A stretch of 64,000 nucleotides of DNA, from assembly GCA_010015805.1 (NCBI GenBank), contig ML978136.1:1-64000 (forward strand), in the 5' to 3' direction. Below the pieces are notes generated by a model that did not search any database, was not told the DNA's origin, and saw nothing but the letters and a program-made list of their open reading frames with translations. The stretch is from Rhizodiscina lignyota (lineage: Eukaryota). The position numbers were made by a program, and so were the translations under genes. This document shows, in pieces, positions 1 to 64,000 of the stretch. Numbering within the stretch: position 1 is the stretch's first letter; every line of letters begins with the position of its first letter.

Positions 1-310
1 GAGTGAAGGAACAGATGGAACAGGCCTGAAGCACACTGTTTAAGGCCTGAATACTTGAAAGGAGCCAAAGCTTTCATAAAAAGTGTTTATTTTAAAGGGA
101 TTATAAGGCATATTGTATGATTAGTCAGGCAGGAACCCCCACGTGGGCCAGAAATGGCCTAAAAGGGCGAATGAAAATCTCTCTCTCTCTCGTCAATTCT
201 CGACTCCTCAAGCTCCCTTCGGTGCACTCCCTAAGCCGGGTGAATACATTCCCGCTGACTACAACGACATAGTCAATCATTGCAAGTATGCCTACTCGAG
301 CGTGCCATCT

Positions 311-1936
311 TCATTGGAGAGTTATCAAAGGGAAGAGCTTGAACCCTCCTGGTACATCATTCTGGAATATCCCTGTCGGATCGTACTGCTTGCTTACGCT
401 CTTCAACATGCTCTGACTTGCTTGGCCGTAGCTCGTTATGACGTCTTGGGTGTAGTTTTCATGTCTCAAGCCATAGTTGAGATACAGGTACTCGTTCCAC
501 ACGCCCATTTCCTTCGCTTTCTGCTTTCCATCTTCGAACAGCTTCCACACGGTGTTGTAGATCCGCGCATCATCTGCACTGCTCCCCCAGAAGACGCCTA
601 AGTTGATGACGACCTAGGAATACGGAAGTTAGCAGTGTCATCCATCTCGTCAGGGCCATGTTCGGCACGACTCACCAAATCCCCGTCTTCTGCATCAAGC
701 CCAAGCGCATCCCCTCCATTCTTCGCGGCATTTTGAATGATTATTTGAGAGAGCGGCTGAAAGTTTAGCGCCAAGAACAAGCCCTCGATGTCGCGAAGCG
801 GCGACAGAGTCTCGTTGCCCATCTGGACAAACGTCTCCATGAATGACTCGTCGTTCTTGTATGTCATCGTTATCCATACGACCCTTACATTGCTTGGCGT
901 CCCTGCCGTTAATTCCTCTGTCAAGTTAAAGTGCGTAGCCTGGCGCACAGTTGACTGGCCAGGGAGTTTCAAGAGAGGTTGGAAAACAGCCGGGTTGTTC
1001 GCGCCAGGTTCCGTATATGCCATGTGGAGTATAAGGAGCCAGCTTCCGTTGACGAGCGCATGACTTTGGAAATGGGATGCGTAAGGATCGTACGTTTTGC
1101 TATCTGCAAATTTGGCAAAGAATGAATTTGCGGTAGGCCGCAGCGATTCGTCTGTGTACAAGAAGCCGCCCCATATTGCGTCTGTTTTGATCAACGGAGT
1201 ATCAATTCTCGTCACGATGCCGAAGTTGTTCGACCCGCCTTTCAACGCGCGGAAGAGTCGACGGTTGGATGTGGCGTTTGCATTCACAATAGCGCCGGAT
1301 GCAAGAACAACTTCAAAGTTTATCACCGCATCACAGACCAAGCCGACGCGCGGGGAGTAGAACGATATACCACCTCCAATAACAAGGCCGCCTACGCCGA
1401 CACTAGCATCTCGACCTCCGGGTATGGTGAAGCCTAGGGCTTGGAGCGTGCTGTAGACACCTCCCCATCGAGCACCTGGGCCAACCAGTGCAGTCGTCCT
1501 ATCCGCCGATATGGTGGTGGAGTTGAGCTTGGAAAGGTCGATTGTAATGCCTTTGTTTATGTTCGCGGCTCCAGCGAAAGGCGTGTGACCACCTGATTTC
1601 ACTGCGAACTCGCATCGTACATGACTGAGGATTTTTACAGCCCTGGATATGTCCGACGAGCTGGATGGTACAACAATGCAAGCTGGATGGAGCGCCTGCT
1701 CTTGGGTCGTCCAATATGAGGCCAAGGAGGCATTATAACCTGCCACATTTGCTCCAAATACTTCGCTCGGGAGAGCTACTGAGAGTGCGGAACACTTGGA
1801 TGTTGTCAGCATGAGACTCCAGCCCCATTTCAGAAACGAAGCGTACACATGATTGCGAATCCCCATATGATTTAGCACTTTCGGCAAAAACAATGAGATT
1901 TACAGCAATGAGAGAAAACCGCGTCGACACTTTCAT
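311..1936 (-). CDS. Secreted FAD-linked oxidoreductase (FAD_binding_4/BBE-like), 3 exons
   Basis: Signal peptide MKVSTRFSLIAVNLIVFA; FAVKSGGH flavinylation motif, VGVGGLVIGGG, ALKGGSNNFGIVT, C-terminal YLYLNY..YDPTGIFQ. Predicted introns ~1846-1795 and 675-614. Confidence 0.9.
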
Positions 1937-3013
1937 TTTTGAAACGAACGAAGAATCTGGATAGTGCTTCTACGGCAGCAAAACCTAACAATATGAAACG
2001 AAATAATTTGAGATACTCCCAGTATGTGTCGGCCTCTTTTCCTTAACTCACCAACGCAGTTTCTTCAGATTACTTTCCCCTCACAATATCCCTGCAGAAT
2101 TCATGCGCGGAAGAGCTCGTCTCCGCGCCAGCTAATATATCATGCGCCAGCATAATGGCTGTACTCTTGCCTTTTCGAGGCCATAAAGACCCGACGTGCC
2201 TTGTGTAGCCTCAGTACGACCGGGTAAGGAGCTATCCGAACAAGACATGCATTAGCGCGGTGGTTGGCCGGCTCCAGGGTGCGATCGTCGATGATTGGTT
2301 GTGGATGACCCGATCCTCAACTTCAGCTGCGGGACTTCGACTTTCAAAGCACCCCGAACGAGAAGGGCTAATAACGACCCAAAGCGACGGCGGGGCTCTA
2401 ATTTCGCGCCTAGCCTTTAGTGCTTGTCTGTCTGCCCAATATTCTAAATTTAATTGGAATAAGCACCAGATTTATGACTTTTGAGACGACTAACGGTTTA
2501 CAGTTTACATACGAGAATCACGGTGAAAAATCTTAGTGGAACGACATCGTAGCAAGCGAGGAGAATTGGAATGGGAAATGGAACTCTCAGTGGTGCTAAC
2601 ATCACTAGAGGACCTAAAAAGTGGAAAAATTCGTGAATTGGGAAATGTTGCACTTGACAGCGACTTGAATATCAACAGTGAAGGTTTCAGAACATCGACG
2701 ATCTTCAAAAACATCAAGGCGATCCAGAAACGATGACGTCCTTTCAGAAAACCCAATACCTCTCAGGAACCTTGACATGTTTCGGGAACGTCGACCACCA
2801 ATTTGTTCACAAGGTATGACAGATGAACAATTGTTCTTGAATCCAACCACCAATGGTAAGCGTACTGGGTAAAACATCATCCTTCTAATATTAAATGCTG
2901 AAGTAGTTATCTCAGAGAATAAAGACTTCAGTTTCGAATCGAAGCTCACCGACAACGCCGCATTCAACCGCTGCCCCACTTTCCTCACTAATCGCGCGTC
3001 ACACCTGAGGTTA

Positions 3014-3803
3014 TTAGCGAACGGTAAACTCCCATGGGAATCTACCGAGAGTTGGATCAAGAGCAATAGAGCTCATCTCGATTGTCACGCGCTCGCAACC
3101 CCCCTTCGAGCCCGTTGTCCATCCGTGATACATTTGGTACAGTCCCTTTTGGCCCTCTTTCTCGAATGGACCACAAGCTTGCCAATAAATAGAGGACTCA
3201 TCTGGCTTCTCGGGATTGAGCACGCCTTTCCGATACGCCAACTGCCAAGTCTTTGCATCCTTGAAGTAAACGAAGAAACTTTGGGATAGTTCGTCATTGT
3301 CTCCAAGCATGAAGGCGTTGTCGGTATCTAATGAGCACAAAGTCAATTTCCACGAGACCTGTGGCACTGTGCACCTAAGGGACCTGATATAAATGACTTT
3401 ACTTACCGGAGACATATGCGTATGGACGATCTTCGCCTCCCAGATACTGCCCCACTACAGAACTGTTGTAGAGCAACAGTTCACGTGGTTCCACTGGTGC
3501 TGCGTAGAAAGGATACGTTCCTTTGTCGAACGTGTCACCCCTCAGGCCCTTGACGAGCGATAGTTCATCAGTCTGCCCAGTTCTCGTGGAATAATAGTGT
3601 TTGGCACTTACGAGTCGCTTTCCGTTCTCAAACACGACCTCAGCTGAGAAAGCAGTTGGAAAGACCGATGAGAACTTGCCAACGTCGAACTTCTCGCTGA
3701 GGAACACATTGGCTGTCTGAGGTGTAGGCTTGAACCCGACTGCTTTGTCCGAAAACAGCAGGGCCGCAGCGAGCAGCACTTCGGTGCCGAAGAAGGCTAG
3801 CAT
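3014..3803 (-). CDS. Orphan secreted protein (~245 aa), 2 exons
   Basis: Hydrophobic N-terminus MLAFFGTEVLLAAALLFSDKAVG; GTAAGT donor near 3406 and CACAG acceptor near 3358 join ORFs 3399-3803 and 3014-3415. Confidence 0.6.
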
Positions 3804-4878
3804 GGTAATGAAGTACCTTTTTGAAAAGGGCGCTCAAAGGCAAAAGGCTCTGTGGTGAAGATGTCAAGGCCAGGAAGGTTCTCTAGAGGCATCTTTATAC
3901 AATTTATCTGATACAGTTTATCATGGCGAGGCCTTTTCCCCATTCTGTCCGTATTTCACTCCCCTACTAATGTAGTGAATGCTCTGCTGATGTCTCATAA
4001 ACGTATTCCAGATGATAGCCTCGGCGGGCTGAATTGTGCCCCAACCAAGGAGAACTGGTTCGCATTCGTACCGGCGAGAAGAAAGGGGGGGGGCCAGACT
4101 GTACATCATGTACCTCTGCACCTCAACTTCGAGCGAGACATGATATTCGGCATACGAACGTACTGAATTTACCTGGGAGAATGAGGCTCTCATTCTTTAT
4201 TCTGGAACTATTCGGCGACTGAGTTGGGAATATGAAATGCAGATGCCGATTTCTTGAAATCTCATTAAGCATAGCAATACGTTTCCAAGCCAATCAAAAA
4301 GGAGAGCCTAGACGGCTCAAAAGGGTAAGCACTTAATCGAAAGCCTTTCGATTACGTCGGAATCTTTCTTGGCCCCGAGATTAATTAGAAAGCCATATTA
4401 GAAATGCGGCCAATGATATATTGAGTTTCTCCATGGCTTCTCCACAATTTGCCCACGGCTTCTGTAGTGGCGCTCAATTCGGCGCTATCAATAATAATAG
4501 CCTTCTATTCAGCTTTAATCATACGCTTTTTCAACTTACATACTGGCAAATGCCGCTTTCAAGTATCAAAATCGACGCCTACCAGCCATTATGGTTGTGC
4601 CCCCCCCTTTTCTTTTCGGCAATCCATTGGCCTCATTCAGTATTTGAGGGGAATTAAATGGCTGCTTATGTGGCTTAGAGTTCATAGTCACAAACTCGTA
4701 TGCACTAGTGTTTCTACGGCTTGACTCACCCGAGTGCCTGAAGAAGTGTCATTCTGAAAGTTTGCCACATTTTTACACTTTTCCCGTACGACGAACTTCA
4801 CACCTTCAAATTTCGGTTGTGTCTGCTTCTCTCGTACTTTCTTTGCCCCTCAAGGCTTTCACAAGGGACTCAGGAGTC

Positions 4879-5817
4879 ATGATTGTCAAGCTCTCTTTGG
4901 TTGCCATTTTTGGGGCGTGTTTGGCGTTCTGGGGAAGTCAGAATGCCATAATGAGCTTGACCCACGCTCTATTGAAACAGTTCGAAGACCTTCACCGCAA
5001 TGAGAAATGCTGCTGACTTATCGAAGAACGGCAGGCTCCACTCATTTGCCATCGTGTCAACATCATCCGTACATGACCAGAATACTCTCCCACAATCCTC
5101 TAAGTATCTACATTGAGGACTTCCTGACAACGGAAGAGAGACTACATCTACAAAATTTGGCGTGCGGACTTTCAATCAAATTACCCGCTCATGACAAGAT
5201 ACTGACGAACATCTTTCAGTGTGCCATTATTCCAAGCATCCACGGTCGGCAATTTTGATACAAAAGGCACGCAGTCGGGGGTGAAAAGCTCCTTCAGGAA
5301 CAGCTCGTCAGCCAAATTACATGAGCACGAGGAGGATCCAGTCATAACCTGCATCAAACAGCGAGCTGCTGCTTTCCAAGGATACATGAGTCCCGACAAC
5401 GTTGAGCCTCTGGTGGTCGTACGCTACCAGCCTGGTCAATTCTACGACTACCATAATGACTGGTTTCCCGTGCCAGCGAGATTCGATGGCCACTACTACA
5501 ACAGAGTTAGCAGCTTCTTCGTCTACTTGGACGACAACTGCGAAGGCGGAGCAACTCATTTCCCCATGTTCCCGAAGGTTGGGTGGGAAGAGGGCGACTC
5601 TCGTCAAACATGGTGCGACCACATAGAATGCGACCCTACTATCAAAGGCGTGGCGGTCAAATCCAAGGCTGGAAATGCTGTGTTCTGGATAAATTTGAAT
5701 GGTGATACTCAGGGCGATAACAGGGCGATTCACTCTGGGCTTCCAGTTAAGAATGGCACGAAGTATGGGTTGAATATATTCTCGCTTAGTATGGTGCCAT
5801 ACATCCCGGAATCTTAA
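4879..5817 (+). CDS. Prolyl 4-hydroxylase alpha-subunit-like 2OG-Fe(II) oxygenase, ~3 exons
   Basis: N-terminal signal/anchor; RILSHNPLSIYIEDFLT, VVRYQPGQFYDYHND (HxD), FFVYL..EGGATHF, HSGLPV..GTKY (distal His and 2OG-binding Lys). Confidence 0.85.
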
Positions 5818-6462
5818 CTTAGATCAGATCGACGAAGTGGAGTTTGACAGACATAGGGAGTGTGGAGTTGTCAACTCAGTTTTATAGCTTTCATGGTCGG
5901 TACTGGACGTTCTTCGTCCAAGTGTTCGTCGCAATAAGGCTGTGTCATCCGTCAATGGACTTAACAACAAATTCATTACTTTGTAGGCTAGTCATTAGGT
6001 AGTCGTGGTGCCGGCTTCAGGGTTGCTCCATCAATATTGGAGGACGATGTTGTAGACGTGATGAAGTGAAGTTGCGGAGAGGAGAAGAGTCAGAGGTGCA
6101 CGGTGTTCTTCAGCTAGAGTATGGCCGACCACACCATCATTCCAAATTTCCAAGTTCCAACCTCAACTCAACAATGGATCCGGCTCAACCCAAGTGTGTC
6201 AATTCCTATGAAATGAAAACCTTTACGGCGATTGTTCGAGAGAGGACTCGGAGAAGATTCACTGCTGCCTCTGGTTCATATATCGGAGCGCCAAATCCCT
6301 AAATTTGAATACCTCCGGCGAAGGATCAGACAACACTGCCTCAACGATGGCTCAACTGGGTTTCAAGTAGGAAGCACGTGGGTGCAGTATCTCAGATAGT
6401 CTTTCTTTTCCTTCTCCGAACATCATCCATGTCACCCACTCTGTGCATAACTCAAGTACTGC

Positions 6463-6899
6463 GATGCTTTTCACAGGGTCTCTCATTGTAGCGGTCGTTC
6501 TCAGCCTCGCCGGGGCGGTCTCATCACGGAAGCGAGACAACCCTCCACTATTCAAGTTCCCTCCGGAGTATCTCCTTGATACTAATAATGCCACTGATCA
6601 TGGATGCATCGTCAATGAGACTCGGCTTGTGCTACAGCTCGACTTCTCCCCATTCGCAGTGAACGAGTCGTGGTTCGGAATACATTCAAGGCTGGTGAGT
6701 TGGGATGTTGAATTACATCCTCTGCTGTTCATTGGATACTGACACTATGAACAAGATATATGATCTCAGCATCGACACCTTCGCTCTCAACCCGAACGAG
6801 AACGATCTGCCACCCGTCGTGTCTGGACTATTCCCGAGCGATACGACGAACATTCTCCTGAATATCACGTTCCTTTTTACGCCCAAAAAGAGCAATTGA
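6463..6899 (+). CDS. Small secreted hypothetical protein, 2 exons
   Basis: Signal peptide MLFTGSLIVAVVLSLAGAVSS followed by RKR; intron GTGAGT (6695)..CTGAC..AAG joins in frame. Confidence 0.5.
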
Positions 6900-7855
6900 T
6901 ATGTTGGAGTCGACACCCATCCACCACACTTGACGAATCATGCTCTTACCTTTGGGTGAAGCCATGTAACCAGTAACTTAAATCTCGCTGGCAGCCACAG
7001 GTTAAGGTTATGGTATGGAATGGAGGCTGATGCACAAGGGAATTCGCTCGCAGTGACGTTGGCCTTTTGCATCTATGAAACCGAATCTAGAGAGAAAGAA
7101 AGCTAGAATAGCACCTTGCCTGCATTTACTACGAGGTATTGGCATCTGGTTACGCCGGTCCCGATAATTGGGCCGTTCCAAGAAATAGGAAGTCGTCAGG
7201 CACTTTCCGTGTTTGCAAAACTGCATAATATCAGCCACGCCATTAACAAGCGAGCGAGAAGGTATCTGCTATATCTTGTTCCTCGCTGTTCGAAACGTCG
7301 ACTATTATAGGCCGAGGTTGTGATGTACCTCTGTAGTCGGGTAATCTTGTTTCGACTTGCGGGCCGCACCCTGTTTTAACCTTGACTCCATTTCCATTCA
7401 ATTGGCAACCTCGGATCGAGACAGTTCATTACGAGCCTTATTAAAGGTTTGGAAGGAAAAGTATCCACCTGCATTCTCCAACCCAGCTTCTTCCCGCCAA
7501 TCATAAATATCGATCGATCTCGTCCGTAGTGGCGAATCCTCCGCACAGCCCATCGCACGCATGGGGCCAAATTGCCCTCCTCGTCCAGCGCTTTCAACCC
7601 CCAATAACCAGAACGCCGATACAGAAATCCCATCACCATGCGGACCGGCGAGCTGAACTTCGGATGGGCGCCTCCCGGGTTGAGAATGGCGCATAGCCGC
7701 AACAGCCTTGCAGTAAACATGCAGATTCGTGGAACTTGATGTTTGTATTAAGAGCCTTGTCGGACGCCGATTCAACATTAGGTAGTCGTTCATTATCTTC
7801 TTCTGTCCTTCTATCATGCTCATTCACATTTCCTTGTCGTCGTTTTAAAGCAAGC

Positions 7856-9818
7856 ATGACTCGAGTGAATTTGTTTCTGTTTTGCGTTTTGTCAGGCTTG
7901 TCTCAGAGTGCTCAAACATGGGCCCAGGATATGGGAGATGAGCTTCGCAATGGATTCATCCGCAGGTTCTATCATGGTTGTCAGTCCTCCAAGCACTAGA
8001 CAATTCCGATATGCAGTTGTTGATCACTTGTCGCATTAGCTTTTATCATCGGCAATGGGCTCTACATCGACGGCGGCGAGTATGTGGTCAAGATCGGCGA
8101 CAAAAATCAACAGGCGGTCTGTGAGTTACTCTAACTTCCAGAATGATAATGAAGATTTATCTATTTATGCTAATCAACGCAGTGAACCAAACAATCGCCA
8201 TCGATCTGAGCCAGTCATTCTCCACCAACGCGTCAAGTAACGGCGGAGACATAGCCATGACCTTCATAGACAAGGGCCAGTGCCCAAACTTCAACGATGT
8301 CGTCTTTTGGGAAGACCCCTCTAATGGAGTTGCGTATGCTTTTGGAGGAGGTCTTAGCCTCGCCCCAAGCGCGGTTGGTGGTAGTCCTCCTTCTGAAGCG
8401 CTATGGAAGTTCACGCAAGATTCGGGCAGCTTGGGAGGATCTTGGAACCAAGTCTTTTCCAGCAGCAACATGGGCTGGCAAAATGTTCGACGATCAACGA
8501 ATGGTCTGTCTGGGAGTGGGGCCAGCGGGGGCTTCTTTCTCGGCGGTTTATACAACAACCTCTCCAGCCCAGAAGCGCAGTCTGATCTAGACTTTCCGTC
8601 GCAAGGGATGGAGATATTCAACTACTCTACCCAGAGCTTGTCGTATCTTCCAGCGTATAACTATTCATCAACGGGGACTGGAGTTGCCGGGGGTCTGGCA
8701 TATGTTCCAACATGGGGATCGGCAGGATTAGTGGTCGCGCTCGGAGGTCAAGTTGCTATCGACGAAAATGCCTGGGACGGTGGATCGTACAGATCTTTGG
8801 GGAACATTTCTGTTTTCGATCCCGCGTCCGGGTCTTGGTATGCTCAGATGGCTTCTGGTGATATTCCGAGCAACCGAAGCAAATTTTGCACTGTCGGCGC
8901 TCGTGGTGGTGACAATAGTACTTACGGTATGCCGAGCTCCTCCCATTACATTTCGACTTGCTGAAGGACACAGAGATCTTCGTATACGGAGGACGATATG
9001 GACCAGATCCGCTTGGTCAGAACCCTGACTCTGACCTGATCGCGGTAAATAAGATGTTGGATGAGGTCTATGTTCTTTCTATACCTGCGTTCCAGTGGTT
9101 CAAGGCAAACTATACATCAGAAGACCTACGTATGCGACACAATTGCCATGCCATCGGCAGACAGATGATAAGCGTCGGGGGCTTCAATCAAGCGCACCCG
9201 GCCATTGACAACGCTCTTCCGATTTACGAGAACAGCACGTATTGGCTCGCGATTAACGATAAAGACAAATATGCACAGGGTATCAAAGTCTTCGACCTCA
9301 CCTCTCTTCAGTGGGCTGACCAGTGGGTTCATACAACACCAAGTTATGACTTGCCAACAGTAGTACAGCAGTTCTACTCCAACCGTAAGAGCAAGTACCC
9401 CGACTCGTGGTCCGATTCAAAACTACAATCAATCTTCGAGAAGACTAGCACCAAAACGTCAACTTCGCCATCACCGTCACCATCCGGTAAAGGCAAGGAC
9501 TCAGGCTCTCACGATCACGCAGGCTTAATCGCCGGATGCATAGTTGGTGGTGTCTTGATTCTCGCTCTCATTGTCGCAATCACTTGGTGTATCTCGGGTC
9601 GCAGAACGCCCACCGGCCAGGGCTTTTTCCGCACGTCTGATGCTGTCGGTATATCAAGACATGTTGCGTACAACCATGGCGGCCAACCCTCTACGGAGCT
9701 TGAGGGATTAGATCGTACGATCCATGAAGTGGACGTACCACCTGCGGAACTGGGCTCAAAAGTTGAGCTAAGGCATGAGCTTCCGAGGACTGAGCTTCCT
9801 AGAGAGCTGCCTGGTTGA
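7856..9818 (+). CDS. Kelch/galactose-oxidase-propeller single-pass membrane protein, ~4 exons
   Basis: Signal peptide; LYIDGGE, YAFGG, FFLGG, VALGG, FVYGG, ISVGG kelch blades; S/T/P linker; TM helix GLIAGCIVGGVLILALIVAITWCI; tail with repeated EL(P/G) motifs. Confidence 0.85.
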
Positions 9819-10031
9819 GGTAGTATGTGTGCATGGTAGATGTGATGAAGTTTGGAACTTATCCAAATGTATATTAATTCAGTCTAATGCAATACATATT
9901 GAATGCCTAACGATCGTCGACCAGCGTTACGGCGCTCTTTCATTCTTTCATATCTCGTGAATTATGTCCCTTACTCACACTCTTGCCATACCAGTACCTT
10001 GCGTATATGACCAACATCCAATTTCCTCTCC

Positions 10032-10994
10032 CTATACACGAGCTTCTTCACTACTTCCTCCATTCCCGCTGACAGCGGCAACGAACTCTCTGTATCGAAA
10101 GACTTCTTCTCTTCCGCCGCTACCCCCGCCTTTGGCCAATTGCGACTTGCCAAACGCCCTCCTACCACTGAACCCTTCCACCACACTGTCAATCTCCCTC
10201 TCACTCAACCTCTCTTCTCCGGGCTCAGGTGCAGTATGCACAAGGGCGTCGCGCAGCTCATCGATCGCAATCTGACCACTATCGTCATTGTCAAATGCCG
10301 AAAATGCGGCAAGTAGCTCAGTTGGGTCGCTCAAAGGCGCAAGACTCGATGCCAGGCTGTTCAGGTATGTTGCGAGGTTGATACCTCCACCAGACGTCGA
10401 AGTTATGCCGCCCGTGGACGAGGGGAAGAAAGCTGCGAGCGAAGAGGGTGCAGAGTCGAGTCCGAGTTGGTTCAGCATATCAGAGACATCTGCTGGCGTG
10501 ACTGTGCCCGTGTTGCTGCGGTCCAGCACAGCGAAAGATTCGCGCATTGTGTGGAGCTGTTGCGGTGGGATGCGGGACAGTGGGTCGCCGGTGCGAGGTT
10601 TGCTCGAGCTGGTTGAGTTCTGCATTCTCGCGGGAGTGATTGTTGCTGCTGTGGATGTAGAAGGTCGAGATTTCATGCTTGGTCTTGCTGGAGAGGAGGA
10701 CATGTCGTCTGTCAGCGTGCGAGAGACGGAGGTTGATTGTCGAGTTGGGGAGGTTTGTATGGTGGAAGCAGGCGCAGAGGGCTTGAGAGGGGACGAGTTC
10801 GTTGGCGTAGTTGCTCGTATGGTTGATGGTGAACGCGTCATAGGAGACTCGGGTCGCCTGAAGGGAGAGGATCGCGGAGAGTTGAAGGTCAGAGGCCCGG
10901 GTCGGAGGGGAGAGTTTGGCTGAGACTTGGGGTATTGTTAGTCGAAATAACGCGAACGGCTTGGTTTTCCTTCAGCAAGGAATAGATATACCAT
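10032..10994 (-). CDS. EF-hand protein, myosin regulatory light chain/calmodulin-like, with S/P-rich N-terminus
   Basis: MRESFAVLDRSNTGTV and AFSAFDNDDSGQIAIDEL EF-hands. Exon 1 appears to be the ATG alone (10992-10994), intron GTATAT..CTAAC..AAG (10991-10926), exon 2 in frame. Confidence 0.8.
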
Positions 10995-11497
10995 GGTTGC
11001 TTCCTTGCTCGACGTTCCGGAGTCGGGATTGGGGTTGGTAGTACTAATTATCGCGCGGTGTCATGGTGGAGCAGAAGAGTAAACAAGACGGACAACAACG
11101 GCTAGCCGTGCTGGGACTAGCGGGCGCGAGGTGGATGTGGATGTTCTGCAGGAGCGACCCCTGGACCCTGATTTTGGACTTTGAGCAGGAGACAGGGATG
11201 CGTTTCAGCCTCAACCTCCACAGAAGGTCTGCTCGTGTGCAGCCAAGCCTCTGTGTGAGGATATATCAAGACACTCATCCTTCACATGTCTTGTTCTATT
11301 CCCTGTCCTCCCTGTTAATCCGCCGTCACGCCGTGTGCCTCGAGCAAGGCCGGCCCTTCTGCCCCGAGCACTAGTTTGGCCTTTAACCGCCTAGATCTAC
11401 GTACTGCAGCAGCTTCTGCACGCCGTTTTCTTGGGACCGTCGCCCTTGCTTCTGCTGATTCAAGGGCAGCTGGAGCTGAAGCTGCTACAGAAGCATC

Positions 11498-14340
11498 ATG
11501 GCCGCGGTCGCCCAGAGGCCGCCTATACCGGCGGGCTACAACCAGCAGAAGCCGGAAGCGCCGCTGCCAGCTATACCCCGCTCACCCTCGCCATCTACAC
11601 AGTCGGGAAATAGTGCAAATGGGCGTCGCTCGACTACATCGTCCTTGAAAAGGCGCTCTGGTGGCTCTGCTGGAGCGTATGCGCAAAGCTCGATCGCCCG
11701 TTCTTCGCAAGTGCGCTCGCAGTACCCACGGGACTCGATGGAGAATCATGTCGAATACATCCTCGTTGCGTCGTTCGATATCGACCGCGGCTCGGTCATG
11801 GAGCACCAGTATCCGGGGCCTATATCTGGGGACGAGACGATGCTTGCGGAGCTGATGCTGCCGGACCAGGCGCATATGCGGAGTCTGGATTGGACGATAT
11901 TCTTCTTGCACAAGGACACTTCGGCAGAGGAAGAGGCTAAGGAGTTGAGAAGAGAGCGGAGGAGAAGGAGACGAAGGAAAGGTGGGGATGGTGAAGGAGA
12001 TGAAGACGGCAATGATCTGGGGAGACCCTCACTGGACGATGAAGGGGATGACTATGCCGATGCTTCAGAAGATGAGACGGAAGAGGACGACGACGAGCTC
12101 GAAGGACCGCCGCTAGTCTACGTCCTTAACCTGGTCAATACCAAACAAGACAATACTGTCAAGCGGTATGAATCTAAGACAGAAAAGTTCTGGGCTTTCG
12201 GGCTAACTCTAAAATCAGAGGTGCAATCGTCAAGGCTATGGCAATATGTACGAGGCATTCTTTCCTGCACATTTACAAGGTACGATATCATATACACTTT
12301 GAGATGCGGAACTCGGCTCTAATATGCTTCTAGCCTCTCCTACTTTTGGCGCTCGAGGAATATTTTCGCAATCCAGTCCCCGACACACTCGCTTTACTGT
12401 ACGACGCTGTCAATTCCATGGACCTTTCCTTGATGCCTCGCCTCTCTCTCCTGGAACGTCAAATACTACAAGCGAGCGACGCAAAAGACATGTTTATCGA
12501 GAAGTTCGATCAAATGATACAACATCGCATGGTAGAGGATGCTCAGCGCTCATCAGAACATTCGTCAACTTCCGATTCGCCGTCAAGGAAAGCTCTTACG
12601 CGGTACAATCTGCCAAGGGACACACATGAATTTGAATCGCGCGTCATGTACAATGGCATTCCGGTGCCCATTAAGATACCGTCTGCCATCTCACCGGAAA
12701 CAGTCGGAGACTTCTCTCTTGTGAAACTCATCCAAACCTTCTCCGCACCTCACTCGCAATCACCGCAAGCATTCTCGCCATCCCACCCACATCTTACAAC
12801 TTCAGGACCATACACCCATCCGGTCATTGTTCTCATAAATGCGCTCCTTACACAAAAACGAATCGTCTTCCTCGGCCATAACCAGCCCTCCGGATCCGTA
12901 GCAGAAGCTGTGCTAGCGGCTTGTGCCTTAGCATCCGGTGGTGGTGTTTTAAGGGGTTTTACACGCCATGCATTTCCGTATACTGACCTCACAAAAATTG
13001 ACGACTTACTAAAAGTCCCCGGCTTCATTGCAGGAGTTACTAATCCAGCCTTCGCGCACAAACCAGAATGGTGGGACGTCCTCTGCGATCTGCCCACAGG
13101 CCGAATCAAAATCTCCCCGAAAATTGAGGGCGCGCCAGTGACAGAGGGGCTTCTTTTCTTCCAGCAATCAAGTCTTGGCGCTAGCTTAAGCGACAAGGAC
13201 GGCAAGCCCGCTAGCGGTAGTCTCACTTCGACAGGCAGCTTCGGTAGCGGAAAAGATGTACCTTTGACGTTGAACGGTGCAGCCGGCACAAGCGAGAAGA
13301 CGAGCGACAAAGCGGCGCTTAATCGTGCGATAGAGGACGTTACGGGCGACCATGCGTTCATGGAGAGCGTCCACCATTCCATCTCCAGCCGCCATGGTGA
13401 GAATGTCATCAGAAGCAAGTTCGGGGCGTACATCCAACGCTTCACGCGCATTGCAGCTGCATTCGAGGAGTGCGTCTATGGTGCTAGCGCATTATTCATC
13501 GGTGCCAACGAAACAGACACCGATAAATGGAACTATGGAGTCTCCGGGCACGGGTACGTCTGGCGCAGCGAGGCCGAGCGTGCCGCAGTCCTTGGTGGCT
13601 ACGCATGGCGCGTCGAGGGATGGAGAAGCACGAGGAGCTACTATAGCTTTGTCGGCGATCTGGCAAGAGGCTGGGATAAGGCGAACAAGCAAGCTTCTGT
13701 GTCCGCAGGTACACCGACGGCAGCGAGCACTGCTGATACGGTGGCTATCACACTTGCATCACTGAGACGAGAGGGCGCGATCAGAGGACTAGATTTGCGG
13801 TTTCAGTGCGATCGTCTGAGATGTTTGAAGATGGGACATGATCAGTCTGCGGCGATCTATCTCGCCTTAGCGAGATCAATCGAACGCGCTGGTGCGGAAA
13901 GCGACGATGCATCCACCAGCGCAGAAGACGATTCTCCCGCGTCAGTCTCTGGCTCTGCTGACCCTGCGACTGCCGCACGCAACGCTGCGAGGGAAATGGC
14001 GCGCTACGATATCATCAACCAGCTGCTCGTCGTGCTACCCGAAAGCTCAGGCGGATTATTCCACATTGCGCTCGGCTTGTTCCATCCCCGGCAAGATGTC
14101 AGGGCAGCGGTAGTTGGGCTACTCGAGAGGATTCGTGAACATCCTGCTGGTAGGCACTTTTGGGCGAATATGGGCCGCTTTGCGAAGACAGGGTTTTGGC
14201 GGGTCAGAGAGGCGCTGGCGCAGGGAAATGCCGAGGGCGGAGGAGTTAATGCTGGTCCTGTTGCGGGTGGAGGGTTGATGAGCGGTGGAGGGCTGAGTGT
14301 CGGTGTGGGCATGGGAGTTGGGAGTATGCCGTTAAGGTGA
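11498..14340 (+). CDS. mesA: Afi1/MesA family DENN-like polarity protein, 3 exons
   Basis: [38 protein letters not shown] (Afi1 domain); [28 protein letters not shown]; short introns near 12166-12219 and 12280-12332. Confidence 0.85.
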
Positions 14341-14742
14341 AAGACTAAGAAAAGTAAGCGAGGGGGAGGATGATACCCAGTTGATATTTTCAGAAGCATA
14401 TATTTGTCTTTATGTGATGGAGAACGTAAACTCAGAGCAGGAGTCCTCGATCGGACCCTGTGCTAGTACAACTTCGAACAAGCAACTTTCTTGAATTGGT
14501 AATTTATGCACGCAGTTGCCGACAATGCCACAGCGCTTGATATCACATCTGCATCCGTAACAGTCCAGTCTTATTAGCCCCATTCATGGTATTAAATTGC
14601 GCCCCCTGATACCCGAAAATCTCGAAGCCGAACGAGGGAATCACAAAGATCATAATATTTACAGTATGAAGATTCAATCCGAGCACTTTCCCATCTTAAT
14701 ATCACTTTAAGTCATTAGAAGTTACATTTCCGACATGGTACT

Positions 14743-17596
14743 TCATGTATTACGAGGACATCCCAGTAGCCTGGTCCCAGCAAGGGGAGGATTAATGGGC
14801 TCGCAGTGGCCATGAGAAACTGCTCGATTGAACACAAGCCCCCTTCCCCCCCGTTTGTTGGTTGGGAGTGCACTCAAGCCCGCGCAAGTTGTTTCTGGTG
14901 TGCATGAATATGTTCCCAGGACGTTCTCGCAAAGAGGCAGACACACACTTTTCGTTATGGTCTTAACGCCGCAACCGATCTCGACATTCTGGCATACTCC
15001 TCCTCGTCCCGGCGGGCACCTGCCGGACTGGCACAGTTGGAGCTGCCCTCCTAGGATCGGTGAGCCGTCATCGAGACTGCCTGTGATATTGACAGTAAAG
15101 TCCGCATCACTGGTCTCGAGGAGGCCCAATTCAGCAGACGGGACCTGAATATCGATGGAAGGAGGACCTTGCGCAGGCACGGTTTTACCTGCCGAAATAT
15201 AACTGGTAGAATCAGCAACGCAGAGGGATTGATCGTCCCAGATAGCGCTCGCTGCGTCTCGCCAGAGCCTGGACATGTTGTAAACATTCGCGACGGTATA
15301 CTGCCGCATATTAGCGATTTTCGGCCACTCTTGCTCTTCCATGGTCGACTCACATAGATGCGGCAATCTGCTGGCAGATACTTGAACTGTAGCGGCGTAT
15401 CATCGTCCTTCCGGACTTGATCGCGCAAAGTGAAGCCGGCAAAGTTCGTGAAGATTCCAGGATCTCGCACTTGCGGCAGAGTGCTGTTTGCTGTGTCATT
15501 CACCAACTGTGCGAGACTAAAATCATAGTCGAGCGAGTCGGCCCAATAAGCTATCGCGCCTCGACTACCACTGACTGCTTGCATAGGTCCTTTCGTTGGC
15601 CGACCTCCCGCAACAACGGTCCGTACATGTCCTTGGGTAGTCATCATTTCTGCGTAGAGCGCACAAGTTGAAGAGCAGAGCCCATCGGTAAGCTATGACA
15701 CAATAGATCAGCAGGCCTGCACTATCTCCTCCGATAGCTACAAACTTACAAGGATAATGTTCTCAGCTTTGAAAGGGTTCTGAACTGTCGGATCGACACT
15801 ATGCGTGCTGTCGAAGAAATAGTCGTCAAACGCTTCATCGTCGAAGATTTCACTGGTAAGGTTGTATCGCTCTGGCAACGAGAAAAGGTCGCCATGATGC
15901 TCCCGCGGCCCATAGAACTCTGGCCACGAGGAGAAGTTTTTTCCCGTTTCTGCATCCAGGCGATCGGTTACAACCCATTCGCTTGCTGCCAGGTCCTCGT
16001 AGTAAAAGTCGTACAAATCATCGCCCGGAGACAGGGAGGACCAAAAGTCCGTAGTTGTACCTCCCAGTACATTTGCCAGATAGTGGTCACGCCGTCTGCT
16101 TGCTGCATATGGCTCAGTGCGAGGGAAGAATTGCATGAATGTATCCTGAAATTAGGTACAGCAAGTTAGTGCAGTTCCAGGTGTAGTATTTGCGCCACGG
16201 GGTAACTTACAAACGCCAATACCGGAGTCCCGCCTGTGTTCTGCTGGAGGTCGATAATTACGTGCTCAAGCTTCGCCTTTTGAGCAGAGTCTATGAATTT
16301 CGTAACCGTCTTGGAAAAGTTCCCAATGTTGTCGCCGAATTGATCAAAGCTCGGGATACTGAGGACCGCTGTGGAAATATCGTGAAGAAAATAACCTGTC
16401 ACGATGCCGCCTCCAGCTATAGATAGATCCAGTTGTACGACGTCGGGATCGGAGGGATATGCGTGATAACTAGCCTCATACCAGGACGGCTTGGAGCTGC
16501 TACTTGATCCAGAACCATCACTGTCATCGTCATCGCTTCCTCCCGAGCAGCTGCTATCGTCTGCGGATCCGTTGTACGATGCCGGTAACAGGCCAAGCAC
16601 GAAATAATTATAGAAATCACCTCCTGTTTCAAGTGGACCAGTGTTGTAAGGGTTATTATAGATAGCAAGCCAATGCAAGGGCCATTCGGTGCCGTTCTTG
16701 AAGCCAAATGTGAGATTGTCTCCCGGATAGAATGTTGCGCCACCGCCAAATACATTTACGCCGGCTTGGATGTCCTGAGCCGGGCTCGCGAATAATTGAT
16801 TCCAGTCTGCATGTGGCTCAAGCGTGCCTTGAGAATTGAGCGCAGCAAATCGCGTTAGGTAGTCAACCACATTTTCCCCATTGATGGAAATAATGGGAGA
16901 TGGTTTCCATTCGTCAGATGTGGTCGCCACTATATCGTCTGAAGAAAAGTTAGTTTATTCATTCCCTCATATGTTGTGTATGTACAGTACCCCAAATGTA
17001 AACTTGCGGCTCTTGTTTCCCGTCAATCGAGACCGATGAAAGGTATACTGGACTTGCGAAAGAGAACGCCGAAAGAACGCCAGCACTGAGATCGACATGC
17101 ATGTCGTGCATCGAATAGATGAGAGTCTGCAAGTTTGCCTCGAATTCATACTGATTCTTGAAGTATCCATCGGTGCTGTTTTGTTGGATTTGGGCTAGAC
17201 CTTCCAGAACATCGACTTTGGGTTGCTGATACCCCTCTGGAGGATCACGCAAATAGGCCAATGTGCTTTGAAACTGAATCGTGGTGTTGTAATACTCTAT
17301 AAAGCGAGCAGCGACGGCGGAATTGAACGGTACACTCGCTAGACACTGATATGCGTCGCGGGCGTAGAAGACATATTCACAAACTAGAATTTTCGTGAGT
17401 GGAAGGTCAGAATCGTTAGTCGAACATGTCTCTCACATTCCTCAACAGTCTGAATTATGTTGCCGCAAATTGTTGGATTTGGAGCTTGAGCACTGGATGT
17501 TGCCGTGCCATGTTGTGCGAGTGGGCGAGGTGCTGGGCTCGAGACAACAAATCCTAGCAGAAAACATGCTAATGCAAAGAACGGAACAGCCGACAT
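14743..17596 (-). CDS. Secreted fungal peptidase S41 (CPAF/UstP-like) with Cys-rich C-terminus, multi-exon
   Basis: Signal peptide MSAVPFFALACFLLGFVVSS; QFQSTLAYLRDPP, IIDLQQNTGG, LTDGLCSSTC (catalytic Ser region), VVAGGRP..GPMQAVSGSRG, PLQFKYLPADCRIY. Confidence 0.85.
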
Positions 17597-17710
17597 GGCT
17601 TTTCAAACGAGTGAAAGTTTAGAACAGAGTCAAGGAAAATCAGTTGGTAGACGGTTGGTATGCATATAGAGAAGCGCATGCTCATTCTCGAATCCTCGAT
17701 TTATCCATGA

Positions 17711-17743
17711 CTCAAAAATAATTACCTCAAAAATAATTACCTC
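17711..17743. repeat. 15-bp tandem duplication (CTCAAAAATAATTAC x2)
   Basis: Perfect direct repeat read from the sequence, in the divergent promoter between the S41 and NACHT genes. Confidence 0.9.
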
Positions 17744-18289
17744 TTACGCCACGACGCGAAAGACTCTACAGCTGTACGGCGAAATGGTCATGCTGTACGT
17801 CCGTTGACCATTTGCCTCACTCAGCCCTCGCCGTTGTTGTACAAAGGCGTAAAGGATCAGTTCTAAGCTTGGTTTGCTGGGGGCTTGGCCAATCACGATC
17901 CTTGGCAAAGGGGCTCAGTGGCCCCCACTGCCGCGTGCGAATGCGAATGCCCGTGTTTGCGGTCCACATCATTTTATTGTGGCTGGACTTCCGGTCAACT
18001 GGATTATTAAGTACCAGAATGGGAAGCCGGCATGGAGTTTGCTCGGGGGTTGCCAACGAGCAGTACTCTCTGCCGCCTGCCATTATGCGGCCAGAACCCT
18101 GGCCCCCCATGGATGACACAGCCAATCCCCACAGTGAGCTTATATAAGGCTGAAACGCCGTATACACAAAGAGGTTGAACAGCCGATCGTATTCCCCTTT
18201 TAGTCCGCAAGGCGATCGATGCAAATTACTTTATCTCCGGCAAGTGACCGCTAAAGAGTCAAGGAAGAATAAGAAAGCAGAGGGTTGTG

Positions 18290-19896
18290 ATGCATCCTGC
18301 AATCGCCAATTCCTTTGAGCCCCCTTTCGACGTTTATGCAAGAGCCTGGGAATGGGTATTCCGGAGCGAGGCGTTCATATCCTGGCTAGAAGAAGGTCGC
18401 ACATGGCAGCTCCGCTGCGTTGGCCCGCCAGGCTCTGGAAAGGTATGGTACTCCTGCACATACAAGCGTGACTATATTGTAGTGATGCGGCTTTAGACGA
18501 CGCTCTCTGCGCTAGTCGTTGAGCAACTGCGAAAGGAATTCAGAGATGCCAATATCGCTGTCGCATCAATCTTCATCATAGACGACTTGGGAGGTCGCGA
18601 AGAAGCTTTCTTAGAAGAGTTCCTGGAAAGTGTCTTAAAACAACTCTCCGAATCGGCCGCCGACTCTGATTTTTCCTGTTGTATCTGCAGTAGTTATGCG
18701 GAAGCTTGCAAGCGAAACGAGAAGTTTGCTCTTCGGATTGAGATGCTGCGAAAAGCAATATACACGAGGCTTACGACTCTAAATCGCGCATTTCTAATTG
18801 TCGATGACTTCGATCGATGCAGCGCCGAGGCCGCTGCCTTCCTCGAAGATGAACTTGCAAGACTGCAACGCCACAGCGTGAAGATCATGGTCACATCACG
18901 CGTCCCATACCATAGAGTTGCGAACCAGTTCTTGTGCGAAGTCGAACTTGATGAAAACGAAATTGATCTGGAGCATGGCGGGAACCTGAGCGTGTACTGG
19001 CAGTGTGAGCGGTGTTCCGGCCTATGGATGAGCGAAGAAGATGAGTATAACATTTGCAATCAATGCAAACTAAGAGGATATACTTGTAGAACGTGGTAAG
19101 TTGTTTTCCGTATCATCGACCGTTTCCTCGCTGCAAGCGACGGAAGCAAGAGACTCTGAATATCGATAAAGGATTGGCTAACGGTCAAGTATGCTTAAGT
19201 GGCCCAGATGCAAGACTGTTCGAGCCGTACACCCACGTAGAGCTGCCGGTTCTGCTCTCTAATCGTGACATGGAATGCTTCCTGAAATGGAATTTGGAGG
19301 GTGAGCATGGAGACCTTGGGCTGCAAAGTGCGAACCAGCATAAACCACCGCCATCAGCGCTTGGAAGGGCTCTTCGAGAAGAGAGAGTAGCTGAAAACAT
19401 TGTCCAAGCCGTGGTATTTGAGTCGGAAGGGAATATCGCAATTGCCAGGACTCGCCTAGATGAGATCCACGTCGCACAAACCATCCAAGAGACCGAGCCT
19501 ATTCCAGATCGCCTATCGAGAAATCGCATAGCTATGTTCCAGGCCGGGATCTCAAGGATCAATGAACAGGCTGATGGGCGAAGAGAGCTTGGGCTAACGG
19601 CAATTTCGGCGGCAGGATCAGAATCAGGAGGAACATCGTTTCGCGAACTGAAAGAACAACTTCGAACGATAGTCCGTAAACGGAAGTCTGATGGCGCATC
19701 GGACTTGACATTGTATGAAGCGCTACACGCTGCTGCCGGATATCTGGTTGTTGACAACACCATTGAGCAGCGGGTGACTCCGTATCATACGTCCTTTTTC
19801 CTGTTTGTCAATGAGAATTACGACGAGCGCCTCTTCTTGAAAGGCATGGATCTAGGCTATGCGAGGCCCTCTCGTTCGAAAACGCTACAATTTTGA
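18290..19896 (+). CDS. Minimal NACHT/STAND NTPase (~480 aa) with internal ZZ-like zinc finger, 3 exons
   Basis: WEWVFRSEAFISW..LRCVGPPGSGK|TTLS (Walker A across intron 18443-18496), FLIVDDFD (Walker B), IMVTSR, Cys cluster WQCERC..ICNQC..TCRTC (intron 19096-19199), helical/WHD-like AAGYLVVD..YHTSF, then stop. Confidence 0.8.
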
Positions 19897-20003
19897 GGAG
19901 CCTAAGGACCAATGGGTGGAACACTCATAGATGCAATCGAGCTGTCACTAGTCGATGGTGGTGTTTGTGGAGAAGTTTTGAGTGGAGTTCGAGCCTGGAC
20001 CCA

Positions 20004-22229
20004 TCATTCAAGCCAAATCCGATATTTCCCTTCATCGTCCCTACCAGAGATGACGTGAGATTCTTCGGTGCAATATACTGTTTTCAATGTGCGAAGATCC
20101 AGTCCAGAAAACCGTAGCGAGCCTGTACGGGTAAAATAATTCGCTCCAGTTCCAGGTCCTAAAATAATGCCAACACCGGATAACACAGAGATCTCGTGTA
20201 AGTCGTCTTCCTCGTCTCCACTTGCGGCCAGGATTACGAAGTAGCATTGGCCCTCGCCAAGCGAATCTGCTTCATCTAAAAATACTTCTACGCGGCCAGC
20301 TTGAGTGTTGCAATCAGGGAACTGGAGTTTGCATTCGCCAGTGATGCAGTTGTAGGTATATGTGGTGCGTGCAACATGTGTCCATAATGCGATCGCATCG
20401 GATCTCAACCTTGGGTTTTCCACGCTTGGTTTGAGTTGGCCTATGGCGTTCTGGTTCGTTAACTTTTCCATTCTGTTGACGCTGTGGATCTTGTCGGGCT
20501 CCCTGCGCCCCAGAAATTCGTCCCAATGCCGGATTTGCATGCCCCATGATTGAAAGTCCCGCCTTTCCTTTTGCCTCAACCGAAACTGTGGATCCAGATC
20601 AAAGGCAATTTCTTTGCCGTCGTGACTCGATATGGCATACAGCCGCTCCGACGTCAAGCGATCTTGCAATTCAATTGCGCCGTCCATTGACGCCCAAGAC
20701 CAGCTTGGAGCACGCAACGGCCTAGGCCGACTACTTGTCCGACAATCAGCCACCCTCCAGGCGAGTTGCTCCTTGAAGTTCCTTTCCCACATTCCTACAC
20801 AATACTCTTCATCCAAAGCGGCGCGAACTAGCTTCGCAACACCCCATATTGCGACGAGTTTGTCACCACCGTTAGTCAAGTTACATTTTGTGTAACTTTG
20901 AACTGCTCTTTTCCAAAATTGCTCCAGTGAGTCAGTGGCTTCACCAGCTAGCGGTCCCTGTTGAGGCAAAGAGGGGTCTTGCAGTCGCTGTCGCCAATGA
21001 CGATCGGTTCCAGATATCGTGTCAATCGGTTGCGGCAGTCCTGAAGGTAATACTTCGCAGGCACTCAGGGTACCGCAATCCCAAAAGATCTGATTCTTCG
21101 AGAAGTGCAGGATTCGTGGAGCTAACATCCGCTCTTGAAACACCCAAGCTCGGGTATACAACACATTATCCAACAACTCTCTTTCCCAGTAGTCGCTTGG
21201 CACTATTCGCCAAACTGTATCCCCGAAGATCCCTAGCTTTCGGCTAGTATGATAACGAGCGAGCGAAAGTTCGCCATCACCCCTAAGGTGATCAAGATTC
21301 CTTGCGCGAAACAGACCACCGTTACGATCTCTCGAAGCAGTTGCAGCTATATTGCAATGAGAGTGTCTGTAAACCTGATCCATAAGCGGCGCTTCGTGAT
21401 GCCAGTCCGTTTCTTCAAGCTCCTGCTCTTTTGCATTCGCAGATTTATTCTTCTCTGAATGCTGCACAATGCAGAGTGAGTCGATCCAGAGGTATCTCAC
21501 GGAAAGTCGTTCGCATACTTCCAGGGCCTCCGTGAAGTTGCGATTCGAGATCTGCTCGAGAGATATCCCTTCGTTCAGGAATTGCTTGATGTTCGCAGCG
21601 GTGAGGTTGATGAATTGATTCTCCTTGACGTTACCCCAGCAATGAGAAAGCGTACAATATGGCCCCGTGATCGACATGCCTTTTGTTTCGATGAGGCGGA
21701 CGAATCCATTTCTGCGAGTGCTGAGGTCAAGAAGCCTCGTCGGCACAAAGTCCAGGTAACTTTGACGATGATTACATGTCGGGTGATGTTTGGCGCAGTT
21801 GTCTATCCATGCGGTAACTCTGGACCAAGCTGGATCCGAATTCGTGCTTTCGCCAAGATCTTCTTCCCGTACGAGATCTCCAAGGCTTCCTTCGGCAAAC
21901 AAGTAGAAGGCCCTCTCCGGAAGCCAAATATCAATATCACCCCCTGCCAGCCCTCTCACCGCGTGAATGGGTCGGAAAACAATGACAATGAAATCTTGGC
22001 TTTCCCTCGTTCGACCTGGTTTCCGGATGCTCCATCGATATAACGGTCTGTTAAAGGCTTCCACAATGCCGTGCAAATCTGCAAAAAGCCTGGAGCAGAA
22101 GACACAACCCTGAGCTTCGCTATTGCGGCTAACTGCAGACGCGCTGAGGCCGTCCGAGTTTCCATGATGGAAATCCCACGTCTTTCCAGACTCGAAGATA
22201 CACTGGGTGCAGAATCTGCATACTCTCAT
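20004..22229 (-). CDS. HET-domain (heterokaryon incompatibility) protein, 741 aa, intronless
   Basis: PTRLLDL, YCTLSHCWG, YLWIDSLCIVQ, DWHHEAPLMDQVY, TRAWVFQERMLAPRILHF, APSWSWAS. Confidence 0.95.
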   Translation of the reverse strand: MRVCRFCTQCIFESGKTWDFHHGNSDGLSASAVSRNSEAQGCVFCSRLFADLHGIVEAFNRPLYRWSIRKPGRTRESQDFIVIVFRPIHAVRGLAGGDIDIWLPERAFYLFAEGSLGDLVREEDLGESTNSDPAWSRVTAWIDNCAKHHPTCNHRQSYLDFVPTRLLDLSTRRNGFVRLIETKGMSITGPYCTLSHCWGNVKENQFINLTAANIKQFLNEGISLEQISNRNFTEALEVCERLSVRYLWIDSLCIVQHSEKNKSANAKEQELEETDWHHEAPLMDQVYRHSHCNIAATASRDRNGGLFRARNLDHLRGDGELSLARYHTSRKLGIFGDTVWRIVPSDYWERELLDNVLYTRAWVFQERMLAPRILHFSKNQIFWDCGTLSACEVLPSGLPQPIDTISGTDRHWRQRLQDPSLPQQGPLAGEATDSLEQFWKRAVQSYTKCNLTNGGDKLVAIWGVAKLVRAALDEEYCVGMWERNFKEQLAWRVADCRTSSRPRPLRAPSWSWASMDGAIELQDRLTSERLYAISSHDGKEIAFDLDPQFRLRQKERRDFQSWGMQIRHWDEFLGRREPDKIHSVNRMEKLTNQNAIGQLKPSVENPRLRSDAIALWTHVARTTYTYNCITGECKLQFPDCNTQAGRVEVFLDEADSLGEGQCYFVILAASGDEEDDLHEISVLSGVGIILGPGTGANYFTRTGSLRFSGLDLRTLKTVYCTEESHVISGRDDEGKYRIWLE

Positions 22230-23211
22230 GATCCAACAAGCCCCAATTGGTGAAAGTGCGGTCCAAGCAAGAGAGGCGCGATAGCTTAAAGCTTCTTATG
22301 GAGGGCAAGTAAGAGAACGATCCATCATAAAGAGAACGCAGTCAAAACCTCTAGGACTAGACGGCATCAGAATCAGTCCCAAGGGACTAGCGACGTACAA
22401 TGGAATCGTGATAGTGAACGGTGAGAGATCAGGCGTGATGTCTCAAATCGCCTGGGCTGACATTCGCTCGGAGAAATCCGCCAGCTGAGTCCTCTTATTC
22501 CAACGTACCTCCATCTCTTGTTTTCAAACTCCAAGTATCCATAACCGAACGGTATGGCTCTGGAAGCACTCTTCATCGATTCAGCTCTGTATGAAGAGCT
22601 TATTTGAAGCTACTGTGTATGAAGTTTCCTTCTCCGAGCGTATCTCGCAGGAACAACCACTCCGTAGCTGAACTATGTAAGAGTCCAGACACGCATATCA
22701 GATTTTTCGGAAGCAGTCTTCATGAGTTCTCGGCCGTACAAACCCACGTTTTCAGTTTCACATGTCTCATAGCTCTCTATTCATACTCCTGTCGTGCATT
22801 ACTCTGCCCGTCGGCAAATATCCAATGCGCTATCGGCTAGCAGATACCTTCCCCGCAGAAGCCAAATGTCGCACCTACGGAACCGTTCCCACACCGCAGA
22901 GCGGCAGGATACAATTACTTTCTCTTGCCAGATGGGGTGATTTAGGGCTGTACTACCGATCTCAAGCGAATCCAAGCCCTGATGATCCGCTCAATTACCC
23001 TTGGACCGACTGCAGCTGCCCGCCGCGATGGACCGAAAAGGTGGGGTGTACATAATGACGTTGGTTCCCTATCGGTTGATTCCCTATCTCCTTGTACAGT
23101 TTCTATTTTCCAATCTCAAGTCATTTTCTTGCTCTTTGTAATCGAGCTGAAGTGTTATTTGACCCGAAATTTTTGGAACTCATCTAGCGATTTCTCTCGG
23201 AAACTTCGACA

Positions 23212-24570
23212 ATGGCCAAGCTCTCTTCTCAAACCGTCGATGCTATCAAACAAACTGTCGACGCGGCTTGCGCCGATCGTCAGACTGGCATTCCTGGAAC
23301 AACTGTTGTTGTAGTTGACCGTGAGGGTAAGGAGTTGTTCGCTCATGCTGCGGGAACCCGTGGTTTTGTATCTAAGGAGCCCATGACGCTCGATAGCATC
23401 TACTGGATCGCGTCATGCACGAAGATGCTCGTCGGCATAGCGTGCATGCAGCTTGTTGAGAAAGGGGTGCTTGAACTAGACGATGTTCAGGGACTAGAGG
23501 TGCTGTGCCCGGAACTGAGGGCGGTGAAGGTGCTCGAAGGAGATATAGATAACGGATTCAAGCTGGTCGAGAAAAAGAGAGGCATCACGTTGAGGATGCT
23601 GCTCAACCATACCGCAGGTTTTGGGTATACGTTTTTCAACGAGAAGCTGAGGGATTATGGACTGCCGATCGGGATTGATGAGTTCACAGGTGACATGAGG
23701 GATTTCGTGCAGCCACTTGTGAATCAGCCGGGTGAGCGCTGGGAATATGGCGTATGTCCCAGGAAGTGCCACTGCTCAGAAAGTCGAATCGCTAACAAGT
23801 AACATAGACCAACATTGACTGGGCCGGTGTTGCACTGGAGAGGGCTACGAAGATGTCACTCAACGACTACATGGTGCAGAACATATTCGAGCCTCTGGGG
23901 TTAAAGAATATCAACATGATTCCAACCAAAGACATGAAAGAGAAGCTCGTGTATATGAATGTACGGAATCCCGACGGCACTCTCACATTCCGCGATGCAC
24001 ATATCATGAGTCGATCTCTACGTATCGAGAAACCGGAGGAAATTGCCAGCTACTTCAACAGCGGCGGGGCAGGTTGTTTCGCGAAGCCGCAAGAGTACTG
24101 CCGTAAGTCTCCTGCACCTCTCCGTCATACCAAGTGCTGAAATGTGTACAGAAATCCTCGCGACCCTCTTGAACGACGGTACCTCGCCTAGCACAGGCGT
24201 TAAAATCCTGCAACCCAGCACAATTAATGAAATGTTCACCAACCAAATCCCGGAATTTCCCAACTTCGGGCGTGTACTCATCCCTGCCGCGCGTGCTGAA
24301 TACACCAACCCGATTCCGGAGCTGTATCCTGTGCCCGGCAATCCCCCTCAAGGCTGGGGGCTTACAATGATGCTTTCGAACGGTGGAGCGACAGGACGCA
24401 GCAAGAGCACAGGATTCTGGGCGGGTTTGCCAAACTTGTGGTGGTGGTGTGACCGAGAAAATGGCGTTGCGGGAATGGTGGCAGCGCAGATCGTCCCGTT
24501 TGGAGATCCGAATGTGCTGAATATGTGGGCGAAGGTTGAGAGTATGGTGTATGAGGCACTAAAGGCTTAG
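23212..24570 (+). CDS. Beta-lactamase-family serine hydrolase/acyltransferase (LovD-like), 3 exons
   Basis: WIASCTK (SxxK), ITLRMLLNHTAG, PGERWEYG, FEPLGL, WAGLPNLWWW; introns ~23752-23808 and ~24103-24151. Confidence 0.9.
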
Positions 24571-25469
24571 AAGTCTGTGCGATGAGCTTGATACCTGTGA
24601 AGTTGTGTATTATTATATCCTTATATAATACACGAAATTTTAGGACGTCTGCAACTGACACAGTAGGATAATTGGGCTAGCACACTTTGAGGCGTCTCTT
24701 GAGGCTCGGCTGAAGCTGCTCTTTTCGTGAACGTTTAGAAGTCATGGCGAATCAATGTGAGTGGTGAAGCTGTCTCTTCAATCACTTACTATGGAAAGAT
24801 GATATCTGCAGGTGGACCCTTATTAGCGTTCAACGCGCGACGCGTCGGAACGTTGAAGCTTTGCAGGGATTTGTGGCGCCACCCGAGAGATCATCCAGCC
24901 TTCCATCCTTCAGATGCCTGATTATTGTATATTATCGAACCCGGCAAAAAAGTTTCGGGCCATGCAGCGAAAGCCAGGGTATTGCGCATTTTAGAATATT
25001 TAAAGGACTGGGGGCGAAGCACTTTTCGCTCTGGAGGCCGAGCCACAAAGTCCTTGGGTAGACAATGCCCCTGGCAGTTCTTCCTCATGAACGAACGAGC
25101 CAACCCAGTTCTGGGTGGAACCCCACCCAAACCTGGGTGATCAAGGCCTTCCAAGTCGGGTGATCTCCGGGGCCCCCTTTCGGTCGCGACAACCGTGCAC
25201 ATTCGTACACAGCCTCTCCATCTGCCAATCACCGGGGAAGATTGCTTAGCTGCAACATTGAAACGCAAGGCGTTTGCTTTAAGCCTTGCTTTAAGCCTCC
25301 GAGTCACGAAAGACATGTCTGCACGATGGGCATATAGATGGCTCATTTCACGAGAGAGAGTAGGTATTTACTCATTCACTTCCTTATCGTAACCAAGTTG
25401 CGCAATCCTATCTGAGAAACCTCCATTGTGCTTCTCTTACTCTTTCTAATTAATATATATCTTTTAATC

Positions 25470-26348
25470 ATGCCAAAAGCTCTGAGCCTCTGGTCTCTCT
25501 TTGTTCTTTCCATCTATGCCACAGCCCTACCTGATCGCATAGCACCGAAAATCGCAAATGAGAGGCAATGGACCGAGGAACGCCAACTATCAATGAAGCG
25601 CGCCCCCATCGATATTCCCGAGATTCCCGAAGTCACAGATCCTGCTCCAGAGCCTCCAGTAGTTCCACATCAGCCAGATACTCCAGATACCGAGCTCGGC
25701 GGACCTGGACACGACACTCCATCGAGCGGCTCCAGCCCTGACCCCTTCAACCCTTCACTAGCACCGAACGAAGCTCCATCAGAAGAGTCGGAAGGAAAAG
25801 AGGCAGTCGAGGACGCGCTCGACACGGTGAAAGAAATCATCGATAAAATCAACGACGCTATACAAAACTCTCAGAACGGCGCCCCATCTTCATGCAACCC
25901 ACCGGCCTCAGTCTATCTCCCGTACTATCAGACTTTTACCTCCTCATGCGCTCCTAACTATGCTCTGGACTGTCCGGACGCTGCTTTGCAAACCGCCAGC
26001 CTCTCATTAAATAATACGTGGGCTCAGTGTCGCAACTCCACCACCGCTGCGTGCAATTCCAACACCGACATAGGTAACATTATCCAATGTCCGAGCTTCT
26101 CAGACTCGGGATGCCAGAACAATGTCACAGCGGCGTGCAATAGCATTCGCAAGTATGCTTCGCAGAACTGCAACATCGACCTTCCGGCCTGCGAGTCCCC
26201 GTCTGGCTCCAGCAATGGATCGAATGCGACGGCTCCAAGAGCTACGCCGACGCCGACGAGTTCCTCTGTCTCAGGTGCGAATCACTTGGCGGTGGGATTC
26301 TGGAGTATCGCGACGACGTTGATGCTGTTTTTGCCCCTTTCCCTGTAA
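25470..26348 (+). CDS. Secreted Cys-rich, probably GPI-anchored protein
   Basis: Signal peptide, KR Kex2-like site, acidic Pro-rich segment, 10-Cys domain, S/T linker, hydrophobic C-terminus (SGANHLAVGFWSIATTLMLFLPLSL). Confidence 0.75.
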   Translation: MPKALSLWSLFVLSIYATALPDRIAPKIANERQWTEERQLSMKRAPIDIPEIPEVTDPAPEPPVVPHQPDTPDTELGGPGHDTPSSGSSPDPFNPSLAPNEAPSEESEGKEAVEDALDTVKEIIDKINDAIQNSQNGAPSSCNPPASVYLPYYQTFTSSCAPNYALDCPDAALQTASLSLNNTWAQCRNSTTAACNSNTDIGNIIQCPSFSDSGCQNNVTAACNSIRKYASQNCNIDLPACESPSGSSNGSNATAPRATPTPTSSSVSGANHLAVGFWSIATTLMLFLPLSL

Positions 26349-26748
26349 ATTCAGCTGTAGGCTAGACACCAGCATCTCGTAGCATAGCGGCGGCGTTTTT
26401 AAAGGATATCATGCAATTTAACGAGGCTTGACATGATTGGATTCTGTGTTAGAATTTTCGATATTTACTGTAGATATTTCATCAATACAGACTGCTGCTA
26501 AGCAGTAATGTGATATCCTGATTGGAAAGCGATTGAACGATTCTAATTCCTAGTGCACCACCAAGATAAGGTACATTAAATGAGGCCGTTTCTGCGCGCA
26601 GGTGGGAAATCCTTACATCTTAACTTCCGGGCCCCATGGCCCGTCATGAGATGTAGCGACCGTTATTACTCAACTGAGAAGTCTCGATAGAATAAAGCCT
26701 TCCGCAAACCCGATGGCTAGACTCTTCGAAGGGGTATCTTCTTCCTCT

Positions 26749-28101
26749 TTACAATATTTCATTTCGCTCTCTATCCTCAAGTTCCCTTTCCAGTTCTGCT
26801 TCTCTTTCCGCAAGCGCACTCGCCTCTTCTATCCTGTGTCGCTGCTTTCGAATGCGCTCAATCTCGAACCGAAGCTGATCAGTACCGAGCGTTGAAGCTC
26901 GCGATGATCCGCCTGAGAAAAGGGGTGAATGTGCGGACGGCGAGCTGGAGCGATACGAGTTCTTGCTCGTTCGATCAAGAGCCCCCGCTGATGCAGGGTC
27001 GAGTGCTGTAGCTCCGCTGTCCGATTCCGCTGTGGGAGCCTGCTGATGCCCACCAGATGCACCGAGTCCTTGCGGCGGTTGCCTGACAGAGCTGCTCGCA
27101 GCAAGCTCCGCAACGCCCGTTGTTGAGTGCCCTTGGTGTCTCCCAAAATCTGAGAAGAATCCAGCAGCTTCAGAAGTATCCGATATCCTTTCCTTCGGTT
27201 CTTTTGTCGCGGCCTTGCGCATGCGATTCCGCCTCATGGCCAAGACGATTACAAGCACAACGATTGCGACAGCTGCCACTGTCCCTACTACTATGCCAGC
27301 TATTGCTCCTCCACTGAGAGACTGATGCGAACTGATTGCCACAGCGGTCGTTGAATGTGTTGCAAGAGAAGAGGACTGCATCCCCATCGTCTTACTTGCC
27401 ACGGCGGTAGAGGAATGATTCGCCGTAGATGAAGACGAGATTGACATGCCAGACATCGAGGACATTGAAGATGCCAAGGCAGACGTCGATGTAGACATCG
27501 AACTTGACATGAAAGTTTCGGAGGACTGGCGCGCGATGCTGTTGAGAGAAACGTCATTGGTGATATACTCGGCAAAGACGGAAGATCCATTCCTGCAAGC
27601 GCCTTGCGGTTTAGCTTTGCCAGGTTGAAACATGACAACGGCACACTGTGAGGCGATCAGCATGATGCTGCAGGCGTCGGCCTCAGCATATGTGAACAAG
27701 CTAACCTGGAAAAACATCCCAGTAGAAGTATTAGCAATGACCTGAAAAACACCAGTCTGTCCATTGAAGTTGGAGGGCATAGAAACCGATGGCAGGCAGA
27801 AGTCGCCAATTCCATGTTGTTGGATCACTGGGAAGACATCTGTCCAGCCTTTCTCCAGCGAGTTGTCCAAAGTCGCGCGGAAAAGGTAGTCAGTGATCTG
27901 ATGCTCAGAAGTGACATAGATTGAAGCGCCATCCACGTCGAAGAAGGTCATGTTGCTCATCTGCAGATTCACTGCGACGCCGCCGCAAGGCCCTGTGCTC
28001 TCTGTTTGCGCGTCATAGCCGGTGGACTCTGGGAAGTTAAGCTGGAAATTGGCGCTGCCTAGGGCAGCAAAGATGACGACCGCAGCGATTCTCGTGAGCA
28101 T
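26749..28101 (-). CDS. Bim1/X325 (LPMO-like) ectodomain protein with Ser-rich stalk, TM helix and cytoplasmic tail
   Basis: Signal peptide then NFQLNFP..TGYD..GPCGG, GIGDFCLP, GVFQV..FQCA; LSGGAIAGIVVG TM helix; likely 60-nt intron 27705-27646. Confidence 0.75.
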   Translation of the reverse strand: MLTRIAAVVIFAALGSANFQLNFPESTGYDAQTESTGPCGGVAVNLQMSNMTFFDVDGASIYVTSEHQITDYLFRATLDNSLEKGWTDVFPVIQQHGIGDFCLPSVSMPSNFNGQTGVFQVIANTSTGMFFQVSLFTYAEADACSIMLIASQCAVVMFQPGKAKPQGACRNGSSVFAEYITNDVSLNSIARQSSETFMSSSMSTSTSALASSMSSMSGMSISSSSTANHSSTAVASKTMGMQSSSLATHSTTAVAISSHQSLSGGAIAGIVVGTVAAVAIVVLVIVLAMRRNRMRKAATKEPKERISDTSEAAGFFSDFGRHQGHSTTGVAELAASSSVRQPPQGLGASGGHQQAPTAESDSGATALDPASAGALDRTSKNSYRSSSPSAHSPLFSGGSSRASTLGTDQLRFEIERIRKQRHRIEEASALAEREAELERELEDRERNEIL

Positions 28102-29279
28102 GTCGATGAGATTGATGGGTGCTGTCGTCTCCCAGAGGTTTAGAGAACAGCCAAACTGGCATGCCGGTGCGACTGATGATGAGAGGCCGAAAGGTTGCCG
28201 CTTCGGCGGTTGGGGGTCATGATTAAAGTCTGTCAGGCTGAACGTCCAACGCCATAGTGGATGCGGGGAACGGACAGCGCGCTACACAATGATGAACAGA
28301 CACCAAGATCACCATTCAAAAGACTGCTTGGTCATGTTCAGCCTTATCATTCCACCAATGAACAAGTCGTGGCTTGAAGAAGTGCCTGTGGTGGTAGGGT
28401 TGGAGGGCGCCATCGTGGGATGTCCGGCGAGCGTCGAACACTGAGTGGAGAGAGGTCTGCTTTGCGGCTGCAAGCCAACTCATGTACAGGACTGACTAAA
28501 TGAGCAAGTTACGCCCCATCTGTAGACATTTTCCAGAACGTCGGCTGGTTAGTAGAAGTCCGCTATGTAGCGGGCATGATTAGGATGCCCATGATGTCGA
28601 GGACGTCTTTTTGGTATTGGCGACAGCGCTCCTCTTTTGAACCTGGTTTCATCGATGTTTTTCTTTCTTCTTTGCTCTTTCTGTTCAATCCAGGTCTTCA
28701 GCCTTGCAGAGCCGCGAAGTGCTTGTCGTGGTGGTGAATGAATCCTTCAGCTCTCAAAATAGTAAAGATCGGTCGTGGCTGCAGGGAGCCCGAAAGGTAC
28801 TCTAGCGCCCCGTGGGGTGAACCGCTCCAATGAGTGCAAAGATCGCACGGTACGAGAGTACTTTCAACACGCTGTGAGATTGCTCATATAGACAGATGAA
28901 ATGCGCCAAGTCAGTATTGTTTAAGATTGTAGCCAGACCACGTTGAAGATATGGTTTGATTTCGATGGGACGGAGCTTCGAGAACATCGGACAACCACCA
29001 GAAAAAATGCATCCGGCAAAAAACCAAAAACAAATCATCGCTGTCCTACAATGTGCGCGGCTTGTATGCAAATATGTTTTAGATCCAGTTATCCCTATGC
29101 AGATGCTTTATCGTCGTTCTACGCTATTTGTACAGACACTTTTTCGCCGTCTTCCGCGCAAAGTAATGTCCATACCAAATGTCAAGCCCAAGGGTATCTT
29201 CTGCAGCCATCAAACGCCATCGCAGAAATCGCCGTAACAAACACCAGTCGTCCCCAATGCAATATCTCTGTATGCTCCA

Positions 29280-30317
29280 TCAAGTTTTCAGCTCCCTCCA
29301 GTTTCCCTTGAGTCTCTGCTCAAACCATCTCTTTACTCCATCACCGACCTTCTCCTCTAGATCTTTGAACCTATTCTCCAGCTCCATATCGTCCATTGCA
29401 TATACGATAGGAGCTCCCTGCTTTGCCCATTCCCTCCGCTGAAATCCGTTCTGTGCCTGCCTGTAGGGGCTACCACCGAGGACATAGTACAGCACAGTCA
29501 TCATAAGCGCGTATCCATCGCTGTCTTCATCGGGTCCTTCATTAGATCCCTTATAAGTAAGCAGCCGTGGTGCCATGTAATCCCACGTGCCACCACCGTC
29601 CTCAGATTCGCGCTTCCAGTCGGCATTTCGTACTTTCGCGGACGAGAAGTCGCAGTACACGGCCTTGAATGGGAATGCGACGTTGCCGGCGGATTCTTCA
29701 GCGCGGAGGAGGATGTTGCCGGGTTTGATATCGCCATGGATGACGCCGTTGGAGTGGACGAATTGTAGGCCAGTGATGAGCTGGGAGGCGAGCAGCTTAT
29801 ACGAGGCGGCGACAGTACCGATGCGCATATCGCGGGACAAGGTCCCAAGGTCTTTGTTGATGAAAGACTCGAGAGACATTTCGCATGCTTCCATGACAAT
29901 GGCGTCGAGGGACTCATCCAGGCCGAAGAAGCCGACTACGTGCTGCATGTACTCGGGGCGATGAGCGAGTTGCGAATGGATACGTGCCTCGTCGCGCAGG
30001 ATTTTTCTCGAGGCCTTATCGACGGGTACCTTGACGGCACGCACCGGAGATGCGGACTTTCCGAATGATGATTTGACTGGTGATGTTGGAGGTGTTAGGG
30101 AGAATGGTGATGAAGTGACATTGTGAAGTACGACTTTGTAGACATTGCTGGACCTGCCACTGCCGAGAAAGTTCTCTTCTGTGAAGTCTTCCGGTTGGAT
30201 CGAGAGAGCCCAAGACGTCTCTGGCACAAAGCGTGGCATGCTGCCCTCGAATCCGGTGGTAATGCTTGACACTGACTTCTTCGCGCTGTGCGACGGTGTG
30301 TGAGGTGGTGTATCCAT
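29280..30317 (-). CDS. Divergent protein kinase
   Basis: LGSGRSSNVY, AVK, HGDIKPGNILL, DFS, GTWDYMAPR; single exon. Confidence 0.85.
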   Translation of the reverse strand: MDTPPHTPSHSAKKSVSSITTGFEGSMPRFVPETSWALSIQPEDFTEENFLGSGRSSNVYKVVLHNVTSSPFSLTPPTSPVKSSFGKSASPVRAVKVPVDKASRKILRDEARIHSQLAHRPEYMQHVVGFFGLDESLDAIVMEACEMSLESFINKDLGTLSRDMRIGTVAASYKLLASQLITGLQFVHSNGVIHGDIKPGNILLRAEESAGNVAFPFKAVYCDFSSAKVRNADWKRESEDGGGTWDYMAPRLLTYKGSNEGPDEDSDGYALMMTVLYYVLGGSPYRQAQNGFQRREWAKQGAPIVYAMDDMELENRFKDLEEKVGDGVKRWFEQRLKGNWRELKT

Positions 30318-31347
30318 TTCCTTTGATGAATCGAATACAATCAAGTTGTAAGCTTATTGAGAATATACTGTGATGAGATTTGGTGATGTGAGATGTGATG
30401 TTTCGATGAATTCGTGATGGAATGTGTTGCCGATTCCGTGTCAGAGTGTGTTTGGAAGGTGATGAAAGAAGGAAGGAATCGAATAGAACACAGTTTTCTT
30501 AAAATACAGTCCGGAAGCTACAAGAACAGTTGCGTTGGGTTGGTGAAGGAAAGTCTGGTCCACGAGCGCCTGGAGGACCGGTGAAATAAATTCAACGTTA
30601 CACCAACAAAGTCTCTCGAAGTCCCCCACCAACGAGACCTTGTGCGTTTGCTAATGCTTCATCGTGAACGAAGTGGTACCTGAGTTAGTTGAGAGGGCTC
30701 AACGGTCATGAAATGGAGAATGCTGTGGAAGAATGCGTTTGAAGAGAGGCAATTCAGACGCGTCAAGTATGTGTCACCAGATGTAATTGCCAGGGCTGCA
30801 CGACAGGTTCGGCTTCCCGCAGGTGCGCGGATGCGATATGACGTCCTTTTTGAACGTCTCGTTCGAAGCGCCAGGAACGGCCTCCAACATTCTGCCTTGT
30901 CAACCGGCGAAAGCCGAATAGCATTTTTCGGCTTTGGCTAGGCCACAAGAACCAATGGCGCCGGAACGTGTCCTCGTCTCACCTGCACCGAGGCTATTTA
31001 GGGTATATCGCGCACTGTGACCTCGTTTAGCAGTAACCTGACATTCACGTTGGACATTTATGATCGGCCAGAGCGAGGGGTTCGAGGGAGTGGCGATGAT
31101 CCAGCCGGATGTGAGAGTGATATCGCAGCTTAACATCATGCAAAGTCGATGCAGGTGGGGTGGGCGATAGGGGAAGCACGACTCGCGTAGATTTCCCATC
31201 TGCGCGCCAAGATCGGGTGCTGTGAGCCGAAACGCGTGCCACTCGAGGAGACGGTGTTTCCCGTGTGTCCAGCATCTTCACATGTCCTCTCGCTGACTCT
31301 CACCTTTTCTTCTGCCAACATTCGAGGCCCGCCACTCGAGTGCGACG

Positions 31348-32271
31348 ATGGAGGAGCTCCAGGCTCGTCATCGCAAAGAGCAGCGTGACCTAGTCGCAAA
31401 AATCACGCAGAAGAAGAAGGCCGCGTCGAAGAAGACTCGGAAAGGCGTGAACGACGAATGCGCAGACCTCGAACGTGAGCTCAAGGAGCGACATGAGCGT
31501 GAAATTGCAGCTCTCAATGGCGATGGGGATGTGAAGGATGAGAACAATGAGGCACCCGAGGATGACAATGTACACAGAAATGGTGTAGATACAGCGGTGG
31601 AGCAACTTTCAATAACCCCAAAAACCGAAAATGGCCAGCCGAGCGACGAGACTTCCACAGCGAAGAAGCCAAACCGCGCAAAAGCACGCCTAGCACGTCG
31701 TGCCGCGGAGCAAGAAGCGCTCGCTGCACAAGCAGCTGAAGAAGCTGCGAACATGCCCGACCTGCGCGAACTAGAGAAGCAAAGGATGAACGAGCAGTTC
31801 AAAGGCAGAGGACTGCAAGAGAAGGTCATAAGGGCTGACGGCCACTGCTTATACTCTGCAGTTGCGGATCAACTGGACACAATGGGAATTGGGTTGAAAC
31901 CAAGGATCCAGCCTACGATCGCAAATGGCGAAGGAAAAGGGAGCGCTGAAGCTCCTGCATACAAGACTGTGCGAGCTGCGGCAGCTGAATATATTCAGGC
32001 GCATTCCGACGACTTCGTACCCTTCCTTGAAGAGCCTTTGGAAGATTACGTGCATAAGGTCAGAGATACTGGCGAATGGGGTGGGCAGCTGGAGCTTTTG
32101 GCATTGGCAAAGACTTACGGCGTGGGCATCAATGTCATACAAGGAGACGGTAGGATTGAGAAAATTGATGGCGCTGAGAATGCAGAGGAAGACAAGAACA
32201 TATGGCTAGCCTATTACAGGCACGGCTTTGGACTGGGAGAACACTACAATTCCCTGCGAAAGGCCGGTTGA
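31348..32271 (+). CDS. OTU2: OTU-domain deubiquitinase (Otu2/OTUD6-like)
   Basis: MEELQARHRKEQRDL N-terminus, ADGHCLYSAV, WGGQLEL, GEHYNS. Confidence 0.92.
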   Translation: MEELQARHRKEQRDLVAKITQKKKAASKKTRKGVNDECADLERELKERHEREIAALNGDGDVKDENNEAPEDDNVHRNGVDTAVEQLSITPKTENGQPSDETSTAKKPNRAKARLARRAAEQEALAAQAAEEAANMPDLRELEKQRMNEQFKGRGLQEKVIRADGHCLYSAVADQLDTMGIGLKPRIQPTIANGEGKGSAEAPAYKTVRAAAAEYIQAHSDDFVPFLEEPLEDYVHKVRDTGEWGGQLELLALAKTYGVGINVIQGDGRIEKIDGAENAEEDKNIWLAYYRHGFGLGEHYNSLRKAG

Positions 32272-32340
32272 ACGTCCTCGAAAACCCGGTTGAAAGTACC
32301 GCAACGCCTTCAACAATGCAGGTGAGAATGTACAGGTTTC

Positions 32341-33252
32341 TCACTGATGCCGCCATATGCTCATCCAGTCTGTGCCCTGGCCAGCTGGGTGCGTCCGCTC
32401 TGGTTGCCAGTGAGCGATCTTGATGAGAGCGTCGCTGCTCGGCTTTAAGCTCGAGGACTTGGTTACCCAACCCTCTTCATTATAGGAAATCTCTTCTCCT
32501 GGACGAGCCAGGAGCTCCTCGTATACTAACGGTGGGAGGCACCACGGTGGTCCTCCAGTGGACGGAGCTTTGGTGGTTGGGTACTCGAGACAGATAAGAT
32601 GACCGTCTTCGGGTGAGAGCAACTCACTCATGCGGCGAGCCCATTTCGGCCTCAGAGCAAGGGGAAGCGCGCAGAGGAACTGGAGCAGTCAAGTTAACTC
32701 ACCGAACCACGCGGATGAGACGGATGGGTGGCATACAGTATAGTCGAAAATCAGATCAAAGCCGTGTCCAATGCCGCCAGTGATATTGCCAAACCAGTCA
32801 TTGCTGAAGAAGTCTCCGTAAATAAACGTGACGGAGCCCTTGCCAGTCTGTGCGTCGCGCACAGCATATTCCGGCTTATCGGCACTTTGCTCGGCATTCT
32901 CTTTACATTTGCGTATAACTGTTTCACTTGCGTCCAGCCCGCAAACGTCGTATCCAAAACTTGCCAGCAGCAGCGCGTCGTAGCCTTTGCCGCAACCCGG
33001 AACAAACGCTCGCTTGCGCCGGGAGACGGCACCAGATGGTCCACCTTGATCCGCCATGACGGCAGCTCCCAGCACATCTTTACGGTCATTGATGGCGTCG
33101 ACAAGAGCCGGACTTGGTTGGCCTCTGTCCCAGGGCAAGCACGAGCCGTCGAGGTAGAGCTCGTCCCATTTCTTTGTGAGCACAGAGGGCTCCGCATCCA
33201 GGAAGTGCAGGCGGGCCTTTTCGCGCTGCTTTTCTTTTGCCGCGGCGTCCAT
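32341..33252 (-). CDS. SAM-dependent thiol/halide methyltransferase (TPMT/HOL-like), 2 exons
   Basis: LPWDRG, VPGCGKGYD, GDFF, DLIFDYT|FLCAL across intron 32736-32680, GGPPW. Confidence 0.88.
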
Positions 33253-33956
33253 GGCGACGCAGGTCAGTGTGGCACTGGTGTGCAATTAGGCACGCCTCGC
33301 TGCAGTCACAGATGGCTGCATTAAGTACAGTGCAGGTGCAAAGTGATTTGTGATGTTTCCTAATTATATCTGGGGGCAGCGAACGCCTCCGCTTCTTCAA
33401 TGTACTGTAGGACGAGCTAGAAAGCATGCTACCAGCGTGCCACTTTCCCGCTATGGCCTCGGGTTTAAGCTTAAAAGGCTTAGTATTCCCGGCATGTCCA
33501 TTCCACCCCAGTGCCCATCCTCACCGCCCGATAGCCGCTCGCCAGCACCGATCGCCCACCAACCCCCCGTCAACCTTGCCGGCTGCCCGCTTTTAGACTC
33601 TCCCCGATGCAGTATGGAGTGTAAAAGCGGAGAGATTGCGCAGGTTTACCCATTGTTCCTAGGTCGAGCATCAACGCCCATCGGTATCTCGGCACACAGA
33701 GACTAGAGGAGCAGCTGCGACAAGTCGTTGGAGTCGTCAACGAACGGCATGATGGGCGCGCTGCAGGTTGCTTTTAAGTATTCGGTTACCTTTCCTTTCT
33801 GTTCCTCTCTCTGTTGCTTGCTTCCGTTGGCGCTGTCTTGTCGCTGTGTACCTATTCGTTCGTCCCGACAGCGTTTCTCGTATGCCGCGCCGGTAGACAC
33901 GTCCCCGCCAATCGTCCTGCCGTCCAGTCATTGGCTGGTTCTATCCTTGTTAGAGC

Positions 33957-35878
33957 ATGATGGGGGACATTGAGAAGAAGGATATGGCCGTTGATGTCAA
34001 AGGCGAGGAAGAAGAAATAGCACAGAGAGTCAGATCCGACTCTGATGTTTCAAATACCTCCGACGAGATTGATATCGAGGCGCAACCCCCATCTCCAGCA
34101 GTCCAAGATGGCGGTGATGAGAAGTCCCCACAAACCCAGCTACGGCGGACAGCATCGCGAGCTTCATCATTCAGGAATCCGGTGGAGATAGTGCCTCGAT
34201 CGCAGCGACGCGGTATCCTGGCCCATCTCGCCATCATCCCCGAAGTCACAGTTCCAACAGACTACACCAACTCCGTGAAATGGAGCATCACAGCCATTGT
34301 GGGCATTGCAGCCGCGGCGGCGCCCATGGGATCTGCAATCATCCTGCCAGCGCTGATGCCCATCGCCAAAGATCTTAACACCACCCCCACGATTACCAAC
34401 CTCAGCGTGGCGCTGTACATGCTGGCTATGAGTATCTTTCCTCTGTGGTGGAGCTCATTCAGCGAGACGCTCGGCCGGAGGACGATCTACATTGTATCGT
34501 TCGCGCTCTTCATCGTCTTCGGTATCCTCAGCGCGGTCGCGAGCAATATTGCGATGCTGATCGTCATGCGTATGTTGTCAGGTGGTGCAGCGGCATCTGT
34601 CCAGGCAGTTGGTGCAGGAACAATTGCAGACTTATGGGAACCCCGAGAGCGAGGTCGCGCAATGGGTTTGTTCTATCTAGGTCCACTGTCAGGTCCAATG
34701 ATCGCGCCTGTACTTGGAGGCGTCATGGCTGAGCGGTTGGGCTGGCGCTCAACACTGTGGTTCCTGACGGTGTTCGGCCTGCTTCTGGAAATCGCTCTGA
34801 TCGTTTGCCTGCCAGAGACGTTGAAGAAGAGAAGAAGTGTGGTTGCAGAGGCTGAGAGGGAAGCTGTAAGCCGGACTGCAGGTGAGCGGATCCATACACC
34901 CGCGACATCCCTCCACTCCCACTCTCCCATCTCCACACGACCGTGCTTCCCCGTGGAGTCCATGCTGATGTTTCACAAGGCGTCGGAAATGATTCCGACG
35001 AGATTAATGCAAGTGATGGACGACCTGCGTCGCTGCAGCGCGCAACGACTCGTCAATCTGTGCAGATCAGGACCAAGAAGTGGTTGGCGGTTTTGCGACG
35101 GTGCTTTGTCGACCCATTGAAAATCATCCTCCTACTAAGATTCCCTGCCGTCGCAATTACAGTTTATTACGCGAGCATAACATTCGGTTCACTCTATTTC
35201 CTCAACATCAGCATTGAGACGACGTTCTCGGAGTCACCATATAATTTCTCGACCACGCTCGTCGGCTTGTTGTACATTCCAAACAGTCTTGGCTACTTCC
35301 TCTCCAGCATCCTGGGCGGAAAATGGATCGACTATATCATGCACCGCGAGGCCAAAAGGGCCGGCCGATATCATCCGGACGGTAGTGGACGACTCATCTT
35401 CCGACCTGAAGACCGTATGCGCGAGAATGCCTGGCTAGGAGCCTTCCTCTTTCCGGCAGCGTTGATATGGTACGGCTGGTCAGCACAGTTCCACACCCAC
35501 TGGATCGTACCTGTAAGTCTATTCCCCTTGCGAGTGCCTCCAATTCAAATAAAGCTGACAAATTTCGCTCAGATGATAGCAAACTTCTTCTTCGGCTGCG
35601 GTTCCATGATTGTCTTCGCCATGGCGACGACCATGCTGACCGAGTTCCTCCCCGGCAGAGCGTCGATGGGCATTGCCGTCAACAACTTCATCCGTAACAT
35701 CTTCTCCTGCGTCGGCGGTGTAATCGCGGGGCCCCTCATCACGGCCATCGGGAATGGCTGGCTGTGCACGATCTTGGCGCTTTTATGCCTGGTCAGTGGT
35801 ATCGCGGTGATTGCGAGTATGAAAGCGTTTGGGCCGAGGTGGAGAGAGAAGATGATGGAGGAGCTGAAAGAATGGTGA
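33957..35878 (+). CDS. MFS drug:H+ antiporter (DHA1, Dtr1/Qdr-like), 3 exons
   Basis: WSSFSETLGRR, GAGTIADLWEPRERGRAMG, LGWRST, LPETL, RPEDR, NNFIRN; many TM segments. Confidence 0.92.
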
Positions 35879-36286
35879 TGAACAGGCCGCCTGGGACAGG
35901 CCTGGTGTGGCACCTTTGAAATTACGAAGATATGACTAACAAAAGCGATGAGAGCGATATTGAGCGAGCATGGTCAACTCGTCATAGACGAAGATTTCTA
36001 CATTGAAAATAGCGGTGTATATTCAAGGACAAAGTGACCTCACACAAGTCCATTTCTGTTTTCAGGCGTGAGTTACGCAAGGGTGTAACGAGAAAACTTG
36101 TTGGAGATGTGCACTGATAGTCTGCAAAGGAGTGATGCGTTGATTGAAGCTAGGCATTGATAAGTATAAGACCCATTAGTGCGGTAATCTCATTCGCCTT
36201 CCTATACCAAACGCCACAAGACAAGCAAACGAAAAAGGAAAGAAAGAAACCGTTTCAACAGCCCTCCTTAGCCGCATCCACCTTAC

Positions 36287-39200
36287 TCACACCCCTCCTC
36301 CGTCACATCCCTCCTCAGTCAGTGAACAGCTCTTGAAGAAATAGCAGTCGAAATCTCTTTGCCACGTCCCATCAGGATTCTGATACCAAGATTCACGCAA
36401 GTCACGTGTCCCACCTATGCTGCCACACGTACTCCTAGTCCAATTGTCCGCTCCAGTAACCAACTCGTTATCCCCAAAAACGTTATCTGCCACGGTGTTC
36501 CTGTGGGAGCCTATCTTAATCGTCGTGGACCACCGATCTGTTGGGTTTTGCACGTTAACGTAGAGGTTATCCTTTGCGTCCTGGGCTCCGGTGTTTTTCA
36601 TAGTGCTTAACAGTATTGGGAAGGAGAGCGTAGTTCCATACTGTGGGCCAGCGATCAGAGAGCTTTGGTAGGTGTAGGCCCACCAGACAATATGCCAGTT
36701 ACCATTCTTTCCAACCCATTGTCGGAGGTGGAGGCGTAGCCAGTTTGGGTTTGGAGCATGCGCAGCATCTGTGCCTTCGCCATGTGGCGGTGGAGCTTCG
36801 GTGGAGGCTGGGTTGGTCGCCGATGGAGGCGAAGATGACGACGACTTACGCAGACTCGGGATGACGCTGAGTAGACCATTCACCTCCTCGGACTTGGTTT
36901 TGGATTGAAGAGCAGCGGGGATAAGGCTTGCCAAGACACCGGCAATGTTCGCTGAGCTCGCAGAAGTCCTTGGAGACGTAGACTTTGACACCGAGGTTCT
37001 AGATGAGGCTGTCTGAGCCCGTGAACGCCGACTTGAAGTCCTTGAAGACGTAGACATTGACACCGACGTTGTAGACGAGGTCGTCTGAGCCCGTGATCGT
37101 CGAGTTGAAGTCCTTGAAGATGTAGATTTTGACACCGACGTTGTAGACGACGCTGTCTGAGTCCGTGAACGCCGAGTTGAAGGTGCTTTGCTACGCTTGA
37201 AGCTGGATGGAACAGGACACGCAGTCTTCGTCGCTATTAGTGCGCAAACGGATGGATATCGAGATACGTACAACCTACCAACTTCAATCCGGGAGGTGTA
37301 GATGCAATCCAGGTACCATTGATTGCAACAGTGATATCTGTGGCGGACATCATATTCGTGGCTAAGTTCGCCGTTGCAGTTGCTCGCCTACGAAGGTCTG
37401 GAGATTCGTCTGAGGCGCCTGGGATGGTCATGCATCGCATACTTCACCTGTAAGTAACTCCTCTAGCAAGGAAGATAATAGACTTACAAATGGTAGACTC
37501 CGTTGTACACGCTGGGCCAATTCGTAGGAGGCGTATAGCGATAAGTATAGCCAGGTGGAACGGGGGCAAAGTTGCTTGTTCTCTGCCAGGTAAAAGCAAC
37601 AAGAAGTCGTTTAGCTGTCCTTACAAAATCACGGGGGCTAAGGTCTGTAAATGACCATTGTGGAAGACTTGCATCGATATTTCGAGGCCAATCTTCTTCA
37701 GCGCTGTTCACAGCCGCAATGGTAAACCATTGAGCTAAAACACCTGCCTGTGTCATAGTTAGCCTGAGTCCTCCGTAAACAATAGGAGTACTTACCACCG
37801 CCGGAGCGGAAAAACTAGTACCATGAGCGAGTTTAGTCCATCCAGGGTCATTTGGGTTATTTCCAGCAACACGCACGTTCCTAGATGGCGCATATATCGT
37901 TGTAGAGGCTCGAGATTGCCCGCGAGGTGTTGTTACTAAATCTAAGGCGCCATTGTTGTCAACTCCCCCGACGACAACCAAGGAATTTTGGGGTCTTTCA
38001 AAAGCTTGAGGTAAAATTTCGTTAAGATACCCTGGTGTTGTCGTGCCACTGTCGATCTTCTGAAGCCCTTCATTGCCACTGGTGACTACAACGGTAACGC
38101 CCTCGTTTTCTAGATCATTGAAATTGTCCTTTATTTGGTTGCGGTCTCGCCGCGACATCTGGTTGACTGGGAGGCCTAACAGATGATTAGTTAACTTGAT
38201 TGTCTTGATGAGGAGGCATCGTCGTTTTAGTCATACCCCAACTCATGCTCAAAACGCTTCTTTTTTGATATTGCCCAGGGTCACTTCTCACCAAATCGAG
38301 CACATGCCTCATTCCAGCGTCGAACCCTCTCCAATTCACCTTGGCTTTACGTTCGCAGCCACCGTCGCCAGGATAATCAGGATTAACGAAATCTGCTACG
38401 ACTTTGATAAGGTAAAGGCGAGAATCTGACGCAACTCCAAGAGTTGATCCTCCAGCAATGCTTGCCATTTGCGTTCCGTGCCCTTCACAGAATGTATCGC
38501 CGTTATCAAGAGTGATACGATTTCCCCGCCAGTCATCTATGGTTTCAGGTAGCGCCCCAGTCGGGTCCTTCAGTATGGCACTGTTTCCGATGACTCGCAC
38601 GGTGGGAGCTCCTCCTCGACGATTTTGCAGTTCCTGTCCCCTATTAGTGAACCCTGGAAGGTTTTACTCTAAAACATAATACTCGGTTACGCACATTATG
38701 CTGTACATTGAAACCGCTGTCAAGGACGAATATAGTAGCGCCATAGCCGTTGGACTTGTCGAAACGATAAGGCGTGGTAATTGGTACGTTAGGGGCTTGC
38801 GAGACAAAGCGCAAATGACCCTCGCTGGGATCTCGTTCTAGCAAAATCGGATCGTCTTCAACGGGAGTGTCATCTCGTTTTCGCCTTGCACCCGTGACGT
38901 TTGTAGCGGTGACACTTCCGAAGAATACGTCATCTACATCAAATTCCACCAGTGGTGCACAACAGGCCACGAAATCCTGGCTTTGGACGTATTCACTCTC
39001 TTCTTCGGTCAAGTCAACGTTATACCCTTGGCTATCTCGGAAGTAACTACGGGCGCCACTCTTTCCCGCATCCCAGAGATGCTTCGAAAGAAAAGAATCG
39101 AAAGTATCATTTGAGGTCCCGAATTTGGTAACGAAGCCGTACGGTGAACGTACTACCGATGGAGATGGGCTAACTGTCTCGGGCGCTGCTTTCGTGGGAC

Positions 39201-40795
39201 TCTGTATCGTACTCGAAGTGTTGGTAGAAGTGATAATCGGGATATTGGGCTGAGCACTGTCCCAGTCAAACGCGGCAAAATCGTGGAGCGATTTCGTATT
39301 CAATGCGCCGAGGATGAAAAGGGTGCTGCCTGCGAGAGCACCGCTTGCGGTTGCTGGAGATCCCTGTAGGAAAAATGACCTGAGCAGGTCTGTCGCTTGT
39401 GACGCTATTTCCGGCGAGGTGCTCGTAAGACCCTTTGCTAGATTCTTCATTGTGGAGATCCAATTTTGCGCTATGCTAGTCTGGGGATAGGCATCAAAAA
39501 TTCTTCGAGAGGCGGTAGAAGTAACCTCTTGGCCAGTGGAGTCAAGCTCCGAAAGCTCGATACCAGACCCGGCCAACGCATCACTTAGTCCATTCGCGAG
39601 TGTGTCAGCAGATGAAGATGCACCTTTGATGACTCCCTGCAGTTGGCCAGCGAATTGAGCAGCATCTTCTTTAATGCTTCCTGAAAACCATCCTTTGGCC
39701 GTGCTTTCGGCGCTGGCGGCAGCCTTTGCCACGTCACCCGCAGCTTTGGATAGACCCTTTGCAGCATTGAAGAGACAACCTAGCCCCATGCAGTGGTGGC
39801 CTTTTGATTGAGGTGACCTCGATCCGACGGAGATAGTCTTTCCCGCCGACGTAAGCGTGGTACTCTGGCCAGCAAGTGGTACAGTAAAATGAGCATCACC
39901 AATAGCCACCATCGATGGCCCGAGTAACAGGGATGAAACCCCAGAGGGGTGTAAAAGAGGGATTAGAACGGTTCCAGAGATTGGAAGAGCGTATGTTGTG
40001 TCGTCGAATGTGACAAGTTTCTGCACATATGGAGCATTATCTGTGCTTGAAGCAGAACTGGTTGGACTATGCGAGGCCAAGGCGGAGGTCGTGGTGGTGA
40101 AGGCCGTCGTATGCCCGGCATCTCCACCATCTGAAGTCTCCGATCGTAAGGATGATGTAAGAAGCTTAGATTCGGAGGAAGTTTTCCTGATATGAGAGCT
40201 TGATGAAGTCAAAGGACTATTCAACGCCGAGGATGGCACCAAAGAAGTCGTATCGGGCACACTCGGCGATGAGGAGCTTGCTCTCGACCCTGCACCCACT
40301 GGAACGGTAGGTCGTTTCGTCATAGTGGTGTTACTGTGGGCAGCACGCGAAGGCCTTAAAGTTATAGTTGGATGTGACATTCCGGTGAGCGATGGTATCG
40401 ATGGCCGAGGGTGCCGACCAGTGCCACGCGATTGCACTGTTGAGTTGGTTACGTTGAAAGGCGCATTCGAAGCTGTCGATGAAAGTGGCAGCCTTCTCGA
40501 AGAGGAGAGTGCCACGGGAGAAGAAGACGGTATCTTTGGCACAGCTTCAGATAGATGCGGCACAGTCGCGATGCCTGACGTAGTGCCAAGAAGTGGAAAT
40601 GTTGTGTGATTCGCCGGTAAGGCTGCAGAGAACCCCTTAGATGGAGAAGAGACCGAGGCGGCCGACTGAGACGGCGAAGAACGCACGTCTGAGCGGCATG
40701 TGACGAGAATAGACAATAGGACGACAAGAAATATCTATATCACTCCGTTAGAAGAAGAATATGTGCTCTCTCCGGCGGCGTACGAATTTAAACAT
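36287..40795 (-). CDS. Large secreted modular subtilisin-like (S8) peptidase, multi-exon
   Basis: Microexon ATGTTTAAATTC plus exon 2 gives signal peptide MFKFIFLVVLLSILVTC; catalytic triad VLDSG / EGHGTQMASIAGG / HGTSFSAPAV; VTSGN oxyanion motif; RRKR site before the catalytic domain. Confidence 0.85.
36963..37178. repeat. Coding tandem repeat, 3 x 72 bp (24-aa S/T/R-rich units)
   Basis: Units start GAAGTCCTTG at 36963, 37035 and 37107; they encode variants of STRRSRTQTASSTTSVSKSTSSRT on the minus strand. Confidence 0.9.
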
Positions 40796-41832
40796 TGCCG
40801 GTCGTAAATCCAATGATGTGTTGTAGGCAGAAACGAAAGACCAGAACGTTAAATCAGGAGCACTTGGGGACTTTAGAGATTCAAAAGTTGATAGAGGAAA
40901 GAGCGTTCGCCATTGAACTTGGAGACGTAGACATGGGCTAAAAGACGACTGTGAGCATACCTATAAAGTCGCTTCGTCACTCCGATACCTAAACGCTGTG
41001 CCGCGACTTCTTCAGCGGGTTGAAGCATCCATGAAGATATCACGTCTAGGGGCGAAATATGTCTTGAAAATACGCCCCAGCTCTCCGAAGATGTTAGCGG
41101 TGAAATTGGGAGGTCTGAAACGCGATACCATCCATAGGCCAAGTGCGGCACTCCAAGCTGTAAAGCGCCGATACCAGCGAGTTTAATTGGGGCTTTCAGT
41201 GATCTCCTCGGTGGCACATGATGCTCGAAGGGGGCGAATGAAATAGACACGTCTCACGATACGGCTTATAGAAAGGCAACAGGTTCTGAGAGCGGTGGCT
41301 TTAATGTCATAGTCGATTGGATTTGGGGCAAGGATTGCATAACAGTGGCACAGTATACAGATAGAAGAATCAAAAGTTGCCGAGACAAAAGATGCACTAT
41401 GAGTTCACGGAGGGATTCTTGAATGGAGCTTCTTACCATACTTTTTCAAGAGCTAATCTCAATCAGAGTTGAGCCGAGGTTAAGCCGAGTATCAACACGC
41501 CAAGATTGATTAACCAGCTAGGCGGGGCGGGTCACTTTTTATGTGAATAAAGCGGGCGGCTTAAAAGGTTCTTGGTTAGATGTATAGCGTTAAAAAGATT
41601 CATTGTTTCCTCCTTGTCATTAGTACGTTGCTCATTCCCTCACATGAATTAACATTCGAAACAGGTGGGATGGGAAAATATCTCCAATAGCACTTTTGAC
41701 GTCCCCATATCTAGAATAACGAATTATTGAAGTGGGACAAAGATAACCTCCATATGCTGCGACGATCAAGACAAATGCTCATATCTCCAAGCGCCAAATG
41801 ATGCATCTCGCAAAATTGTAAAAAGATTGCCA

Positions 41833-42207
41833 GGGATACGCTTAAGCTTGACGGTAGGAGGAGGTGAGTCCTCCAGTTCTAGTTTGAATTGTATCGGCGG
41901 CGACGATCGAATTATATCGTTGCCTAAGAGCCACGAACTGGAGACAACTAAATATAGCTTAGCGATATGAGATTAATAGGATTTGGCCCCGTCCGTCCTA
42001 GAACATAACTCAGTTGATCTACTGCTTCGTATTCTAGGACGGAACGGGTCAAAATCCCGTTGATCTCATATCCTTAAGCTATAATCAGTTATCTCTAGTT
42101 CCTAGCTCTCAATGCGACGATATAGTAATCCGATCGTCGCCACCCATACAGGTTAAACTGGAACCGGAGGACTCACCACCTCCTGCCGTCAAGGTTGAGC
42201 GTATCCC
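41833..42207. repeat. Long imperfect inverted repeat (fold-back), ~170-bp arms with a short loop
   Basis: Manual alignment: 41833-~42004 is the reverse complement of ~42031-42207 at roughly 80% identity (GGGATACGCT..GGTGAGTCCTCC..GGCGACGATCG..GATATGAGAT..CCGTCCTAGAA). Confidence 0.92.
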
Positions 42208-42284
42208 CTCAGCGCGAAAGAGTTTGATGCCACCCATATGTTCATAAATCTATCATACAAGACCTCCTTTATACATACGTGTTC

Positions 42285-44289
42285 TCAAGTACTACCGTTC
42301 ACAGTCCCATATCCATGCCCTCTCCTATCATTCGGTGCCACATCCTCCTCTTCAATGGCGCCCATATCTGCACCAGGCATTAGCCTCTCATGCTCTTGCG
42401 CGGCGTGGGCTTCCTCCTGCAACATGTCGTGCGCAAGTGTCCTGCTCTTCTTATACACAAAGCCGACAAGACCAATGCCGATGATAAGTGCGATGCCGAG
42501 CAGGATCAGGTTCACTGGGATCGGGTTGTTGTTGAAGACTTTGTGAGTAAGAGCATCAAGGAGGGATTGAGAAAAGTTGAAGAGACCAGCGAGACAGATT
42601 ATCAGGCCGTAGACTTTGCCAAAGGTTGCGAAGCCGAAGACTTTAGCAGAGTAATCGCTACCGTCAGGTTAGCATATGCGTCACAGGGGCATTGATGATA
42701 CTGAGGGGAAACATACGACACTGTGGTGTAGTAGAATGGACGATACACCACAAAGACGCAGACATTCGCATACGCAGCCCACATCTCCGGAATGACGCCA
42801 AGCACACCAATAGCCGTCGCAAAAGTCACCAGCAGACTGAGCACTAGCGGGGTACTGGTATTATCCAGGACCAACCCGATAAATGGGACACTGATCACTC
42901 CACCAAGCGGCAGCGCAACATCGAAGAATGAATTGATCTGCACCGCCTTGTTGTAGTCGCCGAGCAAGTACTCGTACTGCGGTCGGATTGTCGCAACGAA
43001 GTAATTGATACGCGTCATCTGCACCACAGTGAACAGTGTGATGAGAACGAACCACGGGCTAGCAATTTGCTGTCCCGCTGTCCGTCCATGCAGTGCTCCC
43101 CATACGCCACTGGTGTGCTTCTTTTCCTCTTCTTTCTTCGTCTGTGCCTCTGCGTCCTTTGTACCTAACAGACTGGTTATCTCGGATATGACAGATTCAC
43201 GACGTACCCGGCGCTCTTCCTGTACTCGTGCGGCATCATGCGGTGCCAGCTCGCCGTCTGAGTCGTGGACGTCGACGTCGAAGTTCGTTTCGACTTCCGT
43301 GACGAGCTCGCCGACTGTTTTGTAGGAGGACTTCGGCATGAGGAACATCTGTACGATGAGAATAAAGACAGGAACGACGAGATAGACGAGGAAGAATTTC
43401 TTGGGCCAGAAGCTACCGTCTGTCGCTTGGTAGATGAGCCTGTAGAACAGGAATATGGCACTGCTTGTGTCGAATGCTCCCGTTAGAAGAGCCAGAATGA
43501 GCCCGGAGTATTGTGGGAATGTGTTGCTGAGCTGGAAGCTGCTGATGAAGACGAATGGGCCCCCGATCGCGAGGAAGAGATAGCCTGGTATATATCCATC
43601 TACGGGCTTCATATCCCACGCGAAGGCAAAGAGGAGGGAGCCGAGCGTGAGGAAGAAGACACCGATGATGCCTGCGACTCGTGGTCCGAAGCGATCGAGG
43701 ATAGTACCGACTGGGAGAGCCACGACATTTGTGGATACAGCGGCACAGGTGAACATGAAATTGAGTCTGCGAGTAGTCCGAATGCATCAGTTCATGATCT
43801 TCCAAGAGGGATCGATTAAAAGACGAGAGTGCCGAGACATTTTTCATACCGTAGCTCTTGCTCGTAGCATACGCGCACGTTGCGATCCAATTCATCTTGT
43901 GTGCATTTGTCTTGGTACACTCCTTCTCGAATGAGGACAGGTTTTATGGCGGCATATCCGAAGACGATTCCGGCTGCGAGGAGGCAATAAATAACGGCGG
44001 TCGCAACCTGTACTGCTCACGCGATCAGCTTCTGTCTCTGTATGCCCCGTGCATGCTATCGCATCGCGCTTCACAGGAGCATTGAGTTCAATAAGAACAA
44101 CTTACATATTCTCTTCGTCTTGCTCACTTCAAACGCCCCCACAGGGACTTCCGCCGTATGCTCCGGAACCCATGTATCTACAGGGTTGAAGCTCAGTTTT
44201 CGGCGTTGCGATCCAGCCGGACTCATGCTGCTTCTTCTCGATAGCCGGTCATAGTCTTCGAGCGTGGAAAGTCTCTCTGCTAAAGACAT
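42285..44289 (-). CDS. FMP42: Fmp42/SLC43 (LAT3)-like MFS transporter, multi-exon
   Basis: AFEVSKTKRI..AAGIVFGYAAIKPVL, ALPVGTILDRFGPR, LTGAFDTSSA, QMTRINYFVATIR, KVFGFATFGKVYG. Confidence 0.85.
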
Positions 44290-45414
44290 CTTCTACTTCG
44301 CCTCTCGGCAGAGATTTTCTTCCCGCTGCGGAGTCGAATTGGCAACTAACGCACTCGATCGTTGGATTACCGACTGCAGGCGGGGATAGCAGCGAAGCTC
44401 CTGGGAGGTGTAGGCGGAGCTCAGTGGAAGGACTAGGGCCAGCTGAAGCTTGGGTAGTCAGGTGCGTGATCAAAGTGTGAGGACTTGAGCATTAGTGACG
44501 CAACAGGGTCCAAATGATCGGTACGAAAGTCAATCGCAAAAGATGACGAGCAATTGATGTATTACCGAGGAGAAAGATGAGCTCTAACGTTGATTGGAGG
44601 CTGGAAGGGGCTTTGAGGAGGCAAGGCCCCTCCAGCTCCCCTCATGGCGTTCGATTGAGATGGTAGTGCGGCGATAACGCAGTCAACGATTCACATAAAA
44701 CCCATCCGCGCTAGTACAATTGAAGACTAGCTTCGCGCATATCTGGGAGCTTGGGCCATCTGATCTCGGCTTGTGTCACAAATCTTCGAATTGCTCAATT
44801 CTTCGTACATGCGCGGGGTACTCCGTAACTCATTCATTTCTGGTGTGGGGTGGAGACTCCCTGTTTTATACATGAAACTGCTGCATCAAGAACAAGACGG
44901 AAACTGCACACAAATCCTACTTGTTCGAATGTCCCTGCGAGTGCTCATATTTGCCGAATTTCATCAGCAATGACTCAATTTCTGTTCAGAAAATTCGATT
45001 TTGGTGGAATATTTCAGCTTACTCATCCCCTCCATCCTACAAACGTGTCCGCTCAATCACCTTATGTGCGACAGTATCCGCTGAAGTTTAGGCTGCGTTG
45101 TTTAAGAAATCCACATGTTAATCTTGAACTCCAGCACAATTCTGGCTTATTATGAGAAGCACACCTTGTGTTTGATGCTCCGTTTGAGCCATATCCTCTC
45201 GTGTATTATCATTTAGATGCTTTTGATGCCATTAAGGTGCATGCAGCAATGAGCCTCCTAAGCAGTGGTATGTACCGGATTTCCCTTTGAGGGCCGTCAA
45301 AATTGATTTTAATAACGGTCTCAGTCCCATTTAAGCCTCACTCGCCGTTATGTAGGTAGTTAATTGTCAGGCTAAGCCGCCTTTTCGACTAGTTCGCGGT
45401 TGTGGTAGCCTCAG

Positions 45415-45448
45415 CGCGAACGCGTCGGACGCGTAGGTAAAGACGCGT
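45415..45448. promoter_or_regulatory. Cluster of three MCB-like (ACGCGT) elements plus CGCGAA
   Basis: ACGCGT at 45420, 45429 and 45443. Confidence 0.5.
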
Positions 45449-45688
45449 TCCCAGGGGTACTCTAATGAAACCTCTCTTCCTTCACTCCGTACTACACCTC
45501 TTTCCATCTGTATAGTTCCACTTCATTTCTCAAGTCAAACTATCAGTGGTATTTGCAGTTGTCTGTTCTTTTCGGCAATTGGACCAGCTCCCATCTAAAT
45601 TACAGAGTTCGCTCGGAGTAAGACTCCTTGTGCTCTTCCAACTGACCTCGCAACAGGAAAGGCAATTCTTGCAAACGATCATCCACAC

Positions 45689-46851
45689 TATGGGTGATTG
45701 CCAGGACATCAATTATCCCCAACTCAACGTCGGCGGAAGTCAGGCTAGTCGCATCACAGCGTCTGATTCGCCATTCCTCAAGTTACCTGTCGAACTCCGT
45801 TACTACGTATACAGCTATCTGCTCCCGAACGATATCATACCAGCCCGCCATGACACCTCCACGACCAGTGTCGCCGATCTCAGAAAGGACGGAGAAAAAT
45901 GTTCTATAGCTATTATGCGTGTGAATAAGCTCTTGTACCAAGAGACGTTGGATTATCTCTACAATGCTTGCACGATCGAGCTCGATATTGACCCTTACGG
46001 GATCCATTTCTGTGCAGACGGAGGGACACCTATCACGCTGCGTTCGGGAAAACTCGCGGCCTTTTTCAAATTCTTCCGGCGTATAGGTGAGAGTTGCGTC
46101 ATACGGCCGCCCTTTACGATTTGAAGAATTTGTAAAATTCTGGGACGACGACCCCGAAGAGTACAAAGTATTCGAACCCGGCAATAGGGTCAAGGACTTC
46201 ACCAATGTTTTCATTGATTCGATGTTACATCAGAATCAACGTCCTCTAAAACTACACCTTACGTATTACGACGACCGTCCTCTTCTAGGCTCCAGAGAGT
46301 ACAACGAGGACCATCTTCTCGACTTGAAGTGGCACATGCAGCCGTTCCTCAAGTTGAGAGGAATCCGTGCGGTCCATGCTCACTACCAACGGCACCCGGA
46401 GAATCTTGATGCGGACTCAGAGACTTCACGCCTTCTGAATTGGTTCGAGTACGAGGCACATCTTATGGGCCAGGACGATAGTCGCCTTCGGCTTGAAGAG
46501 AGTCAACGCATGCAGGCTGAAATTCTTGCCGAGATGCAGCAGTTCCTGGATAATCTCGCATCTACAATGGAAGAAACGACACCCTCAACGACACGACCGT
46601 GCACGTTTACCAAGCGTTGGAGTCAGCAAAAGCGTTGGATGGAACCATTTATGACAAAGATTATCGTTCATGCATTATTGTCCGATGAGATCTTGACCGA
46701 GCTCGCGAAGGAGTATTACCATGCTTGGGAAGCGCAGGATGAGAGTAACGTTCAAATTTTTCTAGCCGCATCAGCAAAGATAGACGGCATTATTGGAAGA
46801 CTGCCAGAAGAGCTCCAGCGTTTAATGTGGTGCTACCGGCGATGGATTTAG
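45689..46851 (+). CDS. Hypothetical protein with N-terminal F-box-like motif; frame break near 46088
   Basis: SPFLKLPVELRYYVYSYLL and IMRVNKLLYQETLDYLY; the reading frame changes at ~46087 (short intron or frameshift). Confidence 0.65.
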
Positions 46852-49800
46852 TTTAGAGAATATTCTTCCTTTTCCCGGCTACTCTTCCTCATGTTATGAT
46901 CTATCTCTCTATTAGCTTATATACTATTCGGGGAAGTTTTAGGCTATCTTACCTAGGATATTAATATATCGGTCTCGGACCTTACTACAATCATAGTTTG
47001 ATATTAAAAGGACACCGCTTTACCAAGGATGTGGGCGGGCTGCCCGTTGTGAATTTGGGTTTGCGAGCAGGTGCGCGATCAGCACAGGCAAAGGCAAAGC
47101 ACTCCCTTTGATATGGGGGCCAATGATCATGCAATGAGGGAGTCGGGGTGCACTGAGCGCTGTGATTCCGCGTTTGGAAGGAAGTACGCGAGCACAAAGG
47201 AGGCAACCTCATTGTTTTTGTGCCTGAAAGACAACTCACCGACGCTAGTCCTAAATTAGGATCGCGGGGCACGCAGGGGCGAGCTTCGCCATTCAACGAC
47301 ACCTCTGAATACACAGCATTTCCGAGCTTTATCAGCACTCCAGGCTCGAGTTTGAGGGCCCTGAGATGCCTTGAACCCTCGAGTGACCATTAGATCATAC
47401 GATTGACAATCGCTCCACCTCCATCACACCCCTCCGCCCTGCGAAGACTTTGCCCGAGGCAGTACTTGCCTATTGAACGTCCGGTGAGGATCGCTCGCGC
47501 GCTGCTCGGTCACCATGAAGAGACAAGAGGAGGCAAACGAGGACAGGCAACAAGGCAAAGAGATGCGAGATATTCGAGCAAAGTCATCCCTCCGTCCAAC
47601 CTACCAATGAAATCCGGCAACGTTACACACACACCTCATTCGTCCGGGTCCGTCCTTGTCCATGTCATTGACGAAAGAGTCCAGCTGCGTTGCTCCTGCG
47701 TCAATAGGAAGGAATACATTGGCTGGCATTACTTCGCATAACTTCTGATGGCTTTGAAATAACGGAATTCATGCAAAAAGTGTGCCGTGGGAGGCTGGCA
47801 ATGTTCATCAATCTTGTATAAGAGGTTGACTGCTCCACGAGATGAATTGGAAGAGGAAGCGTGCAGCCTCGTGGGCGTTGCATCAGTTCTACACTGCTGC
47901 TATAGCTTTTTTTGGTAGAGGGACTGAAACGATCTCTTACCAATCATTTCCAATCCCTTCTCAGTTGCCGTCAAGGGGCTTAGCATGATATCTAGCGAGC
48001 TGTTGTTTGTGGACTGGCTCCCACAATTGGCTGATATGGTATGTGTGAATCATCTTCCCGCGTTTTGATGCCGCTCACCGACCAACAGGCTTCACAGCTT
48101 AAAGAATGACACCGGTCTAAAGCAATTTCGCATCTCCCAAGTTAGAAGAGAATGTTGTAAGAGTGCGAGATTGCAAGTGCGCCGGCGCCCATCAGCTGTA
48201 ACTGTACCGAATGCATTCCATGCCCCGTAGTACTTGCATTCCTGTCGCAGCAACATCCAGATGCTTGCCTATCTCTCACTGAGGCAGGTAAACTATGAGC
48301 CGGTATAAACTATCCCTATCAAGGTTTAATTCCACCGCCTCCATACCGAGTCTTCTTAACCCCTTCAAGTTGACACAACAATTCACTGTAGTTTTCCGGT
48401 TAGAAAACATCGCAAATTCTGTTTCATCGCCGTTCGCATGTTCAAGGCACTGTCTTTTATCGCCATTAGCATTATGCCTCGCTTGTTCGTAGTGTAGTTC
48501 TTTGTAGTCACCCTAGATTCTCTACCGTCACAAGACTCGAACAGAAGCTGGTTCCGGAATTTGTTCAATTTAGCCTGGTTATCGTATCCTTATCATTGCA
48601 CCTGCGATTCCAATGCTCAATTTATTCAAGGGTCACTTTCTTTCCGTCTTGCTCCTCCAGAAGCGTTCTCGGACCGAGCATTTGATTCAAAGTAGCGCAA
48701 AGAGCATACTTTGAGGCGGCCATAGGCAGATTCAGGCAACGGGGCACCTTTGCGGCCCTTGCGACCCTCGCAGCTCTCACTTGTGGTTTCCAAGAGGTCT
48801 TCTTGCAACTGCGGCCCCGCCCTAATCCGTTTTCATATTCGGTGTACGTCCAATCTGCGTTCCTTCTCGGTCGAACGGTTCTTGGCAGATTGCTTTCTGC
48901 CTGGCCCTTCTCAACTCAGAAGGAAGCTCATCACACCGGAACCATACCATCATCTGCGCCAGCCCTACGGGAATACACGGGGTCGTAGATGCTGCGACAA
49001 ATGTCAACTCGCTGCTGCCGCCAATAGACTCAGTGCACATGATATCTGTCTCCAGTAGCAGAGGCATGCGCATTACCCCTACAGCAGGCGAGGATCTCAA
49101 ATTGGTTAGCCCCGCAGGGCGCAGGGCTCAATATCTGGGCTGCCTTCATTCGAATTGCCTTTCTCGGTTTTAAGCTCACGTTACAACTGCAGGCCTATCT
49201 GTTTGGAGCTTCTGATGGAAATGGTCTTTCGCCCCCAAGTTGCTTCCCACAGCGTCGCCCTTCGGGATGGCTCCGCAAAAGCCAGCAGGAATTTGCATAG
49301 GCAACGTAGAAAACGCCTTTCTATGACGATGGCGCCCAGTCTCCGGGCGGTCTACTGTGCGGCCTCTTTCAAGTCGCCCTTCGACAAGCCTTCCCGAGTG
49401 GCTGACGACTTCACTAAACTGCTCCACATCGCCGCTCAATCACTTGATCGTTTAACAGGGGACTTCTCGCGCTTCCGTATGGTGAATCAACCAAGGCAAT
49501 GCTGATACTTGGTGGGGACAGAGGAAGCCTTGAAAGAAAGGCGTCTTTCTCTTCGCCGCCTGCGCCATAGTTTCTTCCTATTTAACAACGCCATTTGCAC
49601 GATCGAGTCCTCTTCATCATTGCTTTGCGAACTCACTCTGATTCCACTCACCACCAGGCATTTGACCGGATCATCATTCTGTCTTAGTTCCCACTGCTCC
49701 ATTCCACAAGATTTACAAATCGTACGAACAACTTCATACCAGCATGCCTGATTATCAGCAGTTCTATTGCTGCGCATGCGGCTATGGCCCAATTGGGATG

Positions 49801-50420
49801 CACATTGGTGCTTGCCCACATTGTGGACACAATGGGTGTGGCGACTGCCAAGCAGGATAACGATATCTGAAAGTCCAAGGAGCAATTCGGACCTCTCAGA
49901 GGTTGGATACCCGGCCACAACTCTCAACATGAATTGCTAATTCTGTTTTGTACAGTACATCTACCTACGTCTTTCCAAATTCTCCTCTTTGACAATCCTC
50001 CCGCGTGGATCCAAATAAAGTTCCGCCTCACGGCTACAGACGTTGTTCACGATTTCCATGGATGGTTAACTCTCAGTCCTAGCGTTGTTCGGCGCAGTAC
50101 GAGAAGGCGAAAAGATGCGATAGGCGACTGCTCTATGTTGTGCTTTGACATATTGCAAGGATTGTGGGATAGGTCTTAGAATACACACCGAGGGATCTTA
50201 GATTTTTCAGCGGACGTTTTGCTTCACAGATATACCCCGTACCCCAAACTAGTTTTTCGAACCTTGCATTACGAGCCTCAAATAATTTCCAATTTATCCA
50301 CTGAAAGAAAATCCCCTTGATCCGCGTACAATAAAGCCTACCGGCGCGGATTTGTGATGTATTGGCAAGTTTGCTCCTTTGTACCTAACATTGAATGCGC
50401 AACCACGTTCCTGCCAATTA

Positions 50421-50705
50421 GGCTAAATCAAGGTCTCCGGACGTCACCATCCTTTGAACAAAAATCCTCATCAACTTCCTGGCACATCGACGAGGCCTGC
50501 GGGGAAGAGCGCACACCTGCAGGAACAACTCCCCAGAGGAGAATCCCCGCGCACTAGACAGCACGATGTCGATCCACCGTTCGTGATTCAGGCAAAATGC
50601 CTTGGCCTTTAGCCTCAACATCACGCCGTTATGGTAAACATGGAATTTTTCTCGCTCAATTCCCCGGTCCAGGATATTGGATTCTCTACGTAGGTATATA
50701 ATAAA
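50421..50705 (+). promoter_or_regulatory. aguA promoter with XlnR-like (GGCTAAA) and CreA-like (SYGGRG) sites and TATA
   Basis: GGCTAAA at 50421-50427 (+) and 50608-50614 (-); SYGGRG matches at 50499, 50531, 50545, 50662; TATATAA at ~50695. Confidence 0.6.
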
Positions 50706-50771
50706 TGGAGAGTCGCGTGGCCTTGCGTTCTCCGGTAACGGGCCTTGTCTGCTGGTAGGTCGACATTCATC

Positions 50772-53291
50772 ATGCGTTGTCTCTTACTGCTCGCCTCTCT
50801 CGGCCTCGTGGCTGCAGAGAATGGATTGAATGCTTGGTTACGATACGCACCATTGCCTCGCGGCACCTACTCGCATGTTTCTCTCCCTTCCGACATTATT
50901 GCTCTGAACAGCTCACAGACCAGCCCGGTGTACACGGCTGGTCAAGAGCTGGCAAAAGGCTTCGAAGGCATCTTTGGCAAGCACGTCTCAGTGTCCCACA
51001 AAGCTTCGAAAGCTTCCTCATGCTTGGTGGTCGGGACCATTGACGAATACGAAAAGTCCTATGGCAAGCTGAAGAACGCTCCGGAGCTCAAGGACGATGG
51101 ATATTGGCTTAGCAACAAGGGCAGCACAATTCAGATCTTGGGGCAGAACGAGCGAGGTGCACTTTATGGCGCATTTCAATACCTGTCAATGCTTGCCCAG
51201 GGAGACTTCTCCAAAGTCGCCTATGCCAGCAGCCCTGCCACTGCAGCTCGATGGGTCAACCAGTGGGATAACATGGACGGAAGCATCGAGCGTGGCTATG
51301 GCGGCGCTTCAATATTCTTCAGCAACGGACTGGTAGTCGATGACTTGACTCGCGCTGGCGACTATGCCCGTATACTGGCTTCTATTGGCGTCAATACTGT
51401 CGTTGTAAACAACGTGAACGCTAATGTCACTACCCTGAGCACGGAGAACATCAAAGGCTTAGGCAGAATCGCAGACGTATTCCGTCCATACGGCGTACAG
51501 TTAGGCTTGTCTCTCAACTTTGCTGCTCCCAACACCAGCGGCACGGCCATTCCTCCGATCGGCACCTACGACCCCCTCGATCCAAAGGTCGTCGCGTGGT
51601 GGACGAACATGACAGAATTGATATACGACGCTGTCCCAGACATGGCTGGCTATCTCGTGAAGGCTGACTCTGAAGGTCAACCGGGCCCTCTTGTCTACAA
51701 CCGTACTCTGTCCGATGGCGCCAATCTCTTTGCCAGACCTCTTCAGCCACATGGCGGTATCGTCATGTTCCGAGCATTTGTCTACAATTTGCTGAATGAA
51801 TCGGATTGGAAGGCTGACCGCGCAAAGGCTGCCGTTGACTTCTTTAAGGATTTGGACGGAAAGTTCGAGGACAACGTGGTAATTCAAATCAAGTTCGGAC
51901 CGATTGACTTCCAGGTTCGTGAGCCGACCTCGCCTCTGTTCGCCAATCTCTTCAAGACCCCCACTGCTATTGAATTGGAAGTTGCACAGGAGTACCTTGG
52001 ACAGCAATGCCACCTGGTCTACCTGCCACCCCTTTGGAAGACGGTCCTTGACTTCGACCTCCGAGTACAGAACAAGCCGTCCCTTGTCCGCAACATCATT
52101 TCCGGCGAGAGATTCAACCACAAGCTTGGAGGCACAGTTGCTGTCGTTAATGTCGGTACGAATACTACCTGGCTCGGCAGCCACTTGGCCATGTCCAATC
52201 TTTATGCCTTTGGACGTCTGGCTTGGAATGCCGATCAAGATCCTCAAGACATTCTTCAAGACTGGATCCGCCTTACCTTCAACGGCAACCCCACAGTCGT
52301 CGACTCCATCACCCAGATGTCAATGGAGTCTTGGCCGGCGTACGAGAACTACAGCGGCAACCTCGGCATCCAAACCCTCACTGACATCCTCTTCAACCAC
52401 TACGGGCCGCGTGCCGCGTCTCAGGAACTCAATGGCTACGCTCAATGGACGCGTGCAGACCATGACAGCGTCGGTATGGACAGGACGCTGAAAAATGGTA
52501 CGGGTTACTCGCGCCAGTACCCTGATGAAATCTACAACATGTACGAGAACATTGACACTACGCCTGACAACCTGCTGCTGTGGTTCCACCATGTCAACTG
52601 GACACACCAACTGCACAGCGGCAAGACAGTCATCCAGCACTTCTATGATGCACACTACGACGGTTCTAATATGGCCCAGACGTTCGTGCCAACATGGGAG
52701 ACACTGAAAGGCAAGATTGACAATGAGCGATACAACGACGTGCTCTTCCGCCAGACGTACCAGGCTGGCCACTCGCTCGTGTGGCGCGACAGTATCGTCA
52801 ACTACTTCCACAACATGACCTCGATCCCCGACAAGCACGGGCGCGTTGGGAACCACCCATGGCGCATCGAAGCCGAGGACATGGAGCTCGACGGGTACAA
52901 AGTGTACCAAGTGAATCCGTTTGAAGCGGCCTCGAATGCGAACGCAATCGTCACGATCACGAACAGCACTACGGGCACCGCGACCACGAAGCTCAAGTTT
53001 GAGTCTGGCACGTACGACTTTGCCGTCAACTACTTCGACCAGATCGGCGGCAAGGCGACGTGGAAGGCGTACATTGATGATCGTCTGGTGGCGGAGTGGA
53101 TTGGAAATATGGAGGACACGCTCGGGCATGCGCCGAGTCCGTACTTGGATAGCAGCAGCGCGATAAGGAAGACGTGGCATGGTGTTAAGATTAAGAAGGG
53201 TGATACGTTGAAAATTGTTGGCAAGGCGGATGGGATTGAGCCTGCGGGAGTGGACTATGTGTCCTTCCTGCCGAAGGGCATTGTTGATTAA
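50772..53291 (+). CDS. aguA: Secreted alpha-glucuronidase, GH67, intronless
   Basis: Signal peptide, ENGLNAWLRY, RWVNQWDNMDGSIERGYGG, VKADSEGQPGP, GPIDFQVREP, QEYLGQQCHL. Confidence 0.97.
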   Translation: MRCLLLLASLGLVAAENGLNAWLRYAPLPRGTYSHVSLPSDIIALNSSQTSPVYTAGQELAKGFEGIFGKHVSVSHKASKASSCLVVGTIDEYEKSYGKLKNAPELKDDGYWLSNKGSTIQILGQNERGALYGAFQYLSMLAQGDFSKVAYASSPATAARWVNQWDNMDGSIERGYGGASIFFSNGLVVDDLTRAGDYARILASIGVNTVVVNNVNANVTTLSTENIKGLGRIADVFRPYGVQLGLSLNFAAPNTSGTAIPPIGTYDPLDPKVVAWWTNMTELIYDAVPDMAGYLVKADSEGQPGPLVYNRTLSDGANLFARPLQPHGGIVMFRAFVYNLLNESDWKADRAKAAVDFFKDLDGKFEDNVVIQIKFGPIDFQVREPTSPLFANLFKTPTAIELEVAQEYLGQQCHLVYLPPLWKTVLDFDLRVQNKPSLVRNIISGERFNHKLGGTVAVVNVGTNTTWLGSHLAMSNLYAFGRLAWNADQDPQDILQDWIRLTFNGNPTVVDSITQMSMESWPAYENYSGNLGIQTLTDILFNHYGPRAASQELNGYAQWTRADHDSVGMDRTLKNGTGYSRQYPDEIYNMYENIDTTPDNLLLWFHHVNWTHQLHSGKTVIQHFYDAHYDGSNMAQTFVPTWETLKGKIDNERYNDVLFRQTYQAGHSLVWRDSIVNYFHNMTSIPDKHGRVGNHPWRIEAEDMELDGYKVYQVNPFEAASNANAIVTITNSTTGTATTKLKFESGTYDFAVNYFDQIGGKATWKAYIDDRLVAEWIGNMEDTLGHAPSPYLDSSSAIRKTWHGVKIKKGDTLKIVGKADGIEPAGVDYVSFLPKGIVD

Positions 53292-53437
53292 AAGCATCTC
53301 GATCAAATCATTGAGCAGATAGTCAAAAGGTACTTTAATTATCTGATATGATTTCACCAAACCGCAGCCGATTAAAGTGTTTAATAGGAACTATGCATAT
53401 ATATACAAATTCTAATTAACAGCTAATGGATCGAAAA

Positions 53438-53570
53438 GGTGGAATAGCTCGGCGGTCACGCCCTGGAGCATTCTTCCTCCTGAACACCGCTAGCTATACC
53501 GGATATAGTTAGGGCTGTTAGGTATGGGGAATAGGTTCGAATCCCGCGGGGATAGAACCTATTCTCTTTT
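53438..53570 (+). ncRNA. Putative Pol III-type structured ncRNA or tRNA-derived element
   Basis: A-box-like TAGCTCGGCGG (53445), B-box GGTTCGAATCC (53534), three hairpins, downstream T-runs; no canonical cloverleaf found by hand. Confidence 0.45.
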
Positions 53571-55954
53571 TGCTTTTTTGTTTTCCTTTTCGATTTCTCT
53601 CATTATTCCTCTGTTTACATAGCGAACATGTTATATGCACCAAATTTATTATTTTTAACATATGTTTTTGCCGGCCCTTTCAGTGGATTAGTCTAGTGTC
53701 GGTCAATGCAAAATTATACTGGATGCCTCAACCGTCCCCCAATTGGCTACTGGCACAGGAAACTCTTCATATAGAAAAATGACACGCCCAGTAACTCAGT
53801 GTGCATAATAACTCGGTGCTTGCCATGAGCATCGCGGCATCAGCAATGTCTTCTGGCTCACTGAATCCTTTACTGTTCAATGGATGTGCTACACAGCCTT
53901 TTTAAGTCTCTCCGCAAATTCCCCGTTAAGCCTACATAGAGGCTTGATGAGTACTCTAAGATAATGAAATGTAGCATCAAAACGTCAGTGTCTTGCCTCT
54001 CGTGCAGTTTGGAGCATGAGACAATCGACGGCGCTCGTCGTTACTATATTGAATGCTATGTGTATGGATGAGCAGACTGCACTGCACATTCCGCCTCTAT
54101 TTTCTTGGTCGAGGTTCCCATGACCTCATATAAGCCAAATGCTTCTCACGATTTCCATATCATACAATTATGTCCTGCACAGTGGTATCGTTGCCAAGTA
54201 TCCACCCCCTCATATTGTCACTTCCGCCCCGCTTTGTTGTCAAAGGTATCCAAGCTCCTAGGGAGCCATCGCATGGCGGCATCATATTGTCCATGTCCCA
54301 TGCTGAAGCCACGTTTGGCTTTCACAAAGATGGCATTGTCTTTGCCGTATTGACGCCGGATGAGCTCGTAGAGGTATAATCAATTTCCGTATGTGAGCGA
54401 ATACCGTCTGCTCTACCGGTTGACACGTGAATGATAAGGTAGGGTTGGAATAGAGATCAAAGGAGTGGATTCGCGCGTATGCGGAGGCGTATGTGAGCGC
54501 GATTGTACGCCGCGGACTGGATTCGGGGCTGGGAATGCGGACTGTGCGGTTGTTGGGACGCGTGAAAGGCATGATTTGGTTAGCAGATACTTGTAGAATT
54601 GACATTAAGGAGACCGTCCACTACAATTGTAAGAGAATAAAAGCAGAGGACTGAAATTGTGAACTCGACCAAGAGGAGAGTTTGAGATACTGTACTCCAT
54701 GTGGCGTTTAAATTGCAATACTTTCCAGAATGGTGCATAAACGAGATCATAAAGGGAGCCATTAGCACAATTGAAGCAATAATCGTTTCCACACTCTCTA
54801 AACAGGCCTTGGACATGAAGCGGCACCAAAGTCCTATCCAAAACGGAGATATCTACCCAGCTGCATGTGGATCTGGAGGCGCAATGTCCCGATGACTAAA
54901 CACGTTGAGTCCACGTGACAATGATCGACCCTCCAATCCAGTCCCAATGCAGGCGTCTCCACATCACCGCCAAAGAGCAAATCCACCAAGGCAACCTCGT
55001 AATTAGCATTCTGCTGCCACAGATGTCATGATTAGTGGGTGCAAGTGAAGAGGAAGAGGGCATTCTCGTCGAGAGGTCTACGACAGGCATTGCCACCAAG
55101 CCGTGAACATGAAAAGTCACCAGAGCAACGTTCGGGTATTGAGGCTATCGAGGGTGATTGCGATAGAATAAAAACAACATCATGTCGATGAAAAGGTCGA
55201 CGTGGCACGTCAAAAGCGTGGGCATTGTTGGCTGCAGAGAGTGAATCGGGGCACCCTCCCAAGGCTGGGCCGGCAAGCGGGCACGCACGTGCTTCTCCAC
55301 GATCGCCAGGACGATGGCAGCGAGTTTATCGGCAATAAGGTTTTAAGCCGCATCGCCATGCGCGTACCTTGCAGACGGCTCGTGGCAGTTTGGTTCGCGG
55401 AACGGCGAAGGGCAACATGTTTGGGGATCTGTAGATGGTCTCAGAGTGGGCTGGGGACGGGCAATATGTATATCAATCGAGTCGCAAACGCCGTTTCAGC
55501 ATGCGCACGAGACTTTTGAATAGTTTTGGGCGCGAAAAAGTGCGTTATTGTTGTTGCAATTGTTTTGGCGTTCGATTGTCGAAGCACGCTTATTTTGGTG
55601 CGCAGTCGCGCCGGCGTTGCGTTGTTTTGCCTAGCGCGCCAAGCCTGGTCGGTGCACACCCTGCCGCCTGCCACCCAAGTCTTCTCCCGCGCTCGCGCAG
55701 CTCCATCTCCAGAATCCTCCACTTTCCAAACACCTGCTGCACAAAAACTCTTCCCAAAAACCTCACTTCTTTCCTGCACTCTCGCACACTCTCGCACACT
55801 TCTGCCACGCATACGTGTACAGTAGTAGAGCGTGTCTTTGCACTCGCCGCTTGACTTTTGTATATCAACACTCGCGTCACTCGACGCTGCTCGCACGCAC
55901 TCCACTACTTCACCACACGTTCACAACAAAACACCACACAACACCATTCCCCCA

Positions 55955-58900
55955 ATGACGGGTCGTCGCAAGAAAGTCCTCGCGGACGATCCTCTCGCCG
56001 ACGATCCTGAAGATCTCGACTATGGCGCGCCGTCGCCAAAAAGACCTCGCAGCAGTGCTGGCAAGCCTAAACACTCGAAGAGTTCGGCTCGCCCGCGCAA
56101 GAGAAAACAACAGACCTACAACGACTCTGCCGATGACATTACTGACGACGAAGAAGACGATTCGCTAGAAGAGGAGTCGTTTGGTGGCTCAGACGCCGAG
56201 GAAGCGGCGCCGAAGGTGAATCCGCGCACTGGTCGCGCAACCAGGAGGGCGACCGAGAAAGTACTCAAGTACGAAGAAGTGTCCAGCGACTCCGATATTG
56301 GCGGCATTCCAGACTCTATCGAGGCAGACGAATCCGAACCTGAAGAAACTGGCAGCAAGAAGTCAATGATTTTCAAGTTCAAAGGAAAGAAAGTTGGCGC
56401 GTGGGTGGCTGCACAACAGAAAGAGGTGGCGCCCAGCAGGAAGCGAAGTGTTAGTGCGCGTGCCTCGGCCGACATACCTCGACGCAACACTCGTACTAGG
56501 TCGCAAGGTGCAGATGCAGGTCTGGAGCTGGACGAATCCGGCAAACGTCCTCGAGCAGTGCGCTCTACTTCTGGCACCCCAGGTCCGACCACACAGCGCT
56601 CAACTCGTGCTACCAAGGGTGTTAAGGGAACCAAGGGAGCGAAGTCGCGTCCCAGCATTATCGTGGAAGAAGATACTCAGGAGGGTTCATCGAAGGACGC
56701 AGCTGGTGACAGGGCTGGTCAAGAAGGAGATACTCAGGAGGGCTCATCGAAGGGGGCTCTTGCTGCAGAAGGTGGGCAAGCAAGCCCTGCAAGGACTGAT
56801 CACGAAGGAGATGTCATTATGGGCGAAGGAGATGTCATTATGGAGTCTCAGCATGAAGAGGAACTTGGAGAAGGAGAGGGACAAGGAGATGGACAGGGAG
56901 GTGGACAAGGACAGGATGAAGGTGGTGATGAAGATGAAGGCGATGAAGATGATGATGATGATGATGAAGATGATGAAGATGAAGGTCCGATATCGAGGCG
57001 TCGTCGCAAGACACAGCAGCCCAAGCCGCAGGTCGAGGAGGATGTCGAGTCGAGGCCGACCACAGGCTCGAAGCGCAAGCGCAAGGCCAAGGATGATAAT
57101 GATGACGACGATGTTGACTTCACGCCGGATGATGAAGAAGAAGGAGTGGACGACGACATGTCCGAGCCTGCTCCAAAGAAAAGGAGGGGCCGAGCTAGTT
57201 CGAACGAGAGCCATGATCGTAGGCGATCCGATACCTCTGTCGATTCCGATGAGCTGGCTGAGGAGGCTGCTGCGCTGGCCGAAGAGAGGACTCGTTCCTC
57301 AAGACGCCGTCGTAAGCAGACCCCTCTAGGGGATCAGCCAAGGGTTTCATTGAGAGGTCGACCTACACAGCCCGACTACCGACTCCGACGCCCAGAACTG
57401 GACGTTTTCTATGCCGAGCCAGACGAAGCTCCTCCCGCAGTTACCCCTCGCAACAACAGACGTGGTGCCGTGGCCGCTGCTTATCGAAGTCTCTTCCCAG
57501 TTGCTGGACCATTTGGTGGAACAGATGGTAACGCCGGTGCAGTCGACTCTGATAGCAGCGATGACGAGCCAACTGTGCGTCGTCGACCAACTCTCATCGG
57601 AGGCGCCGTTGGCATGACACCAAGTTCAGCAGGTGTTCCGAGCTATTTCCCCAAACCTCTCAACGCTGATCCAGCCGAATCTGGCATGAGGAAAATCAAA
57701 AACAAGGGCAACAATCTCGCTGATGCCGACGCGCTTGGTATCGACCCGGATATCACCTTCGACAGCGTGGGCGGACGCGGTGAGGAAATCAATGGGCTGA
57801 AAGAGATGGTAGTTATGCCGCTCCTCTATCCGGAGATGTACCAGAAGTTCCAAGTCACTCCTCCTCGTGGCGTCCTTTTTTCAGGTCCCCCTGGTACTGG
57901 CAAGACACTCATGGCTCGAGCATTGTGCAACACCAAGGTCTCCGGCAAGAAGATCACCTTCTACATGCGCAAGGCCGGCGATGTCCACAGCAAGTGGGTT
58001 GGTGAGTCTGAGCGACAGCTTCGCACACTCTTTGAGGAAGCTCGCAAGAATCAGCCTAGTATCATCTTCTTCGATGAGATCGACGGTCTGGCACCACAAC
58101 GCACTGGCGCCACAGACCAAAGCCACATCTCGATTGTCACAACTCTGCTCGCTCTCATGGATGGTATGGATGATAGAGGCCAAGTCGTTGTCATTGGCGC
58201 CACCAATCGACCTGGCAACATTGACGTTGCTCTTCGTCGCCCTGGTCGCTTCGACCGTGAGTTCTACTTCAGCCTTCCAAACGAGAAGGGTCGTCGCGAA
58301 ATCATCGATATCCACACGAAGGGTTGGTCTCCTCCTCTAATGCCGGACCTGAAGGATATGCTTGCTACGCGGACCGAGAACTTCTCAGGCGCAGATATTC
58401 GTTCTTTGTGCACAGAAGCTGCCATGAATGCCATCCAGGGCACGTATCCGCAGCTCTATTCGTCGACCCAGAAGCTTCAGATCGATGTCAACAAGATTCA
58501 GGTTACACCCAAGGACTTCATGATGGCTCTGGAGAAGGTCACTCCGTCGGGCGAGCGTGCTTCGACCACTGCTCTAGCATCAATGCCAAAGGAGCTTGAG
58601 CCTCTTCTTCGAGGACAGCTCCAGAAGATCATGAAGATTATCGATGAGGTTATTCCGCGGAAACAGAGATTCACGGCTCTGGAAGAAGCCGAGTTCGAGG
58701 ACCGTGGCTCTGCTTACGATGAGTTTGGCAAAGAGACACTCAAGAATGCGTTCGAAAAGAACCGCATTTATCGCCCTCGTCTGCTTATCCACGGCACACA
58801 AGGCATGGGCCAGCAGCATCTCGGCGCAGCTTTGCTCTCCAAGCTCGAGTCTCTGCATGTACAGTCGTTCGACCTGAGTACTCTCTTCGAAGACGGATCC

Positions 58901-60553
58901 TTGAGTCAAGAAGCCACCATCGTGCGGCTGTTCAGAGAAGTGCGCACTCACATGCCGAGTGTTATCTACATCCCGAACGTTGACATCTGGTACGATACTG
59001 TCGGTTCTGCTGTCATCAAGACCTTCATGTCGCAGCTCCGAAGCTTGCCGGCAAACTCTCCCGTCCTCGTTGTTGGAACTTTGGAGACCGAGATGCCATT
59101 GAAAGAATTACAGAAGAATGATGATGAATGGGCACAGTCGACATACGCTGAGATGATGCGGGACCTTTTCTCGTACTCTCGCAAGTCGCAGTACGAGGTT
59201 GGCCGACCTGATGAGCCCTCCCGACGAGAGTATTTCGAGGCTGTCACTTCATACATTCGCAAGCGGCCCGCCGATTTTCCCAGCGAGAACCGCAAGAAGC
59301 GCAAGTTGGATGTACTCCCAGTGATCGTAGAGGAGCCTAAGCCCCAGGCACCCCCATCCAAAGAGGAATTGAGGCAGCAGAGGAAGAACGATCGCATGAC
59401 GCTCAACCTGCTGAAGATCTCCATCCAGCCGATTATGGATCAAATTCGCACCAAGCACAAGAAGTTCCGCACCGCAATCATTGACGACGCCAGCTTGGCA
59501 TACCTCTACACAGAGCAAGACCCGACGAAGTTGAGCTCAGACCTCACTGCCGCGCAGCGTGCCGCTCAGCAGATCATGCGTCCTTACGAGCTCGAGAAGG
59601 ACAAGCATGGCATCATGGGGATCAAGGAGTCCGAATCCGGCAAGTTCTATTACAATCTCGACACGGTGATGATCGAGAAGCGCTTGTCGAACGGCTACTA
59701 CAAGCGTCCCAAGGACTTCCTTGCGGACATCAGGCGCATTGCGAAGGACGCCAAGACCCTTGGGGATGAAGACCGGATCCTCAAGGCGAACGAGATGCTT
59801 GCAAATGTCGAGGTCGACATCGAGACCATCCTCGAGGCTGGTAACCCAGACCTCGTTGCGGAGTGCGAGCGCGTGTACGGGAGAGAGTTGGAGAGGCAGA
59901 AGGAGGCCGCTGGTAAAGCGCAAGCGACTACCGGCGGAAGCCCTGCTCTCCCGTTCCCTCTCGTCATGCCGCCGCCTCCGCAAGGCTCGATGACGACCGA
60001 AGACACCGGCCCCATCGTGTTGGGCGAGAAGGTCCCTAGCAGGGAGTTCCTTCCGCCACTTCCCACCACGACCGCGCCGTCACAGCGCTCAGCGCTTGTG
60101 AAGGTGGCCGCCGGCTCGCATGCCGGTGACTACCTGAACAGCGCATCCACGACTACGTCCGGCCAGAAGGCCTCCGAGCGCGCATCTGGCGCCTCGGACC
60201 TTACCAACGGGCTGATCCCAGACTTCTCTGGGGTGGGGCAGGGGTTGGCCGGTAGCTCACAGCTGCCGGACACACAGGAGGATTCCTCCCAGCCCCTCCA
60301 CACCCTAGACGAGGCTCTGCTGGGTCAGCTGCACAACGAGCTGGCCGTTCGTACGTCGGGGTTGAGCGTAGAGCAACTGGAGCAGCTTAATGCTGCGATG
60401 ATGGATGCTGTGTGGCGGTTGCGGGGCGAGGCGGATCGCACAGCGGTGGTGCGTGGTGTCACCGAGGTGTTTAACGACACCATCGAGGACATCACCGCCA
60501 TGCAGCTGGTGCTTGATCCTTCGCAGCGCCACCGTGGTGGTCAAGTGGCGTGA
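55955..60553 (+). CDS. YTA7: Yta7/ATAD2 AAA+ ATPase with bromodomain-like region, single ORF
   Basis: Acidic N-terminus, GPPGTGKT, IIFFDEIDGLAP, ALRRPGRFDREFYF, second degenerate AAA domain (YRPRLLI), LSNGYYKRPKDFLADI. Confidence 0.95.
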   Translation: MTGRRKKVLADDPLADDPEDLDYGAPSPKRPRSSAGKPKHSKSSARPRKRKQQTYNDSADDITDDEEDDSLEEESFGGSDAEEAAPKVNPRTGRATRRATEKVLKYEEVSSDSDIGGIPDSIEADESEPEETGSKKSMIFKFKGKKVGAWVAAQQKEVAPSRKRSVSARASADIPRRNTRTRSQGADAGLELDESGKRPRAVRSTSGTPGPTTQRSTRATKGVKGTKGAKSRPSIIVEEDTQEGSSKDAAGDRAGQEGDTQEGSSKGALAAEGGQASPARTDHEGDVIMGEGDVIMESQHEEELGEGEGQGDGQGGGQGQDEGGDEDEGDEDDDDDDEDDEDEGPISRRRRKTQQPKPQVEEDVESRPTTGSKRKRKAKDDNDDDDVDFTPDDEEEGVDDDMSEPAPKKRRGRASSNESHDRRRSDTSVDSDELAEEAAALAEERTRSSRRRRKQTPLGDQPRVSLRGRPTQPDYRLRRPELDVFYAEPDEAPPAVTPRNNRRGAVAAAYRSLFPVAGPFGGTDGNAGAVDSDSSDDEPTVRRRPTLIGGAVGMTPSSAGVPSYFPKPLNADPAESGMRKIKNKGNNLADADALGIDPDITFDSVGGRGEEINGLKEMVVMPLLYPEMYQKFQVTPPRGVLFSGPPGTGKTLMARALCNTKVSGKKITFYMRKAGDVHSKWVGESERQLRTLFEEARKNQPSIIFFDEIDGLAPQRTGATDQSHISIVTTLLALMDGMDDRGQVVVIGATNRPGNIDVALRRPGRFDREFYFSLPNEKGRREIIDIHTKGWSPPLMPDLKDMLATRTENFSGADIRSLCTEAAMNAIQGTYPQLYSSTQKLQIDVNKIQVTPKDFMMALEKVTPSGERASTTALASMPKELEPLLRGQLQKIMKIIDEVIPRKQRFTALEEAEFEDRGSAYDEFGKETLKNAFEKNRIYRPRLLIHGTQGMGQQHLGAALLSKLESLHVQSFDLSTLFEDGSLSQEATIVRLFREVRTHMPSVIYIPNVDIWYDTVGSAVIKTFMSQLRSLPANSPVLVVGTLETEMPLKELQKNDDEWAQSTYAEMMRDLFSYSRKSQYEVGRPDEPSRREYFEAVTSYIRKRPADFPSENRKKRKLDVLPVIVEEPKPQAPPSKEELRQQRKNDRMTLNLLKISIQPIMDQIRTKHKKFRTAIIDDASLAYLYTEQDPTKLSSDLTAAQRAAQQIMRPYELEKDKHGIMGIKESESGKFYYNLDTVMIEKRLSNGYYKRPKDFLADIRRIAKDAKTLGDEDRILKANEMLANVEVDIETILEAGNPDLVAECERVYGRELERQKEAAGKAQATTGGSPALPFPLVMPPPPQGSMTTEDTGPIVLGEKVPSREFLPPLPTTTAPSQRSALVKVAAGSHAGDYLNSASTTTSGQKASERASGASDLTNGLIPDFSGVGQGLAGSSQLPDTQEDSSQPLHTLDEALLGQLHNELAVRTSGLSVEQLEQLNAAMMDAVWRLRGEADRTAVVRGVTEVFNDTIEDITAMQLVLDPSQRHRGGQVA
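56915..56983 (+). repeat. GAT/GAA trinucleotide low-complexity tract encoding a poly-D/E run
   Basis: GATGAAGATGATGATGATGATGATGAAGATGATGAAGATGAA within YTA7. Confidence 0.8.
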
Positions 60554-61509
60554 AGAGGGGACACTTCTTGCCCACATGGTGGGTATGTAGATAGGTAGAT
60601 AGTGAAGCGCCCGCAAGGGCGAGGCACTTGCCTCAATGACAAACAATGAACGAACAGCCGTGCCATAATCCCTATTGCCTCTCCTGTGATGATCTCGCTA
60701 AGGTAGAGGAGTGATGTCATTGAATCGAGCTGCCCTTGATTATCTAATCGAACTGTAGACGGAGCGTTCTCATTGGCCGCTCTGAGATAGGTAAATATCG
60801 TCATATTCAGTGCTCTGGTGCTGTTGTGGGCAATTCCTATCAACTGTGGTGCAGCCGGAGGTTACTGCCAGATTGGGTAGTGGTGATAGAAATTAGCGCT
60901 CGCAGCCCTGGTAATTTGCAGGGGTATACCGGAATAACCAAATAATCCGGGCAGATGCTTGGCGCTCAATACATGATTTTCTCCAAGTCAGAACAGCAAT
61001 TTGTCCCCCAAAATTGAGCTCGACGACACGATTCGACTAGGCCTGCAGTCTCCTTATCTAAATCTTTGACATAGGCGATCTGTATTTCTTACTTACCGGT
61101 ACTTGATGTGGCCGCCTCCTCTGCGCCGATGGGAAACCCTCTGCAACTCCTTTTCTAAGCATTTCCCACAGTAGTTTGCGCGCTTTGTATCACTAAGTTC
61201 GAACAGCAATCTTCAATTACTAAATTCTGCTTCAAAAATTGATTCAATTCGGGCTGGACTCTCCTTGTTCGAATCTAATCCTGAGGAGCTGGCTTGTATT
61301 TTCGGACTATCTAGTCGTCCGAAAGAGGCAAGTCCAAGCAGACCAATGACCAGCGCAAAGCGATAACGGCCGCACCTCAGTAGCTTTCCACTATGTAGCG
61401 TGGGTTTTGCTCGCCCCGCAGTCCCCAGGGCGCGGGCCCATATAGCGCCTCACCCTTCTTCTCAATTGATCTGTTGCTCAAGAAGCTCGAGGCAACGCAG
61501 ACGTGCAAG

Positions 61510-63372
61510 ATGCTGTATCCATTCGACTACTTCCAGCATCGGCGCGATTGGTAGCCATTCCCGTCTTGAGCTCTCCATTCCCAATTGAACCCTGCATCTA
61601 ATGTATACACAGCGCGCGCAAGCAGTCTGAACGCGCCTCGAAGATCGCAACGCTGCCAAAACCGTATCTAAACCCCCTCGCTCAAGACGAACGCTCGATT
61701 CTACAAAGACCGATCGCAGAGCTTGTCCAAGATGTCCACAAGAATATCACCTCGCCAGTCGACATCCTCCGCACGTATGGCAAGGTCGCGATCAAGGCGC
61801 AGGAGAAGACGAATTGTCTGACGGAGATAATGTTCCCTGAGGCAGAGTCGTGGATCGAGCAAGGGGATATCAATCTCAAAGGCCCGCTAGCAGGTATCCC
61901 AGTATCGCTGAAAGACTCAATAAAAGTAGGCGGGTTCGTTACAAGCGTTGGATATTCTCGATACTCGAATAGAAAGGCTGAGAAGGACGGTGCTATGGTG
62001 AGATTGCTGAAAGATGCAGGGGCAGTACCGTTCGTCAAGACGAATCTACCAATCACCCTCCTCTCCTTTGAGTCCACGAACGACCTCTGGGGCCGCACAT
62101 CCAACCCTCACAACGCTGCATACTCACCTGGAGGTTCAACGGGCGGCGAAGCTGCGCTCCTTGCTTTCGGCGGCTCACGAATTGGCATTGGTTCGGATGT
62201 GGCAGGCTCAGTGCGTGCGCCCGCGCATTTCTCAGGGTGCTACAGTATACGGTGCAGTACGGGGCGATGGCCGAAAGCAGGAGTGGAAACAAGCATGCTA
62301 GGCCAGGAGGCCATAGCGAGCGTCTTCAGTCCAATGGCTAGGACAATGGGAGATCTGACGTATTTTACACGCTCTATTATCGGGATGAAGCCTTGGAAGT
62401 ACGACCACACGGTTCATCCGATTGAGTGGAGAGATAGTATGGTTGATGAATATGCCACCAAGTCCAAGCTACGAGTTGGCATCCTGAGAACTGATGGCGT
62501 AGTTGATCCTGCACCAGCGTGTGCGAGGGCACTGCAGATGGTTGCGGATGCGCTGCAGGGAGGCGGCCATGATGTCTTCGATGTCGTGCCGCCTGGATCG
62601 CCAGCATCGTGCTACGATGCGCTAGTTGTGGCCTCGCAGGGCCTCAACGCAGACGGGTGTCGCACCTTTAGAAGCCACTTCCGTACAGGCGAGACCGATG
62701 ACCCTGGAGCTCGAGAGATGCGACGGCTCATGAGCTGGCCAGCCCCATTCAGGTACTTGTATTATCTTTGGTATAAGTACGTCTGGAGAGATCCCATATG
62801 GGCGGGGCTAGTGCGAGACTGGTCTGGGAAGAGTTCCTTCGAGCAGTGGAAGATAGTCGCAAAGCGAGAGGGCATCAAAGCGAGGTGGCATGAGTGGTGG
62901 GAGAATGAGACGGGCGCCGAGAAGATGGATATCCTGCTAACAGTGCCAAATGCGACTCCTGCCGTACCAGCGGGAGGAATGAAGGAGGCAGTCAGTAGCT
63001 GTGGATACACTTTCCTGTTCAATTTGGTAAGTCCGTTGTATCCCTTCGCCTTTGCACGAACCGGATTTACCTTAAATTTGAGTACATGCTGACAAGAGCT
63101 TACAGCTCGACTACCCATGCGGAATTATCCCCGTCACGCACGTCGATCCTGCAAAGGATGCGCTCTCCTCGACCTTCAATATCAGGAAGCTCAACGGTGT
63201 CGCACGCGGCGCGTATGTCCATTACGATGCACAGAAGATGGCAGGATTGCCGGTCGCCATCCAAGTCGTTGGCCAAAGGCTTGAGGAAGAGAAGGTCCTT
63301 GCGGTGATGGAGAGAATCGAAACTCTACTCGAGGAAAGAGGAGAGAAGTATCAACTTTTAGAAGTGGATTGA
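61510..63372 (+). CDS. Amidase-signature family protein (acetamidase/FAAH-like), 3 exons
   Basis: GIPVSLKD (Lys), PGGSTGGEAAL, GSDVAGSVRAPA; introns 61551-61612 and 63027-63105; ends GLPVAIQVVG..EEEKVL. Confidence 0.92.
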
Positions 63373-63667
63373 ATTGTCTGAATCCCAGACGTAACTACGT
63401 CCTGAAGTGAATCTATTATTGCTTGAGGCCCTGCTTTTCGGTCCGGGAACAGATTCCGCTACCTGTTCCATAGAAGCTGCACAGCTCACGTGTAGTAGCT
63501 AACCAGCAAGTCGTCTTTTACCTCCAGACAGAAGAGACCGTATCAAATGAGAGACATTCCACCGCAAGAAGATCAGAGAAAACATGTGCGCCGCCTCGAA
63601 AGTATCCAGCAAATAAAAAAATCCCGTCATGGCTGGTACCTCGTGACTCATCCCAAACTCAAGCCGG

Positions 63668-64000
63668 CTACGAGTATGCTATACTTCCACGTTTACGAAA
63701 GCCGAAGAGCTCCAGCACGCTTCCCTTCCTTTTCCCGCCCGCTTGACCCCCTTGATCCGCAACGCTCGCCTTGGTCAACATGATCGAAGGTGGGTCCACG
63801 CGTTTGCTCTTACGCACCAAGCCTAGCTCCTCGATCGTGCTCGTCTTCCTCGATGATTCGTCGCCAATCCTCGGGGTGCGCACGAACACGGCGACTATTA
63901 AAAAGCCTGCCACCGAGAGAGCGACACCGAACCAGAATACGGCTTGGAGGCTTTTGACATCTCCCATCCCGCCACTTGTATCATCATCGGCAATGGGCTC
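63668..64000 (-). CDS. 3' end of a probable MFS transporter (runs off the window)
   Basis: Last TM helix SLQAVFWFGVALSVAGFLIVAVFVR followed by a polar tail and stop codon. Confidence 0.6.
   Translation of the reverse strand, partial: EPIADDDTSGGMGDVKSLQAVFWFGVALSVAGFLIVAVFVRTPRIGDESSRKTSTIEELGLVRKSKRVDPPSIMLTKASVADQGGQAGGKRKGSVLELFGFRKRGSIAYS

Follow-up and report, generated by a model that had tools for sequence, protein, structure and literature searches.

Several described systems share features with the locus analysed here. In the HNWD proteins of Podospora (HET-E, HET-D, HET-R), a HET death domain is combined with a NACHT-clan NOD, as far as the available text of the sources goes (PMC4986451, PMC13449251). 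These proteins form one chain, with HET at the N-terminus and a hypervariable WD40 sensor. In the NWD2/HET-S system, the excerpted account describes an effector that acts in trans and is encoded next to the NOD gene (PMC9815663); the effector is of the HeLo type and signalling uses an amyloid motif. The Podospora het-B locus encodes Bh, which carries HET and a lectin fold, and an adjacent PII-like partner, Bp. It is therefore an example of a non-NLR HET protein with a conserved, tightly linked partner gene, and HET lineages with a PSWSW motif are listed among such pairs in the portion of the source available (PMC10890737). Finally, in plant paired NLRs, two linked genes split the tasks of one receptor complex, according to the accessible part of PMC12258605.

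The locus lies in the first 64,000 nucleotides of contig ML978136.1 of Rhizodiscina lignyota, a stretch referred to below as the window. It consists of a gene for a NOD protein and a gene for a HET protein, placed tail to tail. Like HNWD, it brings together a HET domain and a NACHT-clan NOD, but on two chains and without repeats. It resembles het-B in its make-up, with a STAND NTPase instead of a PII-like protein as the partner. Plant pairs are built from two complete NLRs arranged head to head, whereas here one member is a bare NOD. We suggest, with a rough probability of 0.6, that the two genes encode the halves of a single NLR-like switch/effector machine, which is held together non-covalently and without an amyloid motif.

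A bare NOD and its HET neighbour

The NOD gene (18290..19896, forward strand, ATG at 18290) is predicted to encode a NOD-only NTPase of 482 aa in three exons. Exon 1 (18290..18442, residues 1-51) is supported by a match to Pfam NPHP3_N and ends with GPPGSGK (nt 18422-18442), its last codon being that of the Walker A lysine K51. Intron 1 (18443..18496, 54 nt, GTATGG..TTTAG) precedes exon 2 (18497..19095, residue 52 to part of 251), which bears Walker B (nt 18791-18814) along with the sensor motif TSR and a ZZ-like cysteine cluster, C198..C248, starting from nt 18935. After intron 2 (19096..19199, 104 nt, GTAAGT..CTAAC..AG), exon 3 (19200..19896, residues 251-482 and the stop codon) supplies the STAND module's helical and winged-helix part. 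Both introns are of the GT..AG type, and their positions are conserved, as tblastn alignments of the relatives L002, L007, L012, L013, L015 and L021 are interrupted at both sites (query residues ~51-53 and ~249-257). The public R. lignyota protein P0001 (NA57DRAFT_80750) has the same length as this model and is identical to it over exon 2.

The initial annotation had seen in this gene a NACHT-type NTPase of about 480 aa with intact Walker motifs, and profile, motifs and fold all place the protein among the NACHT-clan STAND NTPases. NPHP3_N (PF24883) was matched with E 2e-19 (70.8 bits, cut-off 24.8), while the NACHT profile (PF05729) gave 21.2 bits, under its cut-off of 26.7; a relative, P0049, clears that profile with 28.1 bits. 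Walker A (GPPGSGKT, residues 45-52), Walker B (LIVDDFD, with D154, D155 and D157) and the sensor TSR with R186 are invariant or nearly so among 30 aligned relatives. The structure model is confident (pLDDT 89.6, pTM 0.89) and its best Foldseek match is CED-4 (4m9s, E 1.2e-6, TM about 0.4), followed by Cdc6/Orc1, the plant NLRs NRC and RPP1, Apaf-1 and NLRP7 (E 1e-6 to 1e-4), with TM values that are low throughout (0.3-0.43). CED-4 is a STAND NOD that lacks sensor repeats and is controlled by a bound protein. Sequence identity to these apoptosome ATPases, CED-4 and Apaf-1, is only about 10%, and the structural match indicates a shared fold, not a shared function; CED-4 differs further from the protein studied here in bearing a CARD and recruiting a caspase.

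The P-loop is preceded by 44 residues that match no Pfam family, in agreement with the earlier view that the protein starts just before this loop and has no N-terminal effector or signalling domain. The DNA upstream of the gene is a divergent promoter region toward another gene. Likewise, Pfam detected no ANK, WD40 or TPR repeats in P0001, again as annotated. Measured against the canonical tripartite fungal NLR, the protein thus lacks both the N-terminal effector and the C-terminal repeats. Such a protein could be the remnant of a NACHT-ANK receptor that has lost its ends, and more distant relatives, 12 of the 31 proteins scanned, do have the order N-terminal domain-NACHT-ANK. We regard decay of this kind as extremely improbable, however, since stand-alone members of the family (430-670 aa) span the full length of the query, the NOD motifs are intact, the structure model is confident, the orthologues are under purifying selection and the intron positions are conserved.

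The initial annotation also assigned a ZZ element to this protein. The cysteine pattern behind it (C198, C221, C224, C238, C241 and C248) is invariant or nearly so among relatives, and the aligned stretch of fused relatives described below matches Pfam ZZ, with E 1.6e-5 in P0068, 1.5e-6 in P0064 and a range of 1.5e-6 to 3e-4 over P0068, P0064, P0041 and P0075. A Pfam ZZ (PF00569) match in the R. lignyota protein itself, on the other hand, was not obtained, either with P0001 at E <= 0.01 or with exon 2 at E <= 1, and the ZZ assignment is confirmed only in part.

On the reverse strand, an intronless ORF of 741 aa (20004..22229) encodes the HET protein, and the two convergent stop codons are separated by a spacer of 107 bp (19897..20003); both features stand as first annotated. 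The HET protein begins with a domain of 125 residues (21855..22229, reverse strand, as are all features of this gene) with the pattern CxxC..HH..CxxC. Its predicted contact with NOD is formed by the strands YRWSIR..RES..VFR (residues 64-108, nt 21906-22040). The Pfam HET domain (PF06985, residues 191-366, 21132..21659) was detected with E 1e-26 and 94.5 bits, and the blocks LSHCWG, WIDSLCI, GGLFR and WVFQERM are invariant or nearly so across homologues. A PSWSW motif, which marks TOL and PIN-C in the passages of PMC10890737 at hand, occupies residues 508-512 (20694..20708). These features place the protein in the HET family, TOL/PIN-C type. The beta-rich C-terminal domain (about residues 600-741, 20007..20432) is its most variable part; the public model P0006 spans ORF residues 1-550 only, but homologues align through residue 741. 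No recognisable sensor domain was found in either the NOD or the HET protein.

The likeness of this HET domain to TIR appears weak in structural comparisons. The best match among known structures was to nucleoside deoxyribosyltransferases (Z 4.7), and the TIR structures SARM1 (Z 4.2), MAL (4.0), SpbK (3.7) and ThsB (3.4) scored lower still, all of them below 8, where a match may mean a common arrangement only. Foldseek returned nothing for HET at E <= 0.001. The invariant glutamates include E279, E366 and E392, which are at most candidates for the TIR catalytic glutamate.

Linkage, fusion and co-divergence of the two genes

A HET homologue was the next gene in each of the 13 metagenome loci whose sequence continued for more than 850 bp beyond the match to NOD. 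After removal of near-copies these represent 8 distinct loci, 7 with convergent genes and 1 with both on the same strand. Orientation is strongly conserved here, while it varies for Bh/Bp. In three Dothideomycetes, Pseudovirgaria, Lophium and Clathrospora, the GenBank accessions of the NOD and HET homologues follow one another directly, and in Delitschia and Massarina both were placed on a contig of equal size. Linkage is not universal and looks looser in Colletotrichum: a 168-kb contig of C. eremochloae carries both, with accessions that are 6 apart, and the NOD contig of C. sublineola, C. sojae, C. falcatum and Bogoriella differs in size from those of the HET matches listed. Because this check covered HET proteins among the best 120 matches, the Colletotrichum and Bogoriella species may have an adjacent HET paralogue.

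In Pleosporales the two proteins occur as one. Single proteins of 1136-1330 aa contain all of NOD, followed by a linker of about 100-140 aa and then HET in full, from its residue 1-3. Examples recognised with Pfam are P0049 (Paraphaeosphaeria), P0055 (Periconia), P0068 (Alternaria), P0140, P0151 and P0182; the fusions match NOD and HET end to end (BLASTP E 1e-26 to 1e-35) and account for 15 among the top 150 representatives of the NOD family. Both full-length proteins are thus found in one polypeptide elsewhere, the relationship known as a Rosetta stone. Some of the fusions (P0036, P0056 and P0063) sit on contigs of only 4-9 kb from metagenome or run assemblies and are taken to be probable single ORFs. 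The fused proteins have the same two modules in the same order and full-length homology to the pair, but they are covalently joined. Their order, NOD first and then a complete TOL-type HET protein, also distinguishes them from HNWD, where HET is N-terminal. 'Split' is a fair word for the R. lignyota genes, although fission and fusion are both possible directions of the change.

The initial annotation had also named a lack of linkage in other genomes as the outcome that would speak against the pair, and had proposed testing whether the two proteins co-evolve. The metagenome loci, the three genera with consecutive accessions and the fusions all point the other way on the former. As for the latter, the NOD and HET trees are congruent, with a Mantel r of 0.724 over 29 pairs and 0.662 over the 12 split pairs alone (in both cases reached by 0 of 2000 permutations), and their sub-clades agree. 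Between L002 and L007, dN/dS in five segments was 0.18-0.31 and no stop codons were present, a sign of purifying selection; judged from these sequences, both genes are functional in relatives.

A HET gene with a tightly linked partner is also the make-up of het-B, het-c/pin-c and un-24/het-6, as listed in the consulted part of PMC10890737, and the TOL/PIN-C type with PSWSW fits this company. The pair might accordingly be an allorecognition (het) locus, where heterokaryon incompatibility would arise from non-allelic interaction of divergent haplotypes, as for Bh/Bp. We find this rather unlikely. The near-haplotypes L002 and L007 show no excess divergence, their mismatches being uniform (12-31 per 500 nt) over flanks and pair alike, although with n=2 this is a very weak test. 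Furthermore, the pair is kept as orthologues with congruent trees over several orders, which implies an older, conserved function; such a function has been argued for Bh/Bp as well, in the available sections of PMC10890737.

Upstream of NOD, the window contains a gene for an apparently secreted S41 peptidase (5' part at 16169..17596, reverse strand, with its 3' end further left), whose N-terminus is hydrophobic and whose PDZ domain is CPAF-like. The S41 gene points away from the NOD gene, and the divergent region between the S41 ATG (17596, reverse strand) and the NOD ATG (17597..18289) has two TGGCCCCC sites, at 17919 and 18100. Of the 10 loci where 1.5 kb or more of upstream DNA was available, 9 showed the same placement. 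This conserved neighbour was absent from the initial annotation.

Because the S41 gene is also conserved upstream, the loci are not independent insertions and all appear to be the same ancestral block. Short intergenic distances, with a spacer of only 107 bp here, and a shared divergent promoter could preserve such a block without protein-level coupling, in which case two genes that do not work together would merely have escaped rearrangement. We think that neutral synteny of this kind hardly accounts for the data: another clade has the two genes as a single fused ORF, the flanks beyond the block are unconserved between distinct loci (except for the sister loci L016 and L020), and a complex of the two proteins is predicted, with a docking loop found only where they are separate. 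Since NOD and HET are kept together in many fungi and fused in others, they almost certainly work as one unit, and linkage, fusion, tree agreement and complex prediction argue that their pairing is not due to chance, in line with the original idea of a linked pair with its effector in trans.

A predicted docking interface

The complex prediction suggested at the outset gave an ipSAE of 0.67 for NOD with HET (runs 0.61, 0.67 and 0.69), compared to 0.00 for the best of 3 controls. The pass mark is reached by 51 of 78 solved complexes and by 2 of 108 mismatched pairs. The runs share at least 59% of contacts, with partner pLDDT of at least 69; the prediction was made from single sequences, with alignments unused. 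A passing model lends support to binding of NOD to HET, short of showing it.

At the core of the predicted docking surface is a NOD loop with the motif W-N-LE-G-EHGDLGL..KPPPSALG (residues 281-306, 19288..19365, forward strand), which is predicted to contact the N-terminal domain of HET. Of 42 stand-alone relatives with a length of 400 aa or more, 29 have the loop motif, which is absent from all 15 fused forms and all 12 ANK-type NLR relatives. On the HET side, split forms retain the contacted motif YRWxIR..RE..TFR, whereas the 12 fused forms examined show it degraded. NOD interface residues are better conserved than the rest of the protein (their mean is reached by 5 of 10,000 random sets), whereas those of HET do not stand above the rest of residues 1-515 (4524 of 10,000).

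In NWD2/HET-S, the effector is coupled to its NOD by an amyloid motif. Here the effector is a HET protein, the NOD is repeat-less and the contact is predicted between folded domains. BLASTP of NOD against HET at word size 2, which has little power for motifs some 20 residues long, revealed no short amyloid-type motif common to the two (best E 3.3, termini unmatched), which accords with the absence of an evident amyloid motif reported initially.

Besides the loop, the predicted interface touches the P-loop (residues 47-48 and 52) and Walker B (residue 155) of NOD, as a lock on the closed state would. NOD might therefore act as a constitutive inhibitor, an antidote or guard that clamps the N-terminal domain of HET, with death following its loss, modification or displacement. 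The control of repeat-less CED-4, the best structural match, by a bound partner offers a parallel, and a toxin-antidote pair would need tight linkage such as that of these convergent genes. Nevertheless, the fused proteins, with the loop missing and the HET motif degraded, would leave the attached death domain unclamped, and a passive clamp would not need the conserved Walker A, Walker B and sensor motifs. We consider such a brake conceivable, yet improbable.

In the preferred reading, that of a switch/effector machine, the 482-aa protein would be a STAND nucleotide switch built from a NACHT-clan NBD together with helical and winged-helix domains and bearing an inserted ZZ-like zinc knot, and the 741-aa protein would be a cell-death protein of the TOL/PIN-C type. 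The Cys/His-rich N-terminal beta domain of HET would dock on loop 281-306 and adjacent helices, beside the nucleotide pocket. Some trigger, perhaps read by the variable C-terminal domain of HET or by the ZZ knot, would shift the nucleotide state of NOD, and subsequent oligomerisation of NOD may bring the TIR-like HET domains together and start cell death.

A broader possibility, which we put forward only tentatively, is that a bare NOD recruits HET via a dedicated docking loop and that the pair belongs to a three-gene block with S41. The predicted contact would run from folded domain to folded domain, with neither amyloid nor covalent link, and the loop would be present only with separate genes and dispensable in fusions. 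The S41 gene, which shares its promoter region with NOD, could couple an extracellular protease to the intracellular death switch. If true, recruitment of HET in this manner would represent a way of signalling that has yet to be described for fungal STAND proteins.

Meaning for HET domains and fungal NLR-like proteins

Few domains of filamentous fungi are as abundant and as variable as HET. How it becomes activated and kills is unknown, according to the part of PMC10890737 available. The pair may serve as a minimal natural system for this problem: as it comprises two proteins with no repeat domain and a defined predicted interface, activation of HET by a nucleotide switch could be reconstituted and mutated, and the fused relatives provide a natural 'covalent control'.

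In the literature we found no description of this NACHT–HET split pair or of the NOD-first fusion. The fused proteins carry the names 'HET-domain-containing protein' or 'hypothetical' only, and the label 'TOL protein' or 'ankyrin repeat-containing protein' is attached to several members. Such proteins would be overlooked or misnamed by surveys that demand an N-terminal domain together with repeats at the C-terminus, or by those scoring only repeats that follow the NOD. The catalogue of NLR-like architectures is widened by two forms, namely NOD-first fusions with a whole HET protein and NOD-only proteins with an effector that would act in trans without amyloid.

Gene models and the NOD family

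The NOD gene, encoding a 482-aa NACHT-type NTPase, has three exons on the forward strand (18290-18442, 18497-19095 and 19200-19896), and its product is exactly the public protein P0001 (NA57DRAFT_80750) of Rhizodiscina lignyota (Dothideomycetes, Aulographales), with which exon 2 shares 100% identity. Both introns have GT..AG ends, and their sites coincide with breaks in the tblastn alignments of relatives. The convergent HET gene is a 741-aa ORF without an intron on the reverse strand (20004..22229), and 107 bp separate the two stop codons. As the exon model, the ORF and the stop spacing all agree with them, the coordinates and gene description of the initial annotation are correct. One DNA assembly, X1, contains this stretch as a single contig of identical sequence and is possibly the source of the window. 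The public HET model P0006 comprises residues 1-550 only; the last 191 codons of the ORF (20004-20579, reverse strand) lie outside it, yet homologues align to residue 741, and the whole 741-codon ORF was therefore taken as the HET gene. A Pfam scan of 50 ORFs of the window did not add any NLR or HET gene to this pair. Among the other large ORFs, Pfam recognized an AAA ATPase domain in one of 1574 aa (55829-60550, forward) and a GH67 alpha-glucuronidase in another (50739-53288, forward), and at E <= 1e-5 it matched nothing in a third of 696 aa (38647-40734, reverse).

P0001 matches Pfam NPHP3_N (E 2e-19), a NACHT-clan P-loop domain found in many fungal NLRs, and scores slightly under the cut-off of the Pfam NACHT model. 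P0001 has intact Walker A and Walker B motifs and an intact TSR arginine, all conserved across the 30 relatives of the larger NOD alignment. Pfam detected neither an N-terminal effector domain nor a repeat domain in P0001. Invariant cysteines (C198 to C248) occupy the position of the Pfam ZZ match of the fused relatives described below, although P0001 itself falls below the threshold of the ZZ profile. In the part of a survey of Sordariales NLRs covered here, 17 ZZ fingers are placed after the NB domain (PMC12258605). The AlphaFold model of the NOD protein (pLDDT 89.6, pTM 0.89) had its best PDB matches, by Foldseek, in CED-4, Cdc6/Orc1, plant NLRs, Apaf-1 and NLRP7.

HMMER, run in full against 1.84 billion representatives, returned 1705 relatives of the NOD protein at E <= 0.001, 53 of them at E <= 1e-30. 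The nearest stand alone, are about 430-670 aa long and span the entire query; they are followed by long proteins in which the NOD module precedes a HET domain. Among the best 150 of the 1705 relatives there are 15 such fusions, counted over those Pfam-scanned here or carrying a precomputed HET mark. Remoter relatives (E 1e-18 to 1e-27) are ordinary receptors of the N-domain-NACHT-ANK type (12/31 in one Pfam-scanned set). The existence of a full-length stand-alone family means that the 482-aa protein belongs to a conserved short form and argues against reading it as a broken receptor.

Many stand-alone relatives (P0126, P0133, P0138, P0139, P0128, P0137, P0152, P0156 and others) extend into a low-complexity tail ending in a conserved [LI]PRSxT, then ..RRGTxxW and sometimes FGLG; these short motifs look like basophilic kinase sites. 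The NOD protein of the window has no C-terminal tail and terminates directly after PSRSKTLQF. Several NOD-only Colletotrichum proteins (P0300, P0309, P0310, P0132, P0311 and P0315) carry the name 'TOL protein' or 'ankyrin repeat-containing protein' in their sources; in P0132, which was Pfam-scanned, neither HET nor ANK was found.

The HET protein and its fused relatives

The HET protein begins with a Cys/His-rich beta domain (residues 1-125), followed by the HET domain (residues 191-366; Pfam, E 1e-26), in which all conserved blocks are present, a helical region with a PSWSW motif C-terminal of it, and a variable, beta-rich domain at the C-terminal end. PSWSW is given as a marker of the TOL/PIN-C lineage in the portion of PMC10890737 consulted. 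The uncut 741-aa model had no Foldseek match in the PDB at E <= 0.001, and in a wide VIA structure search the resemblance of the HET domain fold to TIR domains and nucleoside deoxyribosyltransferases was weak (Z 3.4-4.7). The HET-TIR relation itself is taken from the sections covered of PMC4986451 and PMC10890737.

Fused NOD-HET proteins are 1136-1330 aa long and occur, among other named examples, in Alternaria, Paraphaeosphaeria, Periconia and Corynespora, all Pleosporales. Their N-terminal part aligns with full-length P0001 (BLASTP E 1e-26 to 1e-35), their C-terminal part aligns with the HET protein of the window from residue 1-3 on, and a linker of about 100-140 aa joins the two. The split pair and the fused proteins stand in a classical Rosetta-stone relation. 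The NOD module comes first in these fusions, whereas Podospora HET-E has the reverse order. The idea that the fused forms had lost the N-terminal domain of the HET protein proved wrong, as it is kept from residue 1-3 with its motif degraded.

Fused and split forms are cleanly separated, with a single change in each of the NOD and HET trees. In the NOD tree rooted on eight ANK-type NLRs, the 12 split forms make up one clade (SH-aLRT 96), nested in a weakly supported grade of fused forms (SH-aLRT 86-89). On the other hand, the wider taxonomic spread of the split forms, together with the relic motif in the fused ones, suggests the opposite direction of change. In one metagenome locus, L016 (3280-7911), and likewise in L017, the two genes lie on the same strand as separate ORFs about 620 bp apart (in L016, the NOD ORF ends at 4892 and the HET ORF covers 5515-7911); this lineage is nested among convergent pairs. 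Its arrangement is one from which a fusion could arise.

Linkage, the surrounding block and co-divergence

Metagenome contigs were scanned with the 9-sequence NOD alignment, which returned 22 loci; in nine, the contig stops within 850 bp past the NOD match, and these were left out of the linkage count. A HET homologue is the next gene in all 13 remaining loci. With near-identical copies removed, eight loci are left, seven convergent like the window and one (L016/L017) same-strand. Consecutive GenBank protein accessions for NOD and HET were found in Pseudovirgaria hyperparasitica, Lophium mytilinum and Clathrospora elynae, and we read them as adjacent genes from GenBank's usual numbering along a record, while in Delitschia and Massarina the two proteins come from same-sized contigs. 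Together with the window, the linked pairs span Aulographales, Acrospermales, Mytilinidiales and Gloniales, as well as Clathrospora, Delitschia and Massarina, all three Pleosporales. However, the NOD and HET accessions of Colletotrichum eremochloae differ by six, both genes being on a single 168-kb contig, and the NOD genes of C. sublineola, C. sojae, C. falcatum and Bogoriella are on contigs that differ in size from those of their HET matches among the best 120 HET matches. The Colletotrichum and Bogoriella cases count against universal linkage.

On its other side, the NOD gene diverges from a gene for an S41 peptidase with a CPAF-like PDZ domain (16169-17596, reverse strand, continuing left to about 14750), whose product has a hydrophobic N-terminus with a signal-peptide-like start (MSAVPFFALACFLLGFVVS...). 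The two genes diverge from a common 693-bp intergenic region. An S41 homologue is conserved in position and orientation in 9/10 loci whose sequence extends 1.5 kb or more upstream of NOD, or 6/7 distinct loci, L012 being the one without it. The S41 gene may belong to the unit as a third member, or be just an old neighbour. Its conservation beside the pair identifies the loci as one ancestral block, not independent insertions, and the argument from linkage is tempered accordingly. Outside this block, distinct loci have only fragments of 10-59 aa in common, with the exception of the sister pair L016 and L020. The three-gene block itself, however, is retained while its surroundings are not. Neutral synteny, by which the genes would simply have stayed neighbours, is disfavoured.

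Two of the four TGGCCCCC sites of the window lie inside the S41/NOD intergenic region (17919-17926 and 18100-18107, forward strand). The 8-mers GGGGGCCA and GGCCCCCA occur in five of the seven corresponding regions of relatives, a count that none of 100 mononucleotide shuffles reached. This is a candidate for a shared promoter element, with a possible resemblance to CreA-type GC boxes.

Trees of the NOD and HET segments (29 pairs) have sub-clades in common; L007, a near-copy of L002, and the partial NOD matches P0054 and P0048 were omitted from them. Patristic distances are correlated over the 29 pairs (Mantel r 0.724, 0/2000 permutations) and within the 12 split pairs alone (r 0.662, 0/2000 permutations). 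This correlation comes partly from shared descent and shows that the two genes travelled together. Between the near-haplotypes L002 and L007, dN/dS was 0.18-0.31 in five segments with zero stop codons, and gene decay is disfavoured. The same comparison, limited to two sequences, revealed no excess of polymorphism at the pair, divergence being uniform across it and its flanks; a role in allorecognition, proposed in the initial annotation, is possible but unsupported.

A predicted complex and a proposed two-chain device

The complex of the NOD protein with HET residues 1-515 was predicted in three runs, without alignments and alongside three controls. The ipSAE was 0.67 (0.61, 0.67 and 0.69), and all three controls gave 0.00; the mark applied to this score is attained by 51/78 solved complexes and 2/108 mismatched pairs. 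Contact agreement between runs was at least 59%, and partner pLDDT at least 69. The model backs NOD-HET binding without demonstrating it.

The predicted interface involves NOD residues 285-286, 300-304, 331-344 and 358-370, as well as residues near the nucleotide site (12-14, 47-48, 52 and 155), and HET residues 65-89, 102-107, 345 and 400-404. Conservation is higher at the NOD interface residues than elsewhere in the protein (5/10,000 random sets). A NOD loop, W-[DN]-LE-x-EHGDLGL...KPPxSxLG, is present as a strict pattern in 29 of the 42 stand-alone relatives that are 400 aa or longer, and in none of 15 fused forms or 12 ANK-type relatives. Similarly, split forms retain the HET strands YRWxIR..RE..TFR, which have degraded in all 12 fused forms inspected. 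The predicted interface fits the NOD-side conservation, the split-only loop and the HET-strand pattern. At odds with it, HET-side interface residues are not conserved above the rest of residues 1-515 (4524/10,000 random sets).

Receptors of the HET-NACHT-WD type are already known, as are HET genes that have a linked partner (het-B and others) and adjacent NLR/effector pairs signalling through amyloid motifs. BLASTP detected no amyloid-like motif common to the NOD and HET proteins, in line with the initial annotation. In the literature searched, largely the full text of articles, neither a conserved NOD-only/HET pair nor a NOD-first NACHT-ZZ-HET fusion was found described, nor did 12/17 supplementary files of PMC12258605 contain a match to PF00569, zf-ZZ, NACHT-HET or PF06985. 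The case for the conserved pair and the NOD-first fusion is entirely computational.

The most economical account of the pair is a two-chain NLR-like device, in which the NOD protein would be a nucleotide-driven switch carrying the HET effector through its docking loop. Oligomerisation, activation of HET by proximity and cell death would follow, judging by the established behaviour of STAND proteins and TIR domains. The main rival is a brake, in which the NOD protein would clamp HET. If the pair is a two-chain device, its trigger might be sensed by the ZZ-like knot of the NOD protein or, as the analogy with BH in het-B would suggest, by the variable domain at the C-terminus of the HET protein.
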